Shown in pieces: positions 1 through 64,000 of a stretch of DNA of 64,000 bases. The notes under the pieces are model-generated. The model ran no database searches. It was not told where the DNA came from and worked only from the letters and a program-made list of their open reading frames with translations. Numbering within the stretch: the first letter of the stretch is position 1; each line of letters opens with the position of its first letter. The stretch spans positions 248,001 to 312,000 of the forward strand of contig NIVC01001184.1 of the NCBI GenBank assembly GCA_002269645.1, given 5' to 3'. A program made the position numbers and the translations under genes. This DNA comes from Macrostomum lignano. Its lineage: Eukaryota.

Positions 1-495
1 GAATCTAGGGACTCAAAGAAATAATATGCAGAATTCAGGGACTCAAAGACACAATATGTGGAATTCAGGGAGTCAAAGAAACAATATTGAGAATCCAGGG
101 ACTTAAAGAAACAATATGTGGAATCCAGGGACTTAAAGAAACAATATGGAGACTCCAGGGACTTAAATCCTGGGACTCAAAGAAACAATATGGGGAATCC
201 AGGGACTCAAAGATACAATATTGGGAATTTAGGGACTCAAAGACAATATTGGGAATCCAGGGACTCAAAGACACACTAAGGGAAAATCAGGGACTCAAAG
301 ACACACTATGGGAAATTTAGGGACTCAACGAAACAACATGAGGAATTCAGGGACTCAAAGACACAATATGTGGAATCCAAGGACTCAAAGACACAATATG
401 TGGAATTCAGGGACTCAAAGACACAATATGAGGAATCCAAGGACTCAACGACACAATATGTGGAATCCAGGGACACAAAGATACAATATGGGAAA
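1..495. repeat. ~30-bp minisatellite (GAATCCAGGGACTCAAAGACACAATATGTG), ~16 copies, inside the intron of the minus-strand gene
   Basis: Unit visibly repeated with substitutions; short ORFs here are repeat artefacts. Confidence 0.9.
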
Positions 496-575
496 ATCGG
501 AGACGAATTCTCTGAGAATCCAACAACCCTGAGATTTTCAGCAGCATCCATAAACGCAATAAATTAGTCACTCAC

Positions 576-1958
576 CCGCTTGAGTTGGCTGAGATTTTCC
601 AAGAAACCAATAGCCAATTTGCTAGCGGAAGACTGTCGCTGCAAGGAAGAGCCTGCATCAGCGGACGCGGCCACCTGCTGCTGTCTAGATGCTCTCGGTG
701 GTAGCCGAGGCGGCAATCGCTGTTGCGGCAAAGCCGACGCAGGCGCAGCCGGAGTCGCCGCCGGCCTGGTTACTATGGCAACGCCAGAATTTCCACCCGA
801 ACCAGCAGCAGAAGAAGCTAAGGAGGCCGCGGCGGCGGCTGACAACGGCACGGGCCGGTGCAGCGGCGGCGCCGTCAACAGTTGGAAAGCTGAAGGCGGC
901 GTGGACGAACCGGCAGACGACGAGTTGGACCGAGGAGGCGGCGGGCGTTGAAGCAGGTGCACGGGACTGAGACCGGTACGCCGTAGCGGACTTGGCGGAT
1001 CCGGTGTCTCCGTCTGGAAGCTCCTGTGCTGCTGCTGCTGCTGCTGGCGACGTCGCTGACGGTGGGACGGTGGCAACGGTGGAGGCGAGGGCGGGAGAGG
1101 TGGCAGCGGCTCCGAAGGCGGAGGTGGAAGCAGCCGAGACGTCTGCTGTTGCTGCTGCTGCTGCGAAGGCATCGGCGGAGGCGGCGACGGAGGCAGCTTA
1201 CACGCTGCTTGCCGATGCCCATCAGTGAGTGCAGAAGCTTTGTCGCTGATCGGATCAACAGATGATGACGAGGATTCATTCTGCCGGCGAAACAGATTCT
1301 TCAATTTCGCCCGAAACCCGCCGCCACCGCCTCCGGGAGGCTTCGACTTGGCAGCGGACGCCGTTAGCAAGGATTTCTCTGACGATGGGGCCAGAGAGTT
1401 GGACAGCTGATGCGGACTCGGCGCCGGGCCCTGCGACACGCTGCGGCGCCTGCCGCCGAAACCGGCCAGCCATTGTCGCCGGCGCCGTTTAGCCTGTTGG
1501 CCAGACTGCACTAATTGGCACGCTGTCAAAGGCCGGCAAGGCGGTATGTGGTTCACTGGGCTGTAGTTGCGGCGAGACTTATCGTTTGCTGCGGCCACGG
1601 CGGTGGCGGCAGCTGCGGCCGCTGCTGCTGCGGCGGCGGCTGCTTCAGCTGAATCGGCGGGACAAAGCGGAGGGTGCAGCGGACAGGAGGCGGCCCGAGG
1701 CTGCGCCGGTTGCTGCGTCGGCGCGGGCTGATGCGACGCCTGGCGCGGATGCCGGCGCAACAGCAGGCTGGCGGCTGTGGAGCGCGCCGGGACAGGGGGC
1801 GGTGGAGGGGTGGGCGGCCGGGGCTGCGGCTGCAGACTGTACTGATGCTGGTGGTGCCGCATGGTGGCATCAGTATTGGGGAAGGTGGCGGCGGCGGCGG
1901 CTGCTGCTGCGGTTGACTGCATTAGCGAGCCGGGCCTGTGCCTAGTGCTGTCAATCAT
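576..1958 (-). CDS. First coding exon of a Pro/Ala/Gln-rich protein, possibly SOCS6/7-like; gene continues beyond the window start
   Basis: GC-rich 461-codon frame from ATG 1958 ending at phase-0 donor CGG|GTGAGT (575). FRAKLKNLFRR and terminal FLENLSQLKR resemble the SOCS7 N-terminal motif and the helix before the SH2 GWYWG; SH2 itself is not in the window. Confidence 0.7.
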
Positions 1959-4325
1959 GCACGCGTTGCCATGCAAAAAACGGCAACAATAAATGCAGAA
2001 ATTTATAAATTTGTACAGCACCAGATTTCATTGAATCAATAATTTCACAAGTTGTTGAGACTCTTGTAGGATTTCAAGGCTTCTATCAATTATCAAATTT
2101 GAGTACTCTATAAACATGAAGTCTGTAGACTTTTACAAGTTCTTAAGTCAATTTTATTCAAAACTAAGTTGAATACAAATTCCAGACTCAATTTTTAAGA
2201 CTCAACTTTATGACTATGATTAGAACATATTATATAAATCAAAGTTTTTTTATAAACTATGTCCTTAAATTCTTAAATTTACAATGTATACTAGAAATTC
2301 TGGCCTATAGACCATTTCTAAGACTAACAGGCTAGCATAGTGCGATGACATACAGAATAAAAAACTGCTGGAATGGTATATAAACATTTCAAAAAGTGTC
2401 TATGAGTATTATCTAGTGCATCATGAAAAAAGTTTCTGGTATAGCAAGGAGCACCTAAAATGTGTAGGTGTCTAATGCACATCTATAGGTTTTCTAAAAG
2501 CTCTTGGTGCATATCCATAGGTTTTTTAATGAAAATATTTGAATGCTAAAATATTCTAATATTCTAAAAAGCTTGGGTTTATAGTGCTATACTAAATACT
2601 TTTTAAATTTATTATTATATTGTCATTGTTTACTATATATCATTGCATATTACAAATTGTACTAATGTAATTTTAGTACAATTTATTAATGAGAAAAAAA
2701 TAAATAAACTATAGAATAGCTTTAAAAATGCAAAAGTCTTCAAATAGAACTCTTAGCAAGCATTTGCATTCAGCATAATCATTGATTATACAAAATAATT
2801 ACTGCATTTTCTAGCATCTATGATCTAGTATAATCTAGACTAGCTACTTAAGTATAGTATTAATTCTTAATACTTGGTTAATATTAAATTGAAGGTTAAA
2901 ACATAAGATTTCAATAAGATTTTAAACATTTTAAAAATATTTTTTTAATAATTTTTTTATTATTTTTATAAATCTTACTTTTTTAAATAAAAAGATCTAG
3001 CCTACTTTATTTTTGAAAGTTGATCAAAAGTTTTGTAAGTTTTCTAAATTCTTTATCTTAAATTTCAATACTTTTAGCAGATGATTCTTTTATGTTCCCC
3101 TGCCCCTATAAATTTCAAATTTTCATTTTTTCAGCTGAAAATGATTTTTTCAAGTAAATTTAATGTGAAATTTATACCTTAAAATTGCTTATGCTTAATT
3201 GGATAGCTATATTAATTCTTTTAAAAAGTTAGCATAAACTTATACAATCAACTTTTTTACTTTAGCATGAAACCCAAATTGAAAGGGAATAAAATTATTC
3301 AATCCATAGTTCAACATATAGAAAAATAACATGCAGTACTGGCAATGCACCCAACATAATTTAAGAATAACGTACCTAGCTTCCACTATTGAGGACAATG
3401 TCAATGAAGGTAATATCCAACTAGGCCAGGCTGCCCACACTTATGAACCACAACTGTAGGTCACAATAAAGGTATGAAGCCTACTCAGTCGGTATAGATT
3501 ACCAATTGGACTTGTGAAGCCTCACAACCTTAACTACCTATTGACCTCCCATTTGAGATGGCATTAGAGTGATTAGACCAAATTCCTTAAGGATTTCTAT
3601 CTAACAACATCTATATTAATTTAAGAATAATAGCCAAGCATCAGCCCTATCTCCATAGTTTGGAACATCCTGAATATATACCAGACTAAAATCTAGCACA
3701 ATTTATTTGGTAAACTAGTGTATGCCAATTTTTTCTAACCCTGAAAAATTGTAATCTTTTAAAAAAATGAGGCTCATTATGAGCTTTGTTTTTGGTGACG
3801 CAGTGTACCGAATGACTTTTTTTTGCTAATATTCTTTATAGCAAAAAGTTAATATATGCCAAGATTTCTTTAATTCTTTCAAAATAACTACTTTCCATTT
3901 AAATTTACTTTTATTACATAATTTGATTCTGCAACTGCAGAAACATGTAGACCAATTTTTCACTATACATTTTATATTCCAGATTTCAAAAAAAATTGTA
4001 TACCAAGTGTATGCCAAAAGTCATAAGTGTATGCTGGATTAATCCAGTATATCATCTTTCTTTCAGACTATGGTCCCACCTCTTATTGTTCATCTTTAAT
4101 TAGCTCAATATTCTTGCATTACATAAAATATGGTTCTTAGATAGGACTTTTGATATTATCAATATGCTATTCAAGTAACTATACTCTATTCATTATTATA
4201 TCCAACAAGGTATAACTATAAAGCAGGTTTTGCTGGCCTTTGCAATAATTTCAGGTAAGTCTTTGCTTAACTATATAGTTATTTTTACTTATTGAGATAG
4301 GGCCTTAGCAAGCAATGAATATAAT

Positions 4326-5313
4326 CCACTTTGGTAACATCCACTTCGGTAACAGCCACTTTGAAAACAAAAAAATGACTACTTTGATAATAGCCACTTT
4401 GGTAATAGCCAGTTTGGTAAAAAAGCAGATTTATGATTATCAACTTTATATCTTTATGGTAATTAATTACCTTTTGCAACAACAAAGGGCTAGGCAGCAT
4501 ATTGAAATTGAAAATTCAAAGTAATTAATAAAAGGAAAAAATAGATTCTATAGTTTTAAGTTGTTAACTTAGATAATCTAATGTGCATCATATTTAATCA
4601 GTTATACCAAGATGGAATTTTTGTACAAAATCCTAGATGTATTTCGTGCACATTAACAAAAACTTGTGCACTTGTGCGCATATTTCTAGCAAACTTGTGC
4701 AACTTTAAAAGGTTTATATGCGTGCAACTTATTGTTCTAAGAAATATTGCATAACTAATAACTTCAAAAAAAATTTAAATATTGCACTTGTTGCAGTAAA
4801 ACAAAGTTATTCCATATTTAAAAACAAAGCCTCTGCAAACTACATTAAACTCAAAAGAAAATTATAAAATTTATTTTAACTTTAACAAAACATTGTAAAA
4901 AAGTTGCTTAAAAATTCAAGTGCCAAAGAACTTGCATGGTTTTGGTTCCAAAATTATCATGCAAAGATTCCATCTTGGCAGTTACAAGATGTCTTAGTGC
5001 ATGTATCTAAGGTAAGATATAAGGTCTAAGGTAAGGTATTTTAATCTGGAAATTAAAATAGATTGGTAAAAAAACTTTTAAACAAGTTAAACATATGTAC
5101 TATGTAGATGAACATTCTCTCAAAGTGTATGAGAATATATCTTAATTATTTTTGTTGTTCTTCTTTTAAAGTTCATAGTTGCATTCTTTTGAAACATATC
5201 AATTATTATATACATGTACTTATTATTCTAATTTTTTACCATAGTGGCCATTACCAAAGTGGTCATTTTTTGTTACTAAACCAAAGTGGCTATTACTAAA
5301 GTTGACTATTACC
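4326..5313. repeat. Degenerate inverted repeat pair (4326-4420 / 5236-5313) built of CCACTTTGGTAA subrepeats; possible old MITE
   Basis: Reverse complement of the right arm aligns with the left arm; no TSD found. Confidence 0.45.
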
Positions 5314-8037
5314 TTAGCAATCTAATCACAGAGGTCTACCTTCTAGACTTTGAAGCTGCAGCTTGGTAGGCTACCAGCCTACCATACTCCCAAAGATGCT
5401 GTTTTGTGGGGAAAATTCTTGTGTGCAACAAGGTCCTAGGCAGCCATGTGCGGCCTGCACGGCGTGCAGCCAAGAGGCGGAAATTATTTTGGCATACGCC
5501 GCGCAAATATTTTATTCATTCCACATTTTTGGTAATGACAATTTTTTTATTTTAAATTGAATGTCTCACGATAATAACACAATGTGCATAACGAGAGGTC
5601 TTTTTGTGTATCTACAATAAGGAAAACAACTTTTGTGTGATGCAATACAATTTTCAGGCATTAGGCCTATAAAATAGTATATAATAAATACAAACTATAG
5701 TATTTTGTTTAAGTATTTCTTTTTTTATTTTTATTTGAAAGTGTGTCTTGCATTAATTATTCAATGCAAAGCTTACCGCTTACATAGATAGATCGGTAGA
5801 TCTAGATCCCTTATTGCCACTTACCTGTGCTGTCCTAGTTTACTATGGATAGTTTCTTTTCTTTATTTGGATTTTAAATCTCTCGTTAAAAATTTAAAAC
5901 TAAAAAATCTAAAATTCAAATTTAAAAATTTAAAAAGTCATTTAGCTTGGCGTGCATGGGGTATATATGTGATTTGACCTTCTGCGTGCAGCGTGCAAGG
6001 GCAAAAATTATTTTCCCGTGCATTAAGCATACTCAGGACTATGGATAGGCTATCTCTTTCACTGCATCAAAGCTATTTTTTACCAAGTATAACAGCAAGT
6101 CCTACAGGCTATAGCACTATAGCAAGGATATCTGGTGGACTCAGGCAATTGCAACTTTATTTGGATGCTTATGGCCCTGCCCTGCCTGCCAGTGGAGCAT
6201 ATGAATGACATTATCTTACCTAACCTAAATGAAATATATGTTTATAATGACATAGGAATTTATTTCTTACCTAGGCTAGGCCGCCTAGGCATAGTCCCAA
6301 CTAATTGGCACTAAACTAAAGACAAAATAGGCCTATACAGGCTAGGCCTAGGCCTATAATAGTATAAATTTGAGGTAAGATTTCAATTAAGATGAGATTA
6401 CAAAATCACTATATACCGCTTACATTAGGCTTAGGCCCACTTACTAAAAATGGCCTATCTTTTTTTTATTAGGGCCTATTACTATTAGGCCCCTAAGTAT
6501 TATTATTAATATAGGTCTAATAAAAAATAAATTTAGAAACGAAATTTTCAAAGATTAATTCTCGGGAGTTGTTCTAATTTTGATTCTGGGAGTAGCCATA
6601 TTAAAAAATTATCGAAAATAACAAAACAAACGCTATTCCGTCGTTTGCTCTGCAGCTAAATTGTAAAGTCAGGTGTAGGCCTGATGAAAGCGAATATTGC
6701 ATAAAAATAAGACAATTTTTTGACTTAAAAAAGTTCTTGTAAAGCTTACAAGATAAAACAAATTTTTAAACTGTCTAAGCGAACTTCACTTCACTTCTTA
6801 TTTTGCACATTTGTAATTAGCAGTTAATGCACTGCCACTAGTGGTATGTTTTTTTATTTTTGACAAATATCGTCGTCGTCACTATTTACGATAATTAAAA
6901 CCTATACGTGATCAAAAAAATTCTAGTTCGAAACCCGACAAGCAAGACAAAAGGCAAAGGCAAAAAGCAAAAGGAGCAGCAGAAACTTATTTGTAAAATA
7001 CAGTAAAGTGCATGCTAAAACATCTCTTTTTTAAATCCATGGCTTACAACGCACAGGAAAAAATAGATATAAATCTCTAATTCTTAGAGTTCAAGCAAGG
7101 ACTACTAGACAAAATTCCAGTGGTCTTGTGTTATTTGTTTATAATAATCATGAAATTAAAATTCCGCATTGAAATCAGACACTCAGCCTAAATAGAAAAA
7201 AAACCATTAGACGTTCAGATACATTTAATGCTTCTATTATTTTTAGTATCGTACGAGCTACTTTTCGAGAGTTTCAGTTTTCGCACTTTTTGCACCTTAA
7301 CGATAATGAGACATAACTCGTACAATCTTTGATAGAAAGACTGAAAATTGATTACAAAGCCAATCTTCTCCAGCAACTTTCAAGAGAATTTTCCTTCAAC
7401 ACTCGTTGCCGTGGACTTTGGCCAGAGATTCGGCAACGGCCGGGTTGCGATAAAAGTGCAGCTATCATGCCTGCTGAACTGCTCCCTATGAAATCGATGG
7501 CTTATGTAAAACGACTGATCATTTCTTATTTCCAGGTTGCGCTAATCTTATTGTCTACTTTCAGCATGGAAAGTCTGTCAACTGTGCCAGAATAAGTCCG
7601 CACGATAATAACGTACGTAATATCCAAGTCAGTACAAGATTTAAACAGATTGCTACAATTTTATTAATGCGTTGAAATAGTATCTCGCAATTAAAGTACA
7701 TTATACATTTACACAAAAAATCCGATGCACTTTTGCAAGTAAATTCGTAAGACTTGAAACGAAACCGAGATGTTCCAATGTACTTTAGTTGCTATAATCG
7801 AAAATTTTCTATACATGTTAATTTATCCATATGAAATGTAAAACAACATTGGTCCTACTACAGGCATTGATAAAATGTTTTCTTTAATCAATAGACTAAG
7901 TTAAAGTTGACGTTGAACACATACTCTGAAAATTATATCGACAAGTCATTTTTATTGATATACTACGCTTTTAAGTAAATGCTTCACTTTAAAATAAATA
8001 GAAATGTAATAATCAGTATATATTAAATTTTAAATAA

Positions 8038-8855
<818 letters not shown>

Positions 8856-9381
8856 TGACTTTAGAAATATGGCCATAAAATATAACAGTTGGTCACCGAA
8901 AATACCGCACAGAAGTACAAAACAAGTTATGTTGCCTGCCGCTTGCTTGTGGAAGCAATTTCGAATGTAATGCAGCATTGAATTGAAAATGAATTCAGTG
9001 ATAGACAGCTCTTTGATCTGCACTCTTTGGACTTTGAACGAAGATTCACTCTTTGTGAGCACGACTGAGTACTCAGGTTGTCAAATCGCTCAATGCGCCA
9101 TCGTGAGCGACAGTAGTGCAGCAATGTCAGAGGGGTAAGCAATTGTTTCTTAGAAAGCTGCTGAATCGATTTCTTGACGACAGGCTTGCCAGTTTATTGA
9201 CGTTTACAGTCTGCAAGTGAATGCAAGGCACGCTGGTATTGATCACCATAGGTACCAGGCTGAAACATTTAACTGTCTACTTAGTTGCGAGTATCTATAG
9301 ACCATTGAAGCGCTGCAGATAATGCATTGTAGAGAAAGGACAAATGCAATTTCTGTCTCAACCTGCCTGTCTGTGTCTGTC

Positions 9382-9639
<258 letters not shown>

Positions 9640-10266
9640 TTCTGTTTACTCTCCCAGCTAGAGCAGTCTACAGCGGCTCCTGATAGGCCAGCCCAACACT
9701 GAGCAATCGGCCCTGCTAATCAGCAATTAATAATCCAATTGTAAGCTTCTGACTACAAACTATGCTGCTATGCTCATAGAGACTGCAGGAAGGGGAAGTG
9801 CAGCGAGAGCCGCAGGCCACTCCCAGCAACGGGAGCGGCCCACCCAGCGTCCCAGTAACTACTGGCCTATAAGCTGCAGCCTTGGCCACCCCATCAAGCG
9901 TCCCCATTGCCGAACTAAATAAATTATATCCCACAGCACCCGTCCCGCACTCCCAATGCCAAGCCTATAGGGAGCTTCTCTCTCAGCATCATCGACTGGG
10001 CCACCAAATTCCATTCTATTCTCCTCTCTCTCACTCTCCCAGTCTAGCCCCAGCCACCTGCTCCCCTATTGTTCTTCACTCACCGTCCATCTATTTAAAA
10101 ACACCAGTTTTGTCGCACAAGCATACAAATTGTATTGTAAGCATCTTAGCGCTTTTATACAGGCACCGGTCCGTACTATAGGAGTCCTATACTACACTTT
10201 TAGTCTTTTCTTTTTAAGATTAGCACTTTTATAATATAATCGTAATTCTTAGAAAGTCAGTTTAAA

Positions 10267-10422
10267 ATGCGACTTTATCGAGCGGTGCTGACTGCTGTGC
10301 TGGTGCTGGCAGGGGTGCACATTGCCTTGGGCTCGCTATCCATTGTGCTGGGCACAATATCTTCTATTCAAGCTGTGATTTGGATGGCCCATCGCGTGTC
10401 TCCGATCTGGTCTGGCGGATTT
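10267..10422 (+). CDS. TMEM196/MS4A(CD20)-like four-TM protein, exon 1 of 3 (188 aa total)
   Basis: ATG 10267; MRLYRAVLTAVLVLAGVHIALGSLSIVLG...SPIWSGGF; donor GTGAGT at 10423, phase 0; SPxWSG is typical of the TMEM196/MS4A family. Confidence 0.8.
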
Positions 10423-10574
10423 GTGAGTCTTTAATTGTGACTATTGATGCCGGGATCATCGTTTTGATTGACAGGTGCGATTGGGAAAATAGCTTATGGA
10501 AGCTAAGATAGGGACACTGAGATTGGAGCGGCATTGGAGAGATAAGGAGAGAGTGGCATTGTAGAGAGGAGGAA

Positions 10575-10875
10575 AAGATTTTAGTAAGGAGGGTGAGATT
10601 TTAGTAAGGAGAGCGAGATTGTAGGTAAAGGAGAGTGAGATTGTAGGTAAAGGAGAGCGAGATTGTAGGTAAAGGAGAGTGAGATTGTAGGTAAAGGAGA
10701 GCGAGATTGTACATGTAGGTAAAGGAGAGTGAGATTGTAGGTAAAGGAAAGCGAGATTGTAGGTAAAGGAGAGCGAGATTGTAGGTTAAGGAGAGCGAGA
10801 TTGTAGGTAAAGGAAAGCGAGATTGTAGGTAAAGGAGAGTGAGATTGTAGGGAAAAATAGAGTGAAATTGTAGGG
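10575..10875. repeat. 22-bp minisatellite (GTAGGTAAAGGAGAGCGAGATT), intronic
   Basis: Direct tandem pattern. Confidence 0.9.
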
Positions 10876-11477
10876 AGAAGGAGAGTGGGATTGTTGGAAG
10901 AACAGTAAGATTGCAGTGAGAAGGAGAGCAAGTTTTGTGCGAGATGGTGTGAGCAGTGGACGCTGAACTAGGTTAAAATTACTCGTAGCAATGGAAAAGT
11001 GCAAAGAGTAAGATTGGATACATTCACTAATGAGCATAGAAGCGGATATCTGATACTGTCATACTGCCTGCAATTCAATGATTGCAGAGAGCAGTGGTGC
11101 AGAACCATCAGTAGCTTAGTTAACGCAGCTAAATTATTCCATCAATGTGTCAGAAAATTAGGTTACAGTTTCACAAAGCTATATACTTAATGGGCAAATG
11201 CAGGTCTGACCTCAATTCGAAATTGACATGGAATACACGCATCTACAGCTGCAGATCAAAGTAAAATTGGATTACTCCTGGAGAAAAGAATTCACCGAAC
11301 CAAGCCCAAACTTTTCTTATTCCTAACGAAATCAATTCTGTTCTCTCTCTGTGCGTGAGTTTGTGTGAGTTATAGAAGCTATAAAAAGGCCAGATTCGCT
11401 GTCTGATGAAGCTTATTTATGCTTGTGTCTGAGGTGACTGCTGCACTTTTGCACATTACTAATACTGTGTATAAGAG

Positions 11478-11912
11478 TGTAGGATTGCCGCTCCAAATAA
11501 CTGTAGGATTGCAGCTCCAAATACTGTAGGATTGCAGCTCCAAATACTGTAGGATTGCAGCTCCAAATACTGTAGGATTGCAGCTCCAAATACTGTATGA
11601 TTGCAGCTCCAAATAACTGTAGGATTGCAGCTCCAAATACTGTAGGATTGCAGCTCCAAATACTGTAGGATTGCAGCTCCAAATACTGTAGGATTGCAGC
11701 TCCAAATACTGTAGGATTGCAGCTCCAAATACTGTATGATTGCAGCTCCAAATACTGTATGATTGCAGCTCCAAATACTGTAGGATTGCAGCTCCAAATA
11801 CTGTAGGATTGCAGCTCCAAATACTGTAGGATTGCAGCTCCAAATACTGTATGATTGCAGCTCCAAATACTGTAGGATTGCAGCTCCAAATACTGTATGA
11901 TTGCAGCTCCAA
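11478..11912. repeat. 23-bp minisatellite (GTAGGATTGCAGCTCCAAATACT), intronic
   Basis: Direct tandem pattern, ~18 copies. Confidence 0.95.
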
Positions 11913-12115
11913 ATCATGTACTAGATGACCCTGTAGCAAACATGTAGAGTCAATGATAATTTCATGCCAAGCAGTAATTTAAAGCAGAATTGATTCGATT
12001 ATTACGAGCCTCGTAAAACAAGAACAGGATTGATTTAATTAATTTATTGAGGCATCGCTTGCTTGGCTTTAAAAACATTTTCAGTCTGACAAATTTGTAC
12101 TTTTAATACCCGCAG

Positions 12116-12172
12116 TTCCTGGTCACTGGCACGATTGGTGTGGTCTGCGTTAAAAGGCAAACTGTCTATATT
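12116..12172 (+). CDS. TMEM196-like exon 2 (FLVTGTIGVVCVKRQTVYI)
   Basis: CAG acceptor at 12115, GTGAGT donor at 12173, 57 nt phase 0/0. Confidence 0.8.
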
Positions 12173-12308
12173 GTGAGTCCTATTGCTTACTACTTATAGT
12201 AGCTAACTTACTACGTTGATGTCTATTTATTTCTCCACTTTGATCATCAGAGTCGCCACTTTGAGTAACACGAGCTTTAGGCATCAGCTCATCGACATCT
12301 CCCAACAG

Positions 12309-12662
12309 ATCCTCTGCTTCTCAGCCTTCTCCGTCGTGTCTCTCCTGACTGCCGTGATCAGCATCCAGCTGCTGCGGCTCGGCCTGGTGAACCACACCAC
12401 GGACGGCCACACCTACCAGAAGGAGACTCTCGACACCCTGCTGCTCTGCGCCCTGGGAGCCGCTGGCACAGAATGCGTCGTCTGCGTAGTCAGCGGCATC
12501 GTCAGCTGCCGACTGGCCAAGCTGGCCAAGTCCGAGGCCGGCGCCAAGCGGGAGGCTGTGTTCCACGTGGAGGTCTACGGCCAGAAGGACGTGGTGGTGG
12601 TCAGCCGCAGCGGCGTTGATGGCAAAGTGGAGCGGAAGCTGCTTGACGCTAGCGAGCTGTGA
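12309..12662 (+). CDS. TMEM196-like exon 3
   Basis: CAG acceptor at 12308; two hydrophobic helices then SCRLAK; TGA 12660-12662. Confidence 0.85.
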
Positions 12663-13135
<473 letters not shown>

Positions 13136-13744
13136 GTCTTTCGGTGTGACATCAGCATCAATCATCATCTATACATACTGGCTATGAAACCAGCTAAAGA
13201 TTTTTTTTCAAGGATTCAAATCATGCTCACGTTGAACTCATACAAATAAAGCACAACAAGTTTCAAGTCTTTATATGGAATAATTGTAGTAAAAATAAAT
13301 AGCTTTTGGGTGCAGTTTTTCGACTAAATTGTTAACAAGCTCTACAAAATTCTCAAAAAGAATTAAACTTATGATATATCTATCTACTAAGGAAAGAATA
13401 AGGACTACATGCACAAGATATCGACTGCTCTGAGCCGCAGCGCTGTTGCGGTAATCACGTGACTTTAAATTAAAATGTACATCGGATTAAAAGAGAAAAG
13501 GTGCCTATAATAAAGTGTACGAGTTAGCTTGTATTTACGAGTACACTGTGCCAAATGATTATCAAGGTCCACAATAAAATATTTTATGTAAATAATTGCA
13601 AGAAGCATTCTGTCCATTCTGCTGACTCATGAGTACATGCAAGTGCGCCAATGCTGTTACACAGACACGAACTCATACACAACGCTCACACAGGGTGTAC
13701 TGCTATTGGGGGGGGGGCGGAGTCATCAGGTGACGAATCTACAA

Positions 13745-13860
<116 letters not shown>

Positions 13861-13936
13861 GAGGGGTCAGCGGAATTGGAATGCCCTTAGAAAACAAGCT
13901 AACTAACAAACCCGAGCGCTGGCTGCCTCCCAGAGT

Positions 13937-14440
13937 CTACTGAAGCTCAATAGTCAAGCTCTGTCTTCGCCTTCTTGTTGGTCTGAGCAACAGCAGCTGC
14001 ATTTGCTCTTCGCGAGATTCAGCAGCAGAAGCAGCAGAAGCAGCACTGGGCTCTCTAAACTTAGCTCGCCGATTTTCTGCTGCAGATCTTCGCTGGGATT
14101 TTCGTCTGACCATCAGTTGCGTTGAAAACTGAGCAATAGACAGGAGCAGCAGCAGGGCCAGCAGCAGGTCGCCGCCTCCTCCGGCGCTGTCAATCCAACC
14201 TGCCCGCACCGCTTCCAGAGTTGCTATGGCAACACCGTTCGACAGCCTGGTGAAGGGGAACATGTAGCGAGAGGGCACTCCGGTTGCTTCCTCGGAGGCC
14301 GCGTAGGCGAAGGTGTTGAAGCAGCCGACCCCAATGCCGCAGGCTAGGGAGAAGGGCCACTGCAAGCTGCCGGGGTCGTTAAGTACACCTAGCCAGCCAA
14401 TCAGAGAGCAGAGAACAGTAAGAGAGCCGAGCATGTACAC
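13937..14440 (-). CDS. SLC16/MCT-like MFS transporter, exon 4 of 4 (~529 aa total)
   Basis: CAG acceptor at 14441, phase 0; hydrophobic helices; stop at 13937. Confidence 0.75.
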   Translation of the reverse strand: MYMLGSLTVLCSLIGWLGVLNDPGSLQWPFSLACGIGVGCFNTFAYAASEEATGVPSRYMFPFTRLSNGVAIATLEAVRAGWIDSAGGGGDLLLALLLLLSIAQFSTQLMVRRKSQRRSAAENRRAKFREPSAASAASAAESREEQMQLLLLRPTRRRRQSLTIELQ

Positions 14441-14504
14441 CTGGATGTTTGCAGTTGGTGCTATTTGTCAGATTAATTCTGCTATAATCAACCAATGTGT
14501 AGTC

Positions 14505-14505
<1 letters not shown>

Positions 14506-14593
<88 letters not shown>

Positions 14594-15010
14594 ATCGATC
14601 AGTCAATCAATCGATTAACCAACCAATCAATTAGCAATCAATCAATCAATCGATTAACCAACCAATCAATTAGCAATCAATAAATCAATGGATCGATCAA
14701 TCAATCAATCAAAACCGTTCATCAATCAATCAATTAATTAACCAACCAATCAATTAGCAATCAATCAATCAATCAATCGATCAATCAGTCAATCAATTAA
14801 TTAATTAACCAACCAATCAATTAGCAATCAATCAATCAATCAATCGATCAATCAGTCAATCAATCGATTAACCAACCAATCAATTAGCAATCAATCAATC
14901 AATCGATTAACCAACCAATCAATTAGCAATCAATCAATCAATCAATTAACAAAAAATCAATTAGCAATCAATCAATCAATCAATCAATCAATTAACAAAC
15001 AATCAATCAG
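14506..15010. repeat. (ATCA)n microsatellite grading into a compound repeat, intron 3
   Basis: Direct pattern. Confidence 0.95.
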
Positions 15011-15025
15011 TCAAGGGGCACCCAC

Positions 15026-15319
15026 CGTCAGCAGTTTTCCACCAGCCAGTAAGCCACCGAACGCACCGCCAGCCACAAAAGCCAAGCTGGAACCAGCCGA
15101 AAACGTCAGAGCGGCTGTCAGAGCCTCAGACGAGGACAGCCGCAGGGTGTCATTGTCAGACTGTTGATGAGACAAGGCGACAGGCGGAGGCCGCTGCTGT
15201 ACGGAACTGATGAGGCCAGAGCGAAGAAGCAGAAGCAGGAACAGTCCGTCTGAGATCAGAGCGGCAACTAAGCGTTCGAGCAGCCACAGCAGCACAGTGC
15301 GACTTTTGTCGAACTCCTC
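15026..15319 (-). CDS. SLC16-like transporter exon 3
   Basis: Acceptor CAAG| inferred at 15320 (in-frame stop just upstream), donor ACG|GTGGGT at 15025; 98 codons; AGGAFGGLLAG helix. Confidence 0.65.
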
Positions 15320-15439
15320 CTTGAGTTTGAGTACAATGAGTCATGGATGCTCAATTCAAGTTATTTGTGGGAGGAGGATCTAATGCCAATGTGATTCAGA
15401 TTTTCATTTCGACTGGGATTTCAAATAGACTGTCAAATA

Positions 15440-15745
15440 TGATTTCTATTAGGATTTTTCAGACTTTCTATTAGAATTTCCATTAGGATTTCTGTTAGAA
15501 TTTCTATTTGGATGTCTGTTGGAATTTCTATTAGGATTTCTATACGATTTCTATTAGGATGTCTATTAGAATTTCCATTAGGCCTTCTATTAGGAATTCT
15601 ATTAGGACTTCTATTAGGACTTCTATTAAGACTTCTATTAGGACTTCTATTAGGACTTCTATTAGGACTTCTATTAGGACTTCTATTAGGATTTCTATTA
15701 GATTTTCCATTAGGATTTCCATTAGGATTTCCATTTGGATTTCTA
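15440..15745. repeat. 12-bp minisatellite (CTATTAGGACTT), intron 2
   Basis: Direct pattern. Confidence 0.9.
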
Positions 15746-15827
15746 GGATGCGGTTGAAATGCGAAGGGGATCGGGATGCAGAAGCTAGTGGATTATGACA
15801 AATTTAAACAGACCGCAAATTTCGCAC

Positions 15828-16313
15828 CTGAGACAGACTCAATAGGCGATTAGGCCAATCTCTTCTCTCTCGAATTCTGTCAATAACGCTCCCGTTTAAC
15901 TGCGTCCCCACGTTGCTATCCGCCTTAGCCGCTGCCCGCTGCCACCTCCTGCTTGGTCTGCGAGAGAAGAGCGCCACCCCCAGCAGAGCCACCGCGCACT
16001 GACCGCCACCCAACGCGTAGAAGCCGCCTGTCCATCCAATTCTCGCCAGTAGCTGAGCAAATCCTGTCAACAGAAAAAATGCAGCTAACGAATTTCCCTG
16101 AGAAAATGTGGTGGCCAACACTCGCAGGCGGCTGGTTTCCGGGAAATGATCGTCTATGGCCAGGGCTAGGACGGCCAGAGCGATAGAGCTCGCCGTACCG
16201 GATAGGACTGCGTCGGTTAGGACCAGGTGACCGGGATCGGAGAGTCCCGCTGACAGGACGCAGGACGTCAGAGAGAGAATGCCGACTACAGCTGAGCAGA
16301 GCCTGTAGCTTAT
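15828..16313 (-). CDS. SLC16-like transporter exon 2
   Basis: CTGACAG acceptor, CAG|GTGCGA donor, 162 codons; ISYRLCSAVVG...HFPETSRLRVLA...IGWTGGFYALGG matches the MCT N-half pattern (YF..R.LA; GWRG...LGG). Confidence 0.78.
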
Positions 16314-16349
16314 CTGTCAGGCGGGAGTTGAGGATGTACTTTTAGCTGA

Positions 16350-16960
16350 GTGAGTGAGTCTCTATCCAATCAGGTGAGTCTCTATCCAATCAGGTGAGTC
16401 TCTATCCAATCAGGTGAGTCTCTATCCAATCAGGTGAGTCTCTATCCAATCAGGTGAGTCTCTATCCAATCAGGTGAGTCTCTATCCAATCAGGTGAGTC
16501 TCTATCCAATCAGGTGAGTCTCTATCCAATCAGGTGAGTCTCTATCCAATCAGGTGAGTCTCTATCCAATCAGGTGAGTCTCTATCCAATCAGGTGAGTC
16601 TCTATCCAATCAGGTCAGTCTGTATCCAATTAGGTCAGTCTCTATCCAATCAGATGAGTATCCAATCAGGTGAGTCTCTATCCAATCAAGTGAGTCTCTG
16701 TCCAATCAGGTGGGTCTCTATCCAATTAGGTCAGTCTCTATCCAATCAGGTAAGTTTTATATCCAATCAGGTGAGTCTTATATCCAATCAGGTGAGTCTT
16801 ATATCCAATCAGGTGAGTCTTATATCCAATCAGGTGAGTCTCTATCCAATCAGGTGAGTCTCTATCCAATCAGGTAAGTATTATATCCAATCAGGTGAGT
16901 CTCTATCCAATCAGGTGAGTCTCTATCCAATCAGGTGAGTCTTATATTCAATTAGGTGAA
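16350..16960. repeat. 20-bp minisatellite (CCAATCAGGTGAGTCTCTAT), intron 1
   Basis: ~30 near-perfect copies. Confidence 0.96.
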
Positions 16961-17023
16961 TTATAAGCACCGCAGTTTTCAAAGTACATTAAGCCGCAAA
17001 CTATAATGCTGAATGTACGTCAC

Positions 17024-17329
17024 CTTAAACAGATCGATAACTCCAGACCACAGCGGTACGAACAGGAACACAACAGCGCTGTGACTGCAAACCAGCCAAT
17101 GCATCGCCTGCCTGTCGCCGTGCATGTAGTCGGCTGGCACCTGGCTTTGCAGATTCGCCACCAGAAGATTTCGGCATCGAATGCTGAATCCAATAAAAGC
17201 AGACCAGAGCAGGCCGGTGCAAATGAGGGAACAGGCGTGCAGCTGGCTCAGGGCATTCGCTGGCTCTGATGTTGAAGAAGAACTCGAAGCAGAAGACGAT
17301 TGTTGTTCCAATCTTCGATAGGCTGACAT
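17024..17329 (-). CDS. SLC16-like transporter exon 1
   Basis: ATG 17329, Ser-rich N-tail, two TM segments, donor AAG|GTGACG at 17023 phase 0. Confidence 0.75.
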
Positions 17330-17944
17330 GATTTTTTTGCCACAGAAAAATGTACGAATTGTTCGTTACCGTAGCTGCGATTGAGTTGCTATGCTTCTTT
17401 TATGAGCAATTTCTTATCTTCTGCATACAGTACCAGTATGTAGACGCCTTTGCCTTTAACTGGGTGCACAATTTCGATTTTGCACGCTATATTACAAAAG
17501 TAGGTCTGCTAACGTGACTTGTTGGTGAATGTGCCAATGGGTAATAAGATACTGATAAGAATTATGTGTATAAGCGTGGCACTGCATGCACAGTGCCTGT
17601 ACACGTTTATAGCTCATACTTGTACGATCGTACGTAAGGCGGCCATTAATATGCATGTATACTAATGAATTGAAGCTTATACTTCTTTCGGAGGCTTGAT
17701 GTAACTTCAGAGCTGTCGATCTACACACAGCCATGCAAAACGATGGTCATAAGAAAGTCCGGGAAGCGATGTAAACTAAACAGATTCCGCGGTATACGCG
17801 GCCACATTCGTTGGGGCTTGGAAGCACGAAGACACGGAGAGTGTACATTCCGCGGACGATTAGAGAGTGAGGATCGCTGTACACTTTGTGTGAGCGTGTG
17901 AATGAGTGCTTGCGTTTGTATCCGCTCAAGAACAGCGGAATGGA

Positions 17945-18480
17945 GGTCTACGGGCATTTACGTCTATATAGTCTACAGAAATTTACGTCTAGAGTCTACA
18001 GTCGTCTACTTCTTAGTCTACAGACGATTACTTCTATAGAGTCTACAGACATTTACGTCTAGAGTCTGCAGACATCTACTTCTTAGTCTACAGACGACTA
18101 CTTCTATAGAGTCTACAGAAATTTACGTCTAGAGTCTACAGACGTCTACTTCTTAGTCTACAGACGATTACTTCTATAGAGTCTACAGACATTTACGTCT
18201 AGAGTCTACAGACGTCTACTTCTTAGTCTACAGACGACTACTTCTATAGAGTCTACAGACGATTACTTCTATAGAGTCTACAGACGTCTACTTCTTAGTC
18301 TACAGACAATTACTTCTATAGAGTCTACAGACGATTACTTCTATAGAGTCTACAGACGTCTACTTCTTAGTCTACAGACGACTACTTCTATAAAGTCTAC
18401 AGACGACTACTTCTATAGAGTCTACAGACGATTACTTCTATAGAGTCTACAGACGTTTACTTCTATAGTCTATAGACGTA
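17945..18480. repeat. 24-25-bp minisatellite (GAGTCTACAGACGACTACTTCTATA)
   Basis: Direct pattern. Confidence 0.92.
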
Positions 18481-18911
18481 CAGACTTCATGAATTCAAGC
18501 TCAAATTTGACTAATGTCAATAATTAAACTTATTGATACTTCAAACATAAACGTTTGGCATCCAGGGTCCGAGTTCAGGATGCAAAATTTTAACGCTAAT
18601 GTACCACGTGACAAACGCTATGACAAAAAACCCAGCATATAATCCGTCCACCAAGTATTTTCATAGATGATAGAGTTTAACCCGTTGAAACACGAACAGA
18701 GAAGAAAAAGAATTCGGGCACTTAAACCAAATTAAGATTTTTTAATCCACGCTTGCAACAACGTCACCAATGAGCAACCTTCTTCCAACAGCAAGTGTAT
18801 TTATCGGTGTGGTTAATTATAACAACTCGACTAAGCTGCTGGTCTCCAAGAGCAATAACTGTTTTCAATCAATATTTTCAGTCGGCTAGGACTCTCTCAC
18901 TCTTCTTAGTC

Positions 18912-19184
18912 TTAGTTGGTGAAACCGCGCGAAGCCCGGCGACCGCGGGCCTTCTCAAATTTGCGACCCTTCGATCGGACCACCGGCTTGGTGTGCGAGT
19001 GCGGCACGCCCGGCGGCCGGCCGAAATGCCGCTGGGCGGCCCGCTTTCTCGTGCCCTGCACCAGCAGCGTGTTCTGGCCTTTGGGGGCCCGCCTGGCCAG
19101 CTCGTCGAAGGTGATGATCTCTCCGCCGGCTGCCAGAAGGCGGGCGCGAGCCTTCTCAGTAACCCGCAGGGCGCACAGGGTCAC
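18912..19184 (-). CDS. RPL18: 60S ribosomal protein L18 (eL18), exon 2
   Basis: VTLCALRV...[27 protein letters not shown]; CAG acceptor at 19185. Confidence 0.97.
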
Positions 19185-19279
19185 CTGCGGTAAGAGATTA
19201 ATAGGTGAAGAAAGATTTTAATTGACTATTCAAAGCTCAACTATAGTAATAAGAGCTACTAACGCCAATACTTAAGTCG

Positions 19280-20050
19280 AAGCTTTGGCGCCACAGTAGC
19301 CTAGCTAAGATTTTGGCGCCACAGTAGTCTAGCTAAGATTTTGGCACCACAGTAGTCTAGCTAAGATTTTGGCGCCACAGTAGCCTAGCAAAGATTTTGG
19401 CGCCACAGTAGCCTAAGTTTTGGCACCTCAGTAGCTTGTCTTTGGCGCCACAGAAACTCGAGCTTTGGCGCCACAGTAGCCTAGCTAAGATTTTGGCGCC
19501 ACAGTAGCCTAGCTAAGATTTTGGCGCCACAGTAGTCTAGCTAAGATTTTGGCGCCACAGTAGCCTAGCTAAGATTTTGGCGCCACAGTAGCCTAGCTAA
19601 GATTTTGGCGCCACAGTAGCCTAGCTAAGATTTTGGCGCCACAGTAGTCTAACTAAGATTTTGGCGCCACAGTAGCCTAGCTAAGATTTTGGCGCCACAG
19701 TAGCCTAAGTTTTGGCACCTCAGTAGCTTGTCTTTGGCGCCACAGAAACTCGAGCTTTGGCGCCACAGTAGCCTAATTTTGGCGCCATAGTATGCTGATT
19801 TTTCGTACCACAGTAGCTTTATTTTTTTGGCGCCCAAAACAATCTTACTTTTTTCCGCCATAGTACTCGTAGCTTAAGTTTTGGCGCCTAAGTAGTCTAA
19901 TTTTGGCGCCACAGTATCTTACGCTACATTAGCCCAAGTTTTGGAGCCTCAGTGCCTATTTTTGGCGCCACAGTCAGAAGCTTCATTTTTGGCGCCACCG
20001 TAGCCCAAGTTTAGGCGCTAGAGTAGCTTAAGTATTTGGCGCCACAGTAG
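19280..20050. repeat. 28-bp minisatellite (TTTTGGCGCCACAGTAGCCTAGCTAAGA) in the RPL18 intron
   Basis: Direct pattern, degenerating toward 20050. Confidence 0.92.
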
Positions 20051-20109
20051 GCTAAAGTAAACCTGAATAAAAAACAATAACCATCCAAATTAGTCAGACA
20101 ACAACAAAC

Positions 20110-20400
20110 CTTGGGCATAGTCTGCACCCGAGAGTCGTTAGTAACGGTTCCCACGGTGACAACAATGCGGCCCTCGCGATTCGGTTTGCGCAGCATTCGG
20201 CCCAGACGAGCCAGAGACAGCGGGCCCCGATTGGCCCGGCTCATGAACAGGCGGCGAAGGATGATCTTGTTGAATTTGGCGCCAGTGCGGCGGGCCAGGA
20301 ATCGGTAGAGTTTCACCAGCAGGCGCAGATAGACATCGTCGGATTTCGGATTGGTGCGACGCACCTTGCGATCGTTCTTGTGGCAGATGTCAACGCCCAT
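20110..20400 (-). CDS. RPL18: 60S ribosomal protein L18, exon 1
   Basis: [15 protein letters not shown]...[16 protein letters not shown]; donor AAG|GTTTGT at 20109, phase 0; 187 aa spliced. Confidence 0.97.
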
Positions 20401-20963
20401 TGCTGTGGGTTTTAATTAATCATCATTCAATCAATTCATTTTCTGGCCCTAAAAATTGCCATTCTGCTTTAAATGTATTAAAAACCAATAGAAATATTTT
20501 ACCAAGCAGAAGCTGAGGACTCAACCCAAGTCTCAGCAGTAATGTATAAATGAAATAACAATAAAAATATAAACCCTTGTTAAATTAATATAGAAGCTTT
20601 GATTGCCAGCCCTTTTTCCTTATTAATGTCTAACTAACTGTTAAAATACTTTAAAGACCATTGGAGCCCTTGATTTATTGGAATTAAGGAGATGAAATTA
20701 ATGAATGTGGCCAGATTCAAAGCTTTTGTGAGGGAAATTATACACAAGCTATAGAGATTTAACTTTATTAAAAGTTATGGGAAGACACAGATTGTTTATA
20801 GGTAATTTTAGATATAAAATAGCTTACAGATATAGATATTAAGAATTTTTTTAATGGTAGATCTTTAGTAATACTTCAAATAAAAGCCTTAGAGGCAAAT
20901 AATCTGCTTTAAATTATTAAATTGATTTAGCTACTCATTTAAAAAGTCAGCCTTTCCACCTCA

Positions 20964-22297
20964 TAGAGCCTGACCAGGATAGGAAAAATCTGATTGGGCA
21001 GGATCAGGCAGGATTGAATTCAAAAAGTCGGGACTCAGGATTGGTTGGGATTGGGATAAAGATCTACCATTGACATCCAGGCTTATTTAGGTATATGATG
21101 GCTAATGATGCATTTATTACTATAATATATAGGCTAGTAGGCACATTTATTAATTTGTATTAGTAGGCCCTAGTCAAGTGATATTACTACTACTATATTA
21201 GCCTAACTTGTAGTTTAGTAAAAGTTAGTACTACTGAAGCATAGAGCCTAGACAAACTTAGGTTTTGGTCAAGTCAAGTACTTGACCAAACTTTGACATA
21301 AACATATTCTAGAATCTAGGAAATCAAAATAACCTTGAAATAAAAAAAGAATTGTGGCAGGCAGGTTGCCACCTTGATCATTATTTTCTGTTAATAATTT
21401 TTAGAAAACTTAATTTTCTGCAAAATCATTATGTGCTCCAACCCCCAGAATTTTTGTTTTATTTCAACCCTTGCTTTTCACGTCATCATCTTGGCCATTG
21501 ACCTATCCCCATCCTAGTTTTATTTTCTCTATTTTCCCACCTGTGGCCTGTTTGTTTCCTTGCTCTTGGTTACTTAACTTTTTCAACATTATTTCTACGT
21601 GAATTATGCTCCTGTCCAACGTTCTGCCCTAATATTATAGCCTAATATTCAGCTAATAATAATAACAACTAACCACATTAATTTTCATTAATTAATTAAT
21701 TAAGCCCATAGCCTATCTTGAGTACTTTGCCCGTGAGACATAAAATATCCAAACAGTTCTCATCTCACAGAAAGCTTTGGGACTAATTTGTTCCATAATA
21801 CAAAAATTACAGTGGTGGCAGCTCTATCTTACTGATAGTAATTCAGCTAAACACATCTGATATACATTGACTTTGGTGTCAGAGACCCAATTTGAACAAT
21901 TGTGCCATTTAATATGCTGAATTGCAACCACAACTACCCTCCCCAGTAGCCGGAGTAAGAAAATTAGAGAAAATTTTGTGATTCATCTGCGCAAATTCCG
22001 GAATAATTTATATAAGCTCAACGCCAGCAGAATTTCAAAACATCAAACTGCCCCAACAACTAGCCAAATTCTTTTTTCCACCCACCTCAGAATCAATTTG
22101 GCATACTTGCCTCATTTAGTCCTTTCAAAATCTCTTCTAAATGATTTTTATAGTATACTTAAAATGTAAAAACTTTTTATTAAACCTGCCCAACTTTTCC
22201 CAACTCCAAAACTTACTCCCAACATGGTCAAGAATCTGAAAAAACACCCAGGTCCCAACCAAGTCAGAATTGGGATTGGGATCCCAGTCGGGCTCTA
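20964..22297. mobile_element. Non-autonomous hAT-type element, 1334 bp
   Basis: TIRs TAGAGCCTGAC / GTCGGGCTCTA; flanks CCACCTCA / CCACTTCA (8-bp TSD, 7/8); GGGATTGGGAT subterminal motifs. Confidence 0.72.
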
Positions 22298-24070
22298 CCA
22301 CTTCATACAGACATACACTAGCTTCTAACTAAGATAAGTTTGCCAAGATAGCAGATACTTCAAGTGATCCAAACAAAGCTTTACTTTTTTAATGGAAATT
22401 TTTCCCCAAAGTAGCCTTATATCTTTATATTAAATCAAAATCACTATGGTTGAAACTACCAAATATAACTATTAGACTATAATAGAAACTTTGATATATC
22501 AAAATAGCTACAGGCACAAGGCTAATGATCTTAAATAAAATAAAATAACCACAAAACCACAAAGTCACTAAAAGGTTTTAAATGATTTTTAAATAGTCTA
22601 ATTATGATTTTTGGCTTTAAATTGCAAATAAGATTGCTTATAATAAAACTATGGAATAGTCTTATATTGAAAAATAGTCTTATTATAAAGTAATTGAATA
22701 GGAGTTCAAATCTTGAGGCCTTAAAAAATAAATGGCAAGAATTAAATTATTTGTTTAAAAAGTTAATATGTGACCATTGTGATATACTAATTAAATCTAA
22801 TTAATAGGTATAAGCATAAAATCAATATATAGGGTCTAGGCATAAGATCATGTCATTTATGCTAGAAAAATTGGCTATATGTTTGAACCAATTACAAGGA
22901 CTATTTAAGTAAAAAGACAAGAAACATTGTATTTTTAGAAAATTTAAAATAGTAGTAAAAGATATATTTTTATTTTTTAGCATAAAAACTGTTATTTCTA
23001 TGAATTAGAAGTAAACCCAATGTCATATTTTAATATTTTGTGCTTTTTTTATAGTTTTATTATCTAGCATTAATAAAATTATATATGACTGTTTTTTATT
23101 AGGGGGCCTAAGGACCTACTCTTTTCATAGGCCTAGGGCCAACTCACTTGTACCTCACAAGACTTGCTACACAAAACTCAAGTTATTAAATTTAAAAAAA
23201 TATTTTTTTAATTAAAAATGCTTTTTAAAATAAATGTATACTATAATCTTCCACTTAAAGTAAAAGCTTATATTATAATAAATTTGTTTAAATATACCAT
23301 AACATACTTTATTGTGATATAATAATTGCTTATTGCTATAATGGTTGACTAACCAATATTAGCTTGTCACATCTAATTATTAATTGTTTTTGGTCTAACC
23401 TTGCTTATTATTATTTGTCTATACCAGTACACTTATCATCTCTTTAAAATAGGCCCTAGGCCTAATATAAATGTATATATACATAGAGCCTTGGAAGCCT
23501 TATGAGCAAATATTTTCTTGCTCTTATACACCTTACTACCTTAGGGCCTAGTTATTAAATCTAATATATTACGCATGGGGGCCATGGCTAGGTAGGGCCT
23601 AGGGTTTTCTTTTTGGCCAGAGACAAGGTGCAGAATCGGTTATGCTCACTTTCATCTTTCAGGGTGCAATTTTACAACTTAGACTCAAAGTGCAATTTCT
23701 TTTTTTTTCTTAAAGGCAATGCAAATGAGGCTTCAAAGGCAAAATAGGTTATGAGACCACATCTAAACTGCACCTACTTCAATTTCAGGGTGCAATTTTA
23801 AAATTTAGGGTGCATATGCACACTCTCTGCACAAAAAATAAACTTAGGTAGGGCCTACCCAAGAGCATCAACAGTAATTGTTGTACCATATAGACTTCTA
23901 AGCTTATTATTATAATGGAAAATGAGCTTTAGGATCACAGCTTTTGTCTTCAACTACAGGATATCTAGGGCCTATCAAGATAGGCCTAGGCATACGCCTA
24001 GGCCTACAAAAACTCTAGAAAGAATGATCCAGTGGCTGGGCTTAGGCTTAGCAATCATGGGATTATTGCG

Positions 24071-24518
24071 TAAAAGGCAGTGCTTATCCCCATAGTACCG
24101 TAGGAATAATTTCTGTCTTATTCTAATGGTACCGTGGGAATAATTTCTGCTTCAGCTTATCCACACGGCATATTGACAAGATAGCTGGCCCATCTTCTAT
24201 ATATGCTGTGGAAATAATTTAGTTTAGTACTTATGGTTTGAGTACAGTATAACAACAAAACTTTGCTTGACAATTTGTTTAATAGAAGTAAAGATTTAGG
24301 CCTAACCGCCTAATGGCCTTTTTATGCAAAAAATGCTGGTCATGGTGTTGATCCAGATCAATAGCTTCTTAGTATCCTCAATTCAAATTCCCTTTCAAAA
24401 AGCTATCTTGTCAGTGTGCCATGCAGATACACAGAAAATTATTCCCACGGTACCATTAACTGTTGGAATAAGACAGAAATTATTCCTATGGTACCATGGG
24501 GATAAGCACTGCCTTATA
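24071..24518. mobile_element. MITE with ~110-bp imperfect TIRs (AGGCAGTGCTTATCCCCA...)
   Basis: 24076-24185 is the reverse complement of 24402-24513; TSD not resolved. Confidence 0.7.
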
Positions 24519-24985
24519 AAATGGTTCTTAATTGTCACCAAATTTGACTTAACTATTGTCATATTTGCTTTTGCCAAATTTGTCCATGACAAATTGCTGC
24601 TGCTAGAATTTGTTTGTTGGTCAGCAAGCTAAAAATGCCTCGTTTGCCAAAGGGGCATCAATGATAGTGATGACGGACTGGACAGACACAGCTATGCTGC
24701 TATAGGAATTGGTTTCAGTGCCTGCAACAACAAGTACATGAATTCATTTTTTGTTTGAATTTTCTGTTTAAAAATAAAAAAAATATGTCGGGAAACCCAA
24801 ACATTTGTGACGTTCATGTCTATGTCTATTGATATGACTAAGGCAGGCAACAATCCATACAGCAGAGACTACTAGAGCAGCCTGGGCAAGCAGGGTAGTA
24901 GACCTAAATATACTAAAAATGGTTTGTTGGTAGGTCGGTGTGTCTGTTTGTCGGTATATCATCATCGCAGAGACGCTAAAGATCA

Positions 24986-26260
24986 ACGCGCGCAACGCAT
25001 TTGTTTCCCGATCGATATTCAGATTGATATTCGAAAACTAACAAAATCTCTGCTCTGCAAAAATATTTTAGAACGCCGTTTGACAGAAAAAAAAGTGCAA
25101 CTAAGAACATTGCAAAAATAAAGTTTCAGCTTGATCCGTTACTCTGGCTTGAAATGGCACCGATTTTCGATGTGCTCCCATTTAAAATACATGTGATTTT
25201 ATAAGGCAGATCGATATTCGAGTTCGCTCACTTTGGCTTGACCATTCAACATGAAATTTTACACACTAAAAAGTGCAAACCAGAAACCGATAAATATTCA
25301 GTTTCAGCTCGATCCGTCACTCTGGCTCGAAATGGCACCGATTTTCGATATGCTCCCATTTAAAATACATGTTAAAGGATAAATAAAAGGTGGCTGTGTC
25401 TGCATATTTATTGACTGGCGAAACTCAGATTTCCGGTTAATTGAGTGCGCTTTGGGATATGCTCGAGCAGGGAGAAGTGGATAGGCTGGGTGGGGGTTAC
25501 GGAGTGCAAACTGATCAGTGCCCGAACTGCCTGCCTGCGCATGTTACAGTTACTACATGATTACCGAACACCGTGTCCATTTGCAGGATTTAAGTCAAAT
25601 ATTTGTTCTAGTCTTACACGGGTCACATATTTATCTAATTGTGATTTGCGGTGCCAGCAGAAAAATTCTAATCCTGGACTCACTGAAAAACCAAGCCGCT
25701 GCAATTCGTCAACTGAAGCCCATAGTTCATCGATGGAAGTAGGTAAACCATTTGTGTCGTATAATTGCACCTACGAGCTACGCTCGTACAATGTGCTGAT
25801 TAACTTTTTGCCTGTAAATTTACTTGCTATTATAGACCATAAAGCCATGAACGTCCATCCATATACTAAAAATCCGGTACTTAAAATATTCCGCTAAACT
25901 ACATTTCATACTCCTGCAGACAACTCCTCGATTCGAATGTCGTCGCTCCATTGCTCCGTTTGCACTTTTTAGTGTGTAAAATTTCATGTTGAATGGTCAA
26001 GCCAAAGTGAGCGAACTCGAATATCGATCTGCCTTATAAAATCACATGTATTTTAAATGGGAGCACATCGAAAATCGGTGCCATTTCGAGCCAGAGTAAC
26101 GGATCGAGCTGAAACTTTATTTTTGCAATGTTCTTAGTTGCACTTTTTTTTCTGTCAAACGGCGTTCTAAAATAAATATTTTTGCAGAGCAGAGATTTTG
26201 TTGTTTTCGAATATCAATCTGAATATCGATCGGGAAACAAATTGCGTCGCGCGCGCGCGT
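24986..26260. mobile_element. Foldback/long-TIR element, ~295-bp near-identical inverted arms around a ~680-bp core
   Basis: 24986-25280 versus 25957-26260 reverse complement; partial third arm copy at ~25310-25372. Confidence 0.8.
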
Positions 26261-27366
26261 AACAAGTGGAAAGTAATCAAAAGTTAAAAAATAGACTTAC
26301 ATAAACAAATCTTTATAAGCAGTTGCACGCCTTAGGATTTGTAAGTATCTGAAAAAGGCATCGAATATATGAAGCATATTTGCCTAACATTATTTTTAAA
26401 ATACTAACAAATTAAGTACAAATATTTATATTGAGGCCCTCTTCTAATTCTTGATTTCTTATACAAAGCGTGGATGCTTGTGCTTGTTTGTTCGTTGTAA
26501 GAACAGAACTATCTCAGTATCTGCATGGTATCTGTATCAGGTCAAGTCTAAGCTGAACATCTGGTCTGACTGGTCCTTAATGGAAAATGCGGCTATTAAC
26601 ATAATAAAGCGTAGGCTGTATAATTATAAGCCTTGCCCAACAGTAACAAAAGCATCATAAGCACATTAGCACAATTTCGTTTTAGCTTGTAGTTGTAGTG
26701 TAGTAATATATATATAGGCTAGGCCCCCTATTGCTAGGGAAAAAAATCAAAATTTTCAGCGCATATATTAGGGACTTTTTTTAGTAAAAGTCCCATGTCT
26801 TGCCAATATGAATATAGATGACAAGTCTGATTAAAAAGTTTTTTAGTTTTAAAAAACTTTTTTATTCAATTTATACATAGGCCCTAGAATAAGATTAAGA
26901 AGCAGTATAAGCTAGGAAACAAAATACTTTTCATGGGAAAATAAAAAATAGGGTCTATATCTAACTTTTATTAGAATGTTAATAAAACTAGGCCAATGTC
27001 ATCTTTTTTATTTATTAAAGTAGGGACTCCAATGAGATTTTAAAAGTTAAAAAAATTCAATAGGTCTATCTCAATAAAATATGATAGACCTAGAGCTTGG
27101 TTATATAATTAAAAAGGTGTAAGACCAAGATGGCCATATACCAAGCTGGCCACAGCTGGGGTGGGGGTCATAGAAAATGACAACTAGTTTACTATTGGAT
27201 AGCTTTGGGTAGGGAGGTGTGGGGTTAAAATAGAGGGGGGGTTTAGACAGGCAGTAAAAAATTTTGAGTATGGTTTAAAGACAAAAATGGTTATGGGTCT
27301 TAATTTCCTAGGGGGGCCTATTTATAGGCCTAGTTGGCCCCTAAGTCTAAGACTAGAGGTCTAAAC

Positions 27367-27744
27367 TAGAGGTCGGATGGGATTGAAATCTTTGGGCAGG
27401 ATTGGGATTGGGAATAATTTTTTCTCGGGATCGGGATTGGGATTCAAGAATTGGGATCAGGTCTTTTAGTGTATTGTCCATGTAAAGTTAAGATTGTTAA
27501 GATCAAGAAGTAAAACACAACGAAATTGATATGAAGTTTTGTAACCAACAAAGTAAATAATGTAACAAGTACAATTTAAAGCAAAATACCTTCAAGTAAT
27601 CACTAATTCTATAAATTTTTCATCAAAAGACCTGTTCCCGAATCTTAAGTTTTTTAGGGTCGGGATTCTGGTCCGGTGGGAATTCAATTTTCTTTGGGAT
27701 CCCGAGATTTTGGGAATTGGGATCGGGATCCCGTCCAACCTCTA
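27367..27744. mobile_element. hAT-type MITE, 378 bp
   Basis: TIRs TAGAGGTCGGATGGGAT / ATCCCGTCCAACCTCTA; TSD GTCTAAAC / GTATAAAC (7/8, central TA). Confidence 0.78.
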
Positions 27745-28904
27745 GTATAAACATATTTCATATTAAACAAATCTCTTTTTCATATAAAACAGGTGTAGCT
27801 TTTTTGAATTTCTCTTATTGGTCAAGACTAATGTACTTGTTTAAAAGGGATAAAAACTAGATAAATTTCATGCTCTACCCCTGTTCAAAATTCATCTCTT
27901 TCATTCGCTGACAACAGTAGGCACATAGATACAAAATGGCAGGCACATATCTATTGATCAGTATTCTGCAATGAATATGTCAGTGAGTTTTTCTGGCTTT
28001 GCAAGCAATGCAATAGATGGCTCCTGCAGGTAACTTAGCAGTGTCTCAAGCTGCAGATGCTGCAGTATAGTAGTATATGTACAAGCCCCAAATTCTGGTA
28101 GGCACTCGTGACCTTGGGACCGGAAAATAAAATGGCAATATTTCAATTAAAATAAAATTTAATTTTAATAAAATTAGAATAACCGGAGAATAAAATGGCA
28201 AAATTTGGAGGTGCCTAATAGAGAACAAAACAGAGGCAAGCAAGCTGTCTAGTCACTGCAAAACAAAAACACAAGACAAAAGGGGGCAAACAAAGACAAA
28301 CAAACAGACAGGTGAATGGGCAAGGCAAGGGACAGCCCAGAGGACAAGTGAGAAAGGACAGGCAACTGCCCAGCGGCAGACAGAAGCCTAGGGCAAGGGC
28401 GAGGGAGGCAGTTGACTAGTGCGGCACCTAACTAAATAGTGACTCACTACACTTATATGTATGAATGAAGAATTTTTGTAACCTATGGCCAGTCTGCCTC
28501 TTTAATAGAAGGGTATGATTTTGCCGGAATGGGAGGTTTGGGCTTAGGCTAAGTGTACATAGCAGTTGTAACAGTGTAAGCAAATAGCTAGGACTATGCC
28601 AAGATTCAATTGGTTTTATTATTGGCACCTTTCCCTGTATATTAGCTGAGCAATTAAATCATCACCTTAACACTAGAGTCTAGACTAGGCACTGCTAGGG
28701 CATGGATAAGATACCAGACATACCATAGTCACAATTAGTGAATCAATCTATATAAATCAATAATAAGCCCATCATAAACTTGATATAGAAAACAAAAGGC
28801 AAATCTAAATCTGTCCCTATTTAACTCCTCCCCCTTCTCTGTATGTTTGTCACTTAGCCCTAGATGTTGACTTTCCCCTAGTCCCCCAATGGTTGCCATT
28901 TTAA

Positions 28905-28930
28905 ACCCCCTCTCTCTTTCTTTCTTCTTC

Positions 28931-28995
<65 letters not shown>
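28905..28995. repeat. (CT)n microsatellite
   Basis: Direct pattern. Confidence 0.95.
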
Positions 28996-28998
<3 letters not shown>

Positions 28999-30179
28999 TC
29001 TCCTTACAATGGAGTTTTATAGGTTTGCTTGCCACCTAACTTTTGGGCTCCACTGATCACCCTCTCCTTTCATTATTTGACTCCAAACCCCTAAGCTGGC
29101 AACCCCCAAACACCAAAACCAAAAGCCTAGTCTTGTGCACAGATTTTTTGTCCAATTTTTGTCCTTATATCTTTTATTTTCATAATGAGTTTAAACTAAC
29201 TAAAGCTGGTAGATGGAGTTTATGCATGATTTTTATACTTATAGCTTAACATTTTTTATTAGTTCATACTTAAAATAATGCAAAGTATAAATGGTGCTTC
29301 AAAAGAAACAAACAAGAATGTAACTTATTTGCTTTCAAAAGGATGAATTTGTAGTCAGTCAAATGTAACTCGACTATAGCTATAAATAAAACGAGTATTT
29401 ATATACTGATAGTACTATTTATATGGTACCATGCAAATAATAAGTGCCTAAGATAAATGTATTTATTTTGAATTTGAAGAGCTCCTAATTCCCTGAAATT
29501 GGGGACTTAAGTAGTGAAAACAAAAATGTTTGATATTATATGCTTATTAGGATAGGAGTATTGCAACTTGCAAGGCTAAAATTTAGGTAAATGTTAAAAC
29601 TTTCAATATAAGGAGAACTCTTAAGCCCCTAGGGTTAGTGACTCAGAATATTTTGACACTATATACACATTGTAGTTGGATAGTAGGTACTTTAGTTAAG
29701 GTGAACAAAGTCTATAGAAAAGCTACCTAGGATTTACCATTATCAAAGAAATCTAGATTACAAAGGAGGCATCTTGGAAACTAACTAATAAGCAGGCCAT
29801 TGCTCTGATGGTAAGATCTTGATAGTTGGTAAGAATTAGAGATTTGTTACTTTAGTTAGTTAAACAATATAAGAGAAAGGAGAAAAAAGAGAAAGGAAGT
29901 CTATTCTTTATTGCCTTCCTAATATGAGAATTTATTGCTGGAAAATTAGCTATAAATATTTTGTTTTGTCTAGGGCCTATTAGTAGCTTTAACTAAATAT
30001 GGGTCCTTAATTTAATTGCCTTAAAGCAATACCTAGTTAGGCTTAGGCCTTAATTTAAAAAATGGTAGTTTTTGAAAAATTATTTTATCTATCAAGGCAG
30101 TCTTGTCCCATATGCAAATTGTGCAACAATGAGCTTGCTAAAGTTTTTAACATATACCATAATCAGTGCCACAATGTCA

Positions 30180-30342
30180 TACATGTGCAACCTTTGGAAT
30201 CACTTGGCTGTTTCAATTGGCAACACACACATGTAGGTCGCTATTGGCTAAGAGCAGTCACATGACTACTATTCTATCCAATAGTGACAGATATTGCCAA
30301 TAGAAACAGCCGGGTGAATCCCTAGGTTGCACCTAAGCATGC
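30180..30342. mobile_element. ~170-bp palindromic MITE, copy 1 (degenerate)
   Basis: Aligns with copies at 32128 and 38822. Confidence 0.75.
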
Positions 30343-30857
30343 ACAATGTGATATAAGAATTTGTAGGCCTTGCCTAGGCCTAGTCTTCTAATAACTATTA
30401 ATGACAGCATCAATATACAAACCAATCATTCACTATATTGACTTTGTCCCTAGTATATCCTTAGGTCTTCCCCTAGTTTTTCAGAATATACAATAAGATA
30501 TTATTTGGCCTTCTATATATGGCATACAATATAAAGTAAAAAATTGTTAGATGCATGATATTTTGCTTTGATATTATGCTTAGGATGTTGAACTTTGTGA
30601 CTTAGGAGCCAAAAGTATAGTAATTTAATATTAACATTCTTGTAAATATTAAATTAAAGCATTAAGCTTTCTTCAACTTCAATAGGTCTGAGGCTTAAGG
30701 GTAAAGTATAGATATTAGTACTTAATTTGATTGTCCATTGTTTATAGTTCCTTAGTGAGGTCCATATTTTTTTCATATAAATTCATGTTACTAAATGCAA
30801 TCCTCTGGTAAAAAAGTCAAATCTATCAAATTTTAATTTTGTTTGGCATCATTACAG

Positions 30858-31613
30858 GGCTGCAATTGCCACATTGACAGCCGTGTAGCCTGGCTCAATT
30901 GGCCAGAAGCTACCAATGTAGAATTCACAACCGCAGATGAGCTGGACTCAGCTGTTGACGATGCTGACTTGGTTGATGGAGTTCCAACTTTAAGATTTCT
31001 CTCTGCTGCAGCACTAACAGAGGACTCAAACTTTCTAAGAAATCGCTGTCTATCATTGAGTCCGCCTAGATCTGTTTGGCCTCAATTAGTTCGCAGTGCC
31101 ATTAAACAGGGTCACAGTCTCAGCTTGGTTCATCTGGCCACTGTATGGCCTTTTGATGAGTTCTCAGTACTAGATACTGCGCCACTGTCTTTCACCGCAA
31201 CAATTGACAGTCTTCAGAAGCCTAGTAGCTGTCGAAATCTTGCCCTGTCAGAAATCTGGTCATTAATCTGCCTGGCTGTGATCAATCGATGCCGAAATAA
31301 CTCGGCTTCATCCGCAACTGCACCAGCATCGATTCGCTATCATTTGCCTGGTCAGCCGCCGTCTGCGCAGCAGCAGTTTGCTTTCCTTGATCAGCTAGCA
31401 AGTTGCGGCGATGTTAGCAGATCTGTTCAAGTTGATCTTGACGTTGCTGTTGAAGGTCAAAATGAACTGTTGCGCCTAGCGTCTGTTGTATCGCGCTGTT
31501 ATCGGGGTCAGCTACGCTTGCGACGACTTTGTGTAGCATCGGTGCATCCAATGAAACTGTTGAGCGTTGTAAACGAACTTAAAATTGGTAGCTGGAGAAG
31601 TATTAATGAAGAG
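30858..31613 (+). CDS. Leucine-rich-repeat (RNI-like) protein, first detected exon (no ATG; opens at an acceptor)
   Basis: CATTACAG acceptor at 30857 phase 0; 252 open codons; donor GAG|GTGGGT at 31614. Confidence 0.7.
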
Positions 31614-31670
31614 GTGGGTTTTCATAACAGCGTATTCAGATTTTGTGAATATAGATTTTAGTATATAGGA

Positions 31671-31930
31671 CTAGCAATCAGCGCCCCCCCCATTGGGGCG
31701 GGGAGGCAACATATATAGAAATGAACATTTTTGGGATAAACTACATGTAAGTCTTTTAACATGTACTGTTAGTATCCTAAGGAAAACGTGTTAAAAAGCA
31801 GAAAAGATCCCCTGTAATCTTTGGAATTTTAAGCCCTGGCCTAAGCCTAATTCTCCTTCGATCTACCTTTGGCTTGACCAACAACTTTCAATTGAGCCTT
31901 GGCATCTATGTCAGCGATTCTCCCCAAGAA
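31671..31930 (-). mobile_element. Helitron-like 3' terminus, copy 1 (in LRR intron 1)
   Basis: On - strand: GC hairpin CGCCCC..GGGGCG, 7 nt, CTAG, then T; ~250 bp shared with the copy at 56201. Confidence 0.55.
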
Positions 31931-32127
31931 CAAAAAAACACAAGTTCGAACCAGATAGACGAATTCAGTATCGAATAAAACATGAGTAGCTGATGTGTTT
32001 ATCAAGTTACCCGATCCTAAAAACCTTACAGGCATATGCTGTTACCCTAACAAAATTAAACTAAGCTAGAGGGCCCTTACTTTCTTTTCGTTATAAATCG
32101 CACACACGACTAGCGTCTATCTTGACA

Positions 32128-32299
32128 TACATGCGCAACCTTGGGAATCACTCGGCCGTTTCTATTGGCAACACACGCATGTAAGTCGCTATTGGCTGAG
32201 AGCAGTCACGTGACTACTATTCCGTCCAATAGCGACTTACATGTGTGTGTTGCCAATAGAAACGGCCGGGTGAATCCCTAGGTTGCGCCCAAGCATGTA
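32128..32299. mobile_element. ~170-bp palindromic MITE, copy 2
   Basis: TACATG...CATGTA ends, long internal self-complementarity, central GTCACGTGAC. Confidence 0.8.
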
Positions 32300-32343
32300 T
32301 CCTGTATTTGCAGCAAAAGTTAATCTATATTTTTCTTCCCCAG

Positions 32344-32800
32344 TCGCTACCGATCAGTGTTTGTCTGACAGACACCGATCTGAGCATTGGCAGCCTATCT
32401 CAGGTCAATGCTAGTCAACTTTGGCAAAGTCTTCTTGACAATGCAACCTGCCTGGACCTGAGCCGTAGTCGCCTTGATCGTCGTTCAGTTATTAGCCTTG
32501 GAGCACTGTTAGGCTTGGCCTCAGTTGATCCCAATAATGCAGCAAATGCAACACCAATGAGCAGCCGTTTGCAGCATCTCAATTTAAGCGGCAATCCTGG
32601 CATCCAGCTGCCTTCTTTTGGTTCTATAGTCGGTAATTTGACTGCTTTGTGCCTTGCCGGCTGCAGATTGCGAGCGAACTCATCAGATCTGTTGGCTGTT
32701 ATAAACGCTTGTCGTTTGACTTTGCAGCATTTGGATCTGTCCGATAATCCTTTGCTGCTCCCGGTGGAAATGATTGAAACTTCCGGCGCTTCGTTCTATG
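32344..32800 (+). CDS. LRR protein exon 2
   Basis: CAG acceptor 32343, donor G|GTAAAC 32801 phase 1; LQHLNLSGN, LTALCLAGCRL and LQHLDLSDN LRR units. Confidence 0.82.
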
Positions 32801-32931
32801 GTAAACAGCCTTGTATGAGGGTTTTACACCCCGTGTCCTTCGTTGGTTGTACACCCCGTATCCTTATATAGTTGTGTGACCCGTGTTCTTAGATAGTAGG
32901 GCACACCCCGTGTCCTTAGGTTGTTGTAAAC

Positions 32932-33344
32932 CAGGGTCGGCAAACTTTTACCGCAAGGGCCAGATAGAGAATCTAGCGCATGACTGCGGGCCAGAGGATT
33001 GGAAGAGAGGAGAGAAAAGAGAGATAGGAGAAAGGAGATGAGATAATAAAGAAGGAGAGAGGAGACGAGATGAGGGATGAAATCGAAGAGGGGGAAAAGG
33101 GAAGAAGAGAGGAGGAAGGGAAGAGGAGAGGAGGGAGAGGAGAGGAGAAAGGGAAGAGGAGAGGAGGGAGAGGAGAGGAGAAAGGGAAGAGGAGAGGAGG
33201 GAGGGAAGAGATTAGGGAGATAAGAGAGAGAAGGGAGCTGAGAAGAGAGGCAAACCTTGAGCAGGCCAGATTGCTATTGTGAAGTTTCAAAGAACCCGAG
33301 AACCGGATAGAGAGGCTTCGCGGGCCATAGTTTGCCGACCCCTG
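32932..33344 (+). mobile_element. Complete hAT (Buster/Charlie-like) MITE with a polypurine core
   Basis: TIRs CAGGGTCGGCAAAC / GTTTGCCGACCCCTG; perfect 8-bp TSD TTGTAAAC. Confidence 0.88.
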
Positions 33345-33484
33345 TTGTAAACACTATCCTGTGTCCTTCAAGATGTGTCCATAGACCTTAGACAGTGCAG
33401 GGCCATTGGTGGACCCGTGTCTTAAAGAGATTCCGTTTCAAGTGTTACGATCGTGTCCTACTTGAACAATTTTCACTTCTCCAG

Positions 33485-33933
33485 CAGAACTGTTTCGTCT
33501 GCAACGGCTGTCCTCACTACGCCTAGCCTGTCTAACCAGTCCTGGTGGATTGGACAGGGAAATTGGAGCCAACGGAAGCAACTCTTCAGTAGCTTTACTA
33601 TTAGACTCTGTGCTAACTGGCTGCCCTAAATTGTGCCGGTTAGACATTAGCGATTGGCCAGTTGGCACTAGAGATTGGGCCACTAGCTTGCTGCCGATAC
33701 TACTAACTAGTAGCGATGTGAGTAGGTCGCACTCTCTGAAATTGCTAGTGCTCAGCTGGCCTAGAGGCTATCAAGCGGACGATTGGTCCGATGGAAGCGG
33801 CGAATTTCGTGACGCTGAGGATGGCGAAGATTTCGAAGAATTTCAAGCCGAGCTGGATATTGAAGCCAGGGACTCCTATGCTGCTGGTGTAGATCGTTTG
33901 CAGTCTGCTGGCTGCGGTCTTGTTTGGGTCTAA
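33485..33933 (+). CDS. LRR protein last exon
   Basis: CCAG acceptor 33484 phase 1 restores the frame; LCRLDISDW; acidic C-terminus; TAA. Confidence 0.8.
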
Positions 33934-34002
33934 TATTTCCATATTTGTAGGCTCTCTGTGATTTCTAATGTTGTCAATTTGTTTGCGATTAACTATTGAG
34001 AT

Positions 34003-34352
34003 TTTCAGACCGGAAGTGTCAAAATAGCTAATGAGGCTTCCAGACCGGAAGTGTCAAATTAGCTAATTAGGCTTCCGGACCGGAAGTGTCAAATTAGCTA
34101 ATTAGGCTTCCAGACCGGAAGTGTCAAAATAGCTAATTAGGCTTCCAGACCGGAAGTGTCAAATTAGCTAATTAGGCTTCCAGACCGGAAGTGTCAAATT
34201 AGCTAATTAGTCTTCCAGACCGGAAGTGTCAAATTAGCTAATCAGGCTTCCAGACCGGAAGTGTCAGATTAGCTATTCAATAATTAGGCTTCCAGACCGG
34301 AAGTGTCAAATTAGCTAGTTAGGCTTCCAGACCGGAAGTGTCAAATTAGCTA
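34003..34352. repeat. 35-bp minisatellite, 10 copies, each containing CCGGAAGT
   Basis: Unit TTCCAGACCGGAAGTGTCAAATTAGCTAATTAGGC. Confidence 0.95.
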
Positions 34353-34739
34353 CCGAGACTATCAGTAGCTTGTTAAAACATAGATTTTCCTGACTATTTT
34401 TTTGGCGTGGACCTTGATTGTTGCTAATTGATTCTTGAACGACGATTTGCCTTTCAGTTTTAATTGGAAAATACTGTCTCACTGTTTGATCAACGCTTTA
34501 AATTGCTTTATTTATGTGCCAATAAATAAATATTCGACTATTCATGCCAATGAATAGTATTTATTTAATTAATAAATACATATTTTATTTAAATAAACTT
34601 GGTTACTAATTTTAAAAAGTTAGATTTGGCTTACAGCTTTTTTGAGTTTTATTGGCAGCAATTAATTTCACTAGATCCAAATCTAAAGTCTTAGACTTTA
34701 CATCGTACGCCTCATCCCAATCCCTTTATTAAACAATTC

Positions 34740-35145
34740 ACCCAAATCCCTACCTCAAACCCTTCACCAGATCCCTAATTCAACCCTTCGCCCAGATCCG
34801 TACTTCAAAACCTTCACCCAGATCCCTACTTCAAAACCTTCACCCAGATCCCTACTTCAAAACCTTCATCCAGATCCCTACTTCAACCCTTTCACCCAGA
34901 TCCCTACTTCAACCATTTCACCCAGATCCCTACTTCAACACTTTCACCCAGATCCCTACTTCAACCCTTTCACCCAGATCCCTACTTCAACACTTTCACC
35001 CAGATCCCTACTTCAACCCTTTCACCCAGATCCCTACTTCAAAACCTTCACCCAGATCCCTACTTCAACACTTTCACCCAGATCCCTACTTCAAAACCTT
35101 CATCCAGATCCCTACTTCAACCATTTACCCAGATCCCTACTTCAA
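34740..35145. repeat. 26-bp minisatellite (CCCAGATCCCTACTTCAAAACCTTCA)
   Basis: Direct pattern; same family as 41460-42070. Confidence 0.9.
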
Positions 35146-35839
35146 CCAAAAAAATCCTGCTATGGACCATAGACATCAAATCATTTTTTAAAACTTGTCT
35201 TAACGTTCTTAACGTTCTCGGCTTCGCCTCGTTCAATAAACAAGTCACTCAAGCATTTATTTCCCTAGCACTGGTTTAAATGGGGAATAATATGTACCTT
35301 AGGCAGCGGCTATTATTTCAGCGACTATCGTTTCTAGCTGTCTCAGCTAGTCAGCGGATGAGACAACACTGACCATAGATGGCCATGGAGGAAAAGTATG
35401 AAATCAGTCATTCCCCGTTTAAAAAATAGTAATACGTGTGTTCCTCACCATCTCAACATACTTTAGCTTAACTATTAACTCTTAACAGAATTCAGCTTGC
35501 TCCCCTTAGCAGATTCAAAACTCAGCACCAAAGCATAGGCCACAGACGAAAAGTCCAAAGTCTATTACAGAGATAGGAAAAACAGGTTTTTGGACATTTT
35601 CACCCATTTCTTAAGGTGGCACCCTATTTTTTATTAGCCTAAAACATATTCTGGAAAATTTCTCGTCTATTAGTCCAAGTCACATCTTTCTACGACTTAC
35701 CGTTTAAGAGGAAATGCCGCACAAACAAACATACGCCACGGTCTCAGAGTGAGTTTTAGTATTAGGAAGATAGATAGATCAGTAGAACATACAGTTTTTT
35801 CTTTCCCCTTTTATGCTCTGAATCGTCCATTAACTTAGA

Positions 35840-36121
35840 ATGTCGGCCCAGTCGCCAGCCTCAATGTCGCTAATGGAACAGGAGCTGAATCAGGCTCAGA
35901 TTCGAGAGATTTTCACCTCGTTCAATCGATCGCATCAGCGCTGCTTCACCGATTGCGTTAACAAATTCGACAGGCGAAGCGTTAGCGATTCGGAGAAGAA
36001 TTGCGTAGCAAACTGCGTGGCCAAGTATATGAATACTACTCAGAGAATTTCTATGCGATTCCAGGAGCACCAGGCCATGATCACGGGCGGCGGGGCTGTT
36101 GCTCAAGGCCAGGGAAAATAG
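35840..36121 (+). CDS. TIMM9: Mitochondrial import small Tim chaperone Tim9, intronless, 93 aa
   Basis: Twin CX3C (RCFTDC, NCVANC) and the KYMNTTQRISMRFQE signature. Confidence 0.93.
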   Translation: MSAQSPASMSLMEQELNQAQIREIFTSFNRSHQRCFTDCVNKFDRRSVSDSEKNCVANCVAKYMNTTQRISMRFQEHQAMITGGGAVAQGQGK

Positions 36122-36439
36122 ACTGCTTTGCGAATGTTTTTATAGTCTGGTTGGCATTTTAAGCATCCTAGTAAAGTACATAATTTAATAATTGTCAACA
36201 ACTATTGTCTGTTTTGTCCGCAACAAAAAGTGCAATTTTGTCTTTCTTTCTTTCAGATTCAGATTCAGACTAGTAAAACAGTAGGATAGGATCACTGGAG
36301 GTTGGTTTTTTAGTTGCAAATAGATTTGCGAGATATGAAGTTTTCTGGGTTTTAGCACTGTATCGACAGAATACCATCTTCTGAATTTTTGAATTGCAAA
36401 TGAAACGAATTGATTAAGGAGTAAATTTTTAACAGGCCT

Positions 36440-37009
36440 TAGCAATCCATGGCTCCGGGCCAGATGAGAGAGGAAAGGAGAGGGAACAAAGAGAGAAAAG
36501 AGAAGATAAAAGATGACAAGATAAAATTTTTGCACTTACTTTCATATACGGCAATCTTTTTAGCGGTTGTGAAGTTTCGCGGTTGTGAAAGTAGGTGATT
36601 TAGCGGTTGTGAAGTTTCGCGGTTGTGAAAGTAGGTGATTTAGCGGTTGTGAAGTTTCGCGGTTGTGAAAGTAGGTGATTTAGCGGTTGTGAAGTTTCGC
36701 GGTTGTGAAAGTAGGTGATTTAGCGGTTGTGAAATTTCGCGTTTGTGAAAGCAATCCGTCTTGCTCAAGGACACAAATTGTTCTTATTAGCATCGGGAAT
36801 AGAACCCCGTACCTTCAAGTCGTGCGTCCGACGCTCTGACCACTAGGCTATTGTAAAAACCCCTTTAGAAGATTGAAAGAGTTGAAAGGAGAGAGGAGGT
36901 AAGACAGCTGAAAAGAGACCTTGAGCGGGCCGGATCGCCATTGTGAGTTTCAAAGGACCCCAAGACCGGATAGAAGCTTCGCGAGCCGGAGTTTGCCGAC
37001 CAACTCCTG
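36440..37009 (+). mobile_element. Degenerate copy of the polypurine-core hAT MITE, interrupted by a SINE
   Basis: Shares CCTTGAGCGGGCCGGAT...GTTTGCCGACC 3' part and GGGCCAGA 5' part with 32932-33344. Confidence 0.65.
36535..36850 (-). mobile_element. tRNA-derived SINE with an internal 40-bp tandem repeat (36561-36750)
   Basis: A box TAGCCTAGTGG (36850-36840), B box GGTTCTATTCC (36806-36796) at tRNA spacing, then GTGTCCTTGAGCAAGAC resembling a CORE-type SINE body. Confidence 0.7.
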
Positions 37010-37346
37010 GACTAGAAAAGGCACACTTGAGCACAAGCACAACAAAAATTTCCATCAGAACGTCTTTTGCCTGATTGCTCGCCTCCATGGCTAGAAAAGA
37101 ATAGTTTGATTAACTTGCGAAAGACACTTTGGTATTTTGCTCCATATAAAATTCGGAACCTCAGAAGGTGAAGTTTTGTCTGTATTTTGTGGCGATAACC
37201 AGCCTCCAGTGAAATTTGAGTGCAGAGTCCTGCTTTGATTATCCATGGTCAAAAGTCAGTTGCGTATCTGAGATGAAATTTCATCGACAGCTCCAAAAGT
37301 GGAAAAAAAGTCCAACTTTTAAATATTTGTAATATAAATTCTTCAG

Positions 37347-38522
37347 GAAAGCCAACCGTCTGCTGTAACAGTGGCAGCAACAGCGCCACAGTGCGTCGCA
37401 GCTGAAGCTTCACATTCATCTGAGAGCCAAGTTGAAGTTAACACACTAGTTGAACTAACAGATTGCAATCTTAACTTAGAAGCAAGCCAGGGTCGAAGTC
37501 AGCAAGCTAATAAACAACGATTTAAACAAGCGCGAGCGCCTCCGCCTGCAAAACAACAAGCTGAGGCATGCCAGTCATTGAATTTCCGTAATCCAGTAAC
37601 CGCACGTTATCCAAACACGGATCAGTTGTGGCACAGAGTTGGAGAATTATCCCTATTCGATTGGTCAGTGTCCGGCAACGAGACTTGCATAGTAGTTCGC
37701 GGTCGAGGCTTCTGCATCGCTCTAGACGTTGGCGTCTGCCCGCCGCAGGCTGTGGACGCCGATCACGTGTTTATTAGTCACGGTCACGTTGATCATTGCG
37801 GCGCATTGCACATGCATATTAGAAAGCGTCAGTTGCTTAGACTGCCACCGGCTGTCTACTACATGCCCGAATGTCTAATAAATCCAATGCAATCTACATT
37901 GGCTGCATTTGTTACCATGCAAGGTGACAGCGACTATGCGGAAATGGTGTCCAACTCTAGACTTGTCGGTTTGAAAGTTGGCGATCGAGTTCCAATTAGT
38001 AATGACAATAATCAGCCTGCCGATGCAGCCAGTCTGACCTTGAGCGTATTCGCTACTGATCATCGGGTGCCCAGTTTGGGCTGCATATTGCGCCGTAGAC
38101 ACATCGTTTTGCTGCCTGAATGTCGTCGACTGAGCCAGGATGAGCTGCGAGCACGGGTTGCTCAGGGCCTGCCAGTGCGCGGTCCCGAGTGGGAGCCGTT
38201 GCTAGGCTACACTGGAGACACCAGATTCAATGTATTCTTAACGCCGCAAGATCCGGACTTGTTGCGCGTTAGATTGCTCATTTCCGAGTTGACATTTTTG
38301 AGTGGTTCGATTGAACGCGCAGATAGTTTTGGACATTGTCACGTTGATCAATTTGCGCAGCATTGGAGACTGTTTGGCGCTGTGAATCGGCTTGTGTTTG
38401 TGCACTTTAGCAATAAGGTTTTGCCGGAAGAGATTCTTGAGCGGGTGTACTCAACTTTGCCTCAACAGCTGGGTCGCAGAGTCTACTGCGGACTGATTGC
38501 CAAGAGATTGCTGTATTCATGA
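37347..38522 (+). CDS. tRNase Z short form, TM/plant type (metallo-beta-lactamase fold), copy A; intronless, opens at a splice acceptor
   Basis: WSVSGxETC, ALDVGVCP, SHGHVDH, TDHRVPS, YTGDT, SELT, GHCH and VHFS; TTCTTCAG acceptor at 37346 phase 0 with in-frame TAA at 37335. Confidence 0.88.
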   Translation, partial: ESQPSAVTVAATAPQCVAAEASHSSESQVEVNTLVELTDCNLNLEASQGRSQQANKQRFKQARAPPPAKQQAEACQSLNFRNPVTARYPNTDQLWHRVGELSLFDWSVSGNETCIVVRGRGFCIALDVGVCPPQAVDADHVFISHGHVDHCGALHMHIRKRQLLRLPPAVYYMPECLINPMQSTLAAFVTMQGDSDYAEMVSNSRLVGLKVGDRVPISNDNNQPADAASLTLSVFATDHRVPSLGCILRRRHIVLLPECRRLSQDELRARVAQGLPVRGPEWEPLLGYTGDTRFNVFLTPQDPDLLRVRLLISELTFLSGSIERADSFGHCHVDQFAQHWRLFGAVNRLVFVHFSNKVLPEEILERVYSTLPQQLGRRVYCGLIAKRLLYS

Positions 38523-38821
38523 GCCATGGACTACAAAATGAAAGAGAAACTTTCCAAACAGAGCTTGTTATCCTTAAGTAATTTGCTTGTACACAAGCTT
38601 GGTAACTATATGTGCAATAGACAGACTGATATGTACCGAAACAAATCTGATATAGCTGAATATGAGCAACCATTCTCAACCATCCGATTTATCGTGGCTT
38701 TGAGGCAAGCATAGAAATCGAACACCAAAATGGTGTACACTTCTTCTCTGAGATAAAAAGACTGTATAGGATTGCTCATCTGCAAAATGGCTGCGGTTAA
38801 AAGGGTCCTCAAAAATTGAGA

Positions 38822-38994
38822 ACATGCTTGGGCGCAACCTAGGGATTCGCCCGGCCGTTTCTATTGGCAAAACACACATGTAAGTCGCTATTGGACGGAA
38901 TAGTAGTCACGTGACTGCTCTCAGCCAATAGCGACTTACATGTGTGTGTGTTGCCAATAGAAACGGCCGAGTGATTCCCAAGGTTGCGCATGTA
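38822..38994. mobile_element. ~170-bp palindromic MITE, copy 3 (inverted relative to copy 2)
   Basis: Near-identical to the reverse complement of 32128-32299. Confidence 0.8.
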
Positions 38995-39316
38995 TGAATT
39001 TGAGAAACTACTCGTATATTGGTTGCTGAAGTTTTTAAAATACTTCTACCAGTGAATATTATTGGTTGATGCAGGGAAATCCGCTGCTCACGAATTTAAT
39101 CTCTCATTCAACTGAGAAAAGTAAACTCGGTCGTTTAAGACACAGACAAGTAACTTTATAGCCTCGCAGATAATCTTCACGACCATAGGCAACTTTTGGG
39201 AGGACTCCAGGCTTTGCCATGCTTCAAGGCTTCAAGATTAAGTATTGAAAACAGCACGAAACAAACAATGAAACTTAGTCTATGTTAGAAAGCTCCCTGG
39301 ACTAATACTTTACATA

Positions 39317-39889
39317 CGAGGGTCATCCCAAAAGTTCTCTGTGTCACTGAATTGCTCCTACGAACTGGCACCAATTTTGAAGAAACTGCACACAAACTTG
39401 CACCAATATCTGCACACAACATTGATGAATTTTCATAAAAAAATCTCCATGCAATTAGAAATAACAAGCTGAGTTGTCCAACACCTTCAGAGCAAATGGA
39501 CAGCTCTCACATTGACTTCTTTAACTGGCACAGTGCAGCTCGTGCAGCATCACCGACCAGTCATGCGAGTCAGCCAGTCATTCAAGAATAAATGATGGAA
39601 TTCTTGTCAAGTTCATTCACTTTTCTGCTTGTGACACTTGCCTATTCAGTCGGTGATGCTGCACGAGCTGCACTGTGCCAGTTAAAGAAGTCAATGTGAG
39701 AGCTGTCCATTTGCTCTGAAGGTGTTGGACAACTCAGCTTGTTATTTCTAATTGCATGGAGATTTTTTTATGAAAATTCATCAATGTTGTGTGCAGATAT
39801 TGGTGCAAGTTTGTGTGCAGTTTCTTCAAAATTGGTGCCAGTTCGTAGGAGTGGTTCAGTGATACAGAGAACTTTTGGGATGACCCTCG
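39317..39889. mobile_element. Mariner-derived MITE, 573 bp, 241-bp TIRs
   Basis: TA|CGAGGGTCATCCCAAAAG ... CTTTTGGGATGACCCTCG|TA; arms 39317-39557 and 39649-39889. Confidence 0.9.
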
Positions 39890-40501
39890 TATGGTGGGAA
39901 TAATTAATACTATTTATTAACTTAAAATATGAAAGGAAATGTCCCAAATTTTGAGGATTTTCGACCACAGAGACATTTCGTGGACCGAGCAGTCCATCAC
40001 GTTTCGTTATCTATGCCAGGCTAATTTTGCTCAGTCTGGTTTGGATTTAATTAATTGCTGTATGGACTGCTTGGGGTTGGTTGCCTTTTAACTGAAAAAT
40101 TTATGGTTGTATATGAGTGTGTTCTTAGACGAATAAGACGAAGACGAATAATAAAACAATGCCATGCATTTCAGCGTATTGGCTCTTGTATTTCTTTTGT
40201 TTTTGTTTACGTATTTTAGTTCTTACTAGGTATTTTACTTGTAGTAAAAAATCTTTTGTGTATAGTACTGACTCAGTAGCTAGTGTGGTTCGCTTAATAT
40301 AAAAACTCCCTTAGAATAACAAAATAGCTTCTACCTAGGAATTCCGTGTGACAGTGACAGTAGCTCAAAAAGATATTCTTAGAGATATTTTTGAATCCTG
40401 AATTTCGCACAGCAATTCTGATGCTTAGAAAAACCAGTAGCTCAAAAAGACACTCACGCTACATATCGGCTGGTTTCCCATGATTTTTGTCCCTATTCCA
40501 G

Positions 40502-41374
40502 TGTCTGTCAGTGCCCGATCCCCTCCTGCCCCTGCCGGCATGGATGGCTGGCCTGTTTGCCCTGCTAATCGCTGTTGGCTTTGTGCTCAGCCTGTACCTG
40601 TGGGAGCTCGGCTCGGCCAATGCTCGAGCTGGGGTTGATCGCGACAATCCTAAAGTGATTATTCGCAGGTTTCTCGGCGTCTCAGCGGTTAGTTTAAGCG
40701 TGCTGATCTGCTATAGGTACTTTCTGATGAAGCCGACAGCTGCCAGCTGGTCAGATGTGCTTCAGCTGATCGGTCTGAGATGGTCCGGAATGCTGCCAGC
40801 TGTTGGAGCATCCTTGTTGCTAACCGCTATCCTGTTCACTGGCCCGATTCTGCTAGCCTGGGAGACTGGCGACGGATTCTTTGATAGGGAACCGCTGCTG
40901 AGTTTGAGATGCTGCCGCACTTTAGTGTTGGCTCCGGTCACTGAAGAGCTGTGCTTTCGCGCCCTGATGCTGCCGGTGCTGTGCGTTCATCTCTCTTGCA
41001 CTCGGGCGGCCTTCCTGTCGCCGCTGTTCTTCGGCTTGGCGCATTTTCATCATTTGATTAACCGGCTACAGCGCGGCTATCCGCTTGTGCCCAGCCTGAT
41101 TCAGGCAACGTTTCAATTCTCCTACACTTACATATTCGGCGTGTATTCGGCCTACTTGTATTTGAGAACTGGCCAGTTAGCTGCCGCCTGCGCCGCGCAT
41201 TCCTTCTGCAATCTGATGGGTTTCCCAGATTTTGAGGCGCTGGCCAATCTGCGAGGAATTAAACTGGCGGTGCACGGCGGCGCCTTTGTTTTGGGATTGG
41301 TTGGTTGGCTGGCCCTGCTGGGGCGGCTGACCGAACCAGCGATGTTTGCTTCGCAGTGCGACTGCTTCTGGTAG
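40502..41374 (+). CDS. RCE1: CAAX prenyl protease 2 (Rce1), intronless
   Basis: RDNPKVIIRRF, APVTEELCFR, FFGLAHFHH, FSYTYIFG and HSFCNLMGFP motifs; acceptor TTCCAG at 40501 phase 0; start uncertain (internal Met ~15 codons in). Confidence 0.93.
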   Translation, partial: CLSVPDPLLPLPAWMAGLFALLIAVGFVLSLYLWELGSANARAGVDRDNPKVIIRRFLGVSAVSLSVLICYRYFLMKPTAASWSDVLQLIGLRWSGMLPAVGASLLLTAILFTGPILLAWETGDGFFDREPLLSLRCCRTLVLAPVTEELCFRALMLPVLCVHLSCTRAAFLSPLFFGLAHFHHLINRLQRGYPLVPSLIQATFQFSYTYIFGVYSAYLYLRTGQLAAACAAHSFCNLMGFPDFEALANLRGIKLAVHGGAFVLGLVGWLALLGRLTEPAMFASQCDCFW

Positions 41375-41459
41375 CGAGTTGTTTGATCCATCTATTAACT
41401 GTTGTTGCGAGTTTAATTGCTTTTTATATACATCTAACCCTTCGAAAATCCCTGCAATA

Positions 41460-42070
41460 AACCCCTCACACAGATCCCTACATCAAACCCTTCACAAATC
41501 CCTACATTAAGCCCTTCACACAGATCCCTACATCAAACCCTTCACAAATCCCTACATTAAGCCCTTCACACATATCCCTGCACCAAACCCTTCACAGAGA
41601 TACCTACATTAAACCATTCACAGATCCCTACATTAAACCCCTCACACAGATTCCTACATCTAACCCTTCACACAGATCCCTACATCTAACCCTTCACATG
41701 AATCCTACGTCTAACCCTTCACATAGTTCCCTACATCTAACCACACTGATCCCTACACCTAACCTTCACACAGTTTCCTACATCTAACCTTCACACAGTT
41801 TCCTACACCTAACCTTCACACAGTTTCCTACATCTAACCTTCACACAGTTTCCTACATCTAACCCTTCATATGGATCATACGTCTAATCCTTCACACAGA
41901 TCCCTATATCTATATAACCCTTCACACAGTTCCCTTCATCTAACCCTTCACTTGGATCTTACATCTAACCCTCCACACAGATCCCTGCATATAACCCTTC
42001 ACACATCCCTAAATCTAATTCTTTACACAGATTCCTACATTAAACCCTTCACACATTCCTACATTATTCT
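41460..42070. repeat. Degenerate 25-27-bp C/A-rich minisatellite (CAGATCCCTACATCTAACCCTTCACA)
   Basis: Direct pattern. Confidence 0.85.
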
Positions 42071-42679
42071 TACCCTTCACAAGAGGTCCCTGCACAAAAC
42101 CAGTCAGCCAGTTTAAGCCTAAAATCCCCAACTTCAATAAAATATTTGTGAATCTTCATTTTTGCGTCCTAAAAATGGTGTGGCTTTACTTGTTAGTACT
42201 TTTCAAATATCAGTTTGTTAGTTGTTTCTGCAAGAACATTTGCACTCTTCTATCAGCTAAGGTTTATGTTTACTCTTGTAAGTTTTGTTACATTGTTTGT
42301 ACATGTACGTTAAGCATTGAGAGTTTTCTACTCAACGAATCAGTCAATCAATCGATATTTATTCAAATTTGCTGAAAAAGTTAAACTGAATTTAATCTGT
42401 TGGCAGTCACTTTTCCTGATTTTTAATTCATACTTTTGTAAGTTTTTATTTTCAATTTCTCATTTATGCGACTTTGGTTATTATTCCTAACAGTGTGGCA
42501 AAGAGATTACTTTTTTCAATAAATGTATTACGGACGGCATTACTGGCTACTTTCCTACTTGACAAGCTGGTTTAACTTACTTAATTATATTTAGTTTTAC
42601 CAGACTTATTCTTATTTTCCTGATTGCGCCAGGCGCTTAAACCATTGTTGTAGGAATGTAAAGGTAGTTATTTGTTTAT

Positions 42680-43548
42680 TAGATTTTAAGGCCGTTGCAG
42701 TAATCAGGGATTGTAGCGGGGTTGCAGTGTTGCAGTAATCAGGGATTGTGTCGGGGTTGCAGTGTTGCAGTAATCAGAGATTGTGGCGGGGTTGCAGTGT
42801 TGCAGTAATCAGGGATTGTGTCGGGGTTGCAGTGTTGCAGTAATCAGGGATTGTAGCGGGGTTGCAGTGTTGAAGTAATCAGGGATTGTGTCGGGGTTGC
42901 AGTGTTGCAGTAATCAGGGATTGTGTCAGGGTTGCAGTGTTGCAGTAATCAGGGATTGTGTCGGGGTTGGAGTGTTGCAATAATCAGGGATTGTGTCGGG
43001 GTTGCAGTGTTGCAGTAATCAAGGATTGTGTCGGGGTTGCAGTGTTGCAGTAATCAGGGATTGTGTCGGGGTTGCAGTGTTGCAGTAATCAGGGATTGTG
43101 TTGGGGTTGCAGTGTTGCAGTAATCAGGGATTGTAGCGGGGTTGCAGTGTTGCAGTAATCAGGGATTGTGTCGGGGTTGCAGTGTTGCAGTAATCAGGGA
43201 TTGTGTCGGGGTTGCAGTGTTGCAGTAATCAGGGATTGTGTTGGGGTTGCAGTGTTGCAGTAATCAGGGATTGTAGCGGGGTTGCAGTGTTGCAGTAATC
43301 AGGGATTGTAGCGGGGTTGCAGTGTTGCAGTATTCAGGGATAGTGTCGGGGTTGCAGTGTTGCAGTAATCAGGGATAGTGTCGGGGTTGCAGTGTTGCAG
43401 TAATCAGGGATTGTGTCGGGGTTGCAGTGTTGCAGTAATCAGGGATTGTGTCGGGGTTGCAGTGTTGCAGTAATCAGGGATTGTAGCGGGGTTGCAGTGT
43501 TGCAGTAATCAGGGATTGTGTCGGGGTTGCAGTGTTGCAGTAATCAGG
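42680..43548. repeat. 35-bp minisatellite (GTTGCAGTAATCAGGGATTGTGTCGGGGTTGCAGT), ~25 copies
   Basis: Direct pattern. Confidence 0.96.
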
Positions 43549-43727
43549 GCAATTAATACACGTGCCGTTAATGGTATTTAGCTCATTGCATTATAATATA
43601 TGAACTGAGTGTTTTAAAAAGAAGAAAATTCGTTGGAATTCATGTACCATTGCGTAAGAATAAAGGCAGAAAATACAAAAACAGGTTTTGGCTGTCCTGA
43701 GCAGCTAGTTCAAGCCGAGGTGACACA

Positions 43728-44756
43728 ATGTCCCATAATGACGAAGGTGCAGAGACCGCCAAAGCGGCCAGTTGGGTCGAGTTTTTCGCCGACCAACCGC
43801 AGAACAAGATGCGAGTGTTCGACTGGTCAGTGTCCGGCTTTGAGACTTGCATAGTAGTCCACGGTCCCAGCTTCCGTCTGGCGCTGGACATTGGCGCCTG
43901 TCCGCCGCAGGCAATCAGCGCCGATCACGTGTTCATTAGTCACGGTCACGTGGACCATTGCGGAGCACTGCACCAGCACATGCGCCGGCGTCAACTGGTA
44001 GGCCTACCACCAGCTACGTACTACGTGCCGGAGCATCTGGTCCAGCCGCTGATTGACATTGCTCGGCTATTCAGCGTCGTACATGGCGACGAAGACGAGG
44101 ACAACGAAGGAGGTTCTGCGAAACTGTCGACGAAAGATAAAAAATCCAAGAAAGAGGATGCCACTGTCGCAGACGGTGCCTCAGCCGAAGCTGGGAGTGA
44201 CGAAATAAGAATCTACGGCAAAATTGTAGCCGCTAGTCCGGGTGACGATTTGCAACTGTCAAAGAATCTTCGCATCCGTCCGTTCGCCACAGATCATCGA
44301 GTACCCAGCATTGGCTGTCTGGTGTACTGCAAGCGCAGCCAGTTGCTACCCAAATATGCCGGCCTGCCGGGTGCGGAACTTGCCGAACTGGCTCGCAACG
44401 GGGAACAGTTACGAGAGGCTCGGTGGGAACCCGCTATCGGCTACACAGGGGATACCAGATTCACTGTTCTAGCGTGTCCTCCCGAGCCCGACCTGCTCAA
44501 GGTTAGACTGTTAGTCTGCGAGCTAACCTACGTTGAAGGGCCGACAGATACAGCTGAGAAATACGGTCATTGTCATTTGCACGATTTCTCGTCGCGTGCA
44601 AATCTGTTTGACAATGTTGGCCAGCTGTTGTTTGTGCACTTCAGTAGGCGGCACTCGCCTAACCAAGTGATTAACGCTGTGCTGACTTCGCTGCCAGAGG
44701 AGCTACGGTCTAAAGTCTACTGCGGACTCAATGCTCTGCGGTTCTATCGTTCCTGA
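43728..44756 (+). CDS. tRNase Z short form, TM/plant type, copy B, 342 aa, intronless
   Basis: Own ATG; WSVSGFETC, LDIGACP, SHGHVDH, TDHRVPS, short arm KRSQLLPKYAGLPGAELAEL, YTGDT, CELT, YGHCH and VHFS. Confidence 0.9.
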   Translation: MSHNDEGAETAKAASWVEFFADQPQNKMRVFDWSVSGFETCIVVHGPSFRLALDIGACPPQAISADHVFISHGHVDHCGALHQHMRRRQLVGLPPATYYVPEHLVQPLIDIARLFSVVHGDEDEDNEGGSAKLSTKDKKSKKEDATVADGASAEAGSDEIRIYGKIVAASPGDDLQLSKNLRIRPFATDHRVPSIGCLVYCKRSQLLPKYAGLPGAELAELARNGEQLREARWEPAIGYTGDTRFTVLACPPEPDLLKVRLLVCELTYVEGPTDTAEKYGHCHLHDFSSRANLFDNVGQLLFVHFSRRHSPNQVINAVLTSLPEELRSKVYCGLNALRFYRS

Positions 44757-44987
44757 TGATACTGACTTATTTTACTATTCTATCTTACACTAAATAAAGT
44801 TTATACTGATGCTTTGCCATTGTTTTCTCAGACAGTTTTTTTAATAAAAAGTTTTAAACATCGTGTCTTTAATTAATTTAACTTTCTATTTTACAAAATA
44901 AACTGTAAAAATTTCAGCTAGAATTTCACTGCCGTAACTACAAAACTGAGCTGATTTCGATTCGGAGCTGCACTCCAAACATTAATT

Positions 44988-45047
44988 ATGACTGCTGAGG
45001 TTAAACATGCTGCGGGGCTGGACAGCCGGCAGCCTGCTATGAAAGAG
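44988..45047 (+). CDS. CCS: Copper chaperone for SOD1, exon 1
   Basis: ATG 44988, donor GAG|GTGGGT 45048, phase 0. Confidence 0.75.
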
Positions 45048-45069
45048 GTGGGTTTGGCACTTTCTGTAG

Positions 45070-45713
45070 GAGTGGCCTGTTGTGTGCCTTGTCTGTCTGC
45101 CCTGTCCTATTCTGTCTGTGTGTTCTGTCTGCCCTGTCCTGTTCTGTCTGCGTGTTCTGCCTGTCCTATTCTGTCTGTCTGTTCTGTCTGCCCTGTCCTG
45201 TTCTGTCTGTGTGTTCTGCCTGTCCTGTTCTGTCTGTGTGTTCTGTCTGTCCTGTCCTGTTCTGTCTGTCTGTTCTGTCTGCCCTGTCCTGTTCTGTCTG
45301 TGTGTTCTGTCTGCCCTGTCCTGTTCTGTCTGCGTGTTCTGCCTGTCCTATTCTGTCTGTCTGTTCTGTCTGCCCTGTCCTGTTCTGTCTGTGTGTTCTG
45401 CCTGTCCTGTTCTGTCTGTGTGTTCTGTCTGTCCTGTCCTGTTCTGTCTGTCTGTTCTGTCTGCCCTGTCCTGTTCTGTCTGTCTGTTCTGTCTGTCCTG
45501 TCCTGTTCTGTCTGTGTGTTCTGCCTGTCCTGTTCTGTCTGTGTGTTCTGTCTGCCCTGTCCTGTTCTGTCTGTGTGTTCTGTCTGCCCTGTCCTGTTCT
45601 GTCTGTGTGTTCTGTCTGCCCTGTCCTGTTCTGTCTGTGTTCTGTCTGTCCTGTCCTGTTCTGTCTGTCTCTTCTGTCTGTGTGTTCTGCCTGTCCTGTT
45701 CTGTCTGTCCTGT

Positions 45714-45746
<33 letters not shown>

Positions 45747-45808
45747 GTCTGTTCTGTCTGCCCGGTTCTGTTCTGTTTGTCTGTCTGTCTGTCTCTCTGT
45801 CTGTCTGG

Positions 45809-45862
<54 letters not shown>

Positions 45863-45865
45863 GGT

Positions 45866-45962
<97 letters not shown>

Positions 45963-45993
45963 GGTTGTTTGTCTGTCTGTCTGTCTGTCTGTG

Positions 45994-46026
<33 letters not shown>

Positions 46027-46042
46027 GGTTGTCTGTCTGTCC
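45070..46042. repeat. ~33-bp TCTG-derived minisatellite merging into (TCTG)n, CCS intron 1
   Basis: Direct pattern. Confidence 0.93.
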
Positions 46043-46091
46043 TGCAGACCTGTATGATCCACCTTACTACTCCATTTGCATTCCATCCCAG

Positions 46092-46559
46092 CTGCAATTC
46101 GCTGTCAACATGACCTGTCAATCATGCGCCGACTCGGTCAGTCGAGTTCTATCCAGTCACCAGCCGGCAAGCGACTTCGCGGACATCCGAATTCAACTGA
46201 CTGAACAGCGGGTCATCCTGCGCACTTCGCTGCACGTTGACTCGGTGCTGGAGCTGCTGGAGACCACCGGCTGTCGGGCTTTGCTGCAAGGCGTTGGCAC
46301 AGCCAGCCAGGGCATGCGGGGTCAGGACTTCGCATCTGGCGTCGTACAATTGGAATCAGTTTATACTACTAATACTAGTAGTGTCCAGGGAGTAGTTCGA
46401 ATTTTGCAGCCAGATGATCAGCAGTGCCTGTTCGATGGCACAGTGGACGGTCTGGAGCCCGGCAGTTGGTACAGCCTCGAGGTCCGTCAGGGCGGTGATC
46501 TGTCTGGGGGGTCTGACACATGCGGCCCGGTGTATAATGACGGCTCTGATGATGCACAG
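46092..46559 (+). CDS. CCS: CCS exon 2 (HMA domain plus first half of the SOD-like domain)
   Basis: LQFAVNMTCQSC, VQGVVRILQ, DGTVDGLEPG and GDLS; CAG acceptor 46091, donor CAG|GTGCGT 46560. Confidence 0.93.
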
Positions 46560-46612
46560 GTGCGTTCTGTGTTATATATCCCTGTTTTTGTCTGTCTGCA
46601 TCTTGGGGTGTA

Positions 46613-47092
46613 CGCTCTCTCACCTTACAGCATTCGCTCTCTCACCTTACAGCATCCGCTCTCTCACCTTACAGCATTCGCTCTCTCACCTTACAGCATC
46701 CGCTCTCTCATAAGTTAAGGCATCCGCTCTCATCTTACAGCATCCGCTCTGTCTCCTTACAGCATCCGCTCTGTCACCTTACAGCATCCGCTCCCTCATC
46801 AGTTACAGCATCCTCTCTCTTAGCTTACAGCATCCGCTCCCTCATCAGTTACAGCATCCTCTCTCTTAGATTACAGCATCCGCTCCCTCATCAGTTACAG
46901 CATCCTCTCTTTTAGCTTACAGCATCCGCTCTCTCACCTTACAGCATCCGCTCTCTCACCTTACAGCATCCGCTCCCTCATCAGTTACAGCATCCGCTCC
47001 CTCATCAGTTACAGCATCCGCTCCCTCATCAGTTACAGCATCCGCTCCCTCATCAGTTACAGCATCTGCTTCCTCATCGGTTAGAGCATCCG
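46613..47092. repeat. 22-bp minisatellite (CTCTCTCACCTTACAGCATCCG), CCS intron 2
   Basis: Direct pattern. Confidence 0.92.
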
Positions 47093-47259
47093 CCCCTTAC
47101 TGTACTAGTATCTTTCAGCATCTGTCTCGTTTTGCGAACTCAAAAATATCTGATAGAGTTATTTCTTTAGACAGGTTTAGCTGTAAATGTTTTCAGACTG
47201 CCAAAAAGACATACAATATACCAGTACATAGAAACATACAAAAAATCAACTAACAACAG

Positions 47260-48506
47260 CGTCTCCATGGCAACTCAAATGCCTACGGCCTGACCAGCGT
47301 ACTGGCGGACGAGTTGACCTGCCCGCGGCCTCATCTAGTCCCAGTCGCCTCAGGTTTCCTATCCAACGATTTGCGACCGCTAAGCGGCTTGCAAAAGTTT
47401 CTGGCCGCTAATTTTCCCGCCCCAGACTTGCGGCATCTGAAGCGGGCCGCCCGGCCGCCTCCGCGCCTGACTGCAGTCGCCGATTTCGCGTTCTCCTTTG
47501 CCACGCCGCCGACTTACCTAATTTGGAATGTTCTGAAGAATTTTCAACGATTTGGAGACCTAAATTAGATAGCGTAGAAATTGTTATGGCGCCGGGTAGT
47601 GCGCCGCGTACCAGGCAACAATGGGAGCTCACTTCCGGTTATTGGCCCTGCTCGTTTCATGCTGACAAGTCTATCGAATCGGAGCTGTCGTTGGATTGCT
47701 TTACTAAAGCTGAAGGTGTCGCTTGTCTGAGGCATATGCTGCGCTCGCTGGCTCTCGGTCGAACTTCCGGTTCCACGTCTGCCGATACTTCCGGTCTGAA
47801 ACCCGCTTCCGGTTTCACGTCTGCCGATACTTCCGGTTTGAAACCCGCATCCACTTCCGGTTCCACGTCTGCTGATACTTTCGGCCTGAAACCCGCTTCC
47901 ATTTCCGGAGCCGCGTCTACCGATACTTCCGGTCTGAAACCCGGTTCCACGTCTGCTGATACTTCCGGTCTGAAACCCGGTTCCACGTCTGCTGATACTT
48001 CCGGTCTGAAACCCGGTTCCACGTCTGCTGATACTTCCGGTCTGAAACCCGGTTCCACGTCTGCTGATACTTCCTGTCTGAAACCCGCTTCCACTTCCGG
48101 TCCTGCATCCGCTTCATCTTCTTCTGCATTCGCCGCTCTGCGCCTCCCAGTCCCCCAATCGGCCTGCCTAATCGTGGACCCTCGCAACGACACGGTGCTG
48201 GTGGAATGCCAAGACGAGCGCCACCTCTGCCCGACCTGGCACGCCACCCTCCGGGCCGTCCAACAGCTGGGCGGCCGAGGCGACTACCTGTGCACCGGCC
48301 TGGACGCTTACGTCACCGACGAGCCGTGCCACATGTGCGCTATGGCGCTGCTGCACTCCCGGGTGGCTCGGGTTTTCTACTGCCGACCGAGGCCGCGCGG
48401 CGCCCTCGGCAGCATCGCCAAACTGCACTGCCATCCGCGATTGAATCATCGGTTCCGCGTGTACCGACTTTTCCCTCTGAGTGCGGCTCGAACTGGGGAG
48501 AGTTGA
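47260..48506 (+). CDS. ADAT3: tRNA adenosine-34 deaminase subunit ADAT3/Tad3, nested in CCS intron 2; 1-nt frameshift at ~47446
   Basis: [52 protein letters not shown] and LNHRFRVY; N-terminal homology lies in a different frame. Confidence 0.88.
47760..48100. repeat. 36-bp minisatellite inside the ADAT3 frame ([12 protein letters not shown] units)
   Basis: Unit GATACTTCCGGTCTGAAACCCGGTTCCACGTCTGCT; no stops. Confidence 0.9.
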
Positions 48507-48564
48507 CGGTTGGATTGCGATTCTTGCTTGCTCTTTAACCTGGCCCTTTGTCAGCCACCGTTGT

Positions 48565-50012
48565 CCTTCAGTTGGTGTAGCAACCTTTCAGTTGGTGTAG
48601 CAACCTTTCAGTTGGTGTAGCAACCTTTCAGTTGGTGTACCTACCCTTCAATTGGTGTAGCTACCCTTCAGTTGGTGTAGCTACCCTTCAGTTGGTGTAG
48701 CTACCCTTCAGTTGGTGTAGCAACCCTTTAGTTGGTGTAGCAACCCTTCAGTTGGTGTAGCTACCCTTCAGTTGGTGTAGCTACCCTTCAGTTGGTGTAC
48801 CTACCCTTCAGTTGGTGTAGCAACCTTTCAGTTGGTGTAGCTACCTTTCAGTTGGTGTAGCAACCCTTCAGTTGGTGTAGCAACCCTTCAGTTGGTGTAG
48901 CTACCCTTCAGTTGGTGTACCTACCCTTCAGTTGGTGTACCTACCCTTCAGTTGGTGTACCTACCCTTCAGTTGGTGTAGCAACACTTCAGTTGGTGTAG
49001 CTACCCTTCAGTTGGTGTAGCTACCCTTCAGTTGGTGTAGCTACCCTTCAGTTGGTGTAGCTACCCTTCAGTTGGTGTAGCAACCCTTCAGTTGGTGTAG
49101 CTACCCTTCAGTTGGTGTAGCTACCCTTCAGTTGGTGTACCTACCCTTCAGTTGGTGTACCTACCCTTCAGTTGGTGTACCTACCCTTCAGTTGGTGTAC
49201 CTACCCTTCAGTTGGTGTACCTACCCTTCAGTTGGTGTAGCAACACTTCAGTTGGTGTAGCTACCCTTCAGTTAGTGTACCTACCCTTCAGTTGGTGTAG
49301 CTACCCTTCAGTTGGTGTAGCTACCCTTCAGTTGGTGTAGCTACCCTTCAGTTGGTGTAGCTACCCTTCAGTTGGTGTAGCTACCCTTCAGTTGGTGTAG
49401 CTACCCTTCAGTTGGTGTAGCTACCCTTCAGTTGGTGTAGCTACTCTTCAGTTGGTGTAGCTACCCTTCAGTTGGTGTAGCTACCCTTCAGTTGGTGTAG
49501 CTACCCTTCAGTTGGTGTAGCTACCTTTCAGTTGGTGTAGCTACCCTTCAGTTGGTGTAGCTACCCTTCAGTTGGTGTAGCTACCCTTCAGTTGGTGTAG
49601 CTACCCTTCAGTTGGTGTAGCTACCCTTCAGTTGGTGTAGCTACTCTTCAGTTGGTGTAGCTACCCTTCAGTTGGTGTAGCTACCCTTCAGTTGGTGTAG
49701 CTACCCTTCAGTTGGTGTAGCTACCCTTCAGTTGGTGTAGCTACCCTTCAGTTGGTGTAGCTACTCTTCAGTTGGTGTAGCTACCCTTCAGTTGGTGTAG
49801 CAACCCTTCAGTTGGTGTAGCTACCCTTCAGTTGGTGTAGCTACCCTTCAGTTGGTGTAGCTACTCTTCAGTTGGTGTAGCTACTCTTCAGTTGGTGTAG
49901 CTACCCTTCAGTTGGTGTAGCTACCTTTCAGTTGGTGTAGCAACCCTTCAGTTGGTGTACCTACCCTTCAGTTAGTGTACCTACCCTTCCGTTGGTGTAA
50001 GCAACCCTTCAG
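48565..50012. repeat. 20-bp minisatellite (GTTGGTGTAGCTACCCTTCA), ~70 copies
   Basis: Direct pattern. Confidence 0.97.
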
Positions 50013-50249
50013 TTTTTCCACTACCCAGTCTACTCTGTACCCTAATCTTCTGCGTTCTACTTGTTCTCCTGCGCATAAATCTATGGCATAAATAAAAGCC
50101 AATTGAAGTGAAAAAATTGACGCCTGCATTTATAGCATTTTGTCTCGCTTCTTATTGGGACACTTTAAAACAATTAATGCAAATTTTTATTACAATGTTC
50201 GTATCATACTACTTTTTCGTTAGTTATTTTTTCAATCAATCCTTCCCAG

Positions 50250-50549
50250 TCTGACGATCCCTCCGGACTGGTCGGTCGAGTTCACACTGGGCCGAGTGGG
50301 CGGCTTCGATTCAGCTTGATTTCGAATCGACTTCGCTTATGGAATCTTGTGGGCCGCTGCCTCACAGTGAGCAAGTCTGCCGGTTGCAGCGAGAACGTCT
50401 GCGCCGCAGGCATTGTGGCGCGATCTGCAGGGCTATTCGCCAACGACAAACGAATCTGCTCCTGCGATGGCGTTGAAATTTGGAGCGAACGCGACGTGCC
50501 ATCGGTTGGGGCTGGTAGAGCCGCTGCTGCGGCCGCTTTGAAAAAGTGA
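50250..50549 (+). CDS. CCS: CCS exon 3 (end of SOD-like domain plus CXC domain III); 275 aa spliced
   Basis: CCTTCCCAG acceptor 50249 phase 0; AAGIVARSAGLFANDKRICSCDGVEIWSER. Confidence 0.93.
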   Translation, partial: SDDPSGLVGRVHTGPSGRLRFSLISNRLRLWNLVGRCLTVSKSAGCSENVCAAGIVARSAGLFANDKRICSCDGVEIWSERDVPSVGAGRAAAAAALKK

Positions 50550-50824
50550 ATGCATTCAGTCTGACGATATGTATCGAAATAATATTTTTATTGCACTTTA
50601 AAAATTTATGAGCTTTGCTCTGCAGGAAACTTGAGTACGAGTCATTATTTTACAAGCGTACAAATTAGATCTTATGTAGCCGATATGTATCGGAAATTGT
50701 CTAGTTACTTAAAATCGTTATCAGAATTGATTTAACTTGCAGCCTAATTTTATACGAGCTATGCCACCATTTGGAGTCGGATTTGGAATTTTTTTTATCT
50801 CAATGGTCAGGGAAAGAAAACAGA

Positions 50825-52038
50825 GCATTACTGCGGGCCAGAGGAGGGGAGAAAGGAGATAGAGGAATAAGAGGAGAGGAGATGAAAGATAAAATAGGAG
50901 AGAAGGAAAGGGAGAGCTGATGGAGAAGATGAGAGAGAGTAGAGAAGAGAGAGGAGTGGAGAGGAGAGAAGGGAAGGGAGAGGAGAGAAGGGAAGGGAGA
51001 GGAGAGGAGGGAAGGGAGAGAAGAGGAGGGTAGGGAAGGGAGAGGAGAGAAGGGAAGGGAGAGGAGAGGAGGGAAGGGAGGGAAGGGAGAGGAGAGGAGA
51101 GAGGGAAGGGAGAGGAGAGGAGAGAAGGGAAGGGAGAGGAGAGGAGAGAAGGGAAGGGAGAGGAGAGGAGGGAAGGGAGAGGAGAGGAGAGGAGAGGAGA
51201 GAAGGGAAGGGAGAGGAGGGAAGGGAGAGGAGAGGAGAGAAGGGAAGGGAGAGGAGAGGAGAGAAGGGAAGGGAGAGGAGAGGAGGGAAGGGAGAGGAGA
51301 GGAGAGGAGAGGAGGGAAGGTAATGGAGAGGAGAGGAGAGAAGGGAATGGAGAGGAGAGGAGAGAAGGGAAGGGAGAGGAGAGGAGAGAAGGGAAGGGAG
51401 AGGAGAGGAGGGAAGGGAGAGGAGAGGAGAGGAGAGAAGGGAATGGAGAGGAGAGGAGAGAAGGGAAGGGAGAGGAGAGGAGAGAAGGGAGAGGAGAGGA
51501 GGGAAGGGAGAGGAGAGAAGGGAATGGAGAGTAGAGGAGAGAAGGGAAGGGAGAGGAGAGGAGAGAAGGGAAGGGAGAGGAGAGGAGAGGAGGGAAGCGA
51601 GAGAAGAGGAGGGAAGGTAATGGAGAGGAGAGGAGAGAAGAGGAGAGGAGAGAAGGGAGAGGAGAGGAGGGAAGGGAGAGGAGAGAAGGGAATGGAGAGG
51701 AGAGGAGAGAAGGGAAGGGAGAGGAGAGGAGGGAAGGTAATGGAGAGGAGAGGAGGGAAGGGAGAGGAGAGGAGAGGAGGGAAGGGAGAGGAGAGAAGGG
51801 AATGGAGAGGAGAGAAGGGAAGGAAGAGGAGAGGAGGGAAGGAAGAGGAGAGGAGAGAAGGGAAGGGAGAGAAAAGGAGAGGAGAGGAGGAGTGGAGAGA
51901 AGGGAAGGGGAGACGAAAGGAGACTAGAGAAGGGAGCTAGAAGAGACGTTCACCTTGAGCGGGCCGGATTGCTATTGTGAATTTTAAAATTAAAACCCGG
52001 ATACAGAGGCTCTGCGGGCCGAAGTTTGCGGACCCCTG
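50825..52038 (+). mobile_element. Polypurine-core hAT MITE copy with the core expanded to ~1.1 kb; 5' TIR lost
   Basis: ACTGCGGGCCAGAGG 5' part, GGAGA/GGGAA repeats, CCTTGAGCGGGCCGGATTGCTATTGTG and 3' TIR GTTTGCGGACCCCTG. Confidence 0.75.
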
Positions 52039-52959
52039 ATTCGAGCAATAATGTATCGTAAAAAATTCAGTCAAATATTTTCTAGAAAACCAGATCATTT
52101 TTCCGATATGTATCGAAAGTAGTATTTGTCAAGCGCAAATTACACAAAGCATTGAAGAGACTGACAAAGACTGACTTTCTTTGTTATAACGCGTCTATTT
52201 ACGTGCTTCGACCGTACAGTTTTGCTACATTCATCAAAATAAAAGTGCATTCATATCCATTAACCAGCCAGAGAAATTTGGGCTTTCCAACACTGAAAAT
52301 CCATACATATTGAACCACTCAAAAAAACCACCTTTCTAGTTTGCATTAATTATCGAAATCTGCTGATAATAACTTTAATCTGAAGTCGAGGAAGTGCTTG
52401 CTCAGCAAAATCAATCGTCTGTAGTGTAATGAGCTGTGATGGCTTTGTTACCGTGGCAACAAGTTCGGCGCACATCTTTTATAGACTTCCAACCTTTGAG
52501 TGGCAGATTTTGTTGCATCAAATTTCTCCCAAAGGATTTCATGTTGAGTCTAAAGCAGAGATTTAAACAATAGAAAATACCAGAGTGTTTGCTTTTGTAG
52601 ACGAAAATTTGCTCATGCTAGATTCCAATCGATTGTAGATGTCTGAGCAGGCCACTAGATAGATGACTATTTAAATTTGCTTCTGTCTTTGCAACTGCAA
52701 TCTGAATGTGAGCTATTCTAGCTCTGAAGCTGCAGCCTTCATCGATCGTTCAGGGACATTGCGTAAGATTGTCACTGCTGTTTGTGCTTTCTTGTTATAA
52801 TATTAAATTGTATGGGGCAATAAATTTGCATTTTTGTCAATTATCGCAAAAATATGGTGCGCAGGCTGAGGCCCTTAAAATGAATAAATAGAGGTGCCCT
52901 GAAATGCTTAGAAGTGGCGCTATGAGGTGCTTAGATCTGGCGTCATGAGTTGCTTAGGT

Positions 52960-53655
52960 TTGGCCCTATGGGAGTGCCTAGATGCTTAGAGCTAGGTGCC
53001 TAGATTTGGGCCCATGGGAGTGCTTAAATGCTTATAGTTGGGGTGCCTAGATTTGGGCCCATGGAGTGCTTAGATGCTTAGAGCTGAAGTGCCTAGATTT
53101 GGGCCCATAGGAGTGCTTAGATGCTTATAGCTGAAGTGCCTAGATTTGGGCCCATAGGAGTGCTTAGATGCTTATAGCTGGGGTGCGTAGATTTGGGCCC
53201 ATAGGAGTGCTTAGATGCTTAGAGCTGAAGTGCCTAGATTTGGGCCCATAGGAGTGCTTAGATGCTTATAGCTGGGGTGCCTAGATTTGGGCCCATAGGA
53301 GTGCTTAGATGCTTATAGCTGGGGTGCGTAGATTTGGGCCCATAGGAGTGCTTAGATGCTTAGAGCTGAAGTGCCTAGATTTGGGCCCATAGGAGTGCTT
53401 AGATGCTTATAGCTGGGGTGCCTAGATTTGGGCCCATAGGAGTGCTTAGATGCTTATAGCTGGGGTGCGTAGATTTGGGCCCATAGGAGTGCTTAGATGC
53501 TTAGAGCTGAAGTGCCTAGATTTGGGCCCATAGGAGTGCTTAGATGCTTATAGCTGGGGTGCCTAGATTTGGGCCCATGGAGTGCTTAGATGCTTATAAC
53601 TAGGTGCCTAGATTTGGGCCCATGGGAGTGCTTAGATGCTTAGAGCTAGGTGCTT
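52960..53655. repeat. 47-bp minisatellite with three-unit higher-order structure
   Basis: Unit CTAGATTTGGGCCCATAGGAGTGCTTAGATGCTTATAGCTGGGGTGC with cycling variants. Confidence 0.92.
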
Positions 53656-53836
53656 GTACATGTAGATCTGGCGCTATGTAATCGCTAAAATTATTAAGAG
53701 GCTCAATAACGTGCGCAGAGCTCCAAGAAAACCAATGCATGTTCGCAGAAGATATAACACAGGATTTTGTTAAATTGTTTCAAACTTACTCGTTCCTAGC
53801 ATGAGATCCAAACAAAACTAGCATAGCAACCAAACT

Positions 53837-54199
53837 ATGCTGACGCCTCGTTCTTCGTTCCGCTCCATCGTCTATCAATTCGCCAACGATTCGAGCGTTC
53901 ACGGGCTGTCCCGTTTAGTTGGCAATCGGCCAATTCACCTCAAACTGTGCTGGTGTCTCAGCTGCCTCCTGCTAGCCGGCTGGTTCGCCTTCTCGCTGTC
54001 AATCTGCGTAGGTAAACTGCTCAGCCGCAGGCATAGCACCGCTATTTACACTGAAGACGTGGATTTCCAGTTCCCGGATGTGTACATCTGCCCGACTAGT
54101 CCGTTCTCGGGCAGCTATTCGGTCAGCCTGAGCCAGTCGGGTGCTGGGCAGCTGCGGACTAAACTGAAGGAAGTGGAAAGCTGGCTCAATGGAAGTCAG
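53837..54199 (+). CDS. DEG/ENaC-family sodium channel, exon 1 (~583 aa total)
   Basis: FANDSSVHGL (HG motif), TM1, FPDVYICP; donor probably GC-type CAG|GCGAGT. Confidence 0.87.
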
Positions 54200-54334
54200 G
54201 CGAGTGCATGGCGGTTGGGGTGGTGGGTTATTGTGCAGTGTACATATGTGCATGTACAGTCTGGGTGGGTGTCTATGATGGCTCTGGTTTAGATAGATTA
54301 AATAATTAAGGGAAGACCAACTGACTCAGGAGTG

Positions 54335-54600
54335 AATGGGGGCAAATTGGGGTGAATGAGGGCGGATGGAGTGAATTGAGGCGAATGAAGTGAATTAAGG
54401 CGGATTGAGTTAATAGAAGTGAATGGGTTGCGGATGGAGTGAGTGGGTTTGCGGATGGAGTGAATGGGTTGCGGATGGAGTGAATGGGGTTGCGGATGGA
54501 GTGAATGGGGTTGCGGATGGAGTGAATGGATTGCGGATGGAGTGAATGGGGTTGCGGATGGAGTGAATTGGGCTGTTGGTGTGAATGAGTTCCGCATAGA
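54335..54600. repeat. 20-21-bp minisatellite (GCGGATGGAGTGAATGGGTT), intronic
   Basis: Direct pattern. Confidence 0.88.
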
Positions 54601-54637
54601 GTGAACAGCTAGGATCACCATAAACCCCAATTCGCAG

Positions 54638-55304
54638 ACCGCAGCCAGCGGACAAGTGTCCGACCAAATAAAAGTGGCCGTGAACTCGCTGCCCTACCAG
54701 CTGCTGGCGGACACTATTGGCCATAGACTATCGCAGATGGTCCCCCTATCCAGATTCCGAGGCGCCTGGACTGTTGGCCACCTGATGGACGGCAGCCTGC
54801 GCCAAGTTCGCTGGGAGCCATTCTACCATCCGGAGCACCTGCGCTGCGCTAAACTGTTATTATCCGACCTTGAACAGCTAATGCTGAGTCTACCGATGAA
54901 TCATCTGGAGATTCTATTAATAGCTGATTCGGCTACCCAGCTATTCTCACTGACCGACACGATTCATTTCTACGGTTCCGACGGCCCGAGACGGATTGCG
55001 GTGCCGGCAGCAAAGTGGAGCTTAGCCAATGGGTTTGATGGCTTCAACTCGGCGGGGCTGAGGCTGCTGCTCACTGAGAAGAACACGTATCCTGGTGCAC
55101 AGTCCGCTGGGATGCTGCTGTCGCCTGGGCTCGCTGTTGAAGCTAGAATCAGCATGCTGGAGACGAGGCACAATGTTGCCGAGTTCGGCGAAGAAGACTG
55201 CCTCGGCAAAGAGGTTGCCGGGCGCACCGTGTACTTTCTTAATCCTTACGATCATGCTAATCCGTACGAGTTTCGGTACAGCCAGGATTACTGCTATTAT
55301 GCGG
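54638..55304 (+). CDS. DEG/ENaC exon 2
   Basis: TTCGCAG acceptor 54637; donor G|GTGAGT 55305, phase 1. Confidence 0.82.
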
Positions 55305-55400
55305 GTGAGTGGGTGGGGCTTGAGGTAGTGTATGGTTGTGGTAACCCTAACCCTAGACCCTAACCCCACCCCAACCCTGAACCGATCAACCGCTTGCCAG

Positions 55401-56122
55401 AACTCCTCAGGCGGCAGTTTGGGCACTTCAACTGCAGCGAAGGCCAGTACCCCGCGCCGATGCCCGTCGTCAGCCCCGGCGGCGATGGCAAAGTGACTCT
55501 GGGCAGCTGCTACAACTGGTCTCTAGCCGCATCAATGTCATTCGGAGACGGCCTCAATCTCACCACTTTGAGAGCCGCACCGCGAGACGCGGCTCTCGCC
55601 TGCGCCAAGCAAAGACCCTGCCAACGACGGACCTACAGCGTGGCCTGGTCTGCGGCCATGTGGCCAAGCGAATCCGACGCCGTCCCTCTGGTTGCAGCTT
55701 TCCGCAGTCGCCTACAAGAAAAGCCGGCCGAACCGAAGCCGCTGTTTCACTATCTGGTCAATAACTGCTCGGTTGGAGATGCCAAATTGTACAGCAGTCT
55801 GCGGGCTCAGGCCATGCTGCTGAAGCTGTCGGCAGCGAACCAGCTGTCCAGCCGGGTGCAGGTGTCCCTAGCTTACACCAGCTACGAGATGTTCGCAGAG
55901 GTTGGCGGCATACTTGGCTTGTATCTGGGCTGCTCTATTCTAACCATAGTTGAAGTGCTGGAATTGTTGCACAATCTATTAGCGCTGATGCTGTGTCCGA
56001 CTACTAGCAGTAGTGATGACTGGGAGGAGCAGCCGAAATCTGACCAGGCCTCGGATTGGAAAGAAAATTCAACACCGGCAACCAACGAGATGTCGCTGCA
56101 GAGTCTCGAGGCCGACGGATGA
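55401..56122 (+). CDS. DEG/ENaC exon 3
   Basis: TTGCCAG acceptor 55400; PCQRRTY; TM2 AEVGGILGLYLGCSILTIVEVLE with GxS filter. Confidence 0.9.
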
Positions 56123-56200
56123 AAATTTAATCTAACACTATCGAGAGCCTTCGAGACGGATACAGTCAAGTACAAGTGTTAAACTTTTTTGTATAGTGGA

Positions 56201-56410
56201 CTAGCAATCAGCGCCCCCCCCCCGCTGGGGACGCGATAGAGAAAGGAATCAATGTTTTTGAAAAAAACTACATGCAGTTTTTAACCTTTCACTCTCTCTG
56301 ATGCTTGGCCTATCAACAACTCCCAATTGACCCTTGGCATATCAACAACTCCCAATTGACCCTTGGCATATCAACAATCCCCCAAGAGCCACAGCATTTC
56401 AGCGATTCCC
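56201..56410 (-). mobile_element. Helitron-like 3' terminus, copy 2
   Basis: Same CTAGCAATCAGCGCCCCC hairpin end and shared ACAACT..AATTGA.CCTTGGCAT segment as 31671-31930. Confidence 0.55.
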
Positions 56411-57611
56411 CGTGAGCCTTAACGTCTTGGCAATTTTCCTAAACTAAATTCACAAGATCTCACCTTCTAGACAATTTCCAATTCCCGAGGGCAGCTTATC
56501 CGAGTTGATTTACAAGCCGAGTTATGTATAATTTTGAGGTTTTACCATAGACAAAACTTGCTTAGAAACGTAAGGAAATGCGACCAGATAAAATACACTA
56601 ATGGTATGGGTACTGTTCAATACCTTTGCAACAGGCATTGTAAAAAATTGAATAAAAAACCGAACTAGGCACTATAAGTAGTATTTATCTAGTAAAGAAG
56701 TTGTGTTCAAATAGAACTACGAACTTCAATGCTGAAAACAAAGACAAGTTACCCGAGGGCAATAGATAAAACGGTTTATTATCGAATACAACAGACTATA
56801 ATTACAACAGCAATTAAGGTGTAACATTATTTTGCTTCGTTTGTTAATCTGCTAAAATCATAGTGACATAAGACGATAAAACCTACTTATAGCAAAAGTA
56901 CTTATAGGAAATATACTTCGATTTATCACAAAACTCAAAAACGCATTTGAAAAATTATAAGCTTCAATTTTTCTTCTCTTGCAAAATGCATTTAAATAAA
57001 GTAGAAAAAATGTATAAAAAAACAAATCACAAAACTGGTAGATCTGCTAATTAAAGGACTAGATTACATTTTTAGCTAAGCACAACAACGAGCTAACGGA
57101 CGTGACCCCTGTTGGGCGAGAATTTGCATTGAAAATATTGGATTTTATGAATAATTGTTTATATATCAGCAGCAGATAATTCACAGTTAAAAGTTATAAA
57201 AATAAGCAACGGAAAGTTTCGCTAAACTCTACTCATGCAGGCCAAACATAGTCAGTTGCACTGCGGGCTGCTAGTAAATAATTTTATAGGAGTAAATATG
57301 GAAGGATACTGCAAGCATAAAATCTACATTTCATTTTTTGGTTTTGCACAAAAATGATATTGAGGCTGCACTAACTACTGTTAGTACTGTACTGTGGAAG
57401 TAATAGGATAGGGAATATAGTAAGACTACAAGGTTTGCAACAAAATAAAGGACTGAGTTTATTATTTTACGGAAAACATCAAGATGAGTAATAAAATAAA
57501 TCTGATCTAATATGTGCGGATAAATCTAAATAAAAACTTCATCAAATCTAATGAATGAAACAACAAAAAACGTTTTTTATGTGCCGTGTGCTGTGTTGCT
57601 CAGCGGTTGCA

Positions 57612-58450
57612 CCATTAGGTAGACAGCGAATCCCTATTAGGTAGACAGCGAATCCCCATTAGGTAGACAGCGGATCCCAATTAGGTAGACAGCGGATCCC
57701 TATTAGGTAGACAGCGGATCCCAATTAGGTAGACAGCGGATCCCTATTAGGTTGATAGCGGATCCCTAATTAGGTTGATAGCAGATCCCCATGTGGTAGA
57801 CAGCGGATCCCTGTCAGGTAGACAGCGAATCCCCATTAGGTAGACAGCGGATCCCAATTAGGTAGACAGCGGATCCCAATTAGGTAGACAGCGGATCCCA
57901 ATTAGGTAGACAGCGGATCCCCGTTAGTTAGATAGCGGATTCCTATTAGTAGACAGCGGATCCCTATCAGGTAGACAGAGAATCCCCATTAGGTAGACAG
58001 CGGATCCCTAATAGGTAGACAGCGGATCCCTATTAGGTTGATAGCGGATCCCTATCAGGTAGACAGCGAATCCCCATTAGGTAGACAGCGGATCCCTAAT
58101 AGGTAGACAGCGGATCCCTATTAGGTTGATAGCGGATCCCTATTAGGTTGATAGCGGATCCCTATCAGGTAGACAGAGAATCCCCATTAGGTAGACAGCG
58201 GATCCCTAATAGGTAGACAGCGGATCCCTATTAGGTTGATAGCGGATCCCTAACAGGTAGACAGCGAATCCCCATTAGGTAGACAGCGGATCCCTAATAG
58301 GTAGACAGCGGATCCCTAATAGGTAGACAGCGGATCCTCATTAGGTAGACAGCGGATCCCCGTTAGTTAGATAGCGGATTCCTATTAGTAGACAGCGAAT
58401 ACCAATTAGGTAGACAGCGGATCCCCATTAGGTAGACGGCGGATCCCCAA
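57612..58450. repeat. 22-23-bp minisatellite (ATTAGGTAGACAGCGGATCCC.) immediately 3' of the GABBR1 stop
   Basis: Direct pattern. Confidence 0.95.
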
Positions 58451-58460
58451 ATCTCGCAGT

Positions 58461-58850
58461 TCACAGGTAGGTCTCAGTAGACAGCAGGTCGGTAGAAGCA
58501 ACGGGACAATTCCTCTGCTGCTGCTGAGAGTGCAGCATCCGACTTGATGAGGCCACCACATCCGAGCAAGAGTAGAATCCGCTGGTAGCTTCGGCAACTT
58601 CGATGCCCAAACCGCCGCCACCGCGATGGCCTGCAGCCCCGCGACCCACGGCGCCGCCTCCGCCACTTTCGCTGCGAACTCTACCGCCAGCTCCGCCGTC
58701 GCCTCCGCCGCTAGCGCCGCAATTATCCATCCAATCAGCCAGCTGTTTGTGCAGGCTGCGCAATCTTACTTCGCAATTGCTAATCTGGCCTCTTAATTTG
58801 TCGTTCTCTTCTAGCATCTGTGCGTAGCGCTCCTCCTCCTCTTTAGACAC
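58461..58850 (-). CDS. GABBR1: GABA-B receptor subunit 1, last exon (coiled coil)
   Basis: CAG acceptor 58851; EEEERYAQMLEENDKLRGQISNCEVRLRSLHKQL. Confidence 0.85.
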   Translation of the reverse strand: MSKEEEERYAQMLEENDKLRGQISNCEVRLRSLHKQLADWMDNCGASGGGDGGAGGRVRSESGGGGAVGRGAAGHRGGGGLGIEVAEATSGFYSCSDVVASSSRMLHSQQQQRNCPVASTDLLSTETYL

Positions 58851-59184
58851 CTGCTAGTATTATGATTATTTGTTGAAAAATGTCGTCAAAATTCACTACT
58901 TGTCTACTGAATAGTAGAGTAGATGCAGAAATTATATTTGTAAGACAATATTCGCTACTTGGCTTCATATAAGTAGCGTATTTAGCGCATTAACAATCAA
59001 AACCCACAAATTTCACGGGGACGAAATTTCGTAAATTTTTCTCGTAAATATATTTAAGTAGGCAATAGGCAATATTTGCTACTTAGCTACTTTAAGTAGA
59101 ATAGTTAGCATACAGACAAATGGTTGTGAAAGCCATTTGGAAAACCGGTAATAAGCAAGCGAGCCCCACACGTAAATGACTCAC

Positions 59185-59445
59185 TGTTCCTCCGCCTGCT
59201 CCGTCCGGTCCGCTGCTGGTCCCGCCGTTGCTCTTGGATTCGCTCGACTGCGACTTCACCACCTCGGCCACTTTGGGTAGAAACAGCAAGCCGAGGCTTA
59301 GCACGCAGCACAGCCAGGCGGCTATGCTCACGAAAGCAAAGATAGCGGTCTCCTGGGCGCTGATGATCAGAGTGACCGGGGCTGTGATGACGCACAGCAC
59401 TACGGTGTTGTATACAGCCATGCCTGCGAAACGGCTGTCCCACAC
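59185..59445 (-). CDS. GABBR1: GABBR1 exon (TM6-TM7)
   Basis: DSRFAGMAVYNTVVLCVITAPV...LFLPKV; donor ACA|GTGAGT 59184. Confidence 0.92.
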
Positions 59446-59519
59446 CTGCGGTTGATAGCGATAACCCTCATTGTTGGTTAATCTATTTCACAGGTGGATT
59501 AGATAGGGAGAGGGCGTAT

Positions 59520-60172
59520 GAGGGGAGGGGCGGGCGGGTAGAGGAAGGGTGGATAGGTAAAGGGGCAGATAGGTAGAGGGGCGGATAGAGAAGCGGATAG
59601 AGGAGCAGATATAGGAGCGGATAGAGGAGCGGATAGGTAGAGAAGCGGACAGAGGAGCGGACAGGTAAAGAGGCGGACAGGTAGAGAGGCGGACAGGTAG
59701 AGAGGCGGACGGACAGGTAGAGAGGCGGACAGGTAGAGAGGCGGACAGGTAGAGAGGCGGACAGGTAGAGAGGCGGACAGGTAGAGAGGCGGACAGGTAG
59801 AGAGGCGGACAGGTAGAGAGGCGGACAGGTAGAGAGGCGGACAGGTAGAGAGGCGGACAGGTAGAGAGGCGGACAGGTAGAGAAGCGGACAGAGGAGCGG
59901 ACAGGTAGAGAGGCGGACAGGTAGAGAGGCGGACAGGTAGAGAGGCGGACAGGTAGAGAAGCGGACAGGTAGAGAGGCGGACAGGTAGAGAGGCGGACAG
60001 GTAAAGAGGCGGACAGAGGAGCGGACAGAGGAGCGGACAGGTAGAGAGGCGGACAGGTAAAGAGGCGGACAGAGGAGCGGACAGGTAGAGAGGCGGACAG
60101 GTAGAGAGGCGGACAGGTAAAGAGGCGGACAGAGGAGCGGACAGAGGAGCGGACAGCTAGAGGCGGACAGGC
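59520..60172. repeat. 16-bp minisatellite (GGACAGGTAGAGAGGC), intronic
   Basis: Direct pattern. Confidence 0.94.
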
Positions 60173-60210
60173 TGAGAAAACAAGTCGCACAGCAGTCCTG
60201 GAGCGCCCAC

Positions 60211-60579
60211 CTGTTTCAGCTTGACATTCCTGGTCTCGTACGCCAGCAGCAGGCCAAACAGCAGCAGCAGTCCCTTCCAGCCGAGCAGCACGCCGAGCCA
60301 GACCGCCCCATTCTTAGATTCGCAGCTGTTGCTATAGGGCTCGTATTCAACATCGTCATCCGAGCGTTCAATACGGAACAGTTCCCGTTTCATGCTCAGC
60401 GGATCGTTCACCTGCCAGGCGGTTAGGAAGGCTGCATCCAACAGGAACAGCACAGCAACGAAAGCGTAGGGCTCGAGTTGGGTGGCGCCCCGGCGACCGG
60501 TTGCCAGGCGATAGACGCTCCAGGTTTTGGCGAACAAAGAGCCGTAGCCGCCGGTGAAGCCAAGCGATAGAAGCCAGGC
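60211..60579 (-). CDS. GABBR1: GABBR1 exon (TM3-TM5)
   Basis: AWLLSLGFTGGYGSLFAKTWSVY...KGLLLLFGLLLAYETRNVK; phase 0/0. Confidence 0.94.
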
Positions 60580-60777
60580 CTGAAGTGTGCGTGATTTAAT
60601 TAAATGTCGTATTCGCGCTTATATTGCTACTGATGAAAGAGTAGCTTAAGTAGTGTGAAGCGCGCTTTTTATACAAACACCGACATCCCATCTAAAGCCA
60701 TTGGTGTAAATGTTCTAAAATCGATAGCAACTCTTCTAAATAAATAATCTAAAGACACATCATGAACATAGTATTTA

Positions 60778-61378
60778 GAAACACTGACACAGCATCTAGA
60801 GACACTGTCACAGCATCTAGAGACACTGACACAGCATCTAGAGACACTGACACAGCATCTAAAGACACTGACACAGCATCTAAAGACACTGACACAGCAT
60901 CTAAAGACACTGACACAGCATCTAAAGACACTGGCACAGCATCTAAAGACACTGACACAGCATCTAAAGACACTGACACAGCATCTAAAGACACTGACAG
61001 CATCTAGAGACACTGACACAGCATCTAAACACACTGACACAGCATCTAAAGACACTGACACAGCATCTAAAGACACTGACACAGCATCTAGAGACACTGA
61101 CACAGCATCTAAAGACACTGGCACAGCATCTAAAGACACTGACACAGCATCTAAAGACACTGGCACAGCATCTAGAGACACTGACACAGCATCTAAAGGC
61201 ACTGACACAGCATCTAAAGACACTGACACAGCATCTAAACACACTGACACAGCATCTAAAGACACTGACACAGCATCTAAACACACTGACACAGCATCTA
61301 AAGACACTGACACAGCATCTAAAAACACTGGCACAGCATCTAAAGACACTGGCACAGCATCTAAAGACACTGACACAG
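60778..61378. repeat. 21-bp minisatellite (GACACTGACACAGCATCTAAA), intronic
   Basis: Direct pattern. Confidence 0.95.
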
Positions 61379-61457
61379 CTAGCCTATAGTTAAAAAAATT
61401 CCTAGCAAGCCTTCAACTACTAACGCAAGTAGTGCAACAAGGTCACTACTAACAAAC

Positions 61458-62016
61458 CTTAGCATGGCACAGGACCCGAAACGACCCCGGCGACAGGTTC
61501 ACGAAGCCGCCGCTGAACCGATCGAACCCGTAGACGATGACTGCCAGCAGGCTCAGCGAGCAACCTGCTAGCATGACTGCGTGCAGCACCGGCTGGCTGC
61601 AGGCCACCACCCGGTGACGCCGGTAGCGCCACAGGAAAACCGCGCAACCAGCGCAAGCCAGCAGACCCAGACAGGCTAGCAGCGACATAATCCAATACAG
61701 AACGGCGTTGACGGGGCGGAATAGCGGCTGGATTAGCGGCTCGGAGCGGGGTCGAACTCCGCCAGGCCAAACTGGTTCCCGTTGGAGTTCGAGTTTATCC
61801 TCCTGCACCTGGTAGCGTCCGATGGTTCTGTACCGGCCGTTGACTAGCTGCTCAATCTGTGTCCAAGCGATCCGATTGCCAAGGGAGTCGAAGAAGACTC
61901 TGGAGCTGACCCCGTCAAAGTTAGTAGCGTTCATTGCTCGGTAGAGTTCAAAGAATACAGGATTGTCCGGCTGTTGATGCGTAAAATTCAACAGTCGAAG
62001 GCCGCGACTTTTTAGT
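61458..62016 (-). CDS. GABBR1: GABBR1 exon (end of Venus flytrap domain, TM1-TM2)
   Basis: LYRAMNATNFDGVSSRVFFDSLGNRIAWTQIEQL and CSQPVLH; phase 2/0. Confidence 0.94.
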
Positions 62017-62205
62017 CTGGAAAAATAAAATACGACTATCAAATTCACTACTTGCCTACTGATAAGTAGAAGAGTGGAATTGCTAAAAATTCAATTATCA
62101 TTAAAATTTTACGACGTAATTTAAATTATACCATAAATATTCTTTGCTTGGCTACTTAAAAGTAGTGCAATTTGAGTATTCAATCATTTTTTACAGAAAA
62201 ATAAC

Positions 62206-62351
62206 CTTGCTTCAGCCGAGTGCATAGCCAAAGCCAGGGCCCAGACAGCGTCGTAGGCGAACGGCGACTCCGGGAAGCCGAGAATGCTGCCAATATCGCT
62301 GCGATTCTTGCCGAGCCGTTCCAGTACACGATTTTGAAACTGCCGAGCCGT
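62206..62351 (-). CDS. GABBR1: GABBR1 exon
   Basis: GFPESPFAYDAVWALALAM; TTTTAG acceptor, AAG|GTTATT donor, 146 nt. Confidence 0.9.
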
Positions 62352-62435
62352 CTAAAAGTTCGGTTAGTTGTAAATAACCATTACTTATGCGAAAAGTCGG
62401 ACTTGTCCGTAAGAGATGTAATGCGAGTATGCGAG

Positions 62436-62780
62436 TAGAACCTAGCGCATGACTACGGCTAGAGGAGTGAAGAGGAGAGGGGAAAGAGAAGAGAGAAGGT
62501 AGATAGAAGAAAGGAGAGGCGAGGGAATAGAGTACAAGAGGGGAGACGAGAGGAGAGGAGAGAGGAGAAGAGAAGAGAGGAAAGAGGAGAGAGGAGAGAA
62601 GAGGAAGGGAGAAAAGAGAGAGGAGAAAGGAGAGGAGAGAGAAGAGGAGAGATAAGACAAGAGGAGATAAATGAGAAGAGAGAGGACATTAGAGAGAAGA
62701 GAGCTGAGAAGAGAGACAAACCTTGAGCAGGCTGGATTGCTATTGTGAAGTTTCAAAGGACCCGATACAGTAGGCCCGCA
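62436..62780 (+). mobile_element. Polypurine-core hAT MITE copy lacking both TIRs, in a GABBR1 intron
   Basis: TAGCGCATGACT 5' part and AAACCTTGAGCAGGCTGGATTGCTATTGTGAAGTTTCAAAG 3' part match 32932-33344. Confidence 0.72.
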
Positions 62781-62787
62781 GACTTAC

Positions 62788-62973
62788 AATTCCAGAATAG
62801 GTTGGCTGGTCAAGCTCATTCCAAGTCATACTCTCCGTGGTCAAGTGCAAATCAGCGGCCATAGACATTTCGTCTGGGGTGCAGTTGACTCGCTCCGCAG
62901 CCGGCCATTTCAAATACCAATCGTCCGAGTACCAACCAATTAGAAGCCATTGATAGCGGGGGCCGAACAGACC
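62788..62973 (-). CDS. GABBR1: GABBR1 exon
   Basis: GLFGPRYQWLLIGWYSDDWY...NCTPDEM; TATAG acceptor, GTAAGT donor. Confidence 0.92.
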
Positions 62974-63073
62974 CTATAGGTACAGTTTTATTAGTGCATT
63001 AAATATTATGTCATGGGTTGGTGTTTTACACAATCAACAAACACGTACAGTTAGTTTTTTTTTTCTATTTTAC

Positions 63074-63150
63074 CTGTTTATAAGCCTGACAGAATATCTG
63101 GCGGGCCAGTGGATCGTAGAACAGGCCGATTATTATTCTGCAGTTGGTGG
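63074..63150 (-). CDS. GABBR1: GABBR1 exon (5' boundary uncertain); the gene continues beyond the window end
   Basis: CRIIIGLFYDPLARQIFCQAYKQ; donor CAG|GTAAAA 63073. Confidence 0.8.
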
Positions 63151-63211
63151 CAATTATGATTTTGTAACTGTCTGCTCGTTGAAGAAGTCCAGGCAGCGAT
63201 ACGAGTTATAC

Positions 63212-63905
63212 AGGGCTGTTTAAGCCCAGATTAGGGAATGGTTTAAAGGGCTCTTTAAGCTCAGATTAGGGAATGGTTTAAAGGGCTGTTGAAGCCCAGA
63301 TTAGGGAATGGTTTAAAGGGCTGTTGAAGCTCAGATTAGAGAATGGTTTAAAGGGCTGTTTAAGTACAGATTAGGGAATGGTTTAAAGGGCTGTTTAAGT
63401 ACATATTAGGGAATGGTATAAAGGGCTGTTTAAGTACAGATTAGGGAATGGTTTAAAGGGCTGTTGAAGCCCAGATTAGGGAATGGTTTAAAGGGCTGTT
63501 GAAGCCCAGATTAGGGAATGGTTAAAGGGCTGTTGAAGCTCAGATTAGGGAATGGTTTAAAGGGCTGTTTAAGTACAGATTAGGGAATGGCTTAAAGGGC
63601 TGTTGAAGCCCAGATTAGGGAATGGTTTAAAGGGCTGTTGAAGCTCAGATTAGGGAATGGTTTAAAGGGCTGTTGAAGCCCAGATTAGGGAATGGTTAAA
63701 GGGCTGTTGAAGCTCAGATTAGGGAATGGTTTAAAGGGCTGTTGAAGCCCAGATTAGGGAATGGTTAAAGGGCTGTTGAAGCCCAGATTAGGGAATGGTT
63801 TAAAGGGCTGTTGAAGCCCAGATTAGGGAATGGTTTAAAGGGCTGTTGAAGCCCAGATTAGGGAATGGTTAAAGGGCTGTTGAAGCACAGACTAGGGAAT
63901 GGTTT
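63212..63905. repeat. 35-bp minisatellite (GGGCTGTTGAAGCCCAGATTAGGGAATGGTTTAAA)
   Basis: Direct pattern. Confidence 0.95.
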
Positions 63906-64000
63906 AAATGACGGTTCAAGTGTTAAAAGACTGTTTACTGTAAGCACATAGCAGATTTACTAATTCTAACCTAGCCTCCTTGCTCTTCAGCTGTTTAACA

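What the first reader, a model, noticed from the sequence alone, without database searches (positions are those of the whole stretch)
37330..37820. tRNase Z copy A has no genomic start codon: candidate initiation on the spliced-leader AUG
Seen: the frame is closed by TAA at 37335-37337, a TTCTTCAG acceptor ends at 37346, and the 391-codon frame starts exactly in phase 0 after it. The first in-frame ATG (37812) lies after the HxHxDH metal-binding motif, so it cannot yield an active enzyme. I found no upstream ATG-bearing exon with a convincing phase-0 donor. Known: flatworm spliced leaders end in AUG, which can act as the initiator Met. Inference: translation of this gene requires SL trans-splicing, so trans-splicing would act as its on-switch.
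Basis: partly seen in the sequence, partly recalled or inferred. Interest (0 to 1): 0.85.

Follow-up and report, generated by a model that had tools for sequence, protein, structure and literature searches.

The report
Flatworm RNase Z gene started by spliced leader
A Macrostomum lignano tRNase Z gene really has no usable start codon of its own and most likely borrows the AUG at the end of the spliced leader, a start mechanism already documented in flatworms, so this is an ordinary new example, not a new kind of switch.

Summary
The window is Macrostomum lignano (Mlig_3_7, NIVC01001184.1). A TAA (37335-37337) closes the frame, TTCTTCAG ends at 37346, and 391 codons follow in phase. The first in-frame ATG (37812, residue 156) lies after HGHVDH.

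Initiation on the spliced-leader (SL) AUG is the best explanation, about 0.75, but the support is indirect:
- The M. lignano SL ends in ATG. Joined at 37347 it gives one 392-codon ORF.
- GenBank annotates this gene as a single-exon, 5'-partial CDS. It is gene 3 of a multi-gene transcriptional unit (Tim10 – tRNase Z – Rce1).
- A 5'-partial call puts the transcript's 5' end between the TAA and 37356, within 10 nt of the acceptor.
- The ATG-less 99-codon extension is open (P about 0.01) and has coding-like 3-base periodicity.
- The catalytic core is intact and no more diverged from outgroups than copy B.
- No upstream ATG exon with a good phase-0 donor exists in 5.3 kb.

I could not obtain any SL-junction read.

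The "on-switch" idea is not supported. An internal gene of such a unit needs trans-splicing anyway, and two neighbouring genes show the same in-phase acceptor pattern. SL-AUG initiation is established in Schistosoma and Echinococcus. This is a new member of a known kind, of low to moderate interest.

The parts
35840..36121 (+). Upstream gene of the same transcriptional unit (g2): 93-aa Tim10/DDP-family mitochondrial import protein with its own ATG
   Evidence: PF02953; locus tags Mlig025095g2 and Mlig021034g2.
36122..37346 (+). Intercistronic region (outron), 1225 nt. It contains a 40-nt tandem repeat (36559-36751), a dispersed repeat (36901-37001) and a tRNA-like fragment
   Evidence: It holds no ATG exon with a good phase-0 donor. 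Its two GTRAG sites (36899, 36943) lie at the edge of or inside the dispersed repeat and have no in-phase ATG.
37335..37337 (+). In-frame TAA that closes the reading frame three codons before the acceptor
37339..37346 (+). Predicted SL trans-splice acceptor TTCTTCAG; the last six bases match YTNCAG
   Evidence: motif from PMC8629364. Identical in all three genome copies.
37347..38522 (+). tRNase Z copy A: single exon of 391 codons plus TGA. With the SL attached, the ORF is 392 codons starting at the SL AUG
   Evidence: GenBank PAA72034.1 and PAA88017.1 are annotated 'partial'.
37347..37643 (+). ATG-less N-terminal extension of 99 codons, lineage-specific and predicted disordered
   Evidence: Open frame P = 0.006-0.012. 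Periodicity chi-square 29.7, GC1/2/3 = 0.64/0.49/0.30. Residues 1-90 have pLDDT below 50. No homologue covers it.
37617..37619 (+). In-frame ACG in the context AACACGG, a possible near-cognate start or relic of an ancestral ATG
   Evidence: It lies within one codon of where cestode orthologues have their Met. Its use as a start is inference only.
37779..37796 (+). HGHVDH (HxHxDH) metal-binding motif II, residues 145-150
   Evidence: invariant H145, H147, D149 and H150.
37812..37814 (+). First genomic in-frame ATG (residue 156). Starting here would delete the first beta-strands and motif II
40494..41374 (+). Next gene of the unit (g4, Rce1 / CAAX prenyl protease 2). Acceptor TATTCCAG ends at 40501 and is in phase 0. 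The CDS is annotated 5'-partial from 40505; the first genomic ATG is at 40544
30850..30870 (+). 5' end of g1 of the unit. Acceptor CATTACAG ends at 30857 and is in phase 0. The annotated 5'-partial CDS starts 9, 12 or 24 nt after it in the three genome copies
43728..44756 (+). tRNase Z copy B, 342 aa, with its own ATG 31 codons before the conserved core

Best explanation
Copy A is a functional short-form RNase Z gene (TRZ1 / RNase ZS1 type). It sits as the third gene in a polycistronic transcriptional unit of Macrostomum lignano: g1 – Tim10 – tRNase Z A – Rce1.

Proposed mechanism:
- The pre-mRNA is cut at the acceptor TTCTTCAG|G (37346|37347).
- The 35-nt spliced leader CGGTCTCTTACTGCGAAGACTCAATTTATTGCATG is joined there.
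- Its 3'-terminal AUG, 32 nt from the cap and followed by G at +4, becomes the first AUG of the mRNA and is in frame.
- Translation from it gives M-ESQPSAV..., 392 residues: a roughly 90-residue disordered extension followed by the complete metallo-beta-lactamase core.

What is shown: the sequence anatomy, the species and its SL, the 5'-partial annotation within a multi-gene unit, the intact and constrained enzyme core, and the coding-like statistics of the extension.

What is inferred: that SL addition happens at exactly this site, and that the ribosome initiates on the SL AUG.

Trans-splicing here is obligatory processing, not a demonstrated regulatory switch.
For: 1. Species and SL. Proteins identical to the window's are GenBank M. 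lignano entries, and the window lies in NIVC01001184.1. The M. lignano SL is a single 35-nt sequence ending in ATG (PMC8629364). Macrostomum workers already call that ATG a translation start codon (PMC10468722).

2. Frame. SL plus exon gives a 392-codon ORF from the SL AUG. The only other ATG before 37812 is 37568, which is off frame and opens a 7-codon ORF.

3. Annotation.
- All three genome copies carry a single-exon, 5'-partial CDS beginning 9-12 nt after the acceptor.
- A 5'-partial call requires the transcript's 5' end to lie between the TAA at 37335 and 37356.
- Locus tags show Tim10 = g2, this gene = g3 and Rce1 = g4 of one transcriptional unit.
- The .gN genes are the pieces of a unit cut by SL and poly(A) signals (PMC5730564).

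4. Acceptor. It matches YTNCAG and is the only such site in the relevant 700 nt.

5. The extension looks translated. The open frame has P = 0.006-0.012. The 3-base periodicity gives chi-square 29.7, reached by 0 of 150 open-frame shuffles and by 4.5% of background windows.

6. The enzyme must be translated from upstream of about 37640.
- All 24 invariant columns, including the catalytic residues of motifs II-V and of the HEAT and HST motifs, are kept.
- Copy A is 43% identical to cestode orthologues and copy B 41%.
- The best PDB match is rice RNase ZS1, 7xgt, E = 3.5e-31.
- The AF2 fold starts at about residue 91.

7. No cis-spliced alternative was found.

8. Neighbours g1 and g4 show the same pattern. 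All three 5'-partial genes are in phase 0 with their acceptor, which has a chance of (1/3)^3, about 0.04.

9. Precedent. More than 40 S. mansoni cDNAs need the SL AUG (Cheng et al. 2006, as cited in PMC9851317). In E. granulosus, 143 of 187 SL-bearing clusters are full length only when read from the SL ATG (PMC3510090).
Against: - No SL-junction read, cDNA or peptide for this gene could be obtained.
- The annotated CDS starts 9-12 nt after the acceptor, not at it. The annotation therefore places the 5' end near the junction but does not pinpoint it. The same raggedness at g1 (+9, +12, +24) suggests coverage-based ends.
- The codon usage of the extension scores like non-coding sequence: LLR -0.06 per codon against +0.21 for the cores, and GC3 0.30 against 0.51-0.58.
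- The SL AUG has T at -3, a weak context.
- The 465 nt before 37812 are depleted in ATG in all frames, 1 against 6.2 expected, P = 0.004. That would also fit a leader selected for scanning to a downstream start.
- Use of the SL AUG has not been shown experimentally in Macrostomum.
Confidence: 0.75

Rival explanations
1. Near-cognate initiation. The mRNA, trans-spliced or not, is translated mainly from a non-AUG codon inside the exon. The most plausible is ACG 37617 in the optimal context AACACGG; GTG 37371 is another. ACG 37617 would give a protein of about 301 aa, close to the length of orthologues, and the upstream 270 nt would be an AUG-poor leader.
For: - ACG 37617 has A at -3 and G at +4, and lies within one codon of the Met of the cestode orthologues.
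- ATG is depleted across the leader.
- The codon usage of the extension resembles non-coding DNA.
- The extension has no homologues and is predicted disordered.
Against: - This reading does not explain why the frame stays open for 99 codons back to exactly the acceptor (P about 0.01), or why the stretch has strong codon-position periodicity.
- If the SL is added, an in-frame cap-proximal AUG precedes the ACG and would capture most scanning ribosomes.
- Near-cognate starts are usually inefficient (general knowledge).
Confidence: 0.08
2. Missed cis-spliced first exon. An ATG-bearing exon upstream, within or beyond the 1.2-kb repeat-rich spacer, is cis-spliced to the 37346 acceptor, and the public annotation failed to assemble it.
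For: - The acceptor could serve cis-splicing as well as trans-splicing.
- The spacer contains repeats that hamper read mapping.
- One weak candidate exists: ATG 36449 to GTT|GTGAAG at 36568, phase 0.
Against: - No ATG segment in 5.3 kb ends in phase 0 on a GT[A/G]AG donor.
- The only two consensus donors in the spacer (36899, 36943) lie at the edge of or inside a dispersed repeat. Their open frames reach back only 10 and 6 codons, without an ATG.
- The candidate donor sits inside a tandem repeat whose copy number differs between genome copies.
- The RNA-seq-guided annotation gives a single exon in all three copies.
- Another gene (Tim10) occupies the strand immediately upstream.
Confidence: 0.07
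3. Copy A is a non-functional or decaying duplicate. Either it is not translated, or it is translated only from ATG 37812 into a truncated, inactive protein, and copy B supplies the activity.
For: - A paralogue with its own ATG lies 5 kb downstream.
- Differences among the three genome copies of A are mostly nonsynonymous: 4 nonsynonymous against 2 synonymous sites. These numbers are tiny.
- The Pfam Lactamase_B_2 score is just under its cut-off, 25.2 against 27 bits.
Against: - The 391-codon frame is intact in three copies.
- All catalytic and invariant residues are conserved.
- A is no more diverged from cestode, snail and oomycete orthologues than B is.
- The region upstream of 37812 is conserved at protein level with B, so it has been under selection as coding sequence.
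- The gene was retained in an expression-filtered transcriptome annotation.
Confidence: 0.05

Closest known systems
[quoted passage not shown]
   Same: - The SL ends in AUG.
- The acceptor lies in phase 0 with an ORF that has no in-frame stop after it.
- There is no genomic AUG upstream of the conserved or essential part of the protein.

For comparison, more than 40 S. mansoni cDNAs need the SL AUG. In E. granulosus, 143 of 187 SL-bearing clusters are predicted full length when read from the SL ATG, and 4 of the 8 in-frame examples tabulated would require it to match orthologue N-termini.
   Different: - The host is a free-living, early-branching rhabditophoran (Macrostomorpha), where use of the SL AUG has been assumed but not demonstrated gene by gene.
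- The SL AUG here does more than replace a Met a few codons away. It would add about 90 residues of lineage-specific, disordered sequence.
- The junction itself has not been observed for this gene.
Downstream genes of SL-resolved operons in M. lignano (Wudarski et al. 2017; Ustyantsev & Berezikov 2021)
   Same: - The gene is on the same strand as its neighbours and is annotated as gene 3 of one transcriptional unit.
- It has a YTNCAG acceptor.
- A repeat-rich spacer separates it from the upstream gene.
   Different: The raw spacer from the Tim10 stop is 1225 nt. It falls under the authors' 1-kb repeat-adjusted operon threshold only after subtracting the roughly 290 nt of repeats I could identify. 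I could not reproduce their repeat masking.
Short-form tRNase Z / RNase Z of the plant TRZ1 / rice RNase ZS1 type (PDB 7xgt); 'nuclear ribonuclease Z' in database names
   Same: - It has a metallo-beta-lactamase core with HxHxDH and the later conserved His, Asp and Glu positions all present.
- E = 3.5e-31 to RNase ZS1 over residues 107-380.
- The AF2 model of the core is confident.
   Different: - It carries a 90-100-residue N-terminal extension that cestode, oomycete and bacterial relatives lack. A snail homologue has an unrelated extension of similar length.
- The substrate, tRNA 3' trailers or other RNAs, is untested.
slORFs: ORFs created by SL addition in nematodes, trypanosomes and Oikopleura (slORFfinder, PMC9851317)
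   Same: The start codon is supplied by the leader, not by the gene.
   Different: Those cases mostly involve near-cognate NUG codons within the SL and were defined by ribosome footprints. Here the codon is a canonical AUG at the very 3' end of the SL, and no footprint data exist.

Membership tests
SL-AUG-initiated trans-spliced flatworm mRNA | The organism's spliced leader ends in AUG | tested here: met
   The window is M. lignano. Its SL is CGGTCTCTTACTGCGAAGACTCAATTTATTGCATG (PMC8629364). No SL RNA gene lies in the window itself.
SL-AUG-initiated trans-spliced flatworm mRNA | The mature mRNA carries the SL joined at the proposed acceptor | not testable with these tools
   No transcript data for this gene were reachable. 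Indirect support comes from the 5'-partial single-exon CDS starting 9-12 nt after the acceptor, in a gene cut out of a multi-gene transcriptional unit.
SL-AUG-initiated trans-spliced flatworm mRNA | The SL AUG is in frame with the main ORF, with no stop between | tested here: met
   SL plus exon gives a 392-codon ORF from the SL AUG.
SL-AUG-initiated trans-spliced flatworm mRNA | No genomic in-frame AUG can give a protein with the conserved N-terminal part | tested here: met
   The first in-frame ATG is residue 156. It lies after motif II and after beta-strands E96-E142 of the fold.
SL-AUG-initiated trans-spliced flatworm mRNA | Ribosomes actually initiate on the SL AUG (protein N-terminus or footprints) | not testable with these tools
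   This needs ribosome profiling, proteomics or a reporter. Supporting statistics only: the open frame and the periodicity of the extension.
SL-resolved operon (polycistronic transcriptional unit) of M. lignano | The gene and its same-strand neighbours are annotated as genes of one transcriptional unit | tested here: met
   Mlig025095 g2 (Tim10), g3 (this gene) and g4 (Rce1); Mlig021034 g2 and g3. The naming convention is confirmed by PMC5730564 Supplementary Fig. 5.
SL-resolved operon (polycistronic transcriptional unit) of M. lignano | Repeat-adjusted intergenic distance below 1 kb (criterion of PMC8629364) | tested here: inconclusive
   There are 1225 nt from the Tim10 stop to the acceptor. 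Subtracting the 193-nt tandem repeat and the 101-nt dispersed repeat leaves about 930 nt, before allowing for the 3'UTR. The authors' repeat annotation was not available.
SL-resolved operon (polycistronic transcriptional unit) of M. lignano | [quoted passage not shown] | tested here: met
   CTTCAG ends at 37346.
Short-form RNase Z (tRNase Z, TRZ1 / RNase ZS1 / ELAC1 type) | Metallo-beta-lactamase fold with HxHxDH and the downstream catalytic His and Asp motifs | tested here: met
   Invariant H145, H147, D149, H150, H239, D291, E314, H330 and H353. The AF2 core has pLDDT mostly above 90.
Short-form RNase Z (tRNase Z, TRZ1 / RNase ZS1 / ELAC1 type) | Significant sequence similarity to a characterised RNase Z | tested here: met
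   7xgt RNase ZS1, E = 3.5e-31, residues 107-380. Homologues are named ribonuclease Z by NCBI, UniRef and JGI.
Short-form RNase Z (tRNase Z, TRZ1 / RNase ZS1 / ELAC1 type) | Passes a curated family model threshold | tested here: not met
   Pfam Lactamase_B_2 scores 25.2 bits against a cut-off of 27, and Lactamase_B scores 19.5 against 22.7. These are superfamily models, not RNase Z-specific ones. PF23023, which several homologues hit, was not reported for copy A.
Short-form RNase Z (tRNase Z, TRZ1 / RNase ZS1 / ELAC1 type) | Endonucleolytic removal of tRNA 3' trailers | not testable with these tools
   This needs an enzyme assay.

The most novel reading that the evidence does not exclude
After the tRNase Z duplication, copy A lost its own start codon. 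One possibility is ATG to ACG at 37617, which keeps an optimal Kozak context at the position where cestode orthologues start. The gene was then rescued by the in-frame SL AUG. That rescue would have turned about 90 codons of former 5'UTR into a new, still codon-unadapted, disordered N-terminal extension.

Trans-splicing would then be a route to de novo coding sequence. It would also produce a paralogue pair in which one copy is autonomous and the other is strictly SL-dependent.
Probability: 0.3. Interest if true: 0.45.

Novelty: new member of a known kind. Interest (0 to 1): 0.27.

Why it matters
If confirmed, this is a clean example, in a free-living and transgenesis-capable flatworm, of a conserved enzyme gene that cannot be translated without the start codon donated by the spliced leader.

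Its practical value is mainly for annotation. In the Mlig_3_7 GenBank records such genes appear as "partial" proteins because the leader, with its ATG, was trimmed before ORF calling. Three of the four genes of this one transcriptional unit show the pattern, so many "partial" M. lignano proteins are probably complete once an M is added.

The paralogue pair also offers a convenient test system. Copy A is ATG-less and copy B has an ATG. Together they could show how efficiently the SL AUG is used, and whether 5'UTR sequence can be recruited into coding sequence.

It does not reveal a new mechanism.

Tried and rejected
**Direct transcript evidence.** None of these attempts gave anything:
- A full-text search for the locus tags found no paper.
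- The supplements of Wudarski 2017 and Grudniewska 2018 hold no entry for them.
- The junction sequence TTGCATG+GAAAGCCAACCGTC has no match in metagenome contigs.
- An exact look-up of the M-prefixed 392-aa protein in the assembly collection found nothing.
- The 90% cluster of the protein has only the three GenBank members, so no RNA-seq-derived ORF is held.

**Conservation of the acceptor and extension.** The three genome copies are nearly identical upstream and downstream, so they carry no information. No other Macrostomum species is in the searchable collections.

**Codon-usage log-likelihood.** The training set was small, about 1000 codons. The extension scored like non-coding DNA. I report this as evidence against the main explanation and do not discard it. 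Periodicity was then tested separately and is strong.

**Search for an SL RNA gene, tRNAs or Rfam families in the window.** None were found.

**Homology search with the long open frame after the g1 acceptor.** There were no hits, not even the annotated 549-aa protein. That ORF is therefore mostly intronic, and I make no claim about g1's first Met.

**Homology between A's extension and B's 5' region.** None was detected. Similarity begins at 37656.

**Rejected explanations:**
- Sequencing or assembly error: three contigs agree.
- A mitochondrial presequence role for the extension: by eye its first 50 residues are acidic.
- A tiny intron that would bring the off-frame ATG 37568 into frame: there are no plausible splice sites.
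Full report
**1. What the window is**

A protein search with the 391-codon frame returned a 100%-identical 388-aa protein encoded by the window. It also returned M. lignano paralogues and flatworm, snail and oomycete proteins named ribonuclease Z. The identical cluster holds GenBank PAA72034.1 (BOX15_Mlig021034g3, partial) and PAA88017.1 (BOX15_Mlig025095g3, partial). The window maps to NIVC01001184.1 of assembly GCA_002269645.1, Mlig_3_7. Window position equals L001 position plus 27355. Two further near-identical copies of the locus exist in the assembly, L002 and L003. This fits the known chromosome duplication of the DV1 line (PMC8629364).

**2. The observation**

The sequence reads taatataaattcttcag|gaaagccaaccg. 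TAA is at 37335-37337 and the AG ends at 37346. Translation from 37347 gives 391 sense codons and a TGA at 38520-38522. In-frame ATGs occur only from 37812 onward. HGHVDH is residues 145-150 and the first Met is residue 156. Copy B (43728-44756) has its own ATG 31 codons before the conserved core.

**3. Is copy A a real, constrained enzyme gene?**

- Aligned with copy B, two cestode, one snail, one oomycete and two prokaryote-type homologues, copy A keeps all 24 invariant columns. These include H145, H147, D149, H150, H239, D291, E314, H330 and H353.
- Its identity to outgroups equals that of copy B: 43.0 against 41.0% to a cestode, 35.0 against 35.6% to Biomphalaria, and 36.8 against 37.1% to Phytophthora. 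It is not decaying.
- The best solved relative is rice RNase ZS1 (7xgt), E = 3.5e-31 over residues 107-380.
- An AlphaFold2 model (mean pLDDT 78.8) has a confident core from about residue 91, and pLDDT below 50 for residues 1-90.

Translation must therefore start upstream of about 37620-37640. A start at Met156 would remove four beta-strands and motif II.

**4. What could supply the start?**

(a) *A cis-spliced ATG exon.* I listed every ATG-started, stop-free segment in the 5.3 kb upstream that ends in phase 0 on a GT.
- None ends on GT[A/G]AG, the M. lignano donor consensus of PMC8629364.
- The best is ATG 36449 to GTT|GTGAAG at 36568, inside a 40-nt tandem repeat whose copy number differs between genome copies.
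- The only two consensus donors in the spacer (36899, 36943) lie at the edge of or inside a dispersed repeat. Their open frames reach back only 10 and 6 codons, without an ATG.

(b) *A near-cognate codon.* In-frame candidates are GTG 37371, TTG 37578, ACG 37617 and TTG 37626. ACG 37617 sits in AACACGG.

(c) *The spliced leader.*
- M. lignano has one 35-nt SL, CGGTCTCTTACTGCGAAGACTCAATTTATTGCATG. Its trans-splice acceptors are enriched for [T/C]TNCAG (PMC8629364).
- The site at 37346 matches that motif and is the only match between 37210 and 37900.
- Joining the SL at 37347 puts its AUG in frame, giving a 392-codon ORF. The only other ATG in the first 465 nt of the exon is off frame and opens a 7-codon ORF.

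**5. Indirect transcript evidence from the public annotation**

The Mlig_3_7 annotation was built from RNA-seq. Transcriptional units were assembled and then cut into genes by the TBONE pipeline at sites of SL-read and poly(A)-read signal. ORFs were called with TransDecoder on sequences from which the SL had been trimmed (PMC5730564). Supplementary Fig. 5 of that paper shows that names of the form MligNNNNNN.g1 and .g2 denote successive genes of one unit.

An exact look-up of the neighbours gave Tim10 = Mlig025095g2 / Mlig021034g2, this gene = g3, and Rce1 = Mlig025095g4, partial. Copy A is thus an internal gene of a unit with at least four genes.

Its CDS is single-exon and 5'-partial in all three copies. 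It starts at 37356 in the window's copy (L001) and at the equivalent position in L003, and at the equivalent of 37359 in L002. A 5'-partial call is possible only if the transcript contains no in-frame stop upstream. The annotated 5' end must therefore lie between 37338 and 37356, within 10 nt of the acceptor.

The 9-12-nt offset is a wrinkle. The same raggedness appears at g1, where the three copies start 9, 12 and 24 nt after one and the same acceptor, CATTACAG at 30857. My inference is that these ends are coverage-based. Reads containing SL bases cannot map end to end, so they do not mark exact junctions.

**6. Is the extension translated?**

- Frame 0 of 37347-37643 has no stop, while frames 1 and 2 have 6 and 11.
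- Only 0.6% of mononucleotide shuffles and 1.2% of dinucleotide shuffles keep frame 0 open.
- Base composition by codon position is strongly periodic: GC1/2/3 = 0.64/0.49/0.30, chi-square 29.7. No shuffle among 150 open-frame shuffles reached this value, and 4.5% of 593 background windows did.
- Against this, a codon-usage log-likelihood trained on four local CDSs scores the extension like intergenic DNA, and GC3 is far below that of the cores.

I read the extension as translated but young or weakly constrained. It has no homologues and is predicted disordered.

**7. Context: the pattern is routine here**

Rce1 (g4) has the acceptor TATTCCAG ending at 40501. The acceptor is in phase 0, an in-frame TGA lies six codons upstream, and the 5'-partial CDS starts at 40505. 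The SL AUG would add about 15 residues before its first genomic Met at 40544. g1 is likewise 5'-partial and in phase with its acceptor.

All three non-ATG genes of the unit are in phase 0. If the SL AUG were irrelevant, the chance of this would be (1/3)^3, about 0.04.

The likely cause of the "partial" labels is that the SL, with its ATG, was trimmed before ORF calling. Later Macrostomum annotators deliberately kept the ATG for this reason (PMC10468722).

**8. Comparison with what is known**

- All reported flatworm SLs end in AUG (PMC12582326).
- Cheng et al. 2006 showed that the SL AUG is in frame in 28% of S. mansoni trans-spliced transcripts, and that more than 40 cDNAs require it (as summarised in PMC9851317).
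- In E. granulosus, 143 of 187 SL-bearing clusters are full length only from the SL ATG. Use of the SL AUG is conserved across Neodermata for some orthologues (PMC3510090).
- H. microstoma authors describe the ATG as providing the necessary start codon (PMC7653826).

The mechanism is therefore established. This gene would be a new instance in a free-living macrostomid.

**9. The "on-switch" claim**

Nothing in the sequence or the literature indicates regulated trans-splicing at this site. As an internal gene of a polycistronic unit, the mRNA needs the SL for its cap whether or not it also needs the AUG. I regard this part of the interpretation as unsupported.

**10. Rivals and residual doubts**

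- Near-cognate initiation at ACG 37617 is the most interesting rival. The codon has an optimal context and lies within one codon of the cestode Met. The exon's first 465 nt are also ATG-poor, 1 against 6.2 expected, P = 0.004. This rival does not explain the open, periodic frame reaching back exactly to the acceptor. An in-frame SL AUG would also pre-empt it.
- A missed cis exon and a decaying duplicate are each unlikely, for the reasons in sections 3 and 4.
- No direct junction evidence could be obtained. I therefore put the main explanation at about 0.75.

**11. Verdict**

In novelty it is a new member of a known kind, and interest is low to moderate. The most novel reading still open is loss of the start codon after duplication, followed by rescue by the SL AUG and recruitment of former 5'UTR as coding sequence. 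I give that a probability of about 0.3.

Noticed in passing
window 40494-41374 (also L002 12510-13379, L003 12914-13783): Rce1 / CAAX prenyl protease 2 is g4 of the same unit and is also annotated 5'-partial. Its acceptor TATTCCAG ends at 40501 in phase 0, and an in-frame TGA lies at 40481. The SL AUG would give MCLSVPDPLLPLPAW ahead of the first genomic Met at 40544.
   Followed up: partly
window 30834-30870 (L001 3512, L002 2506, L003 696): g1 of the unit, a 544-549-aa protein with a faint LRR hit, is 5'-partial in all three genome copies. Its annotated starts are ragged, 9, 12 or 24 nt after one in-phase acceptor (CATTACAG, ends 30857), and a TAA lies seven codons upstream. The long open frame after the acceptor found no homologues, not even the annotated g1 protein, so the first exon is probably short.
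   Followed up: partly
window 37347-37811: ATG trinucleotides are depleted in all frames: 1 observed against 6.2 expected from dinucleotide shuffles, P = 0.004. The SL-AUG model does not require this. It would fit selection for scanning or leaky scanning through this stretch.
   Followed up: no
window 37617-37619: An in-frame ACG sits in the optimal context AACACGG, within one codon of the position where cestode orthologues have their initiator Met. It may be a relic of an ancestral ATG or a secondary near-cognate start.
   Followed up: partly
window 37656-37696 vs 43818-43858: An island of 37/41 identical nucleotides (TTCGAYTGGTCAGTGTCCGGC...GAGACTTGCATAGTAGT) links copies A and B, which are otherwise only about 47% identical at protein level. 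It may reflect a gene-conversion tract or a nucleotide-level constraint.
   Followed up: no
window 36559-36751; L003 about 8900-9330: A 40-nt tandem repeat (TTTAGCGGTTGTGAAGTTTCGCGGTTGTGAAAGTAGGTGA) lies in the spacer upstream of copy A. One of the three genome copies carries about 400 nt more of it.
   Followed up: partly
window 36786-36866, minus strand: A tRNA-like sequence with D-arm-like TAGTGGTCAGAGC and T-arm-like GGTTCTATTCCC. ARAGORN and Rfam do not call it, and its fold is no more stable than shuffles. It is probably a tRNA-derived SINE or pseudogene fragment.
   Followed up: partly
window 36901-37001, also 33236-33340, 51952-52034, 62697-62763: A dispersed repeat of about 100 nt, 75-80% identical between copies. 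The two consensus splice-donor-like sites of the spacer lie at its edge (36899) or inside it (36943).
   Followed up: no
window 38832-38989: A nested inverted repeat lies 300 nt downstream of copy A's stop codon: 47-nt arms 89% complementary, with inner 23-nt arms 100% complementary. It looks like a MITE or hairpin element.
   Followed up: no
window 43728-44756 and 44988 onward; proteins P0003, P0004, P0010: UniRef models from the older M. lignano assembly fuse copy B to the downstream HMA / Sod_Cu-domain gene, which looks like a copper chaperone for SOD and starts 232 nt after B's stop. This looks like read-through mis-annotation of another polycistronic pair.
   Followed up: no
window 40502-41374 and 43728-44756 (L001 13147 onward and 16373 onward): Rce1 and tRNase Z copy B are intact ORFs in the window's contig but are not among its called genes. 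The equivalent genes are annotated on the two sister contigs.
   Followed up: no
window 37347-37643: The N-terminal extension has GC3 = 0.30, against 0.51-0.58 in the cores of copies A and B, and non-coding-like codon usage despite strong 3-base periodicity. This suggests evolutionarily young coding sequence.
   Followed up: partly

What the first reader, a model, noticed from the sequence alone, without database searches (positions are those of the whole stretch)
37347..44756. Two intact Thermotoga/plant-type short tRNase Z genes in an animal
Seen: both proteins have WSVSGxETC (in place of EGxSxGG), LD(I/V)GxCP, HGHVDH, a short basic flexible arm without the GP motif (KRSQLLPKYAGLPGAELAEL, close to plant TRZ1 KLKKEYIGLSGNEIKNL as recalled), xELT instead of HEAT, and GHCH instead of HST. 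All metal ligands appear conserved. Known: animals typically have ELAC2 (long form) and a bacterial-type ELAC1, while the TM type is characteristic of Thermotoga and plants. Inference: a lineage-retained or horizontally acquired third tRNase Z class, duplicated in tandem (long stretches of nucleotide identity remain). It may have a different substrate, such as CCA-containing ends or other small RNAs.
Basis: partly seen in the sequence, partly recalled or inferred. Interest (0 to 1): 0.8.

Follow-up and report, generated by a model that had tools for sequence, protein, structure and literature searches.

The report
Plant-type short tRNase Z pair, flatworm
The flatworm Macrostomum lignano carries two intact copies of a short tRNA-end-processing enzyme of the plant/Thermotoga type, but the same gene turns out to be inherited by many invertebrate animals, so it is an overlooked ordinary family rather than a one-off oddity.

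Summary
The window is Macrostomum lignano. It has two intronless ORFs on the + strand, g1 (37347-38522) and g2 (43728-44756).

By sequence and by predicted fold they are closest to rice RNase ZS1/TMS5. Next comes Thermotoga maritima tRNase Z, and human ELAC1 is far behind. An ELAC1 profile does not hit them at all.

Orthologues occur in molluscs, hemichordates, nemerteans, an annelid, a brachiopod, a tardigrade, and cestode and trematode flatworms. Public databases already auto-name many of them "tRNase Z TRZ1" or "nuclear ribonuclease Z-like".

Three intron positions, identical in alignment column and phase, are shared by a hemichordate, a chiton, a cestode and a trematode. The gene is therefore vertically inherited from at least the bilaterian ancestor, not recently acquired by horizontal transfer.

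The two Macrostomum copies are an old lineage-specific duplication:
- They share 44% amino-acid identity.
- Nucleotide similarity is only 77% over 215 bp, so there are no long identical stretches.
- An unrelated Rce1-like gene lies between them.

g1 has no ATG of its own and probably takes it from the spliced leader.

The literature I could search does not describe this animal clade. The 2012 metazoan survey did not report it.

Interest is modest.

The parts
37339..37346 (+). Putative 3' splice / spliced-leader acceptor (ttcttcag|G) directly upstream of g1
   Evidence: Sequence read. The exon would start at 37347, which is in frame with the ORF (37347 + 24 = 37371). An in-frame TAA lies at 37335-37337. 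The M. lignano spliced leader ends in ATG (PMC8629364). The same sequence is present in the second assembly. SL use is inferred, not shown.
37347..38522 (+). g1: intronless gene for a TM/plant-type short tRNase Z paralogue (391 codons from the acceptor; about 97-aa acidic N-terminal extension)
   Evidence: ORF. Motifs: loop 37662-37688, motif II HGHVDH 37779-37796, motif III 38052-38069, divergent arm 38091-38186, motif IV 38208-38228, SELT 38283-38294, GHCH 38331-38342, motif V 38400-38411. It is 99.7% identical to the copy in NIVC01000206.1, while flanking DNA is 92-95% identical.
43728..44756 (+). g2: intronless gene for a TM/plant-type short tRNase Z paralogue (342 aa, own ATG)
   Evidence: ORF. 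Motifs: loop 43824-43850, motif I 43881-43895, motif II 43941-43958, motif III 44286-44303, motif IV 44442-44462, CELT 44517-44528, GHCH 44565-44576, motif V 44634-44645. AlphaFold2 model has mean pLDDT 89. The best structural match is rice RNase ZS1, TM-score 0.88. AATAAA signals lie at 44793, 44843 and 44897.
44328..44420 (+). g2 flexible arm (CKRSQLLPKYAGLPGAELAELARNGEQLREA): short TM-type arm, no GP motif
   Evidence: It aligns with the plant KL motif KLKxxYxxLxGxxIxxLK, with Y, L, G, L and L conserved (motif definition from PMC3161902). It is modelled with pLDDT 96-98 as a strand extension plus helix 215-223.
44088..44207 (+). g2-specific charged low-complexity insert (about residues 121-160), predicted disordered
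   Evidence: pLDDT below 50 for residues 129-158. The insert is absent from g1 and from all orthologues in the alignment.

Best explanation
g1 and g2 are two functional, anciently duplicated, intronless paralogues. They encode a short-form tRNase Z of the Thermotoga/plant (TRZ1/TRZ2, rice RNase ZS1/TMS5) type.

Shown:
- Each has a metallo-beta-lactamase fold with the full two-metal site: HxHxDH, the motif III and V histidines, and the motif I and IV aspartates.
- Each has the Glu/His proton-relay pair in the xExT and HxH variants.
- g2 has a short TM-type flexible arm without a GP motif. The arm in g1 is divergent.
- Neither has the PxKxRN/PxPxRG loop or the AxDx motif.
- They belong to an orthologous family present in many invertebrate phyla. 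That family shares an ancestral exon structure, so it was inherited vertically from at least the bilaterian ancestor. It is separate from ELAC1 and ELAC2.
- All ancestral introns are absent from both Macrostomum copies, and both copies are under purifying selection.

Inferred:
- The introns were lost (processed copy or intron loss) before the duplication.
- g1 gets its initiator ATG from the spliced leader.
- By homology with rice TMS5 and plant TRZ1, the enzymes act on tRNA 3' ends in the cytosol or nucleus. They would either remove 3' trailers or remove the 2',3'-cyclic phosphate from CCA-less tRNAs so that CCA can be re-added. Their N-termini are acidic and do not look like mitochondrial presequences.
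For: Identity:
- Single-sequence search of PDB sequences: rice RNase ZS1 2.2e-43, T. maritima 0.022, ELAC1 not listed at E <= 1.
- Profile search: rice ZS1 1.7e-73 over the full length, T. maritima 5.6e-20, ELAC1 2.8e-11 in fragments, E. coli and B. subtilis RNase Z about 1e-3.
- Foldseek on a pLDDT-89 model: 7xgt E = 1.5e-26 with TM 0.88; T. maritima 2e7y 5.7e-15 with TM 0.74; ELAC1 at rank 22.
- The motif-by-motif alignment shows all TM-type hallmarks and no ELAC1 hallmarks.
- An ELAC1 profile gives no hit at E <= 10. Profiles of the other animals score 287 and 244 bits.

Distribution:
- Named orthologues occur in Mollusca, Hemichordata, Nemertea, Annelida, Brachiopoda, Tardigrada, Cestoda and Trematoda.

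Vertical descent:
- Introns fall at FIS|HGH (phase 2), alignment column 564 (phase 0) and TG|DT (phase 1). They are at the identical column and phase in Glandiceps, Liolophura, Spirometra and Calicophoron.
- A fourth intron is shared by the two neodermatan flatworms.
- None of the six introns of the plant Cuscuta coincides with them.

Paralogy:
- g1 and g2 are sister at 93% bootstrap and 44% identical.

Constraint:
- Between two diverged copies of the locus, g1 differs at 4 codons (2 synonymous, 2 non-synonymous).
- g2 differs at 12 codons (8 synonymous, 4 conservative non-synonymous).
- Intergenic DNA is only 92-95% identical and has indels.

Function of the closest characterised relative:
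- TMS5 removes the 2',3'-cyclic phosphate from cP-deltaCCA-tRNAs made by Vms1 during ribosome-associated quality control (PMC11831146; PMC11897441).

g1 start:
- The spliced leader ends in ATG (PMC8629364).
- An in-frame acceptor lies at 37346/37347.
Against: - No expression, trans-splicing or activity data were available here.
- g1 lacks its own ATG, and no AATAAA or ATTAAA lies within 600 nt of its stop. Its arm also departs from the KL consensus (Y to C, G to Q).
- Deep nodes of the NJ tree are unresolved (6-46% bootstrap). The Macrostomum pair sits weakly (21%) next to a stramenopile-like group rather than with the other flatworms. That group's profile scores nearly as high as the animal one (271 against 287 bits for g2).
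- Because the Macrostomum copies have no introns, the shared-intron argument does not apply to them directly.
- Plant members also cleave mRNAs (titles and abstracts), so the substrate is uncertain.
Confidence: 0.8

Rival explanations
1. The proteins are diverged ELAC1 (bacterial-type short tRNase Z) orthologues, that is, the ordinary animal short form.
For: Both are short MBL-fold tRNase Z relatives. ELAC1 is detectable with a family profile at 2.8e-11.
Against: - An ELAC1 profile built from five animals, including Schistosoma, gives no hit.
- The PxPxRG loop, the long GP arm, and the HEAT, HST and AxDx motifs are all absent.
- Rice ZS1 and T. maritima outrank ELAC1 by 60 and 9 orders of magnitude in the profile search.
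- ELAC1 is rank 22 by fold.
- ELAC1 forms a separate group in the NJ tree, where it was used to root.
- Saccoglossus has both types (PMC3433465 Fig S2).
Confidence: 0.01
2. The genes are a recent horizontal acquisition by Macrostomum from a bacterium, alga or plant, or assembly contamination.
For: - Both copies are intronless.
- The type was thought characteristic of plants and Thermotoga (PMC3161902).
- The NJ tree does not group them with the other flatworms.
- A stramenopile-like profile scores almost as well as the animal one.
Against: - The genes sit between animal genes (Tim10, Rce1-like, a CCS-like gene) in two independent, diverged copies of the locus, on a 675-kb contig.
- Their closest hits by score are animals.
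- The C-terminal signature (R/K)(R/K)VYC(G/S)L.AK(K/R) is shared with cestodes.
- The family is demonstrably old in animals (shared introns) and present in other flatworms.
- The paralogues are 44% identical, so the duplication itself is ancient.
- The neighbouring Tim10 and Rce1-like genes are also single ORFs here.
Confidence: 0.06
3. The enzymes are not tRNA 3'-end nucleases. They would be MBL phosphodiesterases for another substrate, such as cyclic nucleotides (like Apyc1) or specific mRNAs.
For: - Apyc1 is the next PDB family after the tRNase Zs (7u2r: 1.7e-5 with the profile; Foldseek rank 5).
- Orthologues carry weak PF23023 Apyc1 hits.
- All parasitic-flatworm orthologues have lost the tRNA-binding arm, so the family tolerates loss of canonical tRNA binding.
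- Rice ZS1 and ZS2 are reported to cut mRNAs.
Against: - g2 keeps an arm that matches the plant KL motif and is modelled confidently.
- Pfam finds no Apyc1 hit on g1 or g2 themselves.
- The match to rice ZS1 covers the full length at TM 0.88, against 0.60 for Apyc1.
- TMS5 has a demonstrated tRNA cyclic-phosphatase role.
Confidence: 0.15
4. g1 is a decaying pseudogene and only g2 is functional.
For: - There is no in-frame ATG before codon 156.
- There is no canonical poly(A) signal within 600 nt downstream.
- The arm is divergent.
- The Pfam score is below the gathering threshold, although this is also true of g2.
Against: - The 1.15-kb ORF is open in both diverged copies of the locus.
- g1 shows 4 codon changes, against 5-8% divergence and indels in the flanks.
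- All catalytic residues are intact.
- A polypyrimidine-AG acceptor lies exactly in frame, and the spliced leader supplies ATG.
Confidence: 0.08

Closest known systems
Plant TM-type short tRNase Z: rice RNase ZS1/TMS5 (PDB 7xgt), Arabidopsis TRZ1/TRZ2
   Same: - Full-length homology: 1.7e-73 with the profile, about 29% identity, TM-score 0.88.
- The same motif set: a Gly-rich loop in place of PxKxRN, a KL-type short arm, xExT, HxH and no AxDx (definitions in PMC3161902).
   Different: - Animal host.
- The loop is xWSVSG rather than EGxSxxG.
- The KL motif has lost its lysines.
- g2 has a 40-aa disordered insert and g1 has a 97-aa N-terminal extension.
- Intron positions are not shared with the plant gene examined.
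- Function in animals is untested.
Thermotoga maritima tRNase Z (PDB 1ww1/2e7y), the founding TM-type enzyme
   Same: - A short arm without GP and no PxKxRN loop.
- It is the second-best match by sequence (5.6e-20) and by fold (TM 0.74).
   Different: - It is much more distant than the plant enzymes.
- T. maritima keeps His in HECT and has NHA instead of HxH.
- The nearest bacterial relatives of the window proteins among those sampled are Acidobacteriota, Planctomycetota and SAR324 proteins, not Thermotoga.
Animal ELAC1 (bacterial-type short tRNase Z, PDB 3zwf)
   Same: - The same superfamily, a similar size and the same metal ligands.
- Possibly an analogous cellular job. My own recollection, not verified here, is that human ELAC1 also repairs cP-deltaCCA tRNAs in ribosome-associated quality control.
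   Different: - ELAC1 has the PxPxRG loop, a long GP arm, and the HEAT, HST and AxDx motifs, all absent here.
- It forms a separate group in the NJ tree, where it was used to root.
- Its profile does not detect g1 or g2.
Orthologues in other animals, e.g. 'tRNase Z TRZ1' of Lingula anatina, 'nuclear ribonuclease Z-like' of Saccoglossus and Octopus, 'ribonuclease Z chloroplastic' of Clonorchis
   Same: - 32-43% identity over the full length and the same motifs.
- Together with the window proteins they form the animal branch of the family.
   Different: - They have 3-4 introns at conserved positions, whereas the Macrostomum genes have none.
- They were found as a single hit per species in these searches, whereas Macrostomum has two divergent paralogues.
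- Neodermatan flatworm orthologues lack the arm.
- Several mollusc and nemertean orthologues have basic, presequence-like N-termini.

Membership tests
TM-type (Thermotoga/plant TRZ1-TRZ2) short tRNase Z | Metallo-beta-lactamase fold with motifs I-V (Asp, HxHxDH, His, Asp, His) | tested here: met
   D54, H72, H74, D76, H77, H190, D242 and H304 are invariant in 38 sequences. The AlphaFold2 model has pLDDT 89, and all top matches are tRNase Z or other MBL-fold proteins.
TM-type (Thermotoga/plant TRZ1-TRZ2) short tRNase Z | Short TM-type flexible arm: no GP motif, KL motif KLKxxYxxLxGxxIxxLK (PMC3161902) | tested here: met
   g2 reads QLLPKYAGLPGAELAELA and keeps Y6, L9, G11, L14 and L17. g1 reads VLLPECRRLSQDELRARV and is more divergent. 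Neither has a GP motif, and both arms match plant, Acidobacteriota and T. maritima arms in length.
TM-type (Thermotoga/plant TRZ1-TRZ2) short tRNase Z | No PxKxRN (CCA anti-determinant) loop; a Gly-rich substitute upstream of motif I | tested here: met
   DWSVSG(F/N)ETC aligns with plant EGISIGGQETC. No PxKxRN or PxPxRG is present.
TM-type (Thermotoga/plant TRZ1-TRZ2) short tRNase Z | xExT in place of HEAT, and HxH in place of HST | tested here: met
   CELT/SELT and GHCH are present. E265 and H281 are invariant and H283 is nearly invariant.
TM-type (Thermotoga/plant TRZ1-TRZ2) short tRNase Z | No C-terminal AxDx motif (PMC3433465) | tested here: met
   The C-termini KVYCGLNALRFYRS and RVYCGLIAKRLLYS have no AxDx. 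ELAC1 sequences in the same alignment do have it.
TM-type (Thermotoga/plant TRZ1-TRZ2) short tRNase Z | Closer to established members than to any other family | tested here: met
   Rice ZS1 1.7e-73 and T. maritima 5.6e-20, against ELAC1 2.8e-11 and Apyc1 1.7e-5. The order is the same by fold.
TM-type (Thermotoga/plant TRZ1-TRZ2) short tRNase Z | Endonucleolytic or phosphatase activity on tRNA 3' ends | not testable with these tools
   This needs recombinant protein and pre-tRNA or cP-deltaCCA-tRNA substrates.
ELAC1 / bacterial-type short tRNase Z | PxKxRN/PxPxRG loop, long arm with GP motif, HEAT, HST and AxDx | tested here: not met
   All five features are absent in the alignment with human, Schistosoma, Lottia, Nematostella and Saccoglossus ELAC1. 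The ELAC1 HMM gives no hit at E <= 10.
ELAC2 / long tRNase Z | About 800-aa two-domain protein with a pseudo-MBL N-half carrying the arm | tested here: not met
   The proteins have a single MBL domain and are 342 and 391 aa long. ELAC2 chains score only E = 0.2 and cover TMt 0.25-0.30.
Apyc1 anti-Pycsar cyclic-nucleotide phosphodiesterase (PF23023) | Significant match to the Apyc1 family model or structures over the full length | tested here: not met
   Pfam reports no PF23023 hit on g1 or g2 at E <= 0.01. PDB Apyc1 matches only residues about 46-165, at 0.015 for a single sequence and 1.7e-5 for the profile. TMt is 0.60, against 0.88 for rice ZS1.

The most novel reading that the evidence does not exclude
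Bilaterian animals ancestrally had three tRNase Z classes, not two. A plant-TRZ1/TMS5-type short enzyme, with three ancestral introns, survives in Spiralia, hemichordates and tardigrades. It was not reported in the published metazoan survey, which even scored Capitella as lacking any short form. Within flatworms it took two routes. In Macrostomum it became intronless and duplicated into two divergent arm-bearing paralogues. In all parasitic Neodermata sampled it lost the tRNA-binding arm, which suggests a change of substrate there. It may be the tRNA cyclic-phosphate repair enzyme of these animals, alongside or instead of ELAC1.
Probability: 0.5. Interest if true: 0.5.

Novelty: new member of a known kind. 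Interest (0 to 1): 0.35.

Why it matters
Reviews and the only dedicated survey describe animals as having ELAC2 plus, in some lineages, a bacterial-type ELAC1. They treat the Thermotoga/plant type as non-animal.

The data here show that a third, plant-like class is an old and patchily retained animal gene. That corrects the picture of how tRNA 3'-end processing and repair evolved.

It also offers experimentally tractable invertebrates, since RNAi works in Macrostomum. With them one could ask what a CCA-insensitive, TMS5-like enzyme does next to ELAC1 and ELAC2.

The arm-less version in parasitic flatworms could be a lineage-specific enzyme worth characterising.

For the window itself, the result is a clean annotation of two hypothetical proteins.

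Tried and rejected
1. The first profile search used an alignment containing four Acidobacteriota-like sequences. It returned almost only about 282-aa Acidobacteriota 'ribonuclease Z' proteins. This showed a large bacterial sister group but not the eukaryotic distribution. I repeated it with an animal-only profile.
2. The NJ tree separates ELAC1 cleanly and pairs g1 with g2. It does not resolve the order of animals, stramenopile-like sequences, oomycete and plants (6-46% bootstrap), so I could not show animal monophyly by tree. I used intron positions and clade-specific HMM scores instead.
3. I could not test whether M. lignano also has ELAC1 or ELAC2.
4. Rfam found nothing at the gathering thresholds anywhere in the window.
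5. Nucleotide comparison of the flanks of g1 and g2 found no shared duplicated segment beyond a 26-bp minisatellite family. No duplication unit can be drawn.
6. Literature searches for a description of this clade in animals found none: 'TM-type', TRZ1 plus invertebrate, ELAC1 plus Thermotoga plus phylogenetic, and 'ELAC3'. The library lacks most subscription journals, so the absence is not proof.
7. I used rice, wheat and Cuscuta arms instead.

Full report
**What is there**

The region holds two long ORFs on the + strand, at 37371-38522 and 43728-44756. Pfam sees only weak metallo-beta-lactamase (MBL) matches, below the gathering threshold. NCBIfam's best models are all 'ribonuclease Z', far below their equivalog cut-offs.

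The two proteins are 44% identical over 316 residues.
- WSVSGxETC
- ALD(I/V)G
- HGHVDH
- ATDHRV
- YTGDTRF
- (C/S)ELT
- GHCH
- VHFS

The arm string KRSQLLPKYAGLPGAELAEL is in g2.

**Which organism, and is the locus real**

- g2 is 99% identical to 'hypothetical protein BOX15_Mlig003964g5' of Macrostomum lignano.
- The public contig NIVC01000206.1 (675 kb) has the same gene order: Tim10, MBL gene, Rce1-like CAAX protease, MBL gene, then a gene with a weak Sod_Cu match.
- The window is a diverged second copy of that locus, allelic or homeologous. Intergenic DNA is 92-95% identical with many indels. g1 differs at 4 codons (2 synonymous, 2 non-synonymous). g2 differs at 12 codons (8 synonymous, 4 conservative non-synonymous). 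Both ORFs are open in both copies.

Both genes are therefore genuine flatworm genes under purifying selection. They are not contamination.

- Nucleotide similarity between g1 and g2 is one 215-bp block at 77% identity. The longest shared exact word is 17 nt. There are no 'long stretches of nucleotide identity', and the duplication is old.
- The copies are separated by 5.2 kb that contains an unrelated Rce1-like gene at 40487-41374.
- g1 has no in-frame ATG until codon 156, past the HGHVDH motif.
- Immediately upstream of g1 is a polypyrimidine-AG acceptor (ttcttcag|G, 37339-37346). The exon would start at 37347, in frame with the ORF. The M. lignano spliced leader, CGGTCTCTTACTGCGAAGACTCAATTTATTGCATG, ends in ATG and is added to about 30% of genes (PMC8629364). 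I infer, without proof, that g1 is SL trans-spliced and takes its start codon from the leader.

**Family assignment**

| Comparison | Rice RNase ZS1 (7xgt) | T. maritima tRNase Z | Human ELAC1 | Others |
|---|---|---|---|---|
| g2 alone against PDB sequences | 2.2e-43 | 0.022 | not listed at E <= 1 | |
| Profile of animal homologues | 1.7e-73, full length | 5.6e-20 | 2.8e-11, three fragments | Apyc1 1.7e-5; E. coli and B. subtilis RNase Z about 1e-3; ELAC2 0.2 |
| Foldseek on the g2 model | E 1.5e-26, TM 0.88, rmsd 2.1 Å | E 5.7e-15, TM 0.74 | rank 22 | Apyc1, Bacillus/E. coli RNase Z and other MBL-fold proteins in between |

The g2 model is an AlphaFold2 prediction with mean pLDDT 89 and pTM 0.86.

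Fan et al. (PMC3161902) and Wang et al. (PMC3433465) define the TM type by five features:
- a short arm without GP, carrying the KL motif
- no PxKxRN loop
- xExT instead of HEAT
- HxH instead of HST
- no AxDx

All five are met in an alignment that also contains five ELAC1 sequences taken from Wang et al., Fig. S2. An HMM of those ELAC1 sequences does not detect g1 or g2 at E <= 10. The proteins are plant-TRZ1-like TM-type enzymes, not ELAC1.

T. maritima itself is a distant member. The nearest bacterial relatives among those sampled are Acidobacteriota, Planctomycetota and SAR324 proteins.

**Distribution, the main correction**

An exhaustive search of 1.84 billion representative proteins found 1,681 relatives. 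After the Macrostomum paralogues, the best-scoring named ones are animal proteins: a tardigrade, a scallop, an acorn worm and an octopus. They rank ahead of wheat TRZ1 and an oomycete protein.

An animal-only profile search and cluster look-ups add the following:

| Phylum or group | Genera found |
|---|---|
| Mollusca | Octopus (two species), Bulinus, Ylistrum, Mizuhopecten, Liolophura, Nucella, Pomacea, Haliotis, Potamilus, Patella |
| Hemichordata | Glandiceps, Ptychodera, Saccoglossus |
| Nemertea | Lineus, Tubulanus |
| Annelida | Capitella |
| Brachiopoda | Lingula |
| Tardigrada | Paramacrobiotus |
| Cestoda | Spirometra, Schistocephalus, Dibothriocephalus, Echinococcus, Hydatigera, Taenia |
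| Trematoda | Calicophoron, Opisthorchis, Clonorchis |

Many of these carry automatic names such as 'tRNase Z TRZ1', 'nuclear ribonuclease Z-like' or 'ribonuclease Z chloroplastic'.

No vertebrate, arthropod, nematode, echinoderm or cnidarian appeared among the named hits. Absence from those groups was not tested.

The dedicated metazoan survey reported only bacterial-type short forms, and stated that Capitella has no short form (PMC3433465). Neither it nor any other paper I could search describes this clade.

**Vertical or horizontal**

I reconstructed exact exon chains for five genes and mapped the introns onto the protein alignment.
- The hemichordate Glandiceps, the chiton Liolophura, the cestode Spirometra and the trematode Calicophoron share three introns at the identical column and phase: FIS|HGH in phase 2, column 564 in phase 0, and TG|DT in phase 1.
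- The two neodermatan flatworms share a fourth intron.
- The plant Cuscuta has six introns, none at these positions.

Shared introns across deuterostomes and protostomes mean the gene was in the bilaterian ancestor.

The Macrostomum copies have no introns, so this argument reaches them only indirectly. The evidence for their animal origin is:
- Their best hits are animals.
- The profile of other animals scores highest: 287 and 244 bits, against 271 and 235 for a stramenopile-like group and 161 and 124 for plants.
- They share the C-terminal signature (R/K)(R/K)VYC(G/S)L.AK(K/R) with cestodes.

In the NJ tree, g1 and g2 are sister at 93% bootstrap. Deeper nodes are unresolved. Both copies lack all ancestral introns. 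The simplest history is therefore intron loss, or replacement by a processed copy, followed by duplication and long divergence.

**How it probably works**

The two-metal site and the Glu/His relay are intact. The arm of g2 is confidently modelled. The proteins should therefore be active phosphodiesterases that can bind tRNA.

The closest characterised relative is rice RNase ZS1/TMS5. [quoted passage not shown] Plant TM-type enzymes also remove pre-tRNA trailers and lack the CCA anti-determinant loop (PMC3161902).

I therefore propose, by homology only, a cytosolic or nuclear role in tRNA 3'-end trimming or repair. The N-termini of g1 and g2 are acidic and unlike mitochondrial presequences. Several mollusc and nemertean orthologues, by contrast, have basic, acid-poor N-terminal extensions.

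The main functional rival is another substrate, such as mRNA or cyclic nucleotides as for the related Apyc1 enzymes. I give that about 15%.

**Verdict**

The classification as TM/plant-type, and 'lineage-retained', are supported. 'Recently duplicated' and the implied rarity are not.

This is a new, well-supported member pair of a known enzyme class. It belongs to an animal-wide orthologous group that databases already label but that the literature I could search has not described.

Interest is modest at 0.35. The broader point, a third ancestral tRNase Z class in animals with arm loss in parasitic flatworms, is the part worth following up.

Noticed in passing
Orthologues outside the window: P0004, P0323, P0325-P0329 (cestodes and the trematode Calicophoron); locus L002 9202-9322: All seven neodermatan (parasitic flatworm) orthologues in the alignment lack the whole flexible arm, a deletion of about 35-40 aa. 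In Spirometra the deletion lies inside one continuous exon, so it is not a gene-model error. Echinococcus and Taenia have also lost the second His of HxH (GHSR/GHSC). This suggests loss of canonical tRNA binding in parasites.
   Followed up: partly
Orthologues P0147, P0310, P0149, P0305, P0312, P0317, P0324: Several mollusc orthologues (scallops, octopuses, Nucella, Haliotis) and the nemertean Lineus have 50-170-aa N-terminal extensions. These are rich in Arg/Lys and almost free of Asp/Glu in the first 40 residues, like mitochondrial presequences. Hemichordate, tardigrade and flatworm proteins do not. Only charge counts were made.
   Followed up: partly
window 42694-43549: A 35-bp minisatellite (24.5 copies, 95% matches) ends about 180 bp upstream of the g2 start codon. 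It differs in register and copy structure from the other assembly.
   Followed up: no
window 34737-35145 and 41448-42066: The same 26-bp minisatellite family (about 73-77% identity between the arrays) occurs upstream of Tim10 and just downstream of the Rce1-like gene. It is the only similarity between the flanks of g1 and g2.
   Followed up: no
window 44988-46718: The 576-aa 'ORF' here is mostly an artefact of a (TGTC)n-derived repeat at 45090-46044 that reads as CLSV repeats in several frames. Its C-terminal part (LQFAVNMTCQSCADSV...) is read continuously with the tRNase Z sequence in public M. lignano gene models, one of them named HMA domain-containing (P0002, P0308). The gene called next downstream in the other assembly has a weak Sod_Cu match, which suggests a copper-chaperone-for-SOD-like gene.
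   Followed up: partly
window 35840-36121 and 40487-41374: The neighbouring genes on the same strand are a Tim10/DDP zinc-finger protein (93 aa) and an Rce1-like CAAX protease. Both are single ORFs here. The Rce1-like ORF, like g1, has no ATG at its listed start (TTG). No AATAAA or ATTAAA lies within 600 nt after Tim10 or g1. The genes may be processed from a longer SL-resolved transcript; this was not tested.
   Followed up: no
UniProt models P0002, P0040, P0308 (M. lignano): Public gene models fuse the g2-type tRNase Z with the downstream CCS-like gene. The products are 597-683 aa and are named 'CST complex subunit CTC1', 'Lactamase_B domain-containing' and 'HMA domain-containing'. These look like annotation errors.
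   Followed up: no
window 1-2000, 8001-10000, 50001-52000: Base composition swings strongly along the window. GC ranges from 0.27 to 0.58, and GC skew reaches +0.61 at 50-52 kb. Abundant satellite repeats are a likely cause, but these regions were not examined.
   Followed up: no

Follow-up and report, generated by a model that had tools for sequence, protein, structure and literature searches.

The window analysed here, a 64,000 nt stretch of the Macrostomum lignano genome, contains a single-exon gene on the + strand (47260-48506) whose translation identifies it as ADAT3/Tad3, the non-catalytic subunit of the tRNA A34 deaminase. A deaminase domain (PF00383) was detected with Pfam at E = 1.3e-10, and mouse ADAT3 (7nz7_B) aligned with both this domain and the N-domain, including the HLKR and WP-x-FH-x-DK motifs, the N-domain match presupposing that a one-base shift at 47450-52 is read through. 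The catalytic Glu of the HAE motif is replaced, the gene encoding HAT (WHATL, Thr) opposite LLHAVM (Val) in the mouse protein, and the PCxxC zinc motif is intact as PCHMC and aligns with that of 7nz7_B. Across eleven aligned sequences (the window's ADAT3 and ten orthologues) conservation started at an L-x-x-VL-x-DE block, before which the residues varied in both length and sequence among orthologues; K62, R63, W130, P131 and F134 were invariant. The closest proteins were UniRef entries from Macrostomum lignano itself. Outside Macrostomum, the best relative containing PRTRQQWE (P0022) was on a compact eukaryotic metagenome scaffold and is uninformative on spliced leader (SL) use. The features of the locus, numbered from the first base of the window, are as follows.

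46092-46559, + strand: exon 1 of CCS, the copper chaperone for SOD1 (tblastn of public models, sequence).
46560-50249, + strand: CCS intron of 3690 nt, holding the entire ADAT3 gene on the same strand.
47190-47196, + strand: TTTTCAG, a stronger alternative acceptor in phase with the ADAT3 frame (sequence).
47251-47253, + strand: in-frame TAA, ending the upstream open frame two codons 5′ of the acceptor.
47252-47259, + strand: putative 3′ splice acceptor AACAACAG, with its AG at 47258-59, phase 0 (sequence; predicted models).
47260-47451, + strand: ADAT3 coding part 1 (frame 1), RLHGNS...HLKRAA, without an ATG (translation, mouse ADAT3 alignment, eleven-sequence alignment).
47267-47293, + strand: off-frame ATG opening a mini-ORF of eight codons (translation).
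47450-47452, + strand: run of three Cs at which ADAT3 passes from frame 1 to frame 3; the public model A0A1I8J5B7 implies four.
47451-48506, + strand: ADAT3 coding part 2 (frame 3), to the TGA at 48504-06, comprising the rest of the N-domain (WPCSFHADK), a repeat insert and the deaminase domain.
47763-48094, + strand: in-frame tandem repeats with periods of 48 and 36 nt, between the N-domain and the deaminase domain.
50091-50096, + strand: AATAAA, candidate ADAT3 poly(A) signal, the sole AATAAA between the ADAT3 stop and CCS exon 2.
50250-50549, + strand: CCS exon 2 (SDDPSGLV...CSCDG...ALKK-TGA), behind the strong acceptor TCCTTCCCAG.

The conserved N-domain of ADAT3 begins without an ATG, and this real feature of the gene calls for an explanation. 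The first in-frame Met is encoded at about codon 110, within the conserved N-domain, and because the TAA at 47251-53 is in the ADAT3 frame (46867 and 47251 being the only frame-1 stops upstream) that frame cannot be entered from upstream without splicing. From the TAA to the conserved block the sole in-phase AG is that at 47258-59, directly followed by CGTCTC from 47260; an AG falls in phase by chance one time in three. The acceptor formed by this AG is used by all five public gene models, which are predictions and not reads. It is weak, being A-rich and without a pyrimidine tract, and only its CAG matches the published M. lignano SL acceptor motif [T/C]TNCAG. The first-pass annotation of this DNA had already reported the TAA, the acceptor and the ATG-less ADAT3 frame, and each of its positions was exact to the base. 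A stronger phase-0 acceptor, which that annotation did not mention, ends at 47196, 63 nt 5′ of the acceptor at 47259, and fits the published motif; an SL AUG placed there would be followed by 18 codons and then by the stop at TAA 47251.

The frame of ADAT3 is broken once within the gene, at the C-run. Model A0A1I8J5B7 (P0105) is identical to the window at 413 of 413 ADAT3 residues and at all 156 residues of CCS exon 1, and reads four Cs at 47450-52, but one G fewer in the G-run at 48495-98. With four Cs the ADAT3 protein aligns without a break to mouse ADAT3, which suggests that the three Cs of the window represent either a deletion in the assembly consensus or a true difference between near-identical copies. 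We also considered whether an intron could account for the change from frame 1 to frame 3: the only GT-AG segment that restores the frame, at 47490-47557 (as in model P0001), was rejected, as its sites are poor and its removal would delete residues that align with mouse ADAT3. When the ADAT3 N-terminal stretch was compared among the window and five gene copies or models (P0001, P0002, P0003, P0005 and P0105), all six sequences read it in one continuous frame, and this relation of frame to acceptor, for which the first-pass annotation had advised a comparison with other genomic copies, is thus common to them all. The same six disagree at the indel-prone runs, splitting 4 to 2 at 47450-52 and 5 to 1 at 48495-98; P0001, P0003 and P0005 are, like the window, in the shifted frame after HLKRAA.

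ADAT3 lies within another gene. Exon 1 of CCS opens at the acceptor CATCCCAG (ending at 46091) as LQFAVNMTCQSC, which is the first strand of the HMA fold, and there is no ATG of its own upstream of that fold; the opening residues, LQFAVNMTC, align with human CCS from residue 14 on. The exon ends at a phase-0 donor, CAG/GTGCGT (46559/46560). When joined, CCS exons 1 and 2 aligned over their whole length with human CCS (6fp6_B, residues 14-268), the alignment running unbroken through the junction, which is crossed by the Sod_Cu domain; because the joined exons on either side of ADAT3 form one continuous homologue, we place ADAT3 in the CCS intron. ADAT3 is flanked by tandem arrays, a 22/46-nt array at 46613-47093 and a 20-nt array at 48565-50014, and use of the AATAAA at 50091 would mean an ADAT3 3′ UTR of about 1.6 kb that runs through the 20-nt array. 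As the CCS exon-1 donor and the ADAT3 acceptor are both in phase 0, cis-splicing between them would give an in-frame ...SDDAQ/RLHGNS... chimera, a join that is predicted by models P0001, P0002, P0005 and P0105. The nesting, with a cis donor upstream of the acceptor, was absent from the first-pass annotation, and the nested, same-phase position is the most interesting additional feature of the locus. The stop of the Lactamase_B gene, at 44756, lies 1.3 kb from the CCS acceptor, and ADAT3 is intronic, 700 nt past a cis donor; the arrangement of Lactamase_B, CCS and ADAT3 is therefore not that of a flatworm operon, in which intercistronic distances are short and no cis donor intervenes.

The SL of M. 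lignano, CGGTCTCTTACTGCGAAGACTCAATTTATTGCATG, is 35 nt long, ends in ...TTGCATG and is reported to be carried by about 30% of genes. GTAAG comes directly after TTGCATG in the SL RNA gene, and the Macrostomum genome paper regards the terminal ATG of the SL as a likely start codon. A 3′-terminal AUG is common to all flatworm SLs, and Cheng et al. (2006), as cited in later work, showed that the SL AUG serves as an initiator in Schistosoma mansoni; there, 28% of trans-spliced transcripts have it in frame and more than 40 cDNAs depend on it. The window was found to contain neither an SL RNA gene nor a sequence resembling the SL. Two further genes in the window have an ATG-less start at a phase-0 acceptor, namely CCS (46092) and a Lactamase_B paralogue (37347). 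The latter has a TAA at 37335-37 and an acceptor, ATTCTTCAG (CTTCAG), ending at 37346, after which about 185 codons lack an in-frame ATG; the only nearby ATG, at 37568, has a frame offset opposite to that of the ATG at 47267. Neither ADAT3 nor CCS of M. lignano was listed in the papers and supplements consulted, and word-index protein searches and an exhaustive HMMER search of representatives returned no transcript-derived M. lignano ADAT3 protein, the only matches being fused models of the WormBase ParaSite type. Three open reading frames of the window (47314-47568, 47586-48503 and 43728-44753) had no exact record in assemblies.

The best explanation of the ATG-less N-domain, to which we assign a probability of roughly 60%, is that ADAT3 uses the AUG of the SL as its start codon, an assignment that is putative at this site. 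The 35-nt SL (...TTGCATG) would be trans-spliced to the AG at 47258-59, producing the expected junction ...TTGCATG/CGTCTCCATGG at 47259/47260, and its 3′-terminal AUG would then act as the initiator of M-RLHGNS..., a product of about 416 aa if four Cs are read at 47450-52, as the intact copy has them. The substrate would probably be a transcript that starts within the CCS intron and hence lacks an upstream donor; alternatively, SL splicing may compete with cis-splicing on the CCS pre-mRNA. Under the classical rule, a cis donor upstream on the same strand makes cis-splicing the preferred outcome where no internal promoter exists, and because the CCS donor lies 700 nt upstream, trans-splicing at 47259 is to be favoured only if transcription starts inside the intron. 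An average of 66% of SL acceptors in parasitic flatworms are also cis-spliced, for which internal promoters have been proposed as the cause (PMC12582326).

We infer SL addition at 47260 and a start at the SL AUG from the local geometry, the SL of the organism, the agreement among copies, the similar starts of CCS and the Lactamase_B paralogue, and the fusion of ADAT3 and CCS to upstream genes in public models. The first-pass annotation had arrived at the same proposal, and its frame and acceptor geometry stand as claimed, as does the terminal ATG of the SL, while SL addition itself keeps the status of a prediction. Weighing against it are the weak acceptor, the better one upstream of it and the cis donor at 46560. 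We also counted against it the frameshift about 190 nt downstream, which implies either indel errors in this region or a damaged copy. An SL-AUG start at ADAT3 is plausible, as the mechanism is already known in flatworms and would be no new principle.

An extended version of this reading, in which the ADAT3 acceptor is contested in three ways, by the SL (giving ADAT3), by the cis donor (giving a CCS-ADAT3 chimera) and by skipping (giving CCS), is tentative and, on balance, rather unlikely. ADAT3 would then be, with the same reservation, a nested gene on the strand of its host that receives its sole start codon from the SL and whose acceptor shares the phase of the CCS donor. Equally speculative is the suggestion that the balance would be set by the weak, A-rich acceptor and by the flanking arrays, which contain one YTNCAG per repeat unit. 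If the acceptor is contested in this manner, expression of a tRNA-editing subunit would be tied to splicing choices made on the pre-mRNA of its host gene.

It is unlikely that the acceptor at 47259 is essentially a cis acceptor, with the CCS donor at 46559/46560 joined to 47260, such that ADAT3 is made as the C-terminal part of a chimera with CCS (the HMA domain and half of the SOD-like domain) or that chimeras are the main RNA at the locus. The two sites are on the same strand, 700 nt apart and both in phase 0, four public models contain ...SDDAQ/RLHGNS, and cis-splicing at SL acceptors is as frequent in parasitic flatworms as noted above. However, agreement in frame is expected by chance in one case out of three, the ADAT3 acceptor is much weaker than that of CCS exon 2, and the models are not transcript evidence but predictions that require an ATG and were thus forced to fuse genes that lack one. 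A chimera is moreover unlikely as the functional form of ADAT3 because the SOD-like domain of CCS would be halved, exon 2 at 50250 being what completes that domain. Chimeric RNAs as by-products are quite possible.

Another reading, which we regard as quite unlikely, is that the window carries a decaying duplicate in which the frameshift at 47450-52 is real, so that no full-length ADAT3 is made from it and the functional gene is a near-identical copy elsewhere. Many genes of M. lignano, a hidden polyploid, are present as duplicates, and the frame shared by P0001, P0003 and P0005 after HLKRAA is compatible with decay. Yet no further damage was seen in 1.25 kb, and A0A1I8J5B7 is intact, its identity to the window at every ADAT3 residue save for the C-run arguing for a difference in consensus and not for decay. 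The question of the start codon would in any case be unchanged, because an ATG is equally absent from the 5′ end of the intact copy.

Local geometry alone does not tell an SL-encoded start from a base missing in the assembly within 47270-47291, which would make the ATG at 47267 the true start of a protein beginning MATQ(N/M)...LTSVLADEL. The bases from which one could have been lost are the runs AAA at 47277-79, GG at 47287-88 and CC at 47289-90. Relative to an otherwise identical model the gene does lack one base at the C-run, a change of the same sign, and the resulting N-terminus would look natural in a protein whose orthologues vary at that end. We nevertheless judge the missing base very unlikely, and prefer the SL AUG, because the six copies or models agree on the frame here yet split at the runs where indels do occur. 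This agreement also speaks against the second missing base near 47285 that the first-pass annotation had named as the case that would overturn its proposal. Further points are that the candidate runs are just two or three bases long, that no frameshift is seen in about 5 kb of further coding sequence from the window, that the Mlig_3_7 assembly, from which the window may come, was polished by Pilon with both DNA and RNA reads, and that CCS would need the same ad hoc repair, which in the Lactamase_B paralogue is impossible given the opposite offset of its ATG at 37568. A start at the 47196 acceptor, with removal of the 36-nt segment 47224-47259 that holds the TAA, or at the near-cognate CTG at 47290, is highly improbable: TTTTCAG at 47190-96 fits the SL acceptor motif in phase with ADAT3 and the segment has the form GT...AG and contains CTAAC, but a 36-nt intron is implausible (the sole other intron that was examined in the window is about 100 nt), its donor, GTACAT, is poor, its branch site would be 6 nt from the AG, and a start at a codon other than AUG is improbable from the outset and would truncate the conserved block.

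The ATG at 47267-69 is offset by +1 from the ADAT3 frame and opens a short reading frame, MATQMPTA, which ends at TGA 47291-93, as the first-pass annotation had described. That annotation also saw in it a decoy into which unspliced or cis-read RNA would be shunted, a role for which we found no support. The coding sequence of this window, sampled over 5 kb, has off-frame ATGs at a rate of 0.0067 per nt, which corresponds to a chance of about 20% of at least one in the first 33 nt, so the presence of this one is unremarkable. In an SL-spliced mRNA it would be downstream of the initiator, and in the obvious cis product (46559/47260) ribosomes would reach it already in the ADAT3 frame and read on, contrary to the claim that cis-read RNA leads into the mini-ORF. 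Unspliced RNA has no in-frame AUG at all, and 46560-47266 holds one other ATG, at 47187, which is off frame too. Like known uORF decoys, the ATG at 47267 opens an ORF, here of eight codons, that overlaps the start of the main frame; unlike them it lies downstream of the proposed initiator, occurs at chance frequency and shows no sign of conservation or function. We rejected a decoy function on the grounds of this chance-level frequency, with nothing pointing to a selected function, and consider the ATG at 47267 an unexceptional AUG that happens to lie out of frame.

The proposed start has close parallels in the SL-AUG initiators of flatworms, described by Cheng, Cohen, Ndegwa & Davis (2006) for S. 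mansoni and as slORFs (PMC9851317): in both, the SL has a terminal AUG, the recipient exon is in phase 0 and no AUG of its own precedes the conserved sequence. As in the slORFs (PMC9851317), the protein is predicted as Met plus the exon-encoded sequence. The present case, which is a predicted one, differs in that it comes from a free-living macrostomid, concerns ADAT3, which is unreported as such an example, and has its recipient inside the intron of another gene. A single acceptor open to either a cis donor or the SL has likewise been described in flatworms and tunicates (PMC12582326; Matsumoto et al. 2010), where, as would be the case here, an internal promoter would yield an outron-type substrate; at this locus cis-splicing would join two unrelated proteins in frame instead of producing a 5′-UTR variant.

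The fusion of trans-spliced genes to upstream genes is a known symptom of annotation in flatworms (chimeric models: Calvelo et al. 2023; PMC12582326), and at this locus Lactamase_B, CCS and ADAT3 are similarly fused across the proposed SL acceptors in public models. Five UniProt entries are affected (A0A1I8J5B7, A0A1I8H6T2, A0A1I8F9L7, A0A1I8FFT0 and A0A1I8F7R7), as would be expected because a gene predictor that requires an ATG must fuse genes that lack one to their upstream neighbours. Unlike in the published chimeras, ADAT3 is nested in the CCS intron with CCS exon 2 after it, and is not simply the next cistron. If its start at the SL AUG is confirmed, a conserved housekeeping gene would join the flatworm mRNAs that are untranslatable without the SL AUG, and the mechanism would be seen at work in a basal free-living flatworm and not in parasites alone. 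Wherever a trans-splice site has been mapped, annotation pipelines for M. lignano should append the SL AUG. With their nested, same-phase layout, ADAT3 and CCS offer a handy natural setting in which to test how cis- and trans-splicing compete.

We found that the whole of ADAT3, the gene for a tRNA-editing subunit, lies within a 3.69-kb intron of CCS (copper chaperone for SOD1), the exons of which were placed as follows:

46092-46559 and 50250-50549, same strand as ADAT3: CCS exons

CCS itself begins at a phase-0 acceptor ending at 46091 and followed by LQFAVNMTCQSC, with no ATG of its own nearby; an ATG at 46054, in the outron, is off frame. The 1.3-kb spacer that separates CCS from Lactamase_B is occupied mostly by a (TGTC)n array at 45090-46044. 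Predicted public proteins that fuse the two genes splice from within the Lactamase_B 3′ end (...LRSK|) to the CCS acceptor (region 43728-44756 to 46091), a join that leaves out the Lactamase_B stop and last 12 codons. This join is probably an artefact of the public models, forced by a CCS gene that lacks an ATG.

A further candidate for a gene initiated by the AUG of the spliced leader (SL), which would be the third in the window, is a Lactamase_B_2 paralogue:

37335-38522: Lactamase_B_2 paralogue; TAA, then consensus acceptor ATTCTTCAG (ending at 37346), then the ORF

Its ORF runs for approximately 390 codons, and the first in-frame ATG is found about 185 codons in, within the conserved domain. 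The sole ATG near the start, at 37568, is off frame, and the 400 nt surrounding the ORF start contain one ATG in all.

Acceptor-like sites are abundant around ADAT3, which is bordered by tandem arrays at 46613-47093 and 48565-50014 in which each unit carries one acceptor-like YTNCAG, in the forms CCTTACAG and CCTTCAG. The interval 46560-47259 contains 21 YTNCAG matches, and 48507-50249 contains 70. The array at 48565-50014 would fall in the ADAT3 3′ UTR if the AATAAA at 50091 serves this gene. A stronger acceptor, TTTTCAG (ending at 47196), matches the phase of ADAT3, and the SL-AUG frame opened there runs into the TAA at 47251 and stops. That TAA, together with a CTAAC, is included in an in-frame GT...AG stretch of 36 nt at 47224-47259.

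Within ADAT3, two homopolymer runs differ in length by one base between the window and public model A0A1I8J5B7, which is otherwise identical to it. The CCC at 47450-47452, versus CCCC implied by A0A1I8J5B7, accounts for the ADAT3 frameshift in the window. At 48495-48498 the window has GGGG versus GGG implied by the model, a single-base run difference that alters the C-terminus of A0A1I8J5B7 to ...TGRVD. The coding region also contains a repeat insert:

47763-48094: in-frame 36/48-nt tandem repeat in ADAT3, separating the N-domain from the deaminase domain

The insert encodes approximately 110 aa, in units beginning (G/A), and among the public models is the same in A0A1I8J5B7 and shorter in A0A1I8F9L7.

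Elsewhere in the window, an acceptor-like motif lies close to the start codon of RPL18:

20398-20410, minus strand: RPL18; acceptor-like CCCACAG 2 bases ahead of its own ATG (20400-20398)

Were RPL18 trans-spliced at CCCACAG, the AUG brought by the SL would lie 5 nt ahead of the true start codon and in a different reading frame. Two ORFs of an amiloride-sensitive channel (ASC), at 54605-55360 and 55364-56119, share a common frame and are separated by a single stop, which sits within a GTGAGT...AG intron of approximately 100 nt (55305-55410).
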